Assembly (NCBI GenBank): GCA_040954595.2
Contig: CM082587.2
Coordinates: 9,739,403 to 9,803,402, forward strand
Origin: Balanoglossus misakiensis
Lineage: Eukaryota; Animalia; Hemichordata
Reading direction: 5' to 3'
Length of the DNA stretch: 64,000 nt
The notes beneath the pieces are model-generated. The model searched no databases. It was not told the origin of the DNA and saw only the letters and a list, made by a program, of their open reading frames with translations. Of this stretch, positions 1-64,000 are shown piece after piece (positions within the stretch are counted from its first letter, which is position 1; each line of letters begins with the position of its first letter). A program made the translations under genes and the position numbers.

Positions 1-221
1 GCGTTAAAGTATGTGAGAATTACACCTTATGCGAGTCAAGGCGTAAAGGTATTCATAAAAATAGCGTCAAGGACTCTGTGGTCCCATTTGAGGATTATGC
101 GGAAACAGTGACACACCAGAATAAAAATTACAGGTGACATTGCAAGCAGATCTGCAAGCAGCAATATCGGGCCCAAGCCAATATAGCACATAGCAACATA
201 GCAAATATAGCTGTGAACAGC

Positions 222-1720
222 AATAAGCGGGTTTCGAGACACTACTAGCCCTATTGGTTTGCCTGGAGATAGATATGTGCCTATTGAATTAGGCAGGGTG
301 AAGGACTGCATTAGTTGTTCTATCATGCCAAATGCCAAGGGCATAGGTGCTGTGGATGCTGAGATTTGGAAAAGTAGGTCAAAGGTTACGTGAGGTCACG
401 CTAAATATGAGCAGAGAATGTTGATGCTTTAGTGGTCCATTTTAACAAAAAACAGACCTGTAGCCCTGTTGGTTTGCCTGGAATTAGGTACGCACATAAT
501 TAATGAGTTAGGCAGGTGTCGCAGGTGACCCTAAATTTTGGCTTCTTATTTTGGTACCATCCACGCAAACACCTAAGCTGTACCTGCTCTAGATGCCGAG
601 ATATGAGGAAGTAGGTCAAAGGTCACCCGAGGTCACCCAAAATTTGGGCAAAACAATTTGACCCCATAGTGGTACATATCCAACAAACACCAGACCTGTA
701 GCCCCCTTGGTTCGCCTAGAATTAGGTATGCACATAATTAATGAGTTAGGCAGGTGTCACAGGTGACCCTAAATTTTGGCTTCTTATTTTGGTACCATCC
801 ACGCAAACACCTAAGCTGTACCTGCTCTAGATGCCGAGATATGAGGAAGTAGGTCAAAGGTCACCAAAGGTCACCCCAAATTTGGGGGGATAATTTGACC
901 CCATACTAGTCCATGTCCAACAAAAATCAGACCTGTAGCCCTATTGGTTTGCCTGGAATTAGGTATGCACATAATTAATGAGTTAGGCAGGTGTCACAGG
1001 TGACCCTTGAATTAATTTGGCTTCTTATTGTGGTCCTATGCTGCACACTGGCCGAAAGGACTCTTGCACCAACCAGAATTCTACAAAACGACTTGGCCAT
1101 AGCTTAACTATAGTGGAATACGTATAGATTTCATAAAAAAATTAATATAAAAAAATCTGTCGATTTTTCATATTATTTTTTCAGTTGGAACTGATTGTTG
1201 GAAGGTAGGCTAGCTGCACAATAAATTTGAAGCTGATCAGCCCAGCGGATGTTGAGATATTGGGCATAAATCTAAGATCCTAGGTGGCCATAGCTTAACT
1301 ATGGAAAGTATAGGCCTAAGGCTGGGTCCAATGGTCTTGAAAAATATGAAAAATAATGCTTTAAAAATCATCTCCTCAAAATCGGCAAAGACTTGAACAT
1401 TGAAATTTGGCATATAGGACCCTGGCCATATGGTCCACAAAGTTTGTTCACAGAATTTTGATTCGTCATTTTTTATGCAAATGAGATCAATTTAAAACTT
1501 TCAATCCAAGATGGCTGCCAGGTCATGTGACCTGTTGCCATAGTTACATGATCAGAAAATTACTTGCTTTGAGTTTTACCTATGAGCCAAATTTCAAGTC
1601 ATTGGGTGCAACGGTCTTCGAATAGCGGCTGTTTTTAAGAGTGGGAAGAAGAATAATAATAATAAAAAACAACACGATTTCAAGAGGGTTTCGAGACCAG
1701 AGGGTCTCGAAACCCTAATA
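222..1720 (+). mobile_element. Second HINE-like element nested in the first
   Basis: 5' GGGTTTCGAGAC (~229-240) reappears as the 3' hairpin GGGTTTCGAGACC-AGAG-GGTCTCGAAACCC (~1686-1715) after an (AAG/AAT)n tract. Internal ~239-bp repeats. Confidence 0.55.
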
Positions 1721-2900
1721 AGCATATCTGCTCTGGATGCCAAGATATGGAAAAGTAGGTCAAAGGTCACCTGAGGTTATGCAAAATTTGGGCAAGGAAT
1801 TTTGACCCTATACTGGTCCATGTTCAACAAAAACCAAACCTATAGCCCTATTGGTTAGCCTGGAATTAGGTATGCACATAATTAATGAGATATGCAGGTG
1901 TCACAGGTGACCCCCAATTTTGGCTTTTCAGTTTTAGTCCCAACCCTCCAAACGCCAAGTCTGTACCTTCTCTGGATGTCAAGATATGATAAAGTAGGTC
2001 AAAGGTCACCTGAGGTCATGCAAAATTTGGGCAAGAAATGTTGACCCTATACTGGTCCAGGTTCAACAAAAACCAAACCTATAGCCCTATTGGTTAGCCT
2101 GGAATAAGGTATGCACATAATTAATGAGATATGCAGTTGTCACAGGTGACCCCCAATTTTGGCTTTTCAATTTTAGTCCCAACCCTCCAAACGCCAAGTC
2201 TGTACCTGCTCTGGATGCCGAGATATAGGAAAGTAGGTCAAAGGTCACCTGAGGTCACCCAAAATTTGGGCAAGAAATTTTGACCCTATACTGGTCCATG
2301 TTCAACAAAAACCAAACCTATAGCCCTATTGGTTAGCCTGGAATTAGGTATGCACATAATTAATGAGATATGCAGGTGTCACAGGTGACCCCCAATTTTG
2401 GCTTTTCAGTTTTAGTCCCAACCCTCCAAACGCCAAGTCTGTACCTTCTCTGGATGTCAAGATATGATAAAGTAGGTCAAAGGTCACCTGAGGTCATGCA
2501 AAATTTGGGCAAGAAATGTTGACCCTATACTGGTCCATGTTCAACAAAAACCAAACCTATAGCCCTATTGGTTAGCCTGGAATTAGGTATGCACATAATT
2601 AATGAGATATGCAGGTGTCACAGGTGACCCCCAATTTTGGCTTTTCAGTTTTAGTCCCAACCCTCCAAACGCCAAGTCTGTACCTTCTCTGGATGTCAAG
2701 ATATGATAAAGTAGGTCAAAGGTCACCTGAGGTCATGCAAAATTTGGGCAAGAAATGTTGACCCTATACTGGTCCAGGTTCAACAAAAACCAAACCTATA
2801 GCCCTATTGGTTAGCCTGGAATTAGGTATGCACATAATTAATGAGATATGCAGGTGTCACAGGTGACCAATATTTTGGCTTTTCAATTTTAGTCCCAACC
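1721..2900 (+). repeat. ~240-bp tandem repeat array (satellite-like HINE core)
   Basis: Near-identical units at 240-bp period (lines starting 1861/2101/2341/2581). The interrupted unit resumes at 14122 (AACCCTCCAAACGCCAAG...). Confidence 0.95.
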
Positions 2901-2943
2901 CACAGCCGTATTCAGCCTGAATTCTAGTTGGAGTAAAGAAATA
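2901..2943 (+). repeat. Left TIR of the RAG1-like transposon (conserved block begins after 18 bp)
   Basis: CACAGCCGT-ATTCAGCCT-GAATTCTAGTTGGAGTAAAGAAATA. Confidence 0.92.
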
Positions 2944-3265
2944 CAAACTCACAAACCTTACCAAATTACATCGATAGAGGGCGATATTCATATGGCAATC
3001 CTGATCTGTGCTGTGGTCACAAATTTAATACAATACACATTTTAAAAGTACAAGTTTTAAAAAAAATGTATGTAGTTTGAAAATTTATATTATTTCACTT
3101 TTAAATTCATAGATTTTTTCAATTAAATTATATTTTTAATTAATTTTTTGGCCACGACCTTAAAAAATCATTGCTCTTGTTTTGTTGGACATACCATGTA
3201 CCATTTGGTGGGATCTGTTCACTGGATATACTAAAAAATATGACAATAGGGGATTGTATATATAT

Positions 3266-3296
<31 letters not shown>

Positions 3297-5393
3297 TAGA
3301 CACATATCTATATATATGTATATATGTAATATTTAGACACATGGGCACACACGCACACACTTATATAAATATATACCGGTATATATGTGTGTTCCGATCC
3401 ATACACTCACACCTCTATGAACTACATCCAAACATCACAAGAAATTATTACTGACAAAACTTGTACTTTTTTAACCATTTATTCTTTTCTTTAGCAAAGT
3501 GCATGCATATCACTTCATCTTAAACATTTAGCTGCTATCTTTGCGAGCCCTTTTCCTTATAGGTGGTTTAGGGTTTCCTGGGTGATTCCTGATATGATGA
3601 TCTTTCACCATGCACTTCAACCTGTCTACGTCATTTGGCATTGAGGCATAACTCCTCTCTGCTGTGTTGAAGTGATGGTGAATGACCTCAATACCTTGCT
3701 CACCTAGAAAACCCAGCCCCATATTTGTCATTTCAATTTGACTGACAACATGACATTCAAGAAGGTGCATCTTTGGAAACACAGATTCTTTAGGGAAATT
3801 TGATCTGTAATATTCCATGAGCCCTCGTATGTTGATACCTAGGAGAAAAAGAGAAAATATAAAATCCTTAGTGAGTGGTAATTTAAGAAATTGCAAGAGG
3901 TTTATCACTTTATCCACTAAACACTAAGGAATCCAAATGTAAAGAGTTACAACTACAACATGAACATACATATAAATGTAAACATCAAAATAAAATAAAA
4001 TACAATAAATATAAAAATCATACACTCAGAGAGAGAACAAAAAAGGTGAACACAAGAAAAAATACAAATACAAAATAAATTATCGTTGATTATCCAAACA
4101 AGAAAATAATACTTATTTTATGCAAACTTCAACATTGAATACATTTACAGCATGCAGCAACCAGGCTTCTAAATCTGCCCGTGGCTTCTCTGGTATAATT
4201 CAAGTATCTACAAACTGCCAAATAGAAAAAAAACACCATAGAACATGGTTAGTTCAAATACATTATAAATAATTGAACAAATGTGATTATCTTGATAAGA
4301 ATAGTCACCAAGCTCAGTTATTTCATCTTGGGTCAACCTCCTTGAAAGAGAATATGTGTTGTGGCATGATGCAAACAGTGTCAGTAATGGTTTGAATTTG
4401 TCCCTTATGGCCTCTGCATCAGTAATCAGTTCTGGTGTCATCTCCTCAGTACACTGTACCACACTATCAACAATGATGTTGATATTCTTGTCCTGAATAT
4501 GAGATGGAAAAGATCTTATGCTTAATAGGTGTACGTGTTTGCATGAATGCATGAATAAGAAAATGTCAGAAACAAATTGAAAATGTATTTGTGAATATCT
4601 ACAACAAAAGCAGAGTAAAACTAAATATTAATTTAACCTTTTCATTTCTAGGATTTGACCTGTATGAAATGAAAATACCAACAGGCAAGCATACAAGCAG
4701 CAGATAACTTACTGCCTTGGGGAAACTTAAAATTTTAAGAAAGCTGCATGCCATTGTTATCTACATAAAAAAATGAACTGGGGTCAAGAACCACAAATCA
4801 TGCCTTATTTTGCAGTTACTCTTATCCTCTGAAGTAAAACAATTTCTTCACTAGATTTAAAACTTGAATATTTGGGAAGCAATACAATATACTAGTATTA
4901 TAGAAACCTTGCAGCATGTGTTGACATGGTTTCCAATGAAAGACTTTCCATGGTAAGCCTGTCTGTACACATGAATTTTATTTAGACTCCTATCAAGTTT
5001 CCTGACTGTATATCCAGCATCCCTTGGTAAGTTTCCTTTCAGGCTTGCTGCATCCTCTCTCTGTGTGGAAACAAAACTGTCAGTGAAACTATTGCAAAGC
5101 TGAAGTATGAAATCAAAAGTAGCATGGTTATCCAAAAGACAGGTGAAAATGAGGTGAAAGACTAGGATTATGTCCAAAATAAATGTTTGTTTCTCATACC
5201 TCAGCACTTGAAATAACTATGGCAACAATTTTCCTGTTATGAGTACACATAAAATTTGGTTTTCTTTTTTCTGGTGTCATATGAAACATTATATTATTCT
5301 GTTTCTATTACAGCAAATAGAAAAAAAATCATTGACATGATCAAAACCTAGCATGAGAAACAAACACTGCAAAGTACTCTAACCCTAACCTTG

Positions 5394-8300
5394 TAGTCCG
5401 GCCGCCAGAGGGGTAAACCTTGTTTTGGCGTCTAAAGTTTTTTTTAAAGCGGATTCTGCTTGTATAGATCACCAAAGTGAAAAAAATTGTTACTGGAGCT
5501 CTGTCAGCATTGAGCAATTTGAATAAATTAGCATAATCAAAATGGCCGCCAACGTATTGCATTTTGGCTGAGAAAGAAGAGTCAAACGAACGTTATACAC
5601 CCTGTAGCTTTGTTTTTATCATTTATTTCACCAAGTTGTTGCTTAAGACAAACTAGAAAATAAATGTTGCCATTTATAATGAGCTAATTTGCATAATTTC
5701 AAGATGGTGGCCATCTGTGAACCTCTGTTTTTGTTGAATAACTTTTACATATGTATTTTGCTACGTGCAGTCATTTTAAAACATTTCTTATCACTGTTTT
5801 ATAATTCTGGCCACCTTAAATAGTTTTTCACTTTGTGCTAGAGGGTAAAATCCCATAATAATTGCATTATGGGTAAAAAGTAGACAATTCACTAGAGTAA
5901 TAGATAGAAGACATTATATGTTTAATGTATTTCATGACTTCCTTTGGTCAAACATTTCTGCTTTGAAGTTGACATATTAAAGTCAATCAACTTTTTTTAC
6001 ATTTAAAAATTTTTTTAGTTACAAAGTATCGGAATGACCGAATATCACTTTAGCTTATGAACTCCCATTTCTTAAACATGGCAAAAACTCGGCCATCTTG
6101 GAATTGTGTCGACCAGATGAGACTTTTATTACTCACCTGGGTAGCAAAAATCTATTTAAAGTCGGGAGAATTGCAAGTACATAAATCTTCTTTCGCAAAA
6201 TTAATGTTGATTATCATACATTTATCATGAGCAGCCAGGTAATCCTTCGCCCTTTCTCAAAGGCAACATAATGCCGTCATATCCAGTCCAATAATCATTA
6301 TCATACGAGGTAAAAATTACCAGCTCCAAGAAATAATTGATAATGGCAGTTGCTATATTTTATCGCCTTGAACTACTTGAAGTGGCCGTACCAGGTGTCC
6401 CGAATTGGACAACGTATCATGCGAGAATGTTACCCCAGTCAAGATTGACCAAAAGGAACAAACTAAAGTGTAATTTACCAAAATGCCAAACTATTATTGT
6501 GAGTCAAATCCAGAAATACTGTCACTTGCCATTTGAGTGACTGATGAGTCATATTTGGAATTACAAAGTCTCTTTAGATACCACTGAATTTCGTAAATTA
6601 TTCTGCGAAAGTCAGAGAATGTCTGCCTCAATTTCGTTTTAAAGGTAATAAGCTGTGTCTAATTTTAAATTCCTCATATTAGTTGCAAACTTTACCGCAT
6701 CTCGGGAGTTTTGTTTATTCATCACAAAACTTGGCAAACAATGACTCTTGAAAAACATACATACACATTGTGAAAACATTTCGAACATTTAAAAAGGGCA
6801 AGGATACACATGGAACATCAATCAACTCATATCGTTTAAAAGCTGAATGTTTGTGCCTGTTCAACCTGCAAGCTGAAACCTTTAAAAATGAACGAGGAGG
6901 AAGTTAAACTATGGTGATAAATCATGGATGTTGAAGGATCGATTGTGCAAGCTTTGCGAAATACCTGTTGATTATAAAAAAAACATTGCTAATTTCTAAC
7001 AGGAGTGCAGATTATTTTGGAACTGTCTTGTCTTTTCCAGCATTTTTTTACTTTTAAGGACAGATAGGCAGCAGTCAACTGAAGGAAAATGTTAGAACGC
7101 TTTAAATGAATGAATTTCCCTTTCTTATCTAAACGATGCCAATTTCCTTTAAAAATACAAACACTGCTCTTTCTCACTACAAAATACGTGTTGGCATCCC
7201 ATTTTAATGTATTATCAAAAATGGAGCCAAGGTATGTGTGAGTCGGGACAATTTCTACTTGATTTTTATAAAGGTCTTCTTGCGCATTCCTTCAGGTTTC
7301 TCAAGTTGTTTCTATAAATGAATTTAAAATAAGAAGCTTAACATCTTCCACACCAGTTCTTTTCGAAAACGCACATCAAAGGGATAGATCGGAAGACTTT
7401 ACAGTTTTATCTAGTGTTTTCAGGATAAAAGTGTGAACAGAGATTTGAATGTTGAAAGATCTCGTTCAGCTGATCAGTACATTATTTCGAGGCGAATCAC
7501 AAATGCGATCTGGGGACCAGTGTTTGTATTTAATTTCAGTGGTTATAGGGTTATAGCTGGTTATGACTACCCGTAGGTCACATATAGTAGGATAGTTCAC
7601 AATTATGAAATCGACGACTTATCTAAGGTGTTACTGGAACATTTACAAGCAATAGTTTTACATCATATTTCGTAGAGATTACATAAACTTGGCTCCATAT
7701 GGATGTATAGAAAGGTAACAGGAAGTTCAGCATTCTTATTATTTCAACATCGGTGTATTTACATTTGGCATCATTGTTGAAAAATATAGCCTGAGTTGTG
7801 TTTAATGACAATATGCTCATGCCTACGACTGCCACCAAAGAAAGCCTGTTTCATCAGTAATGTTAGTCTCTGTTGTAATGGGACAGTTTCCTTCCCATGG
7901 TGTTTATATAGGAATAGGAGGCTGTAGGTGTGTCCTGAATCATAAGAATGTTGCTAACTTTATTCATTATATCCTTGTCTAAAATTTGGCCAATGTTTAT
8001 TTTGTCCATCCCTTGTAAACAAATCTTAAAATCCCGGAAAAAACTCATGTTGACTAATGAGACATTCTGCTCGAACATTTTTAATAGGTGTATCTTTATC
8101 CGAGATACAGATAAAGGATATGTATACGGGTCTTTCAGGATTGCATACACTCATTTGGAAACACACAAATATGATCAGAACAATGTCTAGTACATTTTAA
8201 TGTACATTTCAATGTAGTTTATTGTAGTTTAGAGAATACGTTATAATCTGCGTTTATACAGTTCAACTTATAAAAAACAGTTAAGCTTTAAATAATCTCT

Positions 8301-9147
8301 GATCTACACTGTACTTCTAATTAGGTGTAATAAATGATATTGCCTGATAGTATATCAAGAAAACACTTATTTATGAATTTATGATAAAATGGCCAAAAAT
8401 GAAAGGAATATCAGTATAGTGAAACATTTCCGCAAGTTTTGTGCTATGAAAAATAAAAAATCTAATGTCTCAGTGGAGTACATTTACTTCCATGTGTTCT
8501 ACTGGATGAGATCATGCTTTGTTTATGAAGTTCTAAAGTGAGAAATGCAATGTTTTCATTGTATTTTTCATTTTACTACAGTGACGGCCATATTCCTTTG
8601 CGGCAAAGATTAACATTCATCTGGTTAAAACGTGTATGTAACTCATGTTTAGGGTTTACAATACTTGTATATACGTCATGGAGCGTTAACTTATGCAAAT
8701 TAGTATTTAAATATACTCAATTATGACAACTAACCTGTTTTCGCACTATAAAGGTGATTTCTATATCTCTTACATTGATAATTGAAATCATTTGGCGGCC
8801 ATTTTTTATGCTAATTATCTCAAATTGCTCAACACTGACGGAGCTCCTGTAACCATTTCTTTCACTCTTGTGATCTATGCAAGCAGAACCCGCTTTAAAA
8901 ACTCTGATGACACTAATACAAGGTTCGTCACAAAAAGCGGACTTGGCAGCCGGCCTATATATTGATAATTTGAAATCATTCGGCGGCCATTTTTTTATGC
9001 TAATTATCTCAAATTGCTCAACACTGACGGAGCTCCAGTAACCATTTCTTTCACTCTGGTGATCTATGCAAGCAGAATCCGCTTTAAAAAAAACTTTAGA
9101 CGCCAAAACAAGGTTCGGCAAAAAAAGTGGATTTGGCGGCCGGACTA
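5394..9147. mobile_element. Non-autonomous Academ-like DNA transposon inserted into transposase exon 7
   Basis: Termini TAGTCCGGCCGCCA...TGGCGGCCGGACTA with long imperfect TIRs; 3-bp TSD TTG (5391-5393, 9148-9150); ~190-bp subterminal tandem duplication at 8770-9120. TAG...CTA ends with a 3-bp TSD fit Academ. Confidence 0.8.
6100..8200 (-). pseudogene. Decayed Penelope-like retroelement fragments inside the Academ-like element
   Basis: Broken frames with peptides resembling invertebrate Penelope ORFs (INIGQILD...PTASYSYINTMGRKL, KYTDVEIIRMLNFL); many stops and frameshifts. Confidence 0.5.
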
Positions 9148-12100
9148 TTGGCCTTGGCACTTGCAATTAGCTTTTCCTGCACATCTGATGCTTTTGAAAT
9201 AGCAGCTAATGAAAGGGAATCATCATCGCTGTCGTCATCACTATCATCATCAAGAAGTTGTCTCTGAATGTTATTCTCCATGGCAGCAGCCCTGGCTTCT
9301 TGAGAGTCGGCCTCCCTTTCCAAGACAAGGGCCTCACGAAGCAATGACACATATGCATCAAAACGTGCTGGTTTGAAGACAGGTTCATCAATGTCGTCAT
9401 TTTTTTCCATAGCACAGAATATCTTAAGATCAAGTTCTGCACATGCATTTTCCAGCAACTCAAAAAACCTCTTATATAAGCCAAGGCTTATATGCAGTGC
9501 TGGAATTGCAACCTGGAAGCAAAACAAAATCAATGTAACTGTGAATAAAAAAAAATACTGAGTTAAGTAAACTTTAACAGGCCTATTTGGAATATACTGT
9601 CTGGCTACTTAGTATTCCCTCAACAATAAATGTAATTATTTATAGAGAAGATCATCAGTATACAGTTATGTTTTACATATTTTAGATTTTTTTGAGACAA
9701 ACCCAAGACCTGAAGTAGCATTCACAAAGCCAGGACTCAAACCCACTAAGCTAACTTCCCAAGCTAAAAAAAGACTTCTTCTTTAATTGCAATTTGATCC
9801 TGCATGTCTCCATCACATGTGCATATCATATGGTAAAGTGACAACTGGTAATGCTAGGAGCAAATAAAACTGTTTAACAACCAAGTCAAAATGACAATTA
9901 TTGATTAAACTGCACACCCTGTTTAGAGGAATATCAAACAAAGGCTTGTTGATACAGTTGTTGAACATCAACGCAGTCTTCTTATCACTCCCTGCTGCTA
10001 CATAGGCCTGGTTGTCAGCTTTCAGTTGCTCAAGGGACCGTTGTTTTATTTCTGGTCTGTCTCCTGGTTCACGCTTTGCTTCCTCCTTGGTAATAGTACA
10101 CCAAAGACAGAAATATCTGCCTAAAGACAAATTACCCATGAATTATTGCACATTTTGTACATTTGCTGAAAATAAATTATAATCATTCTTTTACATGGTA
10201 AATTACATATAGTGACTGGCTGACTGATAAACAAAGCTGCTGATAAACACTAGAGCACAATACTATTATCTAATAACTCCATCATTCATGAATGGAAAAC
10301 AAGTGATTAGTAGCTCACAATTGACTTATACCTTATGTGTACTTACCACTTGCACCTGATAACCCATAAATGGTTGTCAGATATTCATAGTCACCAGCAA
10401 GAAAAGGAATAACCTTCTTATCTCTATGGAAGAAAGGTTTGAAAGTTAAAGGCATGGTACATAGCATAAAACATGTTGAAATAACAAATATTCAGTTTGC
10501 CAGCACAGTCACTATGAGTATGGCCAGCACTGCTATTGTTGACAATGGAATTGATTTCAATTGTAAGCGATAACAGTGTTTGTTATACATACACTGGTTG
10601 TGCTGACAGAATCGATATTGTGTGTTTCAACATGGTATAGGGAACAGACAACACAGTGTTAGTTGAAAGAGTCAAGCTAAAAGTATCTGAAACAAATAAA
10701 AGTTACAGCTACATGTACTGAGTGTCAGAAAACCAGCCATTGTAAGAAAAGGTGTGCATCAGTTTGAATAGAGCTGAACAGGTATGTACAATCCTCTACC
10801 ATGGGTAATGCTGCAGAAGAGAAAACTATGACTAGATATTTTAATGCATAATTGAAATATTTGCATCATTTACATGTATATCATGTACTCACCTCCATGT
10901 GCAACTCTCTAATGAGTTGATTTGGTCTAAATTAACCTTGTAGGCAATCTCAAGGTTATGCCTTGTATCCGGTGCAGCAAAAATATTCCACACCACTGTG
11001 TTTTCAATTGAATTAAGGTTGGCAACATTACAAATCTGAAAGACAGATTTCATGCTGCCACCTCCCTTATCGCCCCCAACTTTACACCAGACTTCATCAC
11101 AGGGAATAGTGCTTTCCTGCCAAGTAAGTTTATTTTCTCTGAAATATAAAGTAGATTGATATAATAATATCAATATAATAAATGCATTACAAACATGGTA
11201 GTAAAAAATGTTGAAGAATGAGAATGAAAAGACCACGTGTACAAAATATTGTCTAAAATGTGAAGTGAAAGGTAGGTACCATTAGTCTATTGAAAATGTG
11301 TAAAGTAAGGTCAAAACAAAACATACTATTTATTTTTGACATTATATGATGTCTTTCATTTTTACGTCAATGAAGTTGAATGTTTACTCCAAATTATACT
11401 CCGTACCAGCATTCACAAGAACATTTTAGGGATAACTGAAAGTAAAATCCAAATTTGTTGATTATTCTCAATGTTACCTTTCCAAACACTCAAGCCTAGT
11501 AATGATTGCATCCTTCACATTCTCTATTACTACCAATGGTGCAAGTCTGATTTCTGTGCAGTGTTTGCCATCTGTTCCCCTCACTTTAAATGTGAAGGGA
11601 AGTCTTTCCGCAGAAAGGGGCAGGGATAGCGTTTCAGCAATTTCCCTGTCCCTTGTCTCTCCTTGGACATGTATGTTCCAATTTCGCAACCATCTGAGGA
11701 AAAAAATAGATTATGTTGAAATGCATGTGTACTTACCCATCCCATGACACATTGCCACTATTGACAGGTTTGACTGTACTAGTAAAATATGCTATAAAAA
11801 CGCTGGCATACACACCCACTTAATCCTTACCTCCTCAGTGCTCTCAACTTATTCCATGGTAGTGACAAACTGGTCTTTAGCATTAGACCAGCTCCAGGAG
11901 GAACATTAGGCAAAAGACCAAGGGAATGTAGTTCAGTCTTCCCAAATCTGCCCAGCTCCCGCCTAACCTGTTGTGCTACCGCTTTGCTGTCACCTGACGC
12001 ACCTGACGCACTTTCTCTTGTCTTCTCTACAATGGTTGCTCGATGTGCCTGTGTACGAGTTGATACTCTGGTGGAATCCTTCGCTGCCTTTGGGACATAC

Positions 12101-14069
12101 ATCAGGTGAATAGGCTTATGGGAGAAAAATGACACACGCAAATATTTTATTAACATGGGGACATATGTAATGCAGGTAAATGGCCTTACTAGGAAAAATT
12201 ACACACAAATACATATGTCATGCTTAAACATATCAGATATGTCAACAATTGAACATTGTGACAATATTACAAAACACTATAACTACTTATTCATTCCTAC
12301 TACAGTAATAATAATTATGACATTAATTTCAAATCAACACTGTTTTTTCCTTACCTTTGATCTAGTTTTGAATGTTATCGCCTCTCCCTTTCTAGAGCCA
12401 GGGGTTTGTTCCAGTTTCAGTTTGATTATTTTGGTTGCCACTGTATCGAAACCAGCCATCTTGTCGATTTTTTCAGAACAGTTAGCAATGGTGTCAAGTG
12501 CTTCTTGTGGGGATATAGTACTGGTTGTTTTCACGGTCTCTGGCTGGTGTACCGACCCATTCACATCAATGTCAGTGTCATTGCAATTTACATGTAATTG
12601 CTGTTGCTGTTCAGGGAGCTTGGCTGACGCATAATGATGATCATGGGCAATTGATGTGTAGGGGCAGCTTTCAAAATGGCCTTTCAGATCCCTCAATGGC
12701 AGTTCTCTAGTACATCCCCAATTACTATAATCGCAGTGTATTGTTAGTGAACTTAGGATATTTCCCAACATGACTGGAATCGAAGCAACTAAATTGCTGT
12801 CTATTGTAACCCGACAGACAGGACATGTTGGGGAAACTTTGAACCACTCTGCCAAGCAGGGGGAACAAAATGTGTGGGGGTTAGCACACAGAATTTGGAC
12901 AGGCTCGTCCACAATTTCTTTGCAAATAGGGCAATCGAGTTCTTGGCCAATATATGTGCTGTGAATGAATCGTTGTGGAGACAGTCCCAGTGAACACCTA
13001 AACCTCTTGCCTGCTTTGGTCTTTACAACATTGACGAAATCTATATCAACGGGTGTGTCAGTTTGACTTTGAGTTCCTGAACCCAGCTTCCTATCATCAG
13101 AGTCATGAGGAGTAGACACGATATTTAACTTTTTTTTTCACGTCCTCGTTTCGTCTGTTTTGGTTTCCTTCCGGGTCGAGACCGAAGGCAAACATCACAC
13201 TCACCGTTTCGCGGATGTTTTTTCCACAATGTCACCTTCGTTCTCGGGCTATAGCTAGCTGTACTGGCCTGTGTTACATGTAAACAGTAGTCGACTGTCC
13301 GCTTGCAATTCTTGCAGAAACTATTTGGATGAACTGTCGATTCGTCGTTGTTTACGTCAACATTGAACGTATCGCGCAATTGGGTTTGGAAGCTCTTACA
13401 CGCGTACGAAGTACTGACGATTTTTGTACCACAAATTCTACACAGTGTTGAGATTAGACCCAAATGTGCATCCAAATCTTTCTTGGTGGCCATATTTTGC
13501 TTCAAAGATGATCTGTATTTTGATTTTGGCGCCACAGACACCGGTAACAGGTAGCGTATAGACGCCGTGACCATGGTGACATTGAGTCAATTTACGTCAA
13601 TCACAATCACGAACTCTACAGAAAGTGTAATTACGTAGCCACACGCTAAATTCCGAAGCCACACCAACACTACAAAACGATCGTACATACAGCAAATTAC
13701 CCCAGAAATTTGTTATTTACGTTGTGAAAATTGATTTAATTTTAAATCAAGCTCAAAAAAATACACATCATAATCATGCTCACCTACAGATCGCACGGCT
13801 ACCGTGAAAAAAATCGCCACTAACGCAACCACAAAATCACACTTTGAGGCGATTGCAGTACATCGGGAAGCCAGCAAAATATCAGTGAGGTTGTTCGGAC
13901 ATCTTCGGAAACCAATTATACTTAGCAAATGTCACGATTATGTCCATATTAGGTAGTTACCCCGCCCAGAACTTGCTTCGTCCGATCGGCGGCAATTCTC
14001 AAAAAACATGTGATCGAAATCCCGCCGCGAGTTCTCCCTATACACGAGATCTCGTGCGTTTGACATTGT

Positions 14070-14121
14070 TATTTCTTTACTCCAACTAGAATTCGCCTTA
14101 CGTACGATATTAACAGCCGTG
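14070..14121 (-). repeat. Right TIR of the RAG1-like transposon (conserved block begins after 27 bp)
   Basis: Reverse complement: CACGGCTGT-TAATATCGTACGTAAGGC-GAATTCTAGTTGGAGTAAAGAAATA. Confidence 0.92.
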
Positions 14122-14888
14122 AACCCTCCAAACGCCAAGTCTGTACCTGCTCTGGATGCCGAGATATAGGAAAGTTGGTCAAAGGTCACCTGAGGTCACC
14201 CAAAATTTGGGCAAGAAATTTTGACCCTATACTGGTCCATGTCCCACAAGAACGAAACCTCTAGCCCTATTAGTTAGCCCGGAATTAGATATGCACATAA
14301 TTAATGTGTTAAGCAGGTGTTACAGGTGAGCCCAAAATTTTGCCTTTCATTTTGGCCCCATTGTGCTCACTGACCAATAGACAGTCACTGTACAGGACTA
14401 TTGCACAGACCAGAATTCCACAATAAGATGTGGACATAGCTTAACCATAGAGGTATAAGTAAAGGTATAAATTTAATAAAAAGACTAAAAAATTCATAAA
14501 AAATAAAACATCGATGATATTAACTCAACACTTACAGGTCGATGTGAGGTTGACATATGGTACATGCATACCAATTTTTAAAGCAATCTGACGAGTAGTT
14601 GTTGACTTTCAGAGTTTTGATAAATTTCACATTTTTCCAGCTAATTTGCATATTTTTGGGCCTGGCAACTTTGTTTGGACAAACTCCCATCTACAGCCTA
14701 GCCTGCACCTACACACCAAATATTGAGGTGATACGCGCAGCGGTTTTCAAGTTTTTGATGTGGACGGACATACAGACATACATCCATCCATCCATCCATC
14801 CATCCATACATCCATACATACATACAGACGCAACCGATCCCATAAGGTCCCATGGTATATATGCCTATACCAATGGGACCTAAAAAAA

Positions 14889-15080
14889 CTTTACGCGAGT
14901 CAAGGCGTTAAAGTATGTGAGAATTACACCTTACGCGAGTCAAGGCGTAAAGGTATTCATAAAAAAAACTTTACGCGAGTCAAGGCGTTAAAGTATGTGA
15001 GAATTACACCTTACGCGAGTCAAGGCGTAAAGGTATTCATAAAAAAAAAACTTTACGCGCGTCAAGGCGTAAAGGTATGG
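14889..15080 (+). repeat. ~80-bp tandem repeat (also present at 1-60)
   Basis: CTTTACGCGAGTCAAGGCGTTAAAGTATGTGAGAATTACACC... at 14889 and 14969, with a partial unit at 15051; the same sequence opens the window. Confidence 0.9.
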
Positions 15081-15168
15081 AAAATATAGGTGTACTTAGT
15101 TCTATGCCTTGGAGGTTTAGACTTGCTTCACAAATGACAGAGCCCGAAGTGGGCCAAGGTGTTACATA

Positions 15169-16540
15169 ATGTGGAGGAAACAATATGTACCATGCAAATT
15201 GGTAAGAATGTGTTTTCTGTTGCAGGTGAAGCAACAACTGCAGGTGATGCAGAAAAAGTTGGATGAGTTGCAGCAAATGGCAGACAACAACTCTGTAGAA
15301 GACGCGCATCAAAAGGTTATGGAGATTGCCACGTCGGGAGAGTGGAACATACGACCACAGCTGCTGAATGCTCTGACGTGTTCTTGTTGACCGTGCCTCG
15401 AAAATCGTCATCCAAAGCTTACTAGATATAGGGCCGTGCTAGCCCAGTGTGAAACTAATGAGTTTGGTCAAGATGCTGGCCAATTAATTTTGTTACTTTT
15501 GGGCAATAAGGAGGAGGAGGAAATTGCAGCTAAAGTTGAAAAATTTACTCGTAATACAAAGAAGCCTGATCGTCAGTATTCCCCTGATATTATGGTAGAT
15601 ATAGTTATTCTAGGTCACCGAAGCCCAAAAATTCCAAGTGTTTCGTCTGTGGTGCAGAAGGCCATTTTGCTAGAGATTGTAAGCAAAAGAAATAAATTGT
15701 TGTAACTCAAACGTCACTCGATGTAAGCATGTGTCTTAAAAGCAATAAAGAGTAAATCGCATTACGGTTATTCTAGTCACTTGATGTGTTATTCTTTGAA
15801 TAATGTGGTATTTTGTTGACATTCCCGGATCCTCAGATAGGGGGGCGACTCTTTAAGCCCTTGCCTTTTCGGCTCCCTGCCATTCGCAGGTTCCTGTCTG
15901 GGGGTGCCCTCTTTAAAAAAAAGTCAAAACGGTCACAAATGCTTTATTTTTTGAGGTATCATAGTGTGAATCTTTTCTTTCCAGTTGAACATCCCAGCAT
16001 GGGAAATGCAGCACTTAATCGACATTGGAGTTGGCGTAAGAGAACAATATTCCTGGGTGGACATAGAGGGTGCCCCTAGACAGGGACCGGGTCATTGAGG
16101 TTTGGGTATATTTAGGAAAGGGGGAATGTATGATAGGATTGGGAGATGAGAGGTGTGAGTGTGGGAAATTACGATACCTGGTAGGACCTTCACTGAGGTG
16201 GGGATAGCCGGAAACAATGCGAGCTTCCCAATCCTTAACAATAGGCAATATTCTTGAGCGGAGTGAGTAGGCTTTAAATATTATATTATTCAAAACCTAA
16301 TCACGTAGCGATAATATTCCGCCAGGTGTTATCTCATTAAGGTAGAGGGCCAAAGGGAATGTTGGACGGATAGGCACTAGTTGTAAGGGGCAATTTCCCC
16401 GCCCGCCCGCCCCCCTTGTTTCCGTTGGTATGGTTGGCCTGCACTTCACTCAGGATATGCCTTCAACAATGCGAGCTTCCCAATCCTTAACAATAGGCAA
16501 TATTCTTGAGCGGAGTGATTAGGCTTTAAATATTATATAA
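15169..16540 (+). pseudogene. Degraded gag/pol remnant of a DIRS-like retrotransposon
   Basis: Frameshifted gag-like ORF ending in a zinc knuckle CFVCGAEGHFARDC (CX2CX4HX4C, ~15637-15680), followed by broken pol-like sequence. The family assignment is inference. Confidence 0.55.
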
Positions 16541-17645
16541 TTCTACATTTAGTTTTCTAACTCCATATCTGAATAATCACTGTAATTATTTGTATCATTT
16601 TCATATGCATTTGTTATACTCTCTTGTCAATCTTCCTCAGGTAATTGGTATTCCTGTTCTACCTCTTCTATCTCTAGTATGTCAAACGTTTCAAAAGTAT
16701 CCACCATTTCTTCATTCATAATCATTTCTAGAATCGAATCATCTTCACTTACTCTGTCAATATAACTTCTACTGGTGTTTTCACCACTTCTAGTGTTTTC
16801 ACAGTTTGTTATGTATAGTGGTCTTTATGGAGTTTAGAATGTTATTCCTTCCATCCATGGCATTTGCCATAGACCTCAGCAGTCTATTTAAAACCAACAA
16901 ACTATCTCTACTCTTGGAGGAAAACACAAACGACCCCTTTCTCACCATTATGAAAAGCTTCACAAAGACAAAGTATGTTGCAGTTAAAAGACTGAAAATG
17001 ACTATAGAAAAATATGACTTGCATAGACAGACTGATAAATGCCCAATCAGTTACTATGCCCAGACTGGACAAAAGCCTTTCACTGTCACTCTGCACTGAC
17101 AGCCCAGACAAATGCCAGTTCACACACACACCCTGCAAAGACTAGACTAAATATCAGTTCACAAAAACTCTGCACAGTGCAGACTAGACAATTGTCAGTC
17201 AAACTAAAACCACACAGACTACTCCTACACAGACTGGAAAATGCCTGTTCAGTAATACTCAAACAATAACAGTTAATGAAATTTACCTTTTTAATTTTTA
17301 TTGTCAAATAAATACAATATAATATATAAAAGGTAACAACTGAGGAAAGCAAGATTAATAAAGGAAACTCCTGAATGCAAAAAAGTGTGGGAACTGGCCA
17401 CCAACCACACTAAAGGCAGACTCACTAAAAGTAAAACACCGATCGATCAGCACACTGACGCACTTCTGTCTTCGTTGTCTCCTGAAAGACAAAGAAACAA
17501 ACTGTTAGGCGTACGATAATTATTGGTGAAGTTCTCAACAAGAGATTTGGTACGGCTTCCACACACACACGACACTGCTGCAACAGTGCACGCCAAGCAA
17601 GGAATGATGCTGCCCGGGAAACTTTTCCTCTGGCGCGCTTACTTA
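16540..17645. repeat. ~1.1-kb dispersed repeat, copy 1 (copy 2 at ~20650-21645)
   Basis: Near-identical direct copies; the ORF track gives near-identical peptides at 16806 and 20918. Confidence 0.9.
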
Positions 17646-18333
17646 AAGTCCATGTCCTGTCACATTTTGCTCCGTTTTGTTGTCATTACTCATTTGTATC
17701 CGAGTTATCGCTGTTTCTATTATTGTTACAGAGAAATAAAATATTACAATACAAACTAGTATATATATTGGTATTAAATATCAAATATGGATGTAAATAT
17801 ATTGCGCCAATCTTTAAAAAAACGCCCGAAAAGTTGTAGTGTGCAGAAAATCAGCGCGAATTTTCCGGAAATTGCCGAGTACGCGCCGTTTTCACCCCAT
17901 ACACCTGTGACGTCACTAGTGGAACACATAAACAAACATGTCTGCCATTCGTACGGCGCGGTGCCTGCGGTGGTGAACGATTTTGAAAGTGAAACCGATG
18001 ACTGGGGCTGCATGACTTGTGATGCCAGAAGTGACAGCGCAGGTGGTGATATTGACCAACTTGTAGAGGCTATCGTAATGTCTAGCCAATATCATTACAC
18101 ATTTTCTACAACATCGACACGTCACTATGTTCGAAGTGCTAGTGCTGCACAGCTGAGCGATATTCAGTCGCATAAAACAGTCGACACACGCTAAAATTTA
18201 AAATTGTGTGCATATTTAGTTAGAATGGAAATCACTCGGCAAAATGTTGATATTTATACAGCAGCAATTTAGTGAATGTTGGCAATGTGTACTGTATCGT
18301 GTCATCGTGACTTGCCGTGCCGTTTTTGTTTTA

Positions 18334-19285
18334 GGGACCGTTCAGTTTTTACGGCAGGGGGGGGGGGGCTGGCAAGTTTGTGTCATCGGTTCTCAAAATC
18401 AGGCTGACCCCCCCTTCACCCCGGACCAAAAAATGATGACCCCCCTTTGACAGACCCAAAAATATGATGAACCCCCCCCCCCCCCACGCCCAAAACATTC
18501 GCCGTCCTGATCCTATGTACACTGTATGCAATAAAGGGAATGAGGCTCCTCACACTTCAATTATATATTTCTTAAAGTATTATTGAAGTATATAATAGTA
18601 TATCGTTGCAATAAAGAAATCTATGCACAAATTAAAATGACAAGTCAATACAATAGTTGCTAGAATCGGTAAAACAAGAAAAGTGGCGGGGGTGGGCATG
18701 TCCCCCTCCCACATAAGAAAATTTTGTAAAATACGGTGCTCAAAGTTGCAATTTAATGAACTCAAAAGCAAATTAACTCAATGTTAGGGAGGACCAATTT
18801 TACTTTTTGCCACTCCACTCAAAGTTAGAAGATTTGGCGTCATCTTGTCATTACATCATTTATAAAACTTCTAGTATATAGAAGATGCAGCGCGAAACTA
18901 TCAGTTATGCAAAATGGTTTAAACAATTATTGTCCTTTATGTATTCACTTTGTTAAATATTATCATCGGTGGGGTTGGGGTGGCAAGCACTCTGCCCTGG
19001 TAGACTAGACAAACCAGCAAAAAATGAAATGTGGCGGAGAATGAAGGGTGTGGGTGTGGGAGGGGGTGTCCCCCTCCCACATTAGAAAATTTTGTAAAAT
19101 AAAGGGTGCGAAACTGCAATTTTGTGGACTCCAAAGCAAAAGTTCGGTGGCAAAAGTATGTGACCCCCCCTAAACGTTTAAAAAAAAACAGATGACCCCC
19201 CCCCCTTGTGGACTTCAAAATTTAAGTGACCCCCCCCCCCTGGATTTTGCCGGCCCCCCCCCCGGCTGAAAAACTGCACGGTCCC
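18334..19285. mobile_element. PIF/Harbinger-type MITE
   Basis: TIRs GGGACCGTTCAGTTTTT / AAAAACTGCACGGTCCC; TTA TSD on both sides. Confidence 0.8.
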
Positions 19286-20649
19286 TTATGTTGACAACAT
19301 TTACCACCCAATCCCATGGCCATGCAGTGTTATGCACATGTGCGACGTGGTGAAAGTCTAATCGTTGCAAGAGAAAAGTAAATAGACCCAAAAATATCTA
19401 GACAGTATTTAAATGGTTGTGTAAATATGTCAAATATTTCATCTAGTGACGATTGGCAAATTAAAAATCATAGATTCGGCACCGTTAGCAACCGAACGCA
19501 TCCATAGCACAGCCAAGGCCTCAATCATCAATGGCGTTTGTTGGAAGCGAGCGTTTTCACCAACGGACTTGCGTAAACCATGCGTAAACCAATGGAGGAG
19601 GTAAATTAAAACACAAAGAACCAAAACCCACATACATGTAATCGGTGTTTTTTAATAAATTGATTTAATAAAATGTCTTAGCACGGTAGTTGTTGCTGTT
19701 TTTATACGTATCCTAAATACGAACAACTTCCGAGCAGCTAGCAGTTGACCTAGTGTTTAGGGTTCAGTCTGATCTCAGCCTATTGAAATTCGCCAAAATC
19801 TTACAACAGAGAGCCTCGTTTTCACTTCTATCCAATATGGCGGCCTACCGAAAACTTGAAACCTGCATGCTGGCATGAAAAGAGGTGTACACGCTTTAAT
19901 TTTGGATGACAAGGTTCGTTTTCCATCAATTATTGTCTAAAAGGATGTTGTCTTACGCTTTATGACGCTCGTTTTAGCTGTAATAAATTATTTTGAAACC
20001 CTGCATACTGGCGATGTGGCAGTGACTCGATCGTACGATGTTATGAATGTGAATGCTAATTTTTGAGAAGCGATACAAAAATTAGAGGGTCTTGAGCAGA
20101 AGCGTAAATACGGTTTTTCACAGGGTCTATGTATTAGCTATAACTGTGCCAAGTTTGGTTTGCCTACGGTGAAGCACTTTGACGCGGGGCAGTGTTGAAT
20201 GTGACCTCTCAAGCAACATACTATATGTATAGGACCTCCGTAAGGGTATTTCGATTGCTTAACACGGAAACTCGGCAGATCAAATCACAGTCCCCGGCAG
20301 TCTGCCGGGACTTTACACTGAACATAACATTGCAGATGAGTTATGAGACAATCAATGCTCGATAACAGCCTAGGTTTTGACAATGGATATTCATGTGTTT
20401 TAGAGATTAACCCGGATAAGTGGCGGTCTGCATAGACAGTATGTACATAGTATGCATAGTGGTGACTGTGAGGTTAATCTGACAATGAAATCATGGTGTA
20501 CTACAACAGACTACACTGGTCCAACTCTCCTTTTTCTGACATTGATTGGTAATTTGGCAATTTTTAAAAACATTTTTTTTTCTTTTTGATTATTTCTAAT
20601 TTAAGAATTTTATGTATATTTTTTCAATCAATAAAATTATTGCCAGCCT

Positions 20650-21645
20650 TATAATTCTACATTTAGGTTTCTAACTCCATATCTGAATAATCACTGTAAT
20701 TATTTGTATCATTTTCATATGCATTTGTTGTACTCTCTTGTAAATCTTCCTCAGGTAATTGGTATTCCTGTTCTACCTCTTCTATTTCTAGTATGTCAAA
20801 CGTTTCAAAAGTATCCACCATTTCTTCATTCATAATCATTTCTAGAATTGAATCATCTTCACTTACTCTGTCAATATAACTTCTACTGGTGTTTTTACCA
20901 CTTCTAGTGTTTTCAGTTTGTTATGTATAGTGGTCTTTATGGAGTTTAGAATGTTATTCCTTCCATCCGTGGCATTTGCCATAGACCTCAGCAGTCTATT
21001 TAAAACCAGCAAACTATCTCTACTCTTGGAGGAAAACACAAACGACCCCTTTCTCACCATTATGAAAAGCTTCACAAAGACAAAGTATGTTGCAGTTAAA
21101 AGACTGAAAATGACTATAGAAAAATATGACTTGCATAGACAGACTGATAAATGCCCAATCAGTTACTATGCCCAGACTGGACAAAAGCCTTTCACTGTCA
21201 CTCTGCACAGACAGCCCACACAGACTACTCCTACACAGACTGGAAAATGCCTGTTCAGTAATACTCAAACAATAACAGTTAATGAAATTTACCTTTTTAA
21301 ATTTTATTGTCAAATAAATACAATATAATATATAAAAGGTAACAACTGAGGAAAGCAAGATTAATAAAGGAAACTCCTGAATGCAAAAAAGTGTGGGAAC
21401 TGGCCACCAACCACACAACAGACAGTAAAACACCGATCGATCAGCATAGACGCACTTCTTTCTTCGTTGTCTCCTGAAAGACAAAGAAACAAACTGTAAG
21501 GCGTACGATAATTATTGGTGAAGGTCTCAACAAGAGATTTGAGAAACACTTGCTCCAGCTTCCACACACACACGACACTGCTGCAACAGTGCACGCCAAG
21601 CAAGGAATGATGCTGCCCGGGAAACTTTCCCTCCGGCGCGCTTAC
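20650..21645. repeat. ~1.0-kb dispersed repeat, copy 2
   Basis: Direct repeat of 16540-17645 with an internal ~110-bp indel. Confidence 0.9.
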
Positions 21646-21649
21646 TTCA

Positions 21650-21993
21650 AGGGACAAAGTCTCTCTCACTGCCCTTTTTCCACTAGTTATGTTTGATACA
21701 AGACACTGTTTATGTTAATGTACATGTGGATATATAGTAAATCTACATTCGACCACACACAACTTCCATCCCACTTGTAAGATATGAGAGTAAAAACTCG
21801 CCCAAAATGAATAAATGGTAAAGAACGATTATTCATTTTGGGGAGTTTCTTCACTCTCCTGTCTATAAGAGGGATGGAAGTTGTGTGTGGTTGAACGTTG
21901 ATTCACTATATATCCACATGTAGAATAACAAACGGTGTCTTGTATCAAATATAATTAATGGAAAAAAAGGCAGCTAGAGAGAGACTTTGTCCC
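21650..21993. mobile_element. Kolobok-type TTAA MITE (family also at ~42060-42200, 48725-49065, 57111-57460)
   Basis: TIR AGGGACAAAGTCTCTCTC / GAGAGAGACTTTGTCCCT, internally palindromic, TTAA on the right flank (TTAA on both flanks in the 57111 copy). Confidence 0.75.
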
Positions 21994-21997
21994 TTTA

Positions 21998-23923
21998 AGG
22001 TCTACGGTGACGTCTGGACACCTACTGTCCCATCATTGCGCCAAAAATCATGTCCAATCAGAGCTCTCAGCAAGAAAATTACGAAATTGGACCGGGACAT
22101 AATGATCTAAAATAGCTTGTCACAGTCGCGCATTCGCTACTTCCGGGTATGGATTCCTTCCGCCGCCATGTTAGAACACGGTACATACACACACTCAGTA
22201 AACAGGCGTTCGCAATTTTTCCGGACCTTGAGCAGACTAAAAATACGCAAATTTCGATAAAACAATAATCAACTCAACGATTTATGTCAATTTTCGATTT
22301 TTAAAAACCGGCACTTAGACGCGGGGCAGTGTTGAAAATCACGGAAAAATCGTGAAAGTCCGTACGGGCACACCACTCGAAACGCGTATAACCTAATTCT
22401 TTGGACTAACATTAGCGTGAAATATGATATAAACAGCAACTTACCGGGTATACGTCAGTTTCGGGATGAGAATAATTCTTCTAACGCAGTATTAAGCTGG
22501 AAAAGTGAGATTATCGGTACCTCGGGAAAAAATCCTAACGGACACATACACGGGGGCGCTGTTCATTTGAAATGATTTTATGCAAATGCATGTAAATTAG
22601 GTACCCTGAAATCAGACTGGGGTTCACCCGTAAATAGCTGACATTTCTGAATGCGACGACGCGTCGTAGTACTAGCTTCCAAACACGGCCATGTTTGGAA
22701 TTTGGAAGCGGGTTGCTGCATTTGTGGGGAAAATAAATCGTTGGTATTTACTGTTTATGTGATTTTAAGGAGGGTACGGCACCTGGAACTAAATCCAGCC
22801 TCGTCCTATAACCTGCTGACCAGTGTACGTAACAAACGAAGTGATCTGGCGCACACAAGTGTGCACCACAAATGATACCTGTCTCGCATTTTACTCAGTC
22901 AGTACGCCTAGTAACCCGTTTCAAAGCTACTCCTGGGTCACTGGGAAAGCTCTGCATCGATATACCGTCGTTAAATTCATGTTGCTACACCCACCAACAA
23001 CACCGTATTTCACAATTTTTGAAGTAGACGCCGGCGTTCAATGCACAACGCAAGTCATGATATTCTTTTGTGTTCCACTAGTGACGTCATTTTCCCATTA
23101 GGGACGCGCGACATCCGAAACTTCACGATCAGCGGCATACCACAAAAGTCACCCCAAAATTACGTTTTTTTCTGTTAAAAAACACATTTTTGAAAGATTT
23201 TTTTTTGCCCTTTTCCAGGAAAAATAGTATGCTTGGACATGACATCGTTTATTCCTGTTTAAATTAATGTAAAATTTTGCCAGGACCTGGAATTTAAGGT
23301 CTACGATGACGTCTGGACACCTACTGTCCCATCATTGCGCGAAAAATTATGTCCAATCAGAGCTCTTAGCAAGAAAATTACGAAATTGGACCGGGACATA
23401 ATGATCGAAAATAGCTTGCCACAGTCGCGCATTCGCTACTTCCGGGTATGGATTCCTTCCGCCGCCATGTTAGAACACGGTACATACACACACTCAGTAC
23501 ACAGGCATTCGCAATTTTTCCGGACCTTGAGCAGACTACAAATACGCAAATTTCGATAAAACAATAATCAACTCAACGATTTATGTCCATTTTCGATTTT
23601 TAAAAACCGGCACATAGACGCGGGGCAGTGTTGAAAATCACGGAAAAATCGTGGAGGTCCGTACGGGCACACCACTCGAAACGAGTATGACCTAATTCTT
23701 TGGACTAACAATGGCGTGAAATATGATAGAAACAGCAACTTACCGGGTATACGTCAGTTTCGGGATGAGAATAATTCTTCTAACGCAGTATTAAGCTGGA
23801 AAAGTGAGATTATCGGTACCTCGGGAAAAAATCCTAACGGACGCATACTTAAGCACGGGGGCGCTGTTCATTTGAAATGATTTTACGCAAATGCATGTAA
23901 ATTAGGTACCCTGAAATCAGACT
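21998..23923. repeat. TTAA-flanked repeat with partial tandem duplication
   Basis: 21998-22620 is repeated at 23298-23923 (TTAAGGTCTACG.TGACGTCTGGACAC...). Confidence 0.75.
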
Positions 23924-26900
23924 GTATAGTTGTTAATAAAATGTTACTCCCACCCCAAGGGTTGTACTGGTACTTGAACTGTTAGTAAAATATCATGCCC
24001 ATGTTCCTAGTTATGAACTGAAACGTTTAGGCTAATCAACTGTAATGCTCATGTACTTGGTTTAGTAAAATGTCTGCCAATGTCTTGCCTAGTTCTACAA
24101 CTCATAATAAAATCCCATGCCCTCCCCTAGTTCCGTACTGTAGGGGTCAATAAAACGCATTATCTGGCCACCCCTAGCTCTTAAGTTGATCGTATGCCAT
24201 GCCGAAACCTAGTTCTGTATTGTGACTTAGAGCTTAGATGGTCCTATAAAGCTTATAAAACTTGTGCACACTCCAAATAGGCCGAAAATGTCATGTGTAC
24301 CGACTGATAATATACAGTCATTTCATCCCAGCTATGCACTCAAAAAATGACGTGGCATTAAACACTAGAGTTCGTGTACTGATCTGAGTGAAACAGATCC
24401 CGTAAGGAGTACGGTGCCCAGAGTACACGTGTACTAGTAGAGAAATGCCAAGTGTTGCTACATCTTCGCGCTTTGCCCGCCATTGCTCTCCGGAAAATAG
24501 GAGTGTGGTCGAGCGAACACGTGCGAGCGGAAAGTCGTGTTGCGACCGTCGGTGAGGCGAATTAAGACACAGCGCTAATAATAGTGTCTGTAACGACTAT
24601 CACACCAAAACTCATTTACAGTAAATATAAAAACAGACTACGTCGGAGAAGTCTTTCGACGTGTCTTCGTTCTCGAGGAGCCATTTGTATCTGCATTTGC
24701 ATACCAGAAAGCCACTCCTTCCAGCCTCGTTCGCAGGTGACTTGTTTGTAATTGCCAAAAGCGAGTTAGTCATGTGCTTAGTTTGTTGGGTGTCAATGTA
24801 ATCGTCCATGTTAACTTATTTGGTACAATTCGAGACATATGCACTCAAAAATGACGTGGCATTAAACACTAGAGGACGTGTACTGATCTGAGTGAATCAG
24901 ATCCCGTGAGGTTGCTATTGTGGGGTTTGCACTGGTATGGGAGGGCATATTCTCATCAAGGGGGACACCCTCGGGGCGCGACGACCCCTTCTGTACTGTT
25001 GCTGAAAAATACTTGTATATGAAAGTTGAAACAGTGATAGTTGCACATGAGGTATCTGATATGGCATAAACATAACAAAATAAAGTTTTGAATGTTGCTT
25101 GCAATCTGCAATTGCATGAAAATATTCTCTGTACTGTTAATAAAGTATAATGTCTGCTCCTAATTCTGCAAAACGTGTCATACTAAAATGTTATACCATT
25201 AGTGACACTATGACTAATAATAAAATATCATACTCTCCCCTTATGTATTTCAGCTGTTAATGAATTGATATTCCCATACCTATCTTTGTACTGGTACTAA
25301 GATATAAGTAAAATGTTACACTTATCCCAAGCATAGTACTGGTATTATAATTATAACTGGTAGTCCAATGCAATGCCCATCCCCTTGCTGTGTTAATTGA
25401 TAATAACGTGTCATACCCTCCCCTTGTTCTGTACTGTTGCTGTTAATAAAATGTTTGACAATACCTCATTGTACTACATGTAATACTTAACTGTAAGTAC
25501 AATATCATGCACATCCCTTGCTTTTTAGTAAAATGCCATGCCTTCCCCTAGTTCTGTACTATAACTGTTAGTCAAATGTCATGTCCAACACTCACTTTGT
25601 ACTATAAGTTACCAATAATAAAAATGGCATGCCCTCCCTGCTTCTCTATAGTTGTTAATAAAATGTTACTCCCACCCCAAGGGTTGTACTGGTACTTGAA
25701 CTGTTAGTAAAATATCATGCCCGTGTTCCTAGTTATGAACTGAAACGTTTAGGCTAATCAACTGTAATGCTCGTGTACTTGGTTTAGTAAAATGTCTGCC
25801 AATGTCTTGCCTAGTTCTACAACTCATAATAAAATGCCATGCCCTCCCCTAGTTCCGTACTGTAGGGGTCAATAAAACGCATTATCTGGCCACCCCTAGC
25901 TCTTAAGTTGATCGTATGCCATGCCGAAACCTAGTTCTGTATTGTGACTTAGAGCTTAGATGGTCCTATAAAGCTTATAAAACTTGTGCACACTCCAAAT
26001 AGGCCGAAAATGTCATGTGTACCGACTGATAATATACTGTCATTTCATCCCAGCTATGCACTCAAAAAATGACGTGGCATTAAACACTAGAGGACGTGTA
26101 CTGATCTGAGTGAAACAGATCCCGTAAGGAGTACGGTGCCCAGAGTACACGTGTACTAGTAGAGAAATGCCATGTGTTGCTACATCTTCGCGCTTCGCCT
26201 GCCATTGCTCTCCGGAAAATAGGAGTGTGGTTGAGCGAACACGTGCGAGCGGAAAGTCGTGTTGCGACCGTCGGTGAGGCGAATTAAGACACAGCGCTAA
26301 TAATAGTGTCTGTAACGACTATAACACCAAAACTCATTTACAGTAAATATAAAAACAGACTACGTCGGAGAAGTCTTTCGACGTGTCTTCGTTCTCGAGG
26401 AGCCATTTGTATCTGCATTTGCATACCAGAAAGCCACTCCTTCCAGCCTCGTTCGCGGGTGACTTGTTTGTAATTGCCAAAGGCGAGTTAGTCATGTGCT
26501 TAGTTTGTTGGGTGTCAATGTAATCGTCCATGTTAACTTATTTGGTACAATTCGAGACATATGCACTCAAAAATGACGTGGCATTAAACACTAGAGGACG
26601 TGTACTGATCTGAGTGAATCAGATCCCGTGAGGTTGCTATTGTGGGGTTTGCACTGGTATGGGAGGGCATATTCTCATCAAGGGGGACACCCTCGGGGCG
26701 CGACGACCCCTTCTGTACTGTTGCTGAAAAATACTTGTATATGAAAGTTGAAACAGTGATAGTTGCACATGAGGTATCTGATATGGCATTAACATAAACA
26801 TAACAAAATAAAGTTTTGAATGTTGCTTGCAATCTGCAATTGCATGAAAATATTCTCTGTAGTGTTAATAAAGTATAATGTCTGCTCCTAATTCTGCAAA

Positions 26901-29210
26901 ATGTGTCATACTAAAATGTTATACCATTAGTGACACTATGACTAATAATAAAATATCATACTCTCCCCTTATGTATTTCAGCTGTTAATGAAATGATATT
27001 CTCATCCCTATCTTTGTACTGGTACTAAGCTATAAGTAAAATGTTACACTTATCCCAAGCATAGTACTGGTATTATAACTGGTAGTCCAATGCAATGCCC
27101 ATCCCCTTGCTGTGTTAATTGATAATAACGTGTCATACCCTCCCCTTGTTCTGTACTGTTGCTGTTAATAAAATGTTTTGACAATACCTCATTGTACTAC
27201 ATGTAATACTTAACTGTAAGTACAATATCATGCACATCCCTTGCTTTTTAGTAAAATGCCATGCCTTCCCCTAGTTCTGTACTATAACTGTTAGTCATAT
27301 GTCATGTCCAACACTCACTTTGTACTATAAGTTACCAATAATAAAAATGTCATGCCCTCCCTGCTTCTCTATAGTTGTTAATAAAATGTTACTCCCACCC
27401 CAAGGGTTGTACTGGTACTTGAACTGTTAGTAAAATATCATGCCCATGTTCCTAGTTATGAACTTAAACGTTTAGGCTAATCAACTGTAATGCTCATGTA
27501 CTTGGTTGAGTAAAATGTCTGCCAATGTCTTGCCTAGTTTTACAACTCATAATAAAATGCCATGCCCTCCCCTAGTTCCGTACTGTAGGGGTCAATAAAA
27601 CGCATTATCTGGCCACCCCTAGCTCTTAAGTTGATCGTATGCCATGCCGAAACCTAGTTCTGTATTGTGACTTAGAGCTTAGATGGTCCTATAAAGCTTA
27701 TAAAACTTGTGCACACTCCAAATAGGCCGAAAATGTCATGTGTACCGACTGATAATAAACTGTCATTTCATCCCAGGTATGCACTCAAAAATGACGTGGC
27801 ATTAACACTAGAGGACGTGTACTGATCTGAGTGAATCAGATGCCGTGAGGAGTACGGTGCCCGGAGTACACGTGTACTAGTAGAGAAATGCCATGTGTTG
27901 CTACATCTTCGCGCTTCGCCTGCCATTGCTCTCCGGAAAATAGGAGTGTGGTTGAGCGAACACGTGCGAGCGGAAAGTCGTGTTGCGACCGTCGGTGAGG
28001 CGAATTAAGACACAGCGCTAATAATAGTGTCTGTAACGACTATAACACCAAAACTCATTTACAGTAAATATAAAAACAGACTACGTCGGAGAAGTCTTTC
28101 GACGTGTCTTCGTTCTCGAGGAGCCATTTGTATCTGCATTTGCATACCAGAAAGCCACGCCTTCCAGCCTCGTTCGCGGGTGACTTGTTTGTAATTGCCA
28201 AAGGGGAGTTAGTCATTAGTCTCGGTTACCCAGTGCCCTCTGCTTCTTCCGTTGGGCACTCCAGAAAGAGGGTCTGGGGAAACCCGGTAGACAAATCACC
28301 AGGCGGAATCGGGACAGCTGCGATGCATGACGGGAGATTATATTCCAAAATGGCGACGTCCTGCGCGCGAACTCACGGCCGACATGTATGACATACGATA
28401 AAGAAAACATGCTGAGAAGTGCTAGACCTGCTAAAACTGTATACAAATTGAAAAGAGAGAGAGAAGTTTGGTAAATAGTTTTCTAATATCGTCATATCAT
28501 AATATCTTATCGAATATTAATCTCCCGTCATGCATCGCAGCTGTCCCGATTCCGCCTGGCGATTTGTCTACCGGGTTTCCCCAGACCCTATTTCTGGAGT
28601 GCCTAACGGAAGAAGCAAAGGGGTCTGGGTAACCGAGACTAGTTAGTCATGTGCTTAGTTTGTTGGGTGTCAATGTAATCGTCCATGTTAACTTATTTGG
28701 TACAATTCGAGACATATGCACTCAAAAATGATGTGGCATTAAACACTAGAGGACGTGTACTGATCTGAGTGAATCAGATCCCGTGAGGAGTACGGTGCCC
28801 AGAGTACACTGTCCTAGTAAAGAAATGCCAAATGTTGCTACATCTTCGCGCTTCGCCCGCCAAGGTCGCCATTGCTCTCCGGAAAATAGGAGACTGCATG
28901 TAGTTGAGCGAGCACGTGCGAACGGACGATGGTGTTGTTACCGTCGACGAGGCGAATTAAGACACTGCGCTAATACTAGTGTCTGTCACGACTATCACAC
29001 CAAAACTGTCCTTTACAGTAAATATAAAAAAGCTATTTAAGTCGGAGAAGTCTTTCCACGAGTCTTCGATATCGAGGAGCCATTTGTATCTGCATAAATT
29101 TGCATTTCCAGTCTCGTTCGCGTAGGACTTGTTTGTATTTGTCAAAGGCGAGTTAGGCACGTGCTTAGTTTTTTGCGTATCAGTGTAATCGTCCATGGTA
29201 ACTTATTTGT
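23924..29210. repeat. ~1.72-kb tandem duplication array (about 3 units plus a diverged partial unit)
   Basis: TATAGTTGTTAATAAAATGTTACTCCCACCCCAAGGG recurs at ~23925, ~25646 and ~27370; duplicated ORF-track peptides at 24612/26334 and 24862/26584. Confidence 0.92.
28217..28641. mobile_element. AcademH-type MITE (9-bp TSD)
   Basis: TAGTCTCGGTTACCCAG...CTGGGTAACCGAGACTA with long TIRs; TSD GTTAGTCAT; the empty site is visible in the sister tandem units. Confidence 0.85.
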
Positions 29211-29226
29211 CTATTACATATTTTAA

Positions 29227-29730
29227 AGGCACGTAAGCTGTAACTTTTGGGATAATTTTCATAATTTTTGTTTCACACTGCACTACCATTAGTCCATGCA
29301 GATGAAGGCAGTGAACTATACACAAGCATTATAAACCCTAAATATGAGTGCATATGCCAGTTTTAACCAGATAAATAATAAAGCTTTGCCGCAAGCGATT
29401 ATGGCCGCCACTGTGGGAAAATGAAAGAAACAATGAAAATGTCGCATTTCCGGTTGTGAAACTTCATAAACAAAACATGATCTCATCCACTTGAGCTCAT
29501 GGAAGTAAATGTACACCACTGAGACATCAGATTTTCATTTTTCATTGCAATATTGCACTTTTTTAAAAATTTCAGGAATTTTCGTTTTTCTTTAATTTTT
29601 GGCCATTTTGTCATAAATAAGTGTTGAGCTTGATATATTATCATGAAATAGCATTTAATAGATATAATTAAAAGCATATATGAGATTATTTAAAACATTG
29701 ATTTTTTATCCAGTTGCAGCTTACGTTCCT
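29227..29730. mobile_element. Kolobok-type non-autonomous element
   Basis: TTAA|AGGCACGTAAGCTG...CAGCTTACGTTCCT|TTAA; second copy at 49267-50360 and a diverged reverse copy at ~8280-8700. Confidence 0.8.
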
Positions 29731-29847
29731 TTAATGTCATCTTTCTTATCAAGCCTTGATCTAATTACATGTTATTTTCGTAAACACCACGGGTTCACAG
29801 AGTTTTGCTTCCAGAATGTCTGCAGTTGAATACAGCACACACATCTG

Positions 29848-30271
29848 TAGCCCGGAGACACAGGCGTAGTAGGGGAAAAGGAACGCCCGGGGACAGTCTC
29901 TATTTACGCACCGAATTCTGTGCGCAGAACGACACGGGTGGTAAATCTTGTGTGTAAGCTAATTTGTCACTCAATGTAAACCAAATGACATCATCGCATT
30001 CTAAATAAGGAAATAGAGGTGGAGTCATGTGTGAAATTCCCGCAACGGGATGTGGGAGTGGTTTTGAAGGTGCATGAATATTCATAACCAAGCTATGTTA
30101 ATTATATCATCCAACCACTGGCGCCCGTCAACATTTGATAGATCACTCGATATCCATTCGTTACTAAGCGACCCTGATCGTTGCCAGGGCTACTATCTTT
30201 CAGCTCAGCAGGAAATTTCTCGACTGTCCCCGGGCGTTGTATTCTAGATCGACGCCTGTGTCTCCGGGCTA
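29848..30271. mobile_element. AcademH-type MITE (9-bp TSD)
   Basis: TAGCCCGGAGACACAGGCGT...ACGCCTGTGTCTCCGGGCTA; TSD ACACATCTG. Confidence 0.85.
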
Positions 30272-30860
30272 ACACATCTGCTTCTTGCCCCAATGTCAGA
30301 GAGCGTAGCAATAAATAATGTATGGTAATTACGTATACGTCCCTTTCTTAGATCAAAATCATTTAAGTTAACAAAATAATGGTAAGTACATTAAAAATTA
30401 AATGGGGGACGAGATAAGGGTGAAGCAATAGTAATTCAAATAAAATAAAATCTAAAATAGAGGGTATGCACGTGACGTCATCCACTGGAGAGTCGCCATG
30501 TTGGAGATACACTTCCGCGTACAGCGCGCCGCGTACGCGTACGATAACATAGCATTATGCTGGCGGTACGATCAACCCCGGACTTAAGTCGTGTCGCGCT
30601 AGCTTTTGGAGAGTGGTTTTGTCCTTGACATCAATTTCATGTATGGTGAGAATCAAATAAATATGATACTACCAATTCTGTTGTGTTTGTGTCTACTGTT
30701 TGACTCTGACATGTCTGTGTTTATGTTTCCGTAACAAGGTTACGTAACGGTAAACAAAAAATATATAAACAAACAAACGAACGAACGATCGAAAGTTTGA
30801 TTACGTCATATTGACCCCATTTGTGAACTCACGTACTTGTGCGCTTACTCATCCGTAACG

Positions 30861-32760
30861 ATGGTAAATTATTGTAATGTATACAAGTGCTGTAATCGAT
30901 CTGATAGGCAGTCTGATCGAAGTTACTTTAGACTTTCTGCTGTGATAACAAACCAAGGCGAAGTTTGCCAAGATTTGTCAAGTCGACGCCGCCAAAAGTG
31001 GTTGGCAAACATCGACCAAGACTTTGCCAGAAAAAACCTGGCAAACATTCGGGTTTGTTCAGATCCTTTCATTGGAAGTAAGTAAAATTTGACACATGTT
31101 CTTTTCTGGCATTAGCCTGACATGCAAACTGTTTTTCTAGTTGGTCTGCTGAATTTTTTTGTTGTTTTGAAAACAAAAAAGAAATACGCGTCGGCCGGCG
31201 GCAGCAGACGACAGTGTGCGTTGCGTAGCAACACCTACACAACTTTTGATAATAACCTGACTGTTGACCTCGAATGACCTTCTATGCGAATGCCAGGCAT
31301 ACTTAGACTGAACTTTCTGCAGGAAATAGTGGAATACTGGATAGTTTGTGATCAGTGGATATATTTCTGATCCAAATAAAGTAACTATAAATTTGCATAA
31401 AAAAATATTTATGGTCTTCTTTTATTATTGTTTTATTTAAATCTAAAAGTGATCTTGTCATAGATTTCCTTGTCCACAAAAGTGTTACACGTACCACTAA
31501 ACCTTATACCATATCACTACAGGAAAACCAGCAGACCTGTATGATTCCAATAACCCTGACTGGGCACCAACTATAGATATGGGAAATCATAAAGTCCTGT
31601 CAACACCAGTGTCATGCCAAAAAAGATATATAAGACAGCAGGAAAGAGAAGCGAAAAGAAGGGTAGTCGTTAGTGTATCAGCTACAGATGAAGCACCAGC
31701 TGCATGCCAGGATGGTAGTACTGGTAGCAACAGACGAGATATGGGAACACAAACATATATTGATGGAATTCTTTTTGACAGAAGAATTGCAACAGTTGAG
31801 ACAAGAGAAGATGGACTTACAGACTCACATACTTGGTCGGTCCAAGTCATTTTCAGACTATCGTCTCGATGACTTGAGCAATGAAGATGAAAAAGTAAAA
31901 TTTTGACAGGTTTGTCATCCTTTCTGGTGTTCTCCACGTTATATAATTATCTTGAGCCATACCTCCCAAATAAAAAATCAATGACCAGATTTCAAATTTT
32001 ATTTATGGTACTTATGCGTTTACGTCTGAATTTGGCTGAGCAGTTCCTTGGTTATGAGTTTCATGTTTCACAATCGACAATTTCTAGAATTTTTTGTGAT
32101 GTCATTAATGTATTGTATGCCAGGACAAAACATTTTGTTTTCTGGCCTTCACGTGATGTTCTTCAAAAGACTATGCAACTTGAATTTGTCAGATATTTTG
32201 GAAGGAAGATTGCTGTAATTATAGATTGTTTTGAAGTTTTCATTGAGAGGCCATCAAATCTTATGGCCAGAGCCCAGACATGGTCGTCATACAAACATCA
32301 TAATACTGTTAAGTTTTTATTAGGTATAACACCACAAGGTGCAATTTCTTTCATTTCAAAGGCATGGGGTGGGCGGGTCTCAGATAAATTCATTACAGAA
32401 CAATCAGGTTTTTTAAAAATATTTTACCAGGAGATGTTATCTTAGCTGACAGGGGTTTTAATATTCATGATTCACTTGGAAGTATATGTGCATCAGCTAA
32501 AATACCAGCATTCACCAGAGGGAAAAATCAATTATCACCCCTTGAAATAGAAGCAACCCGAAAAATAGCCCACTGCAGAATTCACGTAGAAAGAGTTATT
32601 GGTAGTGTCCGTCAGAAATATACAATTTTAAACAGCACTCTCCCCATTGATTATCTGACGACGAGGGAGGAGCAAAGATTATCAATGATTGACAAAATAT
32701 GTCATGTAAGCTGTACACTTACAAATTTATGTGAGCCCATTGTAAATGTTAAAAAGTAAA
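30861..32760 (+). pseudogene. THAP-domain DDE transposase (ISL2EU), frameshifted
   Basis: THAP MVNYCNVYKCCN...W...RVCSDPF (His replaced by Pro); intron ~31078-31522; [13 protein letters not shown]...[49 protein letters not shown]. Frameshifts near 31850-31905 and ~32415. Confidence 0.88.
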
Positions 32761-33457
32761 ATAGTTCACAAATGTTTCTCAATGTCAGACTTGACCATTA
32801 AATTTTTAAATTCCTTTGCAGTTCTTGTAATTACTCAGCCTAGCCGGCTGTCACAAGACATCGGTATTTCATTGTTATATATATTCCGGAAATATTTGGA
32901 AAGTTCTAGAAGGTCATTCGAATGTCAAGTTCTGGAGTTGTTCTGGAGTCGCGTTGAGCGATTGTACCAGCAGAGTGAATAAAGTTCACTGGTGTTTTCA
33001 CGGTGAAGACTTGCTATTGCGATAGCCTGTGTGTCTCCTTCAGTGTTACAGGGAGGTATGGCTCAATATTTTCTGTACTTTTGTCAACTCTTTTCTCGTT
33101 CTAGTAAATAAATACGCCACGTTGGCTTTTGCACTTTACTTTTCTTGTTTTGTGCACTCCCTCATTCAGGTGTATGGTTGTTACCCTTATTGATCAAACA
33201 TTTTGTTATTCTATGTCCCTTGTGAGAACCTTCCAAAAACATAGATTTTGATAGAATGATTTAGAAAACATCATTATATTGTAGAGAGGGTGTGTGTGTG
33301 AGGGCGTAATAACAACTGTAAGGTCAGGACACAATAATGTTTGATGCCAAATATGTGTTTTATTGCACTTCATGATTCATGATGTGACAATGACAATGTG
33401 ACAACATTTCTGTTGTCAAAGTTTTCCATCATCTTTCCATTACTGTCTATTAAAACA

Positions 33458-34722
33458 TTACTTCCTTCGACGATGAAACTGTGGAAGCTTTCTGCAATCA
33501 GGACAATACAATTTTTGGGTTTTTGGTGCCCTACTTATCTTTAAACATTCAAAATGAAACCACTTTAATTGGCAGTTTTCATTATCACAACATACCATGT
33601 TCCCTGATTCAAATTGCTGACAGTAACAGTACAGGTTATCGTCATTGGAATTCGCACCAATAGTGCTTGTATTTGGATCAATTCTTTTTAGAGTATTGTC
33701 AGTATTCGGTAACTTTGAGTAAAATTTCCCAACTAATTTTGGAAGAATAGCTGTTCTAAATATGTGTTCAGCCTTTTCACATGCAAAAGTCTCTATCAAA
33801 CTGGATAACCTCAACATGGATATTCTTTTCAGTCCAAACCACAAAATAGCCAAAATCATACTGGCAAACTCCCAATTGTGTCTGGACCTGATAGTAATAT
33901 GCATGCTTCTTATCTAATTTGAGAATGCCATCATCCTCTTTTTGCAAACAAAAACCACTACTGATGGCATCAGGTATTTCACTATCTCTTTTACAGTAGG
34001 GACATTTTATTTCAAGGCACCCCACTCCACAACAGTCACACGTGTCAATCCCATCAGGGGAAGCTCCCAAATGTGGCCAATCAGGGTTAATAATCAAACC
34101 ACAATCCTTTACCAAAACATTATCATGTTGCTTTGATATGTCAAATATGAATTTCTCTCTTGCTGTTTTTTCATGCTTGCAACCCCAAGTTGTGGCTTGT
34201 GAAAAAAACTTTATACTTTCTGGATGACAGATGCTCATGATTAAACTATGAGATGGGCTAGCTGGATCAGTATGGCATACTGACTTCATTTTAGATGCAG
34301 TTACTCTGCCTTCTCTGAAATGAAACCACAACTGAGAGTTTGCCTGATCACGTGTATTTCTTTCAACAGCTGCAGACTGTTCACTGATCATTTTTCAGTG
34401 ATGTCAAATTAATAGGAAAGTTATCACTAGAAGACTTCGGTAAGTAATCATCACAATAAGGGGAAGAAGTTGTCAAAATTGCTGCACGTGTGTTGGTACT
34501 TTGGAGTTCTCTGTATAACTCTGCCATATCCAGCTCAGATGCAAGTGGAACAGGGGTTGTATCACTAACACATGCCTGATTTACTGCCTGATTTACTCTA
34601 TCACTGGAACCCTCAAGCGAAGAAGTCAAAAGTTTCTTTTTCGATTTTGCGGACGTAAAGTCTATATCACACACTTCTCTATATTCCACTTTTTGTACTC
34701 CTCTCGGTAGCAGCCAATATCC
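33458..34722 (-). pseudogene. YqaJ/lambda-exonuclease plus C-terminal PHD finger (ISL2EU accessory gene), 5'-truncated and frameshifted
   Basis: TRDQANSQLWF..R.GRVTAS, HLGASPDG, LEIKCP, YYYQVQ.QL; PHD LYCYCQ...MVCCDN..C..KWFHFECL...YCPDC; split over three frames. Confidence 0.88.
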
Positions 34723-34896
34723 TTAAGATGAAATTCTCACCCTCAATTTTACACCAACACTGGTACAGCATTTTGCGAGAAAATGGCGAGGAACGCACAC
34801 TTTCTCACTGTTCCGCGAGAACCATGCGAGAACACAATATCCTCGCAAAAGGTAAGCGAGATTTGTGTTTTCTCGCAATAGGTCAGCGAGAATTAA

Positions 34897-36360
34897 TCAG
34901 CTATCGTCACTCCACTCCTGAAGAAACCGTCCCTGGATTTCAATATACTCAAGAATTATCGCCCTGTTTCCAATCTTCCATTTCTTTCCAAAGTACTCGA
35001 GAAGATCGTCGCGGCTCAAATCACTGACTACCTCACCAAAAACTCTCTCCAGGTACCATTACAGTCAGCATACAGAAAATACCACAGTACAGAAACTGCA
35101 CTTCTGAAAGTACACAACGACATCTGTTTATCCGTGGACTCTGGCAACTATGTTCTTCTCATCCTCCTTGATCTCTCCGGTGCTTTTGACACAATTGATC
35201 ACAATATACTACTTCATCGACTCTCGCATCTTGGTATCTCCGATGTCGCACTCAAAAGGTTCACTTCATATTTAAAGCAACGGGAACAGTCTGTTAAAAT
35301 CAATGATGTCATCAGTGAACCATCAGAACTCAGCTTCGGCGTCCCTCAGGGCTCAGTTCTCTGGCCTCTCTTGTTTACTATCTACATTGCTCCACTATCA
35401 AATTTGATACACAAGCACAATCTACATTTTCACCAGTACGCAGATGACAACCAGCTTTATCTTTCATTTTCTCATCATGACTCTCCCGCAGCCCTGACCC
35501 TGTCTTCGATTGAAACCTGCATTCTCGACATCAAGGAATGGATGACCCATAATAAACTCCAGCTTAATGTCAGTAAAACCGAAGTCCTTCTGATTCGCTC
35601 CAAGTTTAACACGTCACCAGATCCTATTAACAGTGTCAACATTGGTTCCACTTCTGTCACACCAGTCTCATCTGCTCGCAATATAGGCATGATCTTCGAC
35701 AGTAATCACATGTTCAGTCAGCACATAAAGTACACCTGCAAATCGATCTACAGTCACCTCCGCCGAATTGGATCTATACGACGTTACATCACCAACGAGA
35801 CTTGCCAAACCTTAGTACATGCAACTCTATCTGCCAAACTTAACTACTGTAACTCACTCCTGTATGGTCTCCTAGAAAACACAATCGCCCTACTTCAAAG
35901 AGCTCAGAATACTTCAGCCAGAATAGTCATGCGCACTAGGAAATTCACGCCTATCACTCCAGTTCTTGCCCAGCTCCATTGGTTACCAGTTCGTCTCAGG
36001 ATCGACTACAAAATTTTGTTGATAACTTTTAAAGTTATCCATAACCAGAATCTGTAGCCATACACTCCCACTCGTACACTGCGTTCATCCACCAAGAAAC
36101 TCTTAACATACACAACCTACAAAAACAAGACCTATGGCGGCCGTGCCTTCTCCTATGCAGCCCCTAAACTGTGGAACGCACTACCTCTTGACATCAGGGA
36201 ATCAACAAACCTGGAGACTTTCAAAAGAAAACTGAAAACTCATATGTTCGAAAGAGCATACAGTGTGGTTTAACCATGTGCGTCATTGGGCAAAATTTCT
36301 TGTTTTGGATTTTGGCGCTATATAAACTTTGTGTTGATAGATTGATTGATTGATTGATTG
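34897..36360 (+). mobile_element. 5'-truncated CR1/L2-clade LINE reverse transcriptase
   Basis: NYRPVSNL, QSAYRKYHSTETAL, LDLSGAFDTIDH, GVPQGSVL, YADDNQLY, LHWLPV; (GATT)n 3' tail; probable TSD GAGAATTAA (34888-34896, 36360-36368). Confidence 0.92.
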
Positions 36361-37139
36361 AGAATTAACTTTTCTCGCGCTGCATATGCGAGAAATTTAA
36401 TTCTCACAGTCAACCGAGTGTAGCCAATGTAAGGTCGGGAAAAGAGTATACAGATAAAGATGCAAAGTGGGTAAACTATTTTCTCGCGACTGTCTGCAAT
36501 ACTTCACTTGCAGATTTCTCGCTGGACCTGTTGCGATGAAGATTGTGTTCTTGCATGCTTGAACAGCGAGAAAGTGTCCGGGACTCCGTTCCTCGCCATT
36601 TTCTCACAAAATGCTGTTACTAGTGCAATCTGTACACAAATGAACCATGTGACCATTTGGAACAAATTAACTTCATTAATTAGTTGACACACTCTCTTTG
36701 CGATGACGACCATCTTGCCCGCAGACTTTGCGAGCTGTACGTTCGCGAACGAGGCTGGTAGGCGTAACTTCTTTGCAAAATTAGATACATGAGATGAGGG
36801 CACCTCGTGCTGACCTCAGGAGGGGACACAGTCTGTGTAGGACTTCGGACGCTGTTACAGTCTTAGGGTTTATCGCTATACAGTCATCAGTAAAGACCTC
36901 TCCGTTTGCATGATGATTGTCGCTAGCAGTGTTGGTAGACTCAATTTTGGTATTGTGTCGAAGAATCACCACAGGCCGCACCGAAAATCAACTTGCGAAA
37001 ATCTCTTTTTTTGAGACACGTCGTACTCTGGGCACTGTTCACTCAGATCAGTACATGTCCTCTAGTGTTAATGTCGCATTTAGTCTATCAGAACAGTTAT
37101 TGAACAGCAGTAGGACAAACCTCCAAATTTAGCGACTGC

Positions 37140-37345
37140 CTACAATATGTCTGCGCATGCTCAGACCCTGTATTTGCATATAGTGACGTCCCTGGCATGG
37201 AAATGCGGAAGTATTTGTCGAAGTTCGCTCTTGGATGTTATCGGCCTGTTATTGACGTTATGTACATCGACTTTCGGGTATTTTCCGTTTGAACTTGTAC
37301 GTCACACCCTCCCTTCCAGCATGGCGTCGTGTGAACACGGTAAGT
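37140..37345 (+). promoter_or_regulatory. Candidate housekeeping-type promoter and short first exon
   Basis: TGCGCATGC (NRF1-like), TGACGTC (CRE-like) and CGGAAGT (ETS-like) motifs upstream of ATGGCGTCGTGTGAACACG|GTAAGT (37321-37345). Confidence 0.35.
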
Positions 37346-38751
37346 AAAAAATTTCAGTCGAATTTCATGAAAATCGATGTCCGTGTGACTATTTGCCCGC
37401 CATGATTCGAATCGACATAACAAGCAATAGAACGTACCAGTTTAAAAACAATCGATCTGAACCTTCTATACCTAGTTTAAGTCAATTGACCTGTTGTTTC
37501 ATGTTTCATATACAGTGTTGAACGAAACAATGTCTTCAAACAGCAGATTATCTAATGGGGGGACAATGGGGGACGGTTTTTGCGAATGGTTTGCTCACTT
37601 CCGGTGCGCTAGATTTGTCAAAGCGCGTTTTCACGTGTACGGGTATAGGTACATGCATGTACCTATTTCAATTGAACTTGTTTTTCAATGTTTTGAAAGG
37701 ATCGGGTAGGTGACTCTGCTTTCTGAACCGTGCCTCTTTCTTCCCCAACAGGTCCAACTACACGTGGTCCTAGTGGCCAAGTTATCAACGTGATTTTTGA
37801 AAACCTGATATGGTAATTTATTCCTACAGTTTTCCTAAGTTTGGAGTGATCAACAACTTTGGTTACCTCCTCAAGTGAGATGTCATGATTTAAAACAGTA
37901 CTATGATGGTAGCCTTCTGTCAACTGCATTTCTAGTTTCATTTCATGTTAGTAATGTGTGGTTCAGTTGCTATTTACATTACACAGAGACTATGAAACCC
38001 TTTCTGAATTCCATTGTTCTCAATAAATTCCACAAACACATGATGTACAGAAATGAATATATTTAAATCTTTATTTCGTAAAACCTGGCAACAAACAAAC
38101 AAATAAGTGTGTATAAACATGAATAAATATTTCAACTTTTAATAAAAAATATGGTCTCTTGATTCATTTTTGATCAGCCCCCTTCCCCCATCATTGATTC
38201 TACTCATGTAAATGTGTTTGTTTGCATAATTTAGACGGCGTCGCTTGTTCACTAAATATTCTATCAGAACAGTTATTGAACAGAGCTAGGGACGGGATGA
38301 TATTCCATTAGCATTCACTAGGGGATATCCATGTGTACAGTCATGACAGTCATTGAACAGAGCTACATGGCAGAACATTTTATCATCGTTATTGTACTGA
38401 AACAGGAGTGGGAATGACATGTTATTCTCTGTCATAGAAAAGAGCTATGGGTCAGCATAACATTGTATGGGGAGAGGCAACATATTTTTTGTCACTATGT
38501 CAGTCATAGTTCAACTACTACTAAATAACAAGTCAATGTTTGGAAGCAACTATGGATATTTTAGAACAAACAGCCGATCTACAGAGTCTACCGGAAAACT
38601 TTCTTATTCGCTCGGGCAGTGTGTTCTACGCATGACAACTAAATATGCAAATAACGAGACGGCGTTTGGAAGCAACCATGGATATTTTAGAATAACCGTC
38701 GATCTACAGCGTATACCGGAAAACGTTCTTATTCGCTCGGGCCAGTGTGTT

Positions 38752-39009
38752 CTACGCATCACAACTGATGCAAATAGTTTTTCGCCACAGATGTTCAGCC
38801 TTCCGTCTATTCTTTTTTGCAATGTCGATTTCATGAGTATACCATTTGGTACCTGGACGTATGATCACTGTACGCTTTTGAAGTGGTGCGTTGGCTTGAA
38901 GAACTTCACTGACGTGTTGGTTATAAGACAGTTGATATGGCTGAGGAGAGGTCATTTGGAGGCGAGGACATTTGATGTATTTTGTCGAGATCATGGCTGA
39001 AACTATCAA
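38752..39009 (-). pseudogene. CR1/L2 LINE ORF2 fragment
   Basis: APLQKRTV..RP..KWY...I..AKKNRRKAEHLWRKT, the typical linker between endonuclease and RT. Confidence 0.6.
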
Positions 39010-39821
39010 TTGAAATGGCAGAGATACTTCAATTGAGCATTGTTCTACAACACTTTCTCATTGATGGTGCCTATAACTAATATTTTGGTTAGTTTTGAGT
39101 GTACTATTCTAGATTGTATTGTTGCCAGTTTGAGCGTATTTTGGCACTTCCTCTTTTGCTGTTCAAATAAGCATTTGTGATATTTGATCAGTAGGTCCCC
39201 CATCATGGTCAGATGTTCAGAGAGGGGATCTCTTGAACTGCATAATGCCCTTGATTTGATTCCTGGGGTCACTTTCTGGCAGATTTTTGGTTGTAATTTG
39301 GAAATGAAAGAACTCCAGTTGTAGTATTAGTGTTAAAACCTTCTAGAGTCATATACCCGATCTGGTTACAAGTAAACATGATAATTTGATACCAATAAAC
39401 GAATTGAAGAGGCTACAAAAAGTATAAGAGTTTGAGTTCGAACAATGACCAGAAGCTGAGGAGTGCACCGCACTCTATTTTGAGATAAATTTTGTTAAAA
39501 TATTTGCATGTAGACAAACCAAAAATGCTGAGTTAGGAGTTTTCTTCTATTATCGACTAAATTCATGGCTCTGTATTTCAAAAACAAGCGCGGTGACCCC
39601 TATTTTATCACAGATTTTCATTATACATACACATACAGGATAATCCAAAAATCAACAATTAAAAGAAATGACAATACTTTCAATTTTGACGAACGTACAT
39701 CCTTAAAGACAAAACAAAGGGAAAGTTTGGACCTAAATGAGTAATAATGGCAGAAATGCTCAAGATTAATTTCTATTATATAATTGTATTAACTTGTTAT
39801 CGTATGCTATATTTTTTGTAG

Positions 39822-40571
39822 ACAAGTTTTGTGGTGTGGAGTGTACATCGCAATGAGAAATTACTCCAAATCCAATGTGGTGGTGGCCACAGATCCTATG
39901 GGTATGCTGAGCTACAAAATAGTGCCATCTTTGCTTACATTAAAGCCCGGAATATCATACTGTGTCAAATTTCCAAGGACATGTTGGAGGTTCAAACTGT
40001 TGTTAAGGTAAGGATTTTACGCATCTATCAGAATGTAGTCATTATTATTTTATACAGAAGTTTCTTCTCATGAACATCTTGGAAACAATTGATGAAATCA
40101 TGTCGCATTTGAATACTGTGAAATGTTTTCTCTTGTGTGGTTTTCAAAGGGCAACACATGTTGCCAAATCTAAGACTCTGGTTTCAAAAATTGTATACAG
40201 TCAATACCATAAGCAGTGTGCTGTCCTAACAACAGACAAGATACTGACAACCATAGTCTGTGTCAGAGATTGGGAAAAGACAGGGCAGTCCACTATTTGA
40301 ATGTGTCTAACACAAAATTTGCAGAACATTTGGATTGGACGTAATGTTTTACACACAAAAGTACACACATGCGCATAAGACGATTGTCAGCCTTAGGATC
40401 TTTGTACCGATTTTAATATCGGACTTTGCTGACCAGCTTCTCATTTTACTTGTTCAAACTTCAAGATGAATTAGTGTTTCTATCATTTGATCACTAGTCT
40501 CCTAGTTGGATGAATATACATTGTATAGACACCACAGGGAACTCAGTAATTTTGTTATTGTTATTGTTATT

Positions 40572-40604
<33 letters not shown>

Positions 40605-43600
40605 AAGATTGGTAATAAAATTTAAAAAAAAATCAATGTGTCATTTCTTGCTATGTTTGTCGATGTTGTAGATAACTGTAAAAAAAAAACCCAACCATAA
40701 TCGTGGAAAACACGACCTAGGTCGCCGAATGTCACTACCGTATGTAAGACGGTAGTGACATTCGGCGACCTAGGTCGTGTTTTCCACGATTATGGTTGGT
40801 TTTTTTTTTTACAGTTATCTACAACATCGACAAACATAGCAAGAAATGACACATTGATTTTTTTTTAAATTTTATTACCAATCTTAACAACAACAACAAC
40901 AACAACAACAACAATAATAACAACAACAACAACAATAACAATAACAAAATTACTGAGTTCCCTGTGTAGACACTAGTAAACTGAAGAATTTTGAATATGT
41001 CATGTTTCTGATCAGGGAGTTTATCTATTGACATCAGCAAGCCACATTGAGCTCTGTCTCTCATTTTTAGCTCTGCTGTCAGCGACAGGAACTTTTCAGA
41101 TAGGTGGACTGTCAATTATCTGGGGCAATCATAGTATTGACTGCTATGTCCCAAGGCTAATGGCATAACCCAACGTAATTTAAAGCACGACTGTGCACTG
41201 TTTATTGTTCACAAATCCCTGTAATGACCGGCCTCACAACAAACCTGGCCCTGTGCACAATGAACCCGGCCCTGCATTGCATTAAACTCAGTCATGAGTA
41301 CCAATCAGGAAGTAAAATATTCACTGAAGTATAATGTTTAATAAGAAGCATAATGTACTTTAAAATCAAAAATACATGAGTAAAAATATTCACTGAAGTA
41401 TAATGTTTAATAAGAAGCATAATGTACTTTAAAATCAAAAATACATGAGTAAAAATGTTCACTGAAGTATAATGTTTGTCAAGATATCTACACCTTGTTA
41501 TATTCTAAAACAACATTTCCATTAGAAATACAATCCACATTTCTTGAAGTAAACATATATGATTCTATACCCATAATTTTACCTATAACATTTATTATAT
41601 TATACAAAATTTAAAATAAAAAATACATGAGTACCAATCAGGAAGTAAAATATTCACTGAAGTATAATGTTTAATAAGAAGCATAATGTACTTTAAAATC
41701 AAAAATACATGAGTAAAAATATTCACTGAAGTATAATGTTTAATAAGAAGCATAATGTACTTTAAAATCAAAAATACATGAGTAAAAATGTTCACTGAAG
41801 TATAATGTTTGTCAAGATATCTACACCTTGTTATATTCTAAAACAACATTTCCATTAGAAATACAATCCACATTTCTTGAAGTAAACATATATGATTCTA
41901 TACCCATAATTTTACCTATTTCATAATATTAAAATATCAAGAATATTTGCATTGTAAAAACGTTTCTGGGAATTAAATAAGGCGAAAACCTTATTTACAG
42001 AATTTTACAACATTTTCTAAATTCAAACAAAACCGTTATACTCGTAAAAGTCGTTTACTCACATGTCAACAAACGGGATGGAAGTTGTTTATGGCTGAAC
42101 GATCATTCAATACATATACACATGTACATTAAGCAAACAGTGTCTAGTATCAAACATAATTAATGGAAGGGGCAGCGAGAGAGAAAGACTTTTTCCTTTT
42201 AAACTAATGAAATGCTTTCAAACATCCTTTTAATTTCCTCTGTGTATAACATTGCCGTACCACGTCTATGCATGTCATTATTTGTATCGTATTGTAACGA
42301 CACCATAAGTTTGCCACTTAAGCCTGCGATTCCTATCGCGCAAGTGCCTAAGAGTGTACCCCTCGTCCCTCTATGGATTTTCTCAACACTGACTTTGCGA
42401 TCATTGTGACATTCCAGAAAAGTAAGCTGTCCTGCATTAGATATGTATAAGACATCTTTAATGGAATTGTTTTGCTGTTTAGCAAGCTGGATTAATTCCC
42501 TAGTTCTGTCATACTGGAATTCTGTTAACTGTGATATTGGTGGTGGACCCGATACTCTATCGTCAAGATTTTCTTTAAGTCGCCTTGCCAGTTTCCAGAA
42601 ATATTCATCCCCAATCGAGGCTTGATTTACATTTGTTGTCAATTTTTCTGTAGTGTTGTAAAGACCCAAATCTGTAAAATTTTCTTTGAAATGCTTTCGC
42701 AATGTGCGGGCAACATCCAACTTAACATCCATGGGTTTTCCATCATTAACTATTTTAGCAAAAGCTGATAAAAACAATGCTAATAATGTTGAATTGAGAT
42801 TAACATTGTGTTGTCTTGTCAGTTGCTTCAATTTTGATAGCAAATTCTCGGATATCTCAAAAGTAATACATTTTGTTTCGACATTCGTGTCATAATCATC
42901 AGAAATATCTGAAAAGCATAATGGCGGTGCCGATTCCACCAGCATTTTATCGTTGTCTTTCTCAGTTACACTTATAGTCTCTGGTGTTGCAATCAAATCT
43001 TGAGCTGCTCGAGGAAACGGTACTCTCTGAATTCTTTGCTGAATGTTTGTCTCAAAGGATCCGTCCACAATGTCATTCAGATTTTCCACGAATTGATTCA
43101 CATAGCTACTGGCACCAACACCATCTGTAAGTGAATGGTGAAACTGAAACGTCACAGCAGCCTTGTACGACTCACGATCGCCAGTGTCATTCTTTGTCCA
43201 CTCTCCTTGTAAGATTGTACAGTTCCACAAAGGGCCTTGGAGGCAGTTGATGGCATTGCTTCCAGATCGAGAAATGGCAGTTCCCACATCGTCGTTCACG
43301 GTTAGACCTGAAACACGAAGATCAACACTTCCGCCGTTTGTCATCTCTGCGAAACACCTGTCAGTTTCTCTGCCGTCTTCATCGTGCAAAACGATAACTC
43401 TTGAACTCAATGCACTATGTTTCTTACGTAGGTTATCAAGTGCCTTGTGAACAATGTCCTTAGTAATTTCAACTTTGCAATTCAATTGCAAGTGTATTAC
43501 AACGGGCCAGAGACGGTATTGTGAAAAGACGTCGTACATACGTTCGGGCGCGTTCATTTTCCGGAAATATGGCGCCAGTGCTGTGCGATCATTTGTGCCC

Positions 43601-46600
43601 TGTGAAGTGATGAATCGCGGTATTTGCATGGCTGCTGCGAACTTCCCATGTCTTGCAAGCACTGGGGCTTTGGTGATTGCCTGAGCACGTAGAATGGCAA
43701 GGAACATTTTTGTCTTATTTCTTTACTGTATATGGCTTGGTGACGGACAATATGATGACGACAGCTTTTTACTTTGCTGGAGATAAACTGGGGGCCGATA
43801 ATCTAACAGTTGCAATGCCGATGACGGTGAAAAAAATCGTCCTAGAGAAACAATATGGACAGAATGACACATTAATTAACAATGAAATATTTTTTTCATC
43901 AAAATGGTATTTGTATTACGAATATGTAGCTTTTGCACTTCACATATGTTGTTTCATTCTCGTGATTGGTTGGTTTTCATTTCTGTATCATTGTTTAATA
44001 TGTACGAATCTGAATATTTGGTGTACCTTGATTAATTTACCCCAGCAAAATCGGTGGGGTTGGAATAATTATATTTCACACATTTATTAAACACTCACGC
44101 TTATAAAGCATGCGGTCGGCTATTTGGGAGTGGCACTAAGACCTTGCTTGACTCGGTAATCATTTCAAGCCACGGTCGCCTAGGCAAATATATTCTTAGA
44201 CGTACACCCAAAATACTAAACAATAAGTTTCATTTACCGAGAGAAAAACAAAGATTCCAAGTTTGTCTTAAGAAGTTCTACTTCAACACCTGGTTTTGAG
44301 AGAGAACTACTTTCTGAGTTTTGAAGGTATTATTGCAACCCACGGCATGATTTTGGATGCGCTTCTGTGTTCAGCACAAGCACCAGAAAAAGTCTCCCAC
44401 TGACTATCGCCCTATACTGTCCAAAAAAACGTGTGTACGGTTAACTTTAAATCTACAAAACTTGGTACAAAATATGAATAAGTCACTTGCACCTTACCTG
44501 AATCTCGAACAGAGAAGACTTTTGTCAACGAACCTGTTGATGAGAAAGTCGGATCGAAAATGACAACGTTTTATTTAAAATGCGCATTATATGACATTCA
44601 CAAACATGTACGATCAAGTTAGAATGAACATTGTAATATGTTTATATAATGTGTTGTAATAATGCGAAGAAAAGCTTTTTCATTTCAAGTAGTGAATGGG
44701 CCGGATACATGATTAATGGCCATTGATATTTAAATCATTGTCATTGAACTTGATGGAACAATGCTGAATGGCAATCACTTAAAATGCAAAGCATTTTGTC
44801 CCATTCATATACATTATCTGTACAAAATTGTTACCAGACCCAAGTGTGCATACATTTTTATGCAAAGTGTCCGTCACGTGGTTAAAATTTCGAAAGATTG
44901 CTACCATGAGGATTTATTGTACATTTCCAACCAAAAGCTTATTTTTAAATCTTTTAGTTTACACATGTGCGATGTATGTTTCTTAGTTATTGTCAATTTG
45001 GAATTATCCCAAATATAAAGTCACCAAATGAAACGCTATTTGACAAAATGACAGTCATTGACACCTGAACTGTTTCATGAATGTAGCGACAGGACGGTGC
45101 TTCAAGGCACACACACACAACATATTGGCTAAATGACGTATTTTTAGAGATCACAATTCATGACCAACCCTCCCCCCTCCGCTGATTACTGGTAAACATG
45201 GTAATCAGATCTGGTACTGGCCAACTGCCGATTATGCAACTATCAGTATAGGACAACACAAAGTATTTTCACTCAAACATTCCAACAGCACTTGCTAAAT
45301 GGAGAGCTGATCACATTTCATTTCATTTGTTGGGCCTGTAACTGACAGAAAATGATGGCTCAAAGTGTAGTTTGAAATGGTTTCAATGTGGCTTGCGGTA
45401 TGTTGGACTATTTGAAAGGTCGAGTTGAAAACATAAGGAGGGCATATAAACTTTGTATAAACTTTGAAGTGTAGTTTAATTCTTTGCTATCGATGCTATA
45501 GACTGTTCTGCAACGCATGGAAATAGAATTGCCCAGGTTCTGGGTTATTGATGAAGTACTGAAGGTGATTGCACTGTAGTGATGGCTGCAGACCCTGTGG
45601 TGGTGGATCATTCTAGCATCTGAAATTGGTAGACACAAATGTGAATATGCTTTTATGACAAAAGTGTTAATGCTGCTCAGCAAAGGATACATGTATGCTT
45701 ATAGGTATTAATTCTGCATGTCACCCTCAGCTACATATCAAGCAATATGCTTCATAAATCATTCTCAGTCATATTTTTGTAATAACCTCGCACGTGTGTG
45801 TGTGCGTGTGTACAATGTATGTATGTTAGCCCTGCATACAAATCTGTGTGTTCCCGGCGTTACACGGCCTGCACCACGTGTAACGCCGGGAACACACGCA
45901 TACACAGACCTGTATGCAGGGCAAAAAAAACCCAAAACCACACAGCTATTATAATTGTTACAAAAAATTATACTGATTTACTGAATGGCAGATTTTAGAT
46001 CGGGTAACTTCGACTAAACCAAAGCAGTAATTCTTATAACATATTCACACTCAGTTAGGTGGTTATTAATGACCACTACACTCTGTTTCAACTTGTAGGT
46101 GAATTTTACCCAAAATGCAATGTCACAGTATGATTTGACCACCTATAAGCAGAAGTAAAATATTTCAGGATGTGTGAAATAACTCACTAACTCTGTGAGT
46201 TACACCAACATGGGTAGTCAGTCACTCATTACAAAGAATTCTCATCCACAGTTTGTAGTATTTGGAATATAGTCTGCTTCGTCTTGTGATGTTTTTAGTG
46301 TCACTGTTCAAACACTTTGATGCAATGGCTGCTTGTAACAGCTACAACCACCCTGCAAGGTGCATCATCTGTCAGTGCCATACCAGTGGGGCTGTACAAC
46401 TGATCTTCATCTCTGTCAATACGACAAACAAACTTACCACCACTCTCAAACTTCAGTATGCTACTCGGGCTGTCAGTACTAACATACACATATTTATCAT
46501 TCTCAATGATTATTCCCCTGGGGTCTCTCAGCTGACCATCCCCACTCTGACAATCAAAGGAATACAAAAACTGGTCATCTGAATTGAACACCTGGATACA

Positions 46601-49600
46601 CATGTTATCAGAATCTGCTACAAACACCATCCCACTTCTTCCCACTACTATTCCCCAGGGCCAATGGAATTTCCCCTGACTTTCACCTACCGATCCAAAT
46701 GACCTTATATACTTGCCATGTTGTGTATAAATGCTGACACATTGCCCACCCTTGTCTGTCACATAGACATTACCATTGACAGGGCTGATAGATATCCCAA
46801 ATGGATCTTTCAGCTCATTCTGACCAAAGCATCTGATGACACGTCCATTCTCATCACTGACAACTACTTGCATATTGTTGTCATCTAAACTATAGTGCGT
46901 ATTGTCACTTGATATAGTTATGTCACGCGGCCTGAAAGGTTTGTCAAATTGTGTAAATTTCAAGATTTTCTTCACTCTGCCCTCTCTGGTGGTTATTTGT
47001 AATCTGTTATTGTATGTATCAGTGGTGACAATGTCTTTGTCTTTGTTTATGGCCACGCTCCAGGGATTGTCATACTGTCCCTCAGCACTTCCTCTACTGC
47101 CAATGGTTTGAACCAATCTTTTGATGACAGGTATGATGACAGGAGAGCCTGGTATTGCCTGATCTCCTATTGTCATGGCAACTTGATACTTCCCATCCAT
47201 TCGTCCATTCACTGTCACTCTGTGTGTACCATCTCTGTTATCTGATACTTTGATGTCTTCCCATGATGCATCAGGTTTTCTTACCTTGGCTTTCACTGGT
47301 TGTGTTGGGAGGACTTGTTTTCCTGTGGAATCTCTGGTTGTGATCAGCAGGTGTGCAGAGTCACCTTTCAGAAGTTGTTTTGGAGTGTTTTGAACTGTAC
47401 ACTTTGAGATGCACAAAGCAGTTTCTAGTTGTCGTTGCTTGAATGATTCTGTCAACTTTGCAATTAAAAAGTTGGTTTTGAATCCTGGAATTCCGTTACC
47501 AGGAAGTCGATATTGCTGTCGACATTCTGGACAGGTTAGAGATCTTGTGTTTGCAACCAGAGCGACTAAACACCGTTGACAGAATGTGTGCAGACATGGT
47601 AATGCTTTAGGTGTTTCAAACAACTCCAGACAGATGGAACAACACAAATCCTCGCCGACTTCTCTTAGAAACCTACTGCCTACCGACATCTTGTATGTGC
47701 ATTGCATGTATCAGTTACAATGTACTCTCTTAACCCCTTGAACCGTTCGTAGCAAAGTACATTTTGTACCTTTATCTTATGTGATATGATAATGTATATT
47801 GAGAGTGCATCAATTCTAAGGTAAGGGGGAAACCATTTGATTTTTGGGGAGGGGGTGGTGGATAATTACAGCATGTGAGCAATTTTTCCCAGCCACTGTG
47901 ACAGGAAATTTTTATATTGCACTGCTGGTCCACCTTTTTCTTCGAGGCTGTACGGAAGAAATAGATTTTCTTCAAAAAAATCCTCCCCCCCCCAAATCAA
48001 ATGGTTCTCCCCTAACTATCAAGTGACTGGTGTAGGAGATTGTGCGTTTGTGATAGCAATTACTACATCATGTGATTTGGGGTCAGAACAGGGTTATCAT
48101 TGTAACAATAGTATGATTTCTGGTATGTACCTGTAGACCACTCCAAAAATTAACTGTTTTGTTGCACACATAGTCTGTTGCTAGAAAATTCAAGAATCTA
48201 GGTCAGAAATATCAAAAATTACATTTTAATATTGCTATATTTTACTACTTTGTGAAAGTTTAAGTAAATAATGCACAAGACCATCATCAATAATTATTTT
48301 TATTATTATATACATTCAACTGTCTGTATAAAAACATACCTCCAGTTTGGAATACCCCAAAGGAACAATGAAAAGTAGACAAACCAAGTGAAAAAATATT
48401 CATCGAATTGCCTTTCACAAATATTCAGATATTTTTAAAGTTTCCAATTTTTCTCACAGTTAATAAAAATTCCAGGTACCAACCAAAATTCAATTATTGA
48501 AGAAAAAGTTCCTTATTTTCTTTTTGCCCTTTATCTTATTTCAAAGTGATTATGCGAAAATTACAGTTGACCGCACACAGATTTGTAGTTTTATCAACAT
48601 AACATGTCAACCAAACTTATTTACACAGAGGGGACAAGTTATTTTGAGGTCAGGGAAGTCAGATAAAAACTGACAGAGAAGACAGATTTATTTTGTTGAT
48701 AAAAGCCATTAACTGAGTGATTAAAGGGACAAAGTCTCTCTTTCGCTGCCCCTTTCCTCTTAATTACGTTTGGTACAAGACACTGTTTATGATAATGTAC
48801 ATGTGGGTATATAGTAAATCAACGTCTAACAACACACAACTTCAATCCCAATTGTAGACCCGAGAGTGAAAGACTCACCAAAGTGAATAATCGTTCTTTA
48901 CCATTTATTCATTTTTGACGAGTTTTTACTCTCATATCATACAAGCGGGATGGAAGTTGTGTGTGGTTGAACGTTCATTCACTACATATACACATGTACA
49001 TTAATATAAGTGTTGTCTTGTATGGAACATAATTAATGGAAAGAGGGCAGCGGGGGAGAGACTTCATTAATTTTAATGTCAAATCAATTTTGGTTGATGG
49101 AAAAAAAATTGATGGTCAACCTTACCGTAGAAAACAATGGAGTTAGACGGTGGTGATAGGGTTAAAATTAATGCCGACTCAGAGCTCAAGAAAACTTGCT
49201 TCCACTGTTGTTGTCAGTGTGTGCATTTAAACATTGAGACATTGTCTATGAAATCAAAAATGTTAAAGGCACGTAAGCTGCAACTTTTGGGATAATTTTC
49301 ATAATTTTTGTTTCAAACTGTACTACCATTAGTCTATGCAGATGAAGGCAGTGAACTAAACACAAGCATTATAAACCCTAAATATGAGTGCATATGCAAG
49401 TTCTAACCAGATAAATAATAAAGCTTTGCCGCAAGCGATTATGGCCGCCACCGTGGGAAAATGCAAAAAACAACGAAAACGTTGCATTTCTGGTTATGAA
49501 ACTTTTTAAACAAAACATAATCTTATCCACTTGAGCCCATGGAAGTAAATGTACACCGCTGAGACATTATATTTTCCTTTTTCATTCAAATATTGCACTT

Positions 49601-52600
49601 TTTTAAAAATTGCAGGAATTTTCGTTTTTCTTCCATTTTTGGCCATTTTGTCATAAATAAGTGTTGAGCTTGATATATTATCATGAAATATCATTTAATA
49701 GACATGATTAAAAGCATATTTAAATAATAACACATGTTAGCGAGGGCAATATCATCAATATTATGGTCAGAGATCACCAGCCCGAGGGCAGGCCAAAGAT
49801 CATGATATTGTCCGAGCATGACATGTGTTATTAATTTTATTATACCGAACATTTGACCATACATACAGCATAGAGGGTTGCGTCCATGTCGTACTTTGCA
49901 GGTTGCAGCGAACTAAAATATCTCACCGTACCTACTTCGAACTCAGATAATCTTGAGGAAACCGCGCTGTTGGTTGCGACTTCGGTGTATTTACTGTCCG
50001 TTTGCGGTAAAATATCATCCAGTTCAACAGCTGTTAATCCTGTGTGTCGCTTTGAAGCCATATATGCGGGAGTTGACTGATCGTGAAGGAAGCCATTGAA
50101 CGACAGTTTGTTGTGCGCAGAAAAGATGCGCAGAACCTAAAACCTGTTCTCAGCCTGCAATATTCTCTCAGCGCGCGCGTATCCCCGGCCTGTAGCCCCT
50201 ACCTACGGGCCATAGACTCTGTCAACCATGTAATATCAGGTTTTTTTCTATGTCACGTGGTATGGTCTCAGCCAATCAATAGGACGGAATACAGAGTGAG
50301 GTGTAATAAATGAGATTATTTAAAACTTTAATTTTTTATCCAGTTGCAGCTCATGTGCCTTTAAAGAGAATTTACCATAGCTTACAGCAGTGTGTGCATT
50401 TCCATTGAGACTGGTTTCTAACCTGGCTTTTGCCTTTATTTGATTCTGTGCGTTGTTTCAAGATGAACACAATAGTCACTTCTATTTTTCGATAATTTTT
50501 TACAAATATATTCTGTTATTGCTGGAGTTTTCCTTCTTTCTTCTTGAGTCGTTTTTTCGGCTGTACTTTTCTCAGAAACCCTTGCCCCTGCGCTTATGAA
50601 ACTTGGCACGGTGGTTGGGGCCCATGAGTACTGGTGCACCTGCACTTTGAATTTGTAATATTGTATAAGGTGATTTGGATGACCTCTGTCGTAGAGTGCC
50701 ATATCTCAGCACGTTGTACAGGTGCAGCTTTGGTATTTGGGGGGATGAAACTATCATGAAATGCCAAATACAGGGGGATACCTGTGACACCTGCTAGATT
50801 CATGTATTACGTGCATACCTAATGGTAGGCAAAGTGAAAGGGCTGCAAATGTAGGATTTGTTGCACATGACATAAACAGGAATGAAAATTTTTTGTCAAA
50901 TTTTTGGGTGACCTCAGGTGTCCATTGACCTGCTTTCCATATGTTAGCATGCACATCATATAGACCCGCCAATAAGTATTTAAGCACCCACGTTCCGCAG
51001 TCGGAAACATGAAATAACACACCTTGTAGACAGTTTTTAGCGAAAATTCAAAAATATTTAATAAATTCACGAGAAATAACAGTAGTAGAGCAAAAATCTT
51101 TCATGTGCGATTAAATTTGAGCGAGAAATAATGACGTAAATATAGATGCGACGGAGTCGGCGAAACGTTCCATTCTCTATGGGAACAACAATGAAAAGAA
51201 TGTCATGAATATTCATGAGGCGGAATCGATCGAACCAACTGTCAATAATGGGTATGTCCACCCCTTCTCCTGATGACCTCTCGCAGGCGCTTCGGCATAG
51301 TATCGACGAGTTTGTGACACATATTTTGCTGGAATTGTTCTCAAGATGTTACTATGCGGTTAAAAAGGTCGTCGATGCTGTGAATTGGACGGGAATGAAC
51401 GTCCAAGTCGATTAACTCCCACAGGTTCGCGATGGGGCTCAAATCTGGAGACTGGGCTGGCCACTCCAACGTTGTAAAATTGTCGAACGGATAGCCGTAA
51501 TCCTGGGGATTTTGTAGAAATGATTTCACATCCAAGGCAGTATGTACGGGGGGCATTATCCTGCTGGAACACAAAATCGGGCCCGACGAGTCTCAAAGCC
51601 GATGGTAGCATTTCGTTTTGTAAAACGTCTAAATACTCCCAGTGAATCATGGTGTTCTCGAACGAGCGAACCACCACCTGCAGCCAAGAAACACCCCCAA
51701 ACCATAACACTGCCACCACCAAACTTTACTGTGGGACTGTCATTCAATTTCGTACTCCTTGCCGTCGCCTTCTAACGAAAACTCTCCCTCGGCTCCTAAA
51801 CACGGTGAACTACCAAACAACCTGGGACCACTGAACAGGTGTCCAGTTGACGTAACGCCGGGCGAAACGTAGTCGCGCTGTGATATGCCGGGGATGTAAT
51901 TTCGGCTTTTTCTTGGCCACACATCCACGGAGTCTGGCTCCTCTATACAATCGAGATTTGATTGTGCTCATACTCCGGTATCCTCATGAAATTTAGCACG
52001 GAGGTCACGGGCCGTCTTGAATCTGTCCGTCAGACTTGATCTAATCAATATTCAGCTTCACGTTCAGTTGTTCGCCTTGGCCGTCCAGATCGAGTTAAAT
52101 TGTCCGTGCTACCATTTCGAACAAGTTTCCGAATGTTGTACCTGACGCTGCCTTCTGTGATTCCAAACTTCCTTGCAATTTCTCGTTTTCTCAAACCTTG
52201 CCTATGCAGTGACTCAATTTGACCTTTCACAAATTCAGGAAGTTCGCGAACTTTAAGCATGATATCACTTATTCTATGTTTACAAACAAAAATTATGCAG
52301 CAACCTCCAACGACCTCGATCAGAATATTCATAAGCAAGTCTGGCAGATTTTCCCGCCCCCAAATTTAATCGGAATTATATTTGAAAGCTCTGATTGGTG
52401 GAGATTTAAATATGAATAGAGGGAAATTAGCCACGGACACAATGGCGCGAAAAGTTAATGAAAATGAGATGTTAAAGAGTATACCGCCATTGCAATAATC
52501 ATAGGAAATTTCACTGGCCGAAAAACTCGCCACATATGCAGTCATATTCGGCGCGGCAACACATCTGTGTTGACTAAAATGGGTTAAACCTTCCGTAGGT

Positions 52601-55600
52601 TATTTATTTTCGGAAATAAGTTACAGTCGATCGATTTTGTGAATAATTTTTCATGTCAAACGTACATTTTCAAGGTGCGTAAATACTCATTGGCGGGTCT
52701 ATATATAGGCAGGTGTTTGGAGGGGTAGGGTAGGACCGTCATGAAATGCTAAATTCCTGGGGCCACCTGTAACTTACTTGCGTATTATTATGGCCATACC
52801 TAATTTGACAAACCCAAAGGGCGAGGATTTTCCAGTGTCTTGAAAATGAACCAAATAGGAATCCAAATTTTTGGTCCAATTTTGGGTACCCCCAGCTGAC
52901 CTTTGAAGTACTTACTGAAGTACTTACATAATGTAGAAGTTCACTTTTGGTTGTTGTGTTTGTACTTGTAGGACACCCATTTCGGGTGGTTGCCTACTTC
53001 CCCATATCTCCACATCCAGAGCAAATACAGCCTACGCATTTGAATGGTATAACCCTGAATGGAGTCTAATGGTTATTATCTCTATGCTTGGGCCCCTTCA
53101 ATGCTGCTTGCAGCTTTAATTCTTACATTGTGTTTGTTTGTTCGTTTGGTTGGTTGTTTGTGTGTGTGTGTGTGCGTGTGTATATATACATATATTAACA
53201 TAATTACATAAATTCTTTTTGTGAAGGTCACAAATTGCTATACATTCTCTTTGCAGGAGAGTTTTCATTGGAGAGAAATTACAAGTGCCTGTTATCTTGG
53301 TACCATTCAGATGTTTCCAGTGGTGCAACACCATATCATAGCTACAGCAAGTGAAGACACAACGATAAACATCATCACCATCACAGGTATCTTTTGAAAT
53401 ATGGTCTTGCAAGCAATATATCCTGCTTGTGATACCTTTTTGTATTTACTTGAATATGACTTCTTCTTGGTTGTTTCTGTAATAGAAACTTGTGAATCAA
53501 GTTTTATTTGTTTCTGAGACCATGCAGTGTGTGTCTTCCATCAATACATATAGGCCAGGTTTTCTCACGTAATGTTCTAGTGGCAAACAAGTACTCAGTG
53601 TTGACTTTACACAAATTTGTTGTGTTGATTAGCTGCATATAGATGCTGAGCATTTCATCATGTTTGAGGAATTTGAACCAGTGTCTGCAGTAGATATTAA
53701 ACTACTGAAAACAGTGAAAAGTTGCAGCTAATGGAGCTTTAATATATTTGGCAGTTGGGAATGTGGCACAAAAGATGACTTAGTTGTTTAATAACACTCT
53801 GATGTGAACACCGATGTGCACAAGATACAAATCACACAATGAGGTCAAGTGACACAAATCACATGCTTTATTTGTAAATAATGAAAGTTTTCAGGTGGTA
53901 TAGGACAACAGGGTATTTGTAAACTTTTCCAATTTATATGCAAAATTCCAAACATCATATCTGAAGACTATGAAAGCCAAAACAACCAAATTAATACATA
54001 TACCTAAATTACTCACTGAGAAGGCATTCCTGCATACTGCATGTTATGAAAGTTAAAAAAAAGATAATTTGTGATTGTCTAGTCTTACTATGTATTCCAA
54101 GTTGTTTCATTGACTATATAGCTTGTAAATCCTTAACACAGTTGAATCAGAGAATAATAATAATATGATTCATCAGAACGTTTTGAAATGTTTGCATTCG
54201 CACATCTCCTGTGTGAAGACACTGCAAGCCGTCAATCTTCCCCCGGATGTTGAAACTTCGCCAGTCAGCAAACTTTTATTTTCCGCTGGAGGGAGAGCAG
54301 CATTGAACTGTTGGAAAATTATGGTGAAGTCAAGAGATGGGGAAGCACAAACAATGGAATGTTCAAATCCATTAGATTGTTCTATAGAACTGCTTAGTTC
54401 CTATGGTGCGACTGGTAATGGCCGAGCAGTTCGTGAATGGGAAGAGGATGATGCTGATAATGATACAAGACATATGTCGATGACAGTTTGGAATGGAACT
54501 CCAACTAAAGTGTATTACCTAGCTGTTACAAGTTCAGACGCATGCCTGAGGTTTGTGATTTTTATTGTTATGATCCATTTTCAGGACACCAGAAATTTAC
54601 TGCATATCTTTGTAATGTTAATATCAATCAAAGTAATTACCATCCTGGGTTAATTATATGCCATAATTGGTCTTCCTCATTACTAGCCAGTCAGCAGCAG
54701 GGACTGTGTACTCATTGACAAAAAAAAGTGATTTCACAGTGTCTTTTTTCTGGCAATGTCAATGATTTATACGGATGCAAATTTTACGTATTGCTTCATT
54801 TAAAACTCCTCTGGCACACATGAATTCTATGATTGTATCTGTTCAGAAATATAATGAGTCTGGTGGCACTGCTGGTGGACAGAATTGTCTTCATTGTGTG
54901 TGTGTGTGTGTGTGTGTGTCTTTGTGATTGTGTGGGTTCACAGATTGTGAACGTAACCTTGCAATTTATATTGAGATCAGTGATATGTATTCCATGATTG
55001 TAAATTGTTGATTTCTTATTTATACCGCCCGATTGATGAAAATTTTCCTTTAGCACAAACATTAAGGCAAATCACAGAAAGAAATATTTTGTACACACAC
55101 ACATACACATACATACATACATACATACATGTACATACATACATACATACATACATACATACATACATACATACATACATACATACATACATACATACAT
55201 ACATACATACATACATCTGATTTCAATCAGATTAACATACATACATCTTTTGTACATTTACATTTTCTTTCATCTCATCTGTTCTTTTTTTAGGTTATTT
55301 TCATTTGACCTTGAATACCTAAAGTTCTGTCTCCTTGGGGAGAGTTCATGGTATGACCATTGTCAGTTGGTTGCTACTCATTGTGACCTCAGTGGTAAGA
55401 CATCTGCCTCAAGAGGAGACACCACCCGACCAATCCTGCTGATTACTGGAGGCACTGATGGCAGATTAGCATGCTGGAATACTCTGCCTATCACCAAGGA
55501 ACATAGTAAACATCTCTCCCACAAAGTATTATGTGAACAGTGTATTACTGAGGATGATAATGATTTGGAGGATACCAACCAGGACAATGTTGCTGGAGAA

Positions 55601-58600
55601 ATGACCGAAAACACATCAAGAAATAGCCACATCCAGGATGGTGATGAAAGTGATGCTGACCAAGTATGTATCAAGTGTCAAGACAGATTAGAAAATGATT
55701 GTCACTTAGCCGTCGCTTGGAAGAAAATGTCTTTGCCCATGCCAGTTTATGATTGGAAGACGCATCAGTCGGGTGTCAATTCAATTGCAGTACAGTTCTT
55801 AATGGGTAAGTTTCAATAAAGTGTAAATGTACATATGATCGAGATACAGAAAACAAGAAGGTTTCAGCGTTAGCTGCTCTATAGTCTGGTCCCCTGCCCC
55901 ATCCCCACCGCTGACTGCACTACGCTAAAAGGAAAGGGTCAGGCACAGGCTTTAGTAAACATGGCTCTCATTGGTGTACGGACATTGGAGGCATCCATCT
56001 TGTTTATGATCACGTGGTCTTTGTTTCATTATAATATGCTGGCCAGGTTTTTGGCCAAGATGGCGGCCCATGCCTGACCCCTTTAGCGCAGCCAGCGGTG
56101 GGAATGGGGCAGGGGACCAGACTAGCTGCTCTAATGTCTATTCAGGATTACTATGAAGACCTGCAAATCTAGACCCGGGAAATCAATTGTCAATTCCACT
56201 GTAAAGCATTATGCAATATCCCTGTGTCACTTTAAATTAGTGCTGTAAATTTCAAATATCAAAACTTTCTAATCCATTTTGGAAGATAATGTGAAAATTT
56301 ACATAAATTGTTCTCCTCCCCCCCCCCCCCCCCACCTAAAATATATTGCAAATGTTGTCATACTTTCAAGAAAACTGAGGAAGAATGTGCCTTGATCATT
56401 TTTAAACAAAATTCTGCATACAGTGTCAAAAGTTTAATTTTATTTCTGGTGTTTTGCACTATCAGGTCATTTTTGTAAGCATGAAGTATTTATTGAATTT
56501 GGGACAGAAATTTTCACGCATTTGCAATAAATCATGATTGCTATAGCAACCAAACTCTTTTGTAGTCCATCCCGGTCTTTTGAAGATGTCCGAAACTGAA
56601 CCATCTTTAATATCCTGTCTCAACAATTTGTGTGGTGACTGCCATTTTTCCCCTGAAAGTGATTTGATGTATTTTAAGGCAATTTCTGCGCTTAAATTAA
56701 CAGTGGAAATGATGTGTGATTATCATACCAAATATTAAAGAGACAATCTGAAAATTGTTGAAAATAAAAAAAAATATTAAGCGTAGATTTTATAATGGTG
56801 ACAAAAATACGATGAACCCCCCTCCCACACCCCCCCCCCCCCCAATAGAAATGAAATAAATTCTTATTTATGCAAGTTCCTAGGGGTCAATCTAAGCATA
56901 TGATTAAATTGTGGTGAAATTTGCATATGTGTAGTTTTGGGGCAATTTCTGCGGATTTTTTGTAAAAAATAATCTTATCTGAAACTGCTTGTCCTCGAAA
57001 TTTGATATGCAGGTCCATAGGGTAATCAAATCATGACAGAATCTTTACCTTTCTGACCCACACTTTAACCTGTTATATCTCGTCTCAAACAATGTCTAAT
57101 TGACAATTAAAGGGGCAAAGTCTCTCTCTCACAGCCCTTTTTCCAATAATCATGTTTGATACAAGACACCGTTTATGTTATTCTACATGTGAATATATAG
57201 TGAATCAACGTTCGACCACACATAACTTCCATCCCAATTGTACACATGAGAGTGAAAAACTCGCCAAAATAATAATCAGTGTTTTCCATTTATTCATTTT
57301 GGTGAGATTTTTACTCTCATATCCTACAAACGGGATGGAAGTTGTGTGTGGTCGAACGTTGATTCACAATATATCTACATGTACATTAACATATTAAAAC
57401 GGTGTATTGTATCAAACATAATTATTGGAAAAAGGATTGTGAGAGAGAGACTTTGTCCCTTTAACAGAACAGATGTGTGTGGAAATTAAACTTAAGAGGA
57501 CCACCTTTGTGGTGACTGAGGTTGATGGTGAAATAAGTAATATGAAATGCATGAATTTTCACATACATACCATTTTTGTACATATTATGTTGTTCTCCAA
57601 AATAGAAAATACCTTCATGATTGCCAGTGGTGGTGATGATAATGCTATTCACGTCACACTTTTGGAAATCCCGTCATGTGATCTGACAAGCCACATCAAA
57701 ATGAAGCATCAATACGTAATACATACTGCACATGCTGCTCAAATTACTGGTGAGTCTTTTTATGAAAACTTTATATTATGTTACTGGTGAAGTGTTCATT
57801 GAAATGTTGCTTTGAAAGTTACTCTTTACAACGAACTGGTTCCCCCCTACTGAGACTCACTGTACTTTATCTAACTTTAATAGGCCAACTTTTACCGAGA
57901 CCACAACATAGTACAATATTTTACCCACAATTCTCCATGATTTGTATCATCGAAGGTTGCCCATTTAATAACTTTTTTCTGTTTTACTTTTACATACTAA
58001 AAATGATATGAAGTAGATATAAATTTATTTATTTTTATCTAGGAAAAGTACGTTGAGGAATTAGAGTGAAAATCTCATAATCAAAATTTAAAAGCCATAG
58101 GAATCAAAGTATTCATGAACTGCAAATGTCACACTTTGGAGGAAACAAGCAAATGACTAACTGAGGTGGCCAGTCTCTGTTGAAAGTTAACATGTAAATT
58201 TCCATTGGTCTGTCAATGGATAAAAATCAAATCTTTTTGTTTGATTAAACAGGTATTTCAAGTGTCCCTGTTTTACTTCAAACTTTGTTGTATGGCTGGC
58301 TATGCAATTGCTTAATTATTTTTATAAAATTCATATCTCCTCTCTCAATAATGCATCATTTTAAAAATCATTTGAAATGGTTATTGACAATAAGATTCGC
58401 CTTAAAAGTATGCTCTCAAAATTTGCATTAGTGGCCTACTATTCTCTCTACACATGTGAACTATGCCTGGTTTGACCGAGGAATTTCTGTTGGTACAAAT
58501 CAGATTGAATCATGGGATATTTCTAGTACAGTGCACAAGCTATTTTATTATTGACTAGTGTTAGGTCAGTGAGTGTCTCTGTCTGTCTGTCTGTCCCAGG

Positions 58601-61600
58601 GCTGATTGAAAGAAGTTGCTTGTCATGAGTTTTTATAGAGAGTTTTTGGTCATAAATCACTTTTTCTAGCACTGCTTGTAAGATTGCTATGACACATGAG
58701 ATGTGACACTTTATTTGGTGCTATGTTCCTGGTTAATTGTTTTACATTGGGATTTCCATATTATTTATTTATGGTTGGGTCATATCTGCTTGCCAATGTC
58801 GCCTGTGATTTTAATTCCGGTGTATACCTACTTCCATGTAATCCCCAAATGGGACCACAGTGTCCTTGACACTGTAATTTCTCTTGTGGAGGGCAGAAGG
58901 CTAGCTTAGCAGCAAGTGATTTCAAATTTGCACAGATGCAGGTCAATTAAAGCGAACCGACACCTTCCTTGCAGAGAGGTTCTAATAAAATCTTTGTGAA
59001 AAACATGAGTGATTTGCGTCGATTTTATTCACTTTCACTTATCGCGCAGCAGTGTAGCGTCGATCTCGATATGCAGTGTGACGTCACCAACTACGCCCGA
59101 AAAGCTGTCTGCTAGTAGGTCAAAGGTCACGCAACGTCTCTATAGCTGAGCAACCGAGTCGATCACCAAGCCCGCGGATCGCGAAATGGAGTCAAACGAA
59201 GATATCGTCGGATTTTTGTACGAACCCGAATACAGCAGCGATGAGATGTTAGGTGAATCAAGTGAAACTGATTCCAATAGTACAGAGGCAAGTGTAGACA
59301 GCGAAGACGATCGAGAAGAGGTGCCCATATTGTCTACTGGTGATAGGCTTCGTCTTTCATCACGCTCATGGTGTAGCTGCGGTAAATGCGAAGTTATGTC
59401 TACTGTCAAGGAATGCCGATGTTGCCATGAAATAGATGTCTTGACAGGGCCGTTAGAGCGACTGAAGTGCATAACAGACTCCGAAGACATTTCCACAGTA
59501 TGCCTGAATCCGATTGTCCTGAACACTGCATATGTTCAGTTTCACCTCTACAAGCGGCGAAAGGGATTCGCACCCGATGAACTCAACAACAGGTAACGCC
59601 AACTGCATGTAGGCCTAATAACTATTTTACCGCAGAATGCAAAACAATGTTATTTCATCCAATTTTGATTGATATTTTCGTGTACGTTCGTACCTACGAC
59701 AGGTCAAGTTTCATATAAAAGGGATGGTCGATGAAAATTTTGGTTTATACGTGAGGCTGCGTCGGACGACGAAACTGAATACAATCTGGTAGAGACCTAC
59801 TGGTTCTATGTTGAATACAGCAAAAAATCGCGACCGGGTCGAGAGCATTATTTTTTACTCTAACCTCTTTCTTACGTCTTTTCTATCACAACAGGCAGTC
59901 ACGTTTGATGGCGTACCGTCAGTTTCTTTTGTGGTCCTATCGAGGAGAAAGACTTGGGAAACACAACAGACGAGTTCTACCATCATGTGTGGTGAAGATG
60001 ATTAGGGAACGCTTTCCAGATGCAAATGGCAGATACACCGGTTACAAAGAAATACAAGAAGCTGTCTCTTTTGAATAGATGTGAACGTTTTATTTACAAT
60101 ATTTACAATTTACATGTGTGAAAGAATCGCTGTATTTTACTTTGAACTCAACAGCTCGTCTGTGGTTTTGTACATTTATGTGTAATCTCTGTTGAATAAA
60201 TTAACACTTTCCCTTACACATTGATGACCAAGCTGCTTTACTCGCCAATTCCCCGGCATTTTCACCCACCGAATCGACAAACATGTTTTTCTACAAGTGA
60301 TTTCTTTGAGGGCTTTGGTAGCTTGGCTATGTTTTTCGGAAGCCTTGCTACAACCTGATCGGCCTCAACTGTTGATATGATGGGTTTCATTTTTTTCTGT
60401 ACAACTCTTTCCATCATCTCATACAGATAGGTATAACTTTTACCTTCAAACACTGGTCGAGCGACCCATTTTCCACTGCCCTTATGATAAACACTCTTGT
60501 ACCGCAACTCCCCCAAACTACCGGTATTACGACAGGGTTTTTTGATTACAGCCTGCTTCCTCGCTACATTCTTGTTGTTATCAAGAGCAGCTAGTTGAAG
60601 TCTAGCAACCATCTGCTTGTAATCAAACTCCTGACGTTTGGGTGCATATTTCCTCAGCATGGAGTGATACACTTCAAGGGCCCCCGTGTGACAAAATTCG
60701 CTAATTTGCTGGATGTCTTTCAGGAGACGCTTATCCATGATGATTTCTTTTAATGCCATGTAAGCAGCTGATGTTGGTTTTAGCCATTTCTTTTTAGTGC
60801 GTCGTGGTAATCTGGCATGCGCACATTTGTTGTAATGCTTACAACCCGACCAAGAATGCTTGTTTGTAATATGTCTCAAAATCGATTGCCACATCTCCAC
60901 AAGCAGTTCTTTGTTACCATTACATTGACTGGCACAAAACCATAAATGATGGCCAATGGCCTTCACCCAGTCCAGCAACTGACTACATTTCTTTGTTTTA
61001 GCCCTTTCCATGATCTTTTTCTTGACCGATTTTTCAAGATGCCAAACATCGAACTGATGGGAAATATGCGCATATTTCTTTTTCATGACACTTCTAGTTC
61101 CCACATGTCTGTCAGTAGCGACTGTGCTGGGTTCAATACCATTGGCAACCATATTTTCCATGACTCGCTGGAAACCCTCTTTCTCCATGGCAACAGATGA
61201 AGACACCTCACTCACTTGTACAAGTGTAAAATCTACAACTTTCTTCGACACGGAATCCATCATCGTATAAGAACTATACTTCGCATTGTAACCGGGAGAG
61301 TCACATCTACCGTCACCTATTGTTTTGATGTGCTTTCCACGTAACGACTCAAACACCTCTCCCTGTTCTGTTTTCCAGGTACTTTCTATTTCAGGTATAA
61401 CATACTCATTTTGAATTTGTTGATAAGTTGTTTTTCCAACAAACTTCAAATTTAGAAGATCAGTGAAATTAGATATACGCTGGAAAGTTTGCCCACTGAA
61501 AAGGATAGCACTCGATGCAAGCAAATTTCCCACCGGCATTTTACCTATAACAGGCTGTGACCTCCAGTGATAAATCAGGTGGCCATTCAAACAATACAAA

Positions 61601-63978
61601 GATACAGACAAAGAAGAACCGGTTATCACTTTGTCACATTCGTCAACCGGTGCGTTACACTCAGAACATTTTAGCTGATTACAGAGCTCATCAAGACAAC
61701 TTTCAAAGACGATGTATTTGTGTTCATGTATAAAGTCTTTAGTCTCAAGTTCTGATTCTGACTCTGTTTCACTCTCACTGCCTGGTTCGTAGTCTGGATC
61801 ACGCTGGATATTCTGTTGTCGTGATGCTGGTGTACTGGAAGGGCTGTCAAACTCGGAGGTGTCAAGTGTGTCGTTCATACCTTTCATCGGTGTGGAGTGG
61901 TTTATGGAGTTCGACGATGTTTTACGCGGTGATGAAAAACTTACTGCATCGTATTTAGACTTCTTTTGGGGTGGTTCACTGGCATCACTGTTGGCGTTTT
62001 GTTGAACTGGCGAAGAAAGCTGTTCCGGTGATAAAATGATCACTGCATCTGTCTGCGTTTCGATACTTCGTGTATGCACCACTCTTTCAGGTACATGTAC
62101 ATGTATGTCGTTTTCGAAAGGATTGTTTCCGCTTGAATGAAGTTCGCTTTCTACTTCTGAGTTGTCGGTGGAGTGTAGAGCCTGTGTGACCCCAAAAAAA
62201 GAGTAGAAAAATGTTATTCTCTGGGATTTCACCGGTTGTCATATTTATTTGAAACAAACACATGAAGATAAAGACTTGAACGACATATAACGAAGCCATG
62301 CGATAATTTTTGACATTTAGTCACCCATGTCATAAAAGGGATCCCTATTGATTTCCCGAAAGAATAGAAAGTAAACCTATTGACACTCTCGCGAAAATGT
62401 CAACCACACGTTTCTACCATCCTTTCTTTTTAAATCAAGTACATGAACGTTGATAAACAGTTGTGAAAAGATGCGGCTTTGTTGATCAAAGGGAGGCAGA
62501 AACTCCGATTGTCATGTTTCGAGTACATCTGTGGTGCTTCCGAATGGTACAGGTGGTCGTTTTTGTCTTTGGGAATGGTTTTGCGATGCATTCACAGCTT
62601 GGGTACGCGACAAAAACAGTGTTTACTAGTATTTCCGCCACACTACTTTCTTCCGATCAGAGTTTTGATTTACAGTGCCAAAAATTCGGTTTCGCGGTTT
62701 TGATCAAAGGAAATCAGGAGCCCAGACTGTTTCGACAATTTTTGCTGTGAAGTTTTTTTGCAATATGCTTCACGATATAGGGCTTTGTTGAACTTGAAAA
62801 TTTCCCAAGCAAAAGTATTATCCACCTCAGCAATAAGCACCGAAATTTAAAAAATATCACTACATACGGTGGCCTAATCAAGGAAAAGACATTTCCAGTA
62901 TTCTGTAATTATTTTTTTAACGAAATATGAGATGCGTTGTACGGCGCGTCGCACTGTGTATTGACGTATGGCATGAGATACAACCGTTTTTTCTCATGGA
63001 TCCGAAGTGCATCGACGAGTAGCTATGAATGCGATGAACGGTATTTTGACAAGAATTGAAATATCGAAAGATGCAATTTTAAAATACATCCATCAAATGC
63101 ACGATTTAAAACATATACATTTCATAAATAGATTAGAGGTTTTAGAAATACGACAACTTGGCCCAACTTTAACAGTAACGCGGATGCATCACCTTTTGTG
63201 GCTTTATGTAGGGCGAATAAAAGCTGAAGAAAATTACGCTGATCGCGGAAAACGAAACATTTCAATTTAAATTACGGATGATTTCACTCACCTTTCCTTC
63301 AGTTGTCAACACCAATGTTGGTACGGACCCGGCTATCAGCGTCTTTCGTTTTGGGATATACCCAAGAAGTTCGGCTTTCAAATCTCGCTGGAGACAGGAC
63401 TTTTCAAAATGGTCTTCACATACCACCTTGTTCCTCCCAAACTTAAATTCGGCAACAGAACAGGATATGCCAATGTTTGACAACCACTTTTCAGCCAGAA
63501 TTGCATTTTGACTGTCAACCGCAGGATCGGGAACTTTTTCCCTTGTTTTTGCACCCACTTGCAAGGCAGCCAGCCATGTCAACTGTCTGAGTACGTGTGC
63601 GCGCGCACGGTGGCGTCTGCTACTGGTGCGTAGTTTGTGACGTCACACTGCATATCGAGATCGACGCTACACTGCTGCGCGATAAGTGAAAGTGAATAAA
63701 ATCGACGCAAATCACTCATGTTTTTCACAAAGATTTTATTAGAACCTCTCTGCAAGGAAGGTGTCGGTTCACTTTAAAGTTTACATCTGTCTGTCAAGAG
63801 TAGTAATTATTATAAGTCCTGCATAAATAGCAAGAACATACAATTGCATTAATTTTCACATTTTATCTTTGTCATTGCAGGTATTAAATGGATGGACTGC
63901 ACGACATTGGTCAGTGCATCTATTGATCAAAGGGTCAATGTATGGACTGTTCATGTTCATTCACATGAAATAACAGGG
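39822..63978 (+). CDS. WDR6: WD repeat-containing protein 6-like (Trm734 homologue), C-terminal exons only; continues past the window
   Basis: Exons 39822-40007 (IQCGGGHRSY), 53257-53386 (HWREIT...ATASEDTT), 54142-54550 (HISCVK...LFSAGGRA...SSDACLR), 55294-55805 (GGTDGRL...HQSGVNSI), 57606-57749 (ASGGDDNAI...AHAAQITG), 63881-63978 (SASIDQRVNVW); all GT-AG with consistent phases. Confidence 0.88.
40533..40966. mobile_element. Foldback element (P/Galileo-like), almost entirely palindromic
   Basis: CACAGGGAACTCAG...CTGAGTTCCCTGTG; ~210-bp arms around a 7-nt loop (40742-40748); 7-bp TSD TAGACAC. Confidence 0.8.
41293..41918. repeat. Tandem duplication (~332-bp unit with an internal ~65-bp duplication)
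   Basis: CATGAGTACCAATCAGGAAGTAAAATATTCACTG at ~41293 and ~41626. Confidence 0.9.
42199..43707 (-). CDS. Intronless condensation-domain / alcohol acetyltransferase-like (CoA-dependent acyltransferase) protein, 502 aa
   Basis: Intact ORF; AL..L.KKHSAL.S, GPLWNCTIL, catalytic-type FHHSLTDG (HHxxxDG), LK.L.RQHNV.LNS.L, ISNAG, GKL.VSLQYD. Confidence 0.85.
   Translation of the reverse strand: MFLAILRAQAITKAPVLARHGKFAAAMQIPRFITSQGTNDRTALAPYFRKMNAPERMYDVFSQYRLWPVVIHLQLNCKVEITKDIVHKALDNLRKKHSALSSRVIVLHDEDGRETDRCFAEMTNGGSVDLRVSGLTVNDDVGTAISRSGSNAINCLQGPLWNCTILQGEWTKNDTGDRESYKAAVTFQFHHSLTDGVGASSYVNQFVENLNDIVDGSFETNIQQRIQRVPFPRAAQDLIATPETISVTEKDNDKMLVESAPPLCFSDISDDYDTNVETKCITFEISENLLSKLKQLTRQHNVNLNSTLLALFLSAFAKIVNDGKPMDVKLDVARTLRKHFKENFTDLGLYNTTEKLTTNVNQASIGDEYFWKLARRLKENLDDRVSGPPPISQLTEFQYDRTRELIQLAKQQNNSIKDVLYISNAGQLTFLECHNDRKVSVEKIHRGTRGTLLGTCAIGIAGLSGKLMVSLQYDTNNDMHRRGTAMLYTEEIKRMFESISLV
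46301..47707 (-). CDS. Intronless RING-filamin-NHL (TRIM2/3/71-like) E3 ligase lacking B-box and coiled coil, 468 aa
   Basis: RING CSICLE..PKALPCLHTFC..CL...CPECR; filamin repeat DNRDGTH.V...G.Y.V...I....I.GSP; NHL repeats (GQYDNPWSVA, GKFHWPWGIVV, FVADSDN.CIQVF). Confidence 0.9.
   Translation of the reverse strand: MQCTYKMSVGSRFLREVGEDLCCSICLELFETPKALPCLHTFCQRCLVALVANTRSLTCPECRQQYRLPGNGIPGFKTNFLIAKLTESFKQRQLETALCISKCTVQNTPKQLLKGDSAHLLITTRDSTGKQVLPTQPVKAKVRKPDASWEDIKVSDNRDGTHRVTVNGRMDGKYQVAMTIGDQAIPGSPVIIPVIKRLVQTIGSRGSAEGQYDNPWSVAINKDKDIVTTDTYNNRLQITTREGRVKKILKFTQFDKPFRPRDITISSDNTHYSLDDNNMQVVVSDENGRVIRCFGQNELKDPFGISISPVNGNVYVTDKGGQCVSIYTQHGKYIRSFGSVGESQGKFHWPWGIVVGRSGMVFVADSDNMCIQVFNSDDQFLYSFDCQSGDGQLRDPRGIIIENDKYVYVSTDSPSSILKFESGGKFVCRIDRDEDQLYSPTGMALTDDAPCRVVVAVTSSHCIKVFEQ
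47825..48012. mobile_element. PIF/Harbinger-type MITE
   Basis: GGGGGAAACCATTTGATTT / AAATCAAATGGTTCTCCCC; TAA TSD. Confidence 0.75.
49267..50360. mobile_element. Kolobok-type non-autonomous element carrying a ~590-bp nested insert (~49720-50310)
   Basis: Same family as 29227-29730 with TTAA on both sides; the extra segment has no TIRs (possibly Crypton-like, low confidence). Confidence 0.75.
50961..52701 (-). mobile_element. Tc1/mariner element with a degraded transposase (~52262-51290), inserted in a reverse-strand HINE-like repeat
   Basis: 28-bp TIRs TAGACCCGCCAAT(A/G)AGTATTTA(A/C)GCACC; TA TSDs; HTH...RSGRPR, PTVKFGGGSVMVWGCF, FQQDNAP, WPAQSPDLSPI.NLW; several frameshifts. Confidence 0.9.
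55108..55216. repeat. (ACAT)n microsatellite
   Basis: Direct observation. Confidence 0.95.
55882..56124. mobile_element. AcademH-type MITE (9-bp TSD)
   Basis: TAGTCTGGTCCCCTGCCCCAT...ATGGGGCAGGGGACCAGACTA; TSD GCTGCTCTA. Confidence 0.85.
57111..57460. mobile_element. Kolobok-type TTAA MITE
   Basis: TTAA|AGGGGCAAAGTCTCTCTC...GAGAGAGACTTTGTCCCT|TTAA. Confidence 0.8.
59186..60078 (+). CDS. KolX accessory protein (resembles the P2X7 intracellular domain), 2 exons
   Basis: Exon 1 59186-59592 (YEPEY, WCSCGKC.VM...EC.CC.E, CIT..); exon 2 59895-60078 (AYRQF..W...RLGK.NRRVLPSCVV..IRE.FP...G.YTGYK). Confidence 0.88.
60262..63577 (-). CDS. Kolobok THAP-DDE transposase (THAP exon 63577-63291; core exon ~62181-60262); THAP start frameshifted
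   Basis: MAGCLASGC...KW...VCEDHF...L..GSVPT (THAP); GDGRCDSPGYNAKY, ATDRH, QFDVWH, HTGALEVYHS..KYAPKR. Confidence 0.88.
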
Positions 63979-64000
63979 GTGAGTGTTTCACTTTAAGTTC

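Follow-up and report, generated by a model that had tools for sequence, protein, structure and literature searches.

In the V(D)J RSS, the nonamer starts 19 and 30 bp from the end. Transposons with unequal ends have been described as well: 12/23-like TIRs are given for Transib5, Transib2_AG and TransibN1-3_AG (PMC1131882) and for Subgroup I Transibs (PMC9435367), while the accounts available for RAGL ends give 27/31 for ProtoRAG, a 10-bp asymmetry for PflRAGL-A and 4/13 spacers for AanRAGL. For Transib, asymmetric ends in the absence of RAG2 have been published before, as has a 9-bp difference for AanRAGL. Chapaev transposons are described in PMC4411706, PMC4079192, PMC12730594, and PMC3985635, according to which they have CAC...GTG termini (PMC4079192), a DUF1280 core (PMC3985635), and an N-terminal Chapa domain followed by a RING in two subgroups (PMC4411706; motifs in PMC1131882). 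Short/long bipartite ends, which we report here, are absent from the passages of these Chapaev descriptions considered here, and no report of them in Chapaev was found in the literature outside Repbase.

A DNA transposon inserted in a satellite

The window, a stretch of 64,000 nucleotides from the hemichordate Balanoglossus misakiensis, contains a DNA transposon of 11.2 kb that spans positions 2901 to 14121 and has CAC...GTG termini (Table 1). The flanking 239-bp satellite provides four empty sites, at 1926, 2165, 2404, and 2643, each with a single AACC. Since these sites match the rejoined flanks of the element at 39 to 40 of 40 bases, both element boundaries are fixed. The rejoined satellite unit is identical to its four neighboring units at 223 to 232 of 241 positions, and the insertion is young compared with the satellite.

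The transposase gene comprises 10 exons with GT-AG boundaries, and its joined reading encodes 1059 aa with D570, D640, and E1007. The nearest protein is the uncharacterized Ptychodera flava P0154 (64% identity over 906 columns). The P. flava members P0152 and P0156 (1029 to 1089 aa) are naturally intact. A search for homologs of the last exon yielded none among 20 candidates, and a PDB search with the same exon gave chance matches only. Because the gene carries a frameshift and a 3.75-kb nested insertion, this copy is dead. The nested element has TAG...CTA termini, a 13-bp perfect TIR, a 126-bp imperfect inverted repeat, and a 3-bp TSD (CAA); no ORF longer than 149 aa was found inside it, and no match for the superfamily of such a TAG...CTA element was found in the literature.

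Table 1. Coordinates of the element, its gene, and its insertion site in the window
Feature	Position	Strand	Remarks
Host satellite, 239-bp unit	1731..2900	+	Insertion target; interrupted unit continues after 14125
TSD, left copy	2897..2900	+	AACC (4 bp); present once in empty sites
Short end	2901..2943	+	3' end relative to gene; CAC terminus, spacer, 25-bp block (2919-2943)
Last exon	3528..3838	-	H(4)H motif, catalytic Glu (GEQGIE), stop codon; without CCGHC tail
Exon 9	4309..4492	-	GT-AG, in phase
Exon 8	4908..5060	-
Nested non-autonomous element	5394..9147	.	3754 bp; splits last codon of exon 7
Exon 7	9148..9512	-	LH motif, acidic helical insertion; last base at 5390, past nested element
Exon 6	9918..10120	-	C(2)C motif
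Exon 5	10347..10423	-	Second catalytic Asp (AGDYE)
Exon 4	10893..11138	-	First catalytic Asp (GGDKGG); Pfam DUF1280, E 8.2e-11
Exon 3	11478..11693	-
Exon 2	11831..12114	-	Helical, basic, at position of RAG1 nonamer-binding domain; dimerization/DNA-binding domain begins
Exon 1	12355..13493	-	Chapa zinc domain, RING finger, zinc finger; frameshift in 9-A run (13130-13138)
Long end	14070..14121	-	5' end relative to gene; CAC terminus, spacer, 25-bp block (14070-14094)
TSD, right copy	14122..14125	+	AACC

Classification and kinship with RAG1

Judged by its domains, termini, and TSD, the element is predicted to be a RING-bearing Chapaev cut-and-paste transposon. It shares with Chapaev the CAC...GTG termini, a 4-bp TSD (AACC, within the 3 to 4 bp expected), and one transposase with Chapa, RING, DDE, C(2)C, LH, and H(4)H. 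The assignment to Chapaev, and the exclusion of a RAG transposon, follow from the Chapa domain, the RING, the DUF1280 core, the 4-bp TSD, and the lack of RAG2. The original prediction of a RAG2-less Chapaev-type enzyme stands, while its label of a RAG1-like transposon overstates the kinship, given the 4-bp TSD, the DUF1280 core, and the lack of both RAG2 and a CCGHC tail.

Other memberships were also considered. Chapaev3, as described, has a 3-bp TWA TSD and listed TIRs of 11 to 19 bp, and is ruled out by the AACC duplication. RAGL elements resemble the window element in having bipartite asymmetric TIRs that differ by 9 to 10 bp, N-terminal zinc domains of the RAG1 type, and the core fold, but are described with RAG2L, 5-bp TSDs, and mostly a CCGHC tail, none of which is present here. 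The space between the TIRs is taken up by exons, short introns, and the nested insert, with no RAG2-like gene and no ORF longer than 267 aa, and the last 45 residues of the transposase contain a single Cys and no CCGHC tail; RAGL/ProtoRAG membership is thus ruled out. Transib is likewise described as RAG2-less, RAG1-related, and single-gene; it has CAC at its termini and an inner motif set off by spacers of unequal length. However, Transibs usually duplicate 5 bp of the target site, have a nonamer rich in A, and lack the Chapa/RING head, whereas the Chapaev elements studied here have a 4-bp TSD, a motif of the CAYTTAG type, and both Chapa and RING. Because shorter TSDs are mentioned for some Transibs, it is mainly this domain content that rules out Transib.

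The Chapa domain matches the RAG1 CND at an E value of 3.8e-8. In the relative P0152 (35% identical), the predicted fold is like that of the RAG1 core (Z 28.8, rmsd 4.3, 453 residues), with a core identity to RAG1 of ~15%. For the exon 2 region, sequence searches for NBD homology gave no RAG1 match. When the exon 2 model (pLDDT 88) was submitted to Foldseek, RAG1 occupied six of nine rows, all with E values of 1.7 or worse; with VIA, residues 13-71 of the model align with RAG1 395-454 (Z 3.4, rmsd 4.4, 57 aligned) at rank 14, tied with unrelated chains.

Unequal ends in this copy and in its relatives

The heptamer-like termini noted originally are present as CACAGCC at 2901 (+) and CACGGCT at 14121 (-). 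The terminus common to both ends extends beyond 7 bp, as they agree at 7 of their first 9 bases, and in relatives it is conserved over 10 to 11 bp (CAC[AG]G[GC]NGTTT). The 25-bp block was likewise recovered as described, 100% identical at offsets of 18 and 27 bp. An inverted exact match of at least 25 occurred in 1 of 20000 random 60-mer pairs drawn from the window, and there is no third copy of the block within the window, the next best match having 7 mismatches. The spacers of 11 and 20 bp also proved correct when the terminus is counted as a 7-mer, a count that is set by the start of the identity block; with the conserved motif of the relatives as the inner reference point, they are 20 bp in at the short end (2921-2928) and 29 bp in at the long end (14085-14092). 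On the profile of the relatives, the element's own inner motif scores -2.5 at these offsets, neither being the best offset of its end; the element's ends rank 3 and 6 among 1950 CAC sites. The 9-bp difference, which is known from one copy of the element family, may be private, the relatives having mostly 10.

The sample of relatives consisted of 82 loci, with 13 both-ended loci and 10 distinct both-ended elements (protein identity 23 to 85% among the loci). Their inner motif is of the CAYTTAG type, and short/long pairing was found in 8 of the 10 elements, with the motif at offset 19 to 23 at one end and 30 to 31 at the other and a difference of 8 to 11, mostly 10; equal offsets were found in none of the 10. 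The motif lies at 23 in L075 and at 36 in L035. The two remaining families (L019/L052 and L049) have no clear 5' inner motif, yet they transposed with valid TSDs. An exact 4-bp TSD was present in 7 of the 13 both-ended loci, and none matched at 5 bp. A 12/23-type layout, in which a second conserved element sits at one of two spacings that differ by one turn, one spacing per end, is seen in the relatives outside these two families, the window's own match to it being weak. Symmetric or variable ends elsewhere had been named as evidence against the original prediction; the relatives for the most part do not refute it, apart from the two families without a clear 5' motif, and its view of the asymmetry as design rather than decay is borne out by the 8 short/long and 0 symmetric elements. 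Its description of the ends as RSS-like holds in part: they start with CAC and their second element lies 19 to 20 or 29 to 31 bp in, near the nonamer positions, but the inner motif is unlike the RSS nonamer and the conserved terminus spans 10 to 11 bp.

The long end is 5' in the window element, L001, and L003, and 3' in the remaining elements. As the pair stays unlike in spite of this reversed polarity, end length is uncoupled from the 5'/3' side. In trees (FastTree and a smaller tree) whose taxa are only the DUF1280-type relatives from this analysis, the three rows with the long end at 5' group together on one side of a split (SH-aLRT 96). Several independent flips are thus ruled out and a single polarity flip suffices, so that the elements are not independent trials.

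With a leave-seed-family-out profile and a free spacer, 19 of 118 locus ends scored at least 14 compared to 0 of 122 wrong-orientation controls, the 118 rows including sister copies and the seeds having been chosen by eye from the same loci; 17 of these 19 ends sit at offsets 20, 30, or 31. A motif-blind pairwise TIR scan of 46 loci gave noisy results where the flanks were long. The end-pattern scan of viral contigs placed 25 of 190 matches at offsets 19, 20, 30, or 31 (chance, 4/31) versus 9 of 10 in Chapaev loci, a contrast that is partly circular since the pattern was derived from the same Chapaev loci. No transposase-bearing locus was found in these viral-contig scans, which serve as background only, and the viral contigs gave no exact match to the 25-bp block and, in a protein scan, 0 of 12 candidates.

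Proposed pairing of the ends and the origin of the 12/23 rule

Given a RING-bearing Chapaev with ends that differ in length by about one helical turn, in a layout common to most relatives, we propose with moderate confidence that a transposase dimer binds, and prefers, one short and one long end. By kinship with RAG1 and Transib, each catalytic subunit would engage the CAC terminus and cut there, and insertion with a 4-bp stagger would follow. More speculatively, the helical region before the core may act like the hinged nonamer-binding dimer of RAG1 and grip the inner motif on both ends, which would call for one spacer being one turn longer than the other. RAG2 would play no part in such a pairing. 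ProtoRAG is reported to favor its own asymmetric end pair (PMC8289069), and in RAG the 12/23 rule is described as enforced by the NBD (bioRxiv 2023.08.20.553239).

The asymmetry could also be real and inherited while the ends are read singly, the inner motif being a binding site that needs helical phase (20 or 30 on the same face) but no unlike partner. A one-turn shift would keep this phase, one flip explains the polarity, and families without the 5' motif still transpose; moreover, RAG1 alone is described as having no 12/23 preference (PMC4840297), and invertebrate RAGL has been proposed to depend on the terminal 15 to 17 bp (PMC7204232). However, 20/20 or 30/30 pairs would then be expected to arise easily via end conversion, whereas none of the 10 both-ended elements is symmetric, and the window's spacers are unequal despite the identical 25-bp block, so that we regard single reading as possible but rather unlikely. 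It is very improbable that the inner motif, with inherited offsets, is a host-factor site or belongs to a promoter or 3' signal rather than being a transposase site. Although an NBD in exon 2 is only putative and the motif departs from the RSS nonamer, it is inverted at both ends at a fixed distance to the cut site, across proteins less than 35% identical, and persists through the polarity reversal relative to the gene.

Private decay of a formerly symmetric TIR into the 18/27 offset is hardly credible. This copy is dead and the single one of its family in this analysis, with a difference of 9 where most relatives have 10, but those relatives have the same short/long layout, the insertion is younger than the satellite, and the inner block is perfect, yet the spacers do not fit a simple indel.

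A preference of Chapaev transposases for an unlike pair would cut against the evidence for RAG2 imposing 12/23, according to which the requirement disappears when RAG1 acts without RAG2, and RAG2 had to be present for HzTransib to use a 12/23 pair (PMC4840297). The origin of the rule is debated: beside this RAG2 view stand the Transib "seed" view, where Transib is called the sole other 12/23-asymmetric transposon (PMC8355894), and a third view built on RAGL-A ends (bioRxiv 2023.08.20.553239). As a tentative extension, Chapaev transposases might enforce an RSS-like short/long rule (~13/23) without RAG2, the 12/23 architecture then being ancestral to the whole Chapaev-Transib-RAG lineage and residing in the RAG1-type protein alone. 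The dead copy in the window is only one example of the Chapaev layout. Although Chapaev belongs to neither Transib nor RAGL, it has RAG1 N-terminal domains, and a conserved long/short layout there would push the design deeper; as an abundant, single-protein, RAG2-free system, Chapaev would allow direct tests of the end-pairing rule.

Ends, insertion site and gene of the window element

The original prediction had described heptamer-like termini and an identical 25-bp block with unequal offsets, and all of these were found again at the same positions. When random 60-mer pairs were drawn from the window, 1 of 20000 equaled the 25-bp end match. The element (2901-14121) is flanked directly on both sides by AACC, a target site duplication (TSD) of 4 bp, and is inserted in a 239-bp satellite. 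The rejoined flanks matched four intact satellite units at 39 to 40 of 40 bases, and the rejoined unit was identical to the same four at 223 to 232 of 241 positions. There is thus no doubt about the element boundaries and the 4-bp TSD, and the divergence of the satellite sets an upper limit on the age of the insertion.

The transposase is encoded by a single minus-strand gene of 10 GT-AG exons, running from 13493 down to 3528 and broken at two places. Its read-through product, with an X at the frameshift, comprises 1059 residues and no internal stop. Exon 1 encodes a RING finger as well as a Chapa domain, which matches both RAG1_imp_bd (E = 1.1e-14) and the structure of the RAG1 CND (E = 3.8e-8). 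The predicted catalytic triad is likely D570, D640, and E1007; the family profile aligns E1007 with RAG1 E962, and D570 and D640 are the residues that we take to be the catalytic aspartates from their motif likeness to RAG1. The closest named proteins are from acorn worms (64% identity over 906 columns), and the predicted fold of a 35%-identical relative resembles the core of RAG1 (453 residues aligned at Z 28.8 and rmsd 4.3, with 15% identity). At the position of the RAG1 nonamer-binding domain, the protein has a helical predicted fold, whose structural likeness to that domain was no closer than to unrelated chains, and sequence searches with this region gave no RAG1 match. The C terminus carries no CCGHC tail, and the element contains no RAG2 and no room for one. 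Exon 4 matches DUF1280 (E = 8.2e-11), which is equated with Chapaev in the accessible text of PMC3985635. All Chapaev characters tested were present, in agreement with the RAG2-less, Chapaev-type identity originally proposed. Membership in RAGL, Transib, and Chapaev3 was also considered and rejected on the characters of those groups.

Features of the window element and of the surrounding window
Feature	Position	Strand	Details
Left terminus CACAGCC	2901	+	Sequence reading
Right terminus CACGGCT	14121	-	Sequence reading
25-bp block, identical at both ends	2919-2943 and 14070-14094		Offsets 18 and 27
Gene break 1, frameshift	13130-13138	-	Run of 9 A; possibly an assembly error
Gene break 2, nested element (3754 bp)	5394-9147		In last codon of exon 7; non-autonomous; TAG...CTA termini, possibly Academ-like; 13-bp TIR; 3-bp TSD CAA; 189-bp tandem duplication of its own subterminal repeat
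Further copies of ~390-bp repeat of nested element	29317-29694 and 49362-49714
238- to 239-bp satellite arrays	444-1034, 1731-2900, 14126-14443, 50680-50962		Copy near 50.8 kb inverted and diverged
DDE_Tnp_4/HTH fragment (Harbinger or ISL2EU-like) facing YqaJ exonuclease fragment	31891-34394	+ and -, respectively	Suggests a two-gene transposon
RVT_1 reverse transcriptase fragment	34897-36054		LINE-like element
507-aa frame	42202-43722	-	Weak condensation-domain match (E = 1.9e-4)
TRIM-NHL-type frame	46304-47710	-	RING, filamin, and NHL domains
658-aa frame	60265-62238	-	No Pfam match

Short and long ends in related loci

The asymmetry was tested across relatives rather than sister copies of the window family, using 80 loci retained from 125 confirmed metagenome stretches and 2 from genome contigs, many of them too short to include ends. 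Two Chapaev-type transposases (L081 and L082) lie on short contigs in bacterial MAGs and are probably eukaryotic contamination. A pairwise scan of 46 loci brought out an inner motif of the CAYTTAG type. In a scan for a terminal pattern and TAGT, the motif lay at offset 24 in 6/67 upstream candidates and at 34-35 in 8/44 downstream candidates, with at most 2 at any single offset among 71 wrong-orientation controls. With the seed family excluded from the profile and spacers of 12 to 45 allowed, scores of at least 14 were reached by 19/118 locus ends versus 0/122 controls (offset 20, 30, or 31 in 17 of the 19) and scores of at least 12 by 32/118 versus 3/122 (offset 19, 20, 30, or 31 in 25 of the 32), counting sister copies and with seeds picked by eye out of the same data. 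In the hand-collected end table, the motif was absent at 30 from all 16 5′ ends and at 20 from all 12 3′ ends. Outliers were L035, with the motif at 36, L041, where it lies at 13, and three loci (L022, L026, and L055) that carry a variant of it at the 5′ end. A candidate 5′ end in L023 (66-93) consists of a 7-mer, a 12-bp spacer, and ACAAAAAGT, identical at 7/9 positions to the nonamer of the V(D)J recombination signal (RSS) and exactly at the 12-RSS position; in this locus without 3′ end and TSD, the likeness may be due to chance.

Both ends were present in 13 loci, with an exact 4-bp TSD in 7 and a 5-bp TSD in none, and merging sister copies left 10 elements. Inner-motif offsets (5′/3′) were 20/30 in L014, L027, L059, and L070/L071, 19/30 in L080, 23/31 in L075, and 30/20 in L001 and L003; L019/L052 and L049 had a long 3′ end and no clear 5′ motif. 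The asymmetry is therefore not private to the window copy, since a short/long pair was found in 8 both-ended relatives and a layout symmetric at the inner motif in 0 of the 10. The window element (29/20), in which the 5′ side of the gene carries the long end and the 3′ side the short one, shares its reversed polarity with L001 and L003. In a tree of 18 rows, a split with SH-aLRT 96 sets these three apart from the rest, so that a single polarity flip suffices. Measured from the 7-mer, relatives have spacers of about 13 and 23 and the window element has spacers of 13 and 22, a geometry close to that of the RSS. The window ends ranked 3 and 6 among 1950 CAC sites. Counting against the proposed reading, the window inner motif, ATTCTAGT, scored -2.5 on the relatives' profile and was not at the best offset at either end; its link to the family motif thus consists in its position and the shared TAGT.

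Blocks identical from end to end measured 25 bp in the window element, 11 plus 10 bp in L001 (62-5197), and 13 bp in L003 (138-4366), above the maximum of 10 bp in 5′-short families; the longer blocks of 5′-long elements may reflect conversion or inversion between inner blocks. L019 (5554-13537) and L052 (6114-18580), two copies of one family, differ in their TSDs. Their TIR is near-perfect over 20 bp and their 5′ inner motif is degenerate, making this family the best counter-example to a strict short/long rule.

Possible reading of unlike ends

The anatomy of the element, its TSD, and the conserved short/long layout are direct observations; the short/long pairing rule is put forward as a hypothesis, not a result. 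Judging from RAG/Transib kinship, a transposase dimer would cut at the CAC termini and insert with a 4-bp stagger. We lean toward a hinged DNA-binding dimer that would read both inner motifs, with one spacer a turn longer, and prefer an unlike pair. The main rival, which we rate as less likely, has the two ends read separately, with helical phase the only thing kept; it is supported by the loss of the 12/23 requirement with RAG1 alone (available part of PMC4840297). ProtoRAG works better on its asymmetric pair, which supports pair preference (available part of PMC8289069).

According to the portions of the sources at hand, asymmetric bipartite ends occur in RAG2-less Transibs (PMC1131882, PMC9435367), PflRAGL-A ends are asymmetric by 10 bp, and AanRAGL ends (4/13) differ by 9 bp, equal to the difference in the window element. 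In the accessible text of the literature searched, we found no report of a Chapaev with asymmetric, RSS-like, or heptamer/nonamer ends. The long/short end design, exemplified by the dead window copy, belongs to the family level and has apparently not yet been described for Chapaev.

Follow-up and report, generated by a model that had tools for sequence, protein, structure and literature searches.

Boundaries, target site and satellite context

The 64-kb stretch of Balanoglossus misakiensis DNA analysed here (the window) carries on its minus strand a full-length element at 2901-14121, which we assign to Chapaev and which is 11,221 bp long, including a nested insertion of 3.75 kb. It interrupts the last monomer of a 239-bp satellite array (1731-2901), which resumes at 14122. 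The termini are CAC..GTG inverted ends flanked by an AACC duplication (left copy 2897-2900, right copy 14122-14125), set by restoration of the empty site: excising the element together with 4 bp yields a satellite sequence that is present four times in the window, while excision with 3, 5 or 6 bp yields one that is present nowhere in it. The left end, on the 3' side of the gene (2901-2943), reads CACAGCCGT and has a 9-bp spacer followed by a 25-bp block at 2919-2943; the right end, on the 5' side (14070-14121), reads CACGGCTGT inward and has an 18-bp spacer and the same block at 14070-14094. A public contig from sequencing run X1 terminates exactly at the right end, 14121. Both ends, 2901 and 14121, lie outside the coordinates of the original prediction and had been overlooked there.

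Since a C follows at the target site, this one site can formally also be read as a 5-bp duplication, AACCC, next to a left end that is short of its initial C. Eight distinct insertions of relatives, with ends set by copy comparison or by inverted ends, decide the matter for the family: six have CAC..GTG ends and an exact 4-bp duplication, two have none, and a 5-bp duplication is seen in none of the eight.

Gene model

Ten exons on the minus strand sum to 3180 nt and encode 1059 aa with a single, terminal stop, and all nine introns are GT-AG; the ten phase-compatible exons and the product size of the original prediction were thus reproduced. Exon 1 (12355-13493) opens with the ATG and contains the Chapa/NZD finger (about 13188-13442), a basic patch, a RING (12814-12933) and then a zinc finger; Pfam finds RAG1_imp_bd (E 6.7e-14), zf-RING_2 (E 7.7e-9) and, weakly, Sina_ZnF (E 0.0095). 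Exon 2 (11831-12114) stands in the place of the RAG1 nonamer-binding domain (NBD) and the start of the dimerisation domain, an assignment that is weak on its own. Exon 3 (11478-11693), exon 8 (4908-5060, with the RQAYHG motif) and exon 9 (4309-4492) are placed by the splice model and by alignment to relatives. The first catalytic Asp, D570, lies within GGDKGG of exon 4 (10893-11138; codon 11069-11071), which matches DUF1280 (E 8e-11) and where Asp occupies 115 of 115 non-gap rows of the alignment. The second, D640, lies within AGDYE of exon 5 (10347-10423; codon 10390-10392; Asp in 130 of 132 non-gap rows). Exon 6 (9918-10120) holds the CxxC pair C659/C662 (Cys in all but one of the non-gap rows at each position, 132 of 133 and 131 of 132), and the main part of exon 7 (9148-9512), whose last base lies past the insertion at 5390, holds ALH together with a long helical arm whose tip is acidic. 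Exon 10 (3528-3838), aligned to relatives, carries H981-x4-H986, the likely catalytic E1007 (codon 3687-3689), a basic tail without CCGHC, and the stop.

Many alternative splice choices around exons 7 and 8 likewise keep the frame open, so the model is not fixed by phase alone but by homology. Junctions 1 to 7 and the insertion site (IASAKAKREDAAS versus RAQAKSKRESAAS) align without gaps to P0001 of Ptychodera flava, a database gene model, that is, a prediction and not a transcript, which is 64% identical to our model over 911 aa. P0001 stops short of junctions 8 and 9, both of which are gap-free against P0003, a prediction of the same kind that is gapped at junction 7.

Two lesions and an unbroken form

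The copy in the window is well preserved and recently inserted, but dead as a gene. One lesion is a T9 run (13130-13138, in the minus-strand gene) that is one base short and shifts the frame at codon 119; it may be a real allele or a mistake in the assembly. The other is a nested 3754-bp non-autonomous DNA transposon (5394-9147) with inverted repeats of about 140 bp, a 3-bp TTG duplication and no transposase ORF. Its ends are TAG..CTA; those of Academ start with TAG. The 3-bp duplication and the long inverted repeats are both shared with AcademX-type elements (PMC10045372).

Both lesions are absent from contigs of runs X1 and X2, in which one T is added at 13129 and 5390 runs directly into 9148, so that 3757 nt are skipped, exactly the nested insertion plus one copy of its duplication. 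The two repairs that had been proposed, adding one base to the run at 13130-13138 and removing 5394-9147 with one target-site duplication, therefore exist as natural alleles, which makes the family young, as had been argued from the small number of lesions. The search for a sister copy free of the lesions thus found a near-identical unbroken form in the contigs of one sample; no sister copy of the element lies elsewhere in the 64-kb window. Runs X1 to X3 represent a single sample, possibly the source of the window itself, and hence are not independent; the flanking contigs of this sample show 0-1 differences from the window, and run X3 contains next to no sequence words of the element.

Compared with the window, X1 shows 22 substitutions in 6867 covered nt (0.32%). 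This comparison runs without the left end (2901-3399), and 3943-4019 and 13506-13526 lie outside the X1 pieces listed. All exons are covered, with no stop or frameshift in them. They carry fewer changes than expected (Fisher p 0.031), and of their five changes four are silent and one is missense (H130N, in a linker); the silent excess over a neutral silent fraction of 0.22-0.28 gives P 0.009-0.024, a value that rests on five changes. The extra-T and skip alleles lie on two separate contigs that overlap by 2 bases within intron 2, and public contigs collapse variants and lose rare ones, so a single intact molecule is not implied by the two-contig form. Depth in X1 is 228-246 over the element versus 78-85 and 126-163 for flank contigs that look unique, which suggests about 1.5 to 3 copies by depth ratio, depth itself being no copy number; the family looks low-copy. 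Three haploid copies, the damaged one being that of the window, are one reading that fits. Judging from these sequences, a working copy is likely still in existence, probably in the same species.

Motifs and relatives of the protein

In the joined protein the Chapa finger spans C18-C102, the RING 188-227, and KPIHL stands at 380. D570 and D640 are separated by 69 residues and followed by C659/C662, H729, H981/H986 and E1003/E1007; among 141 aligned relatives, D570, D640, C659, C662, H729, H981, H986, E1003 and E1007 are nearly invariant. These motifs, including D-x69-D, CxxC, ALH and H-x4-H, stand where the original prediction had placed them. A correction applies to the Glu of EQGIE: in the profile alignment with RAG1, the catalytic residue is likely the second Glu, E1007, which aligns to RAG1 E962.

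Relatives are numerous, with 2454 representatives at E<=1e-3. DUF1280 was found in all eight relatives scanned and the RAG1-core family was listed for none of them. A profile of 141 sequences is collinear with mouse RAG1 95-491 (E 1.4e-14), placing KTGGxP over KGGRP; in the core, it gives weak, non-significant segments over the second Asp, CxxC, HxxxxH and E962 of RAG1. The family profile also matches the RAG1 NZD structure 21wb (E 3.5e-10). A core-only profile of 36 sequences, without the N-terminal fingers, misses RAG1 (best E 0.091), and neither exon 4 alone nor a 6-sequence profile retrieves RAG1 or Transib among sequences of solved structures.

In a FastTree phylogeny of 79 of 161 cores, which holds only relatives that are unnamed or 'uncharacterized' and contains no RAG1, RAG1L or Repbase Chapaev sequences, the model groups with P0001, P0015, P0010, P0003 and P0005 (support 0.999). 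By source names these five are acorn worm proteins, as are the nearest named proteins, and one acorn worm species harbours several families that are 35-64% alike. Of 52 candidates from viral contigs, none proved to be a relative.

The helical arm between ALH and RQAYH is 143 aa long here, against a median of 126 in the 82 of 165 proteins measured, and the stretch 430-540 within the arm matches unrelated coiled coils. An acidic arm tip was considered as a family trait and rejected, at least nine acidic residues in 12 occurring in only 2 of 82 proteins. A PHD in the arm is seen in the nematode protein P0009 only (Pfam E 0.0014); in the set of 82, which does not include P0009, the PHD pattern occurs in none. 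The last 70 residues contain one Cys and a basic tail, and CCGHC is absent.

Predicted fold

The fold was predicted on the relative P0005, 38% identical to the window model, and not on the joined window protein. Its AlphaFold model (pLDDT 92.9) gives 49 Foldseek matches at E<=1e-3, and among the matches listed all are RAG1, BbeRAG1L or HzTransib, at 10-15% structural identity. With VIA, P0005 aligns to RAG1 with Z 24.6 (rmsd 8.6, 509 residues, RAG1 409-1028) and Z 24.3 (rmsd 4.3, 454 residues), to BbeRAG1L with Z 21.8 (3.9, 455), to HzTransib with Z 21.5 (3.7, 403) and to the P element with Z 10.8. For RAG1 chains that contain the NBD, the alignment starts at model residue 61-68, whereas HzTransib aligns from residue 125 only, a range that excludes the NBD-like part. 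No Chapaev, CACTA or hAT structure appears among the structural matches listed, and the top rank of RAG1 may reflect only the lack of closer solved structures. The structural comparison proposed earlier thus came out in favour of all three references for the core of P0005, and the RAG1 domain order is supported on close relatives by both profile and structural alignments. From the nonamer-binding region through the C-terminal domain, P0005 is predicted to adopt the RAG1/Transib fold.

For the nonamer-binding-like segment itself, exon 2 of the window was folded alone (pLDDT 93.4). Against 48,161 chains its top row is the RAG1 NBD 3gnb (Z 3.8, rmsd 3.3, 46 residues aligned), tied with unrelated rows, and Foldseek returns nothing at E<=1e-3 for it, the RAG1 NBD coming at E 4.2. 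Whole-chain profile and structure alignments of relatives do span the segment. At the position of KGGRP in RAG1 the window copy reads KTRSKP, the GRPR/K motif is absent, and the KTGGxP motif of the family is lost in both the window copy and P0001. These models give weak support to a nonamer-binding-like domain in exon 2.

Asymmetric ends

An identical 25-bp block lies inside both ends, spanning 19-43 at the left and 28-52 at the right, a score reached in none of 200 shuffles. The spacers after the terminal 9-mer (9 bp left versus 18 bp right) give the offset of 9 bp. Both ends could be called in four related families (7 of 80 loci). Two of the four show an internal repeat offset of 11 bp, equal to the 12/23 difference, their scores being reached in 0-12 of 200 shuffles for the L076 group and in 0 of 200 for L077; these two have their motif in common and are not independent. 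The best offset in L064 is +3 and L035 has no internal repeat offset; with these two among four families, we rejected end asymmetry as a general trait. The long spacer lies at the 5' end of the gene here and at the 3' end in L076 and L077. The unrelated nested element is likewise offset, by 10 bp. In the algal AanRAGL the spacers are 4 and 13 bp, again differing by 9 bp (PMC9435367). In the literature searched, we found asymmetric spacer ends described for no Chapaev, although Repbase Reports, figures and supplements may show them, and a nonamer-binding domain assigned to none in the accessible text, figures and supplements again being where one may appear; the term nonamer does not occur in the available sections of Kapitonov and Koonin 2015 (PMC4411706).

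Discussion

Our results support a new family of RING-bearing Chapaev rather than a RAG1L/ProtoRAG element, in line with the original prediction, which had placed the element with Chapaev/N-RAG-TP: the ends are CAC..GTG, the duplication is 4 bp and the core is DUF1280, while there is no RAG2L and no CCGHC and structural identity to RAG1 is 10-15%. The hallmarks of Chapaev are CAC..GTG ends and a 3-4-bp duplication (PMC4079192). Two Chapaev subgroups have a RING after Chapa, the arrangement of RAG1, and a common full-length ancestor was inferred (PMC4411706); since the order Chapa-RING-C2H2-core is already published there, the domain order seen here is less surprising. With the RING-bearing subgroups the element shares CAC..GTG, the 4-bp duplication, Chapa, RING and core, the C(2)C, LH and H(4)H motifs and the D-D-E triad; C(2)C and H(3-4)H motifs are common to the CMC/CMCT clade (PMC12730594). 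What sets it apart from these subgroups is the 64% identity to the nearest database protein, the nine introns, the coding-intact form and the bipartite ends offset by 9 bp.

With RAG1 and the RAG1L of ProtoRAG (6dbx, 6oep, 3gnb, 21wb, 6b40), close relatives of the element share collinear NZD/Chapa, RING, NBD-like, dimerisation, RNase H, zinc and C-terminal domains, and the family consensus KTGGxP aligns to KGGRP. In contrast to these proteins, the element shows a core identity of 10-15%, no RAG2L, no CCGHC tail, a 4-bp duplication and a long helical arm. RAG1L cores share more than 30% of their residues with RAG1 over some 600 aa (PMC4411706), against 12-15% for P0005 in structural alignments, and the C-terminal CCGHC tail is a RAG1L feature (PMC10462144). 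Among 17 other ORFs scanned inside the element, a set that does not include every short ORF, none has a kelch or PHD family, and 627 bp separate the stop codon from the left end. Searched for at the element ends, the RSS heptamer and nonamer give no match, with 2-3 mismatches at best. Transib (HzTransib, 6pqx) is likewise a single-gene element with the same core fold and CAC termini; it differs by having no Chapa, no RING and canonical 5-bp duplications, although duplication length varies within Transib (10.64898/2026.08.26.747230). Transib is already known to have an NBD with GRPR/K as well as asymmetric ends (PMC10462144), so that finding them in Chapaev would extend the picture rather than overturn it.

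Taking together the observed ends, duplication, empty site, exon model, conserved D-D-CxxC-H-HxxxxH-E residues and unbroken alleles, we consider it highly probable that the locus holds a RING-bearing Chapaev with a 4-bp duplication in a satellite monomer, broken by an insertion and a frameshift, and that its unbroken, near-identical form likely encodes a working transposase. The element would move by cut-and-paste, driven by a single-gene transposase of RAG1 fold that is free of RAG2. HzTransib and RAG1 act as dimers. The spliced 1059-aa protein would do without RAG2 and would likely be a dimer too; its active sites would hold the CAC motifs at the termini, and its NBD-like helices the 25-bp block further inside. 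Nicking by D570/D640/E1007 would excise the element, flank hairpins may form by analogy with Transib and RAG, and the ends would be joined with a 4-bp stagger. A regulatory role is likely for Chapa and RING, as for their RAG1 counterparts.

The same identity would hold if the family were already dead, the unbroken contigs being a majority mosaic of two or three damaged copies, or the frame being silent or defective at its ends. The low depth ratio is compatible with this, as are the placement of the extra-T and skip alleles on separate contigs, the absence of 3943-4019, 13506-13526 and the left end from the X1 comparison, and the loss of KTGGxP in the window copy (KTRSKP) and in P0001. However, X1 covers every exon without stop or frameshift, four of the five exonic differences are silent, the duplication is perfect and divergence is 0.32%, so we regard a dead family as improbable. 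Another scenario takes the intact form for a domesticated host gene under purifying selection, of which the window copy is a stray duplicate; the low copy number, the silent-biased differences and the nine introns point that way. Yet the X1 contig ends exactly at the right terminus of the element, both ends, the duplication and all catalytic residues are retained, and several families, 35-64% alike, occur in one acorn worm species, as transposon families do. Domestication therefore seems to us very improbable.

The least probable reading of all is that of a true RAG1L/ProtoRAG or Transib element that has lost RAG2L and is directly related to the V(D)J recombinase. RAG1 is the top structural match, slightly above HzTransib, sequence similarity to RAG1 covers the N-terminal half (E 1.4e-14), the CAC ends are asymmetrically spaced, a 5-bp duplication can be read at the single site, and duplication length is variable in Transib (10.64898/2026.08.26.747230). 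These points are outweighed by a core identity of 10-15% versus more than 30% for RAG1L (PMC4411706), by the DUF1280 core without CCGHC tail or RAG2L-like ORF, and by the 4-bp duplications of relatives.

For the preferred reading, a RING-bearing Chapaev, a bolder extension is that a naturally intact transposase, free of RAG2 but laid out like RAG1 throughout, persists in this animal and that Chapaev pairs short-spacer with long-spacer ends through a true nonamer-binding domain, which we think rather doubtful. If true, a rule resembling 12/23 and the full NZD-RING-NBD-core chain would be older than the split between Chapaev and Transib/RAG. One full-length ancestor (PMC4411706) would then be favoured over separate capture of the N-terminal finger, the separate incorporation argued for by a 2026 preprint that models Chapa domains (10.64898/2026.01.24.700457), and the element would make both the ancestor question and the end rule testable in the dish. 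According to the same preprint, experimental validation of the NZD in RAG1L or Chapaev systems is lacking (10.64898/2026.01.24.700457).

Chapaev are the sole transposases reported outside RAG1L to carry the RAG1 N-terminal finger. We found no Chapaev transposition assay in the openly accessible literature searched; Chapaev elements may reportedly have been among the many DNA transposons that were surveyed in human cells in 2024. Classification and domain order of Chapaev were already known, and what is added is a sister form that is likely intact, together with testable features of the ends and the NBD-like segment. A coding-intact copy with defined ends would permit direct tests of a RAG1-shaped enzyme without RAG2, of the roles of Chapa and RING, of 4-bp versus 5-bp duplications and of the need for unequal end spacing. 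As for the damaged copy in the window, its ends look intact, so that a sister copy could mobilise it in trans.

Nested element and helical arm

The transposase gene of the host Chapaev element is interrupted at 5394-9147 by a non-autonomous element with TAG..CTA ends and a 3-bp duplication, which we take, on its ends alone, to be Academ-like. The two ends are offset by 10 bp, and the right one contains an internal duplication of 189 bp. Pieces from X1, a public sequencing run that possibly derives from the window's own source sample, show 0 to 2 differences from this element, and X1 depth over it is about twice that of the host element. The nested element is therefore young too, like the Chapaev copy that it interrupts. 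By eye, a degenerate stretch inside it (6989-7291, minus strand) resembles the end portion of a reverse transcriptase from a LINE; a Pfam scan of this stretch gave no match.

In the window's transposase, a long helical arm with an acidic tip (9148-9512, minus strand; model residues 734-876) extends from the ALH to the RQAYH motif. The length of the arm between these motifs ranges from 42 to 153 aa in 82 relatives, and the corresponding arm of P0009, a relative from Caenorhabditis nigoni, has a weak PHD match (Pfam).

Other transposons and genes

Two young, intron-poor Chapaev families (loci L064/L065/L067 and L076-L080), represented in a single set of long contigs by 97 to 99% identical copies of 4.4 to 4.9 kb with complete ends, are candidate further sources of putative intact transposases.

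Within 31501-34722 of the window, a frameshifted DDE_Tnp_4 transposase on the plus strand is faced on the minus strand by an ORF for a YqaJ exonuclease and another rich in Cys (Pfam), a layout of the ISL2EU/Harbinger type. Pfam also identified a LINE reverse-transcriptase fragment (RVT_1) at 34897-36057 (plus strand). The segment 59150-63642, possibly a transposon with two genes that is still reasonably intact, contains a THAP ORF, a 658-aa open frame without Pfam match and, in the opposing orientation, a P2RX7_C-like ORF (Pfam).

Exons resembling a WD-repeat host gene, which we assume to be WDR6-like, lie at 54129-57790 (plus strand); two ORFs scanned from this region had no Pfam match, and it served as a depth reference only. 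On the minus strand, a single-exon 507-aa ORF (42199-43722) has a weak Condensation match (Pfam), and a RING-filamin-NHL ORF (46301-47710) is TRIM-NHL-like, with no obvious B-box in the Pfam scan. Finally, a block of about 1 kb is repeated at 16794-17839 and 20852-21714, with near-identical ORF translations at both.
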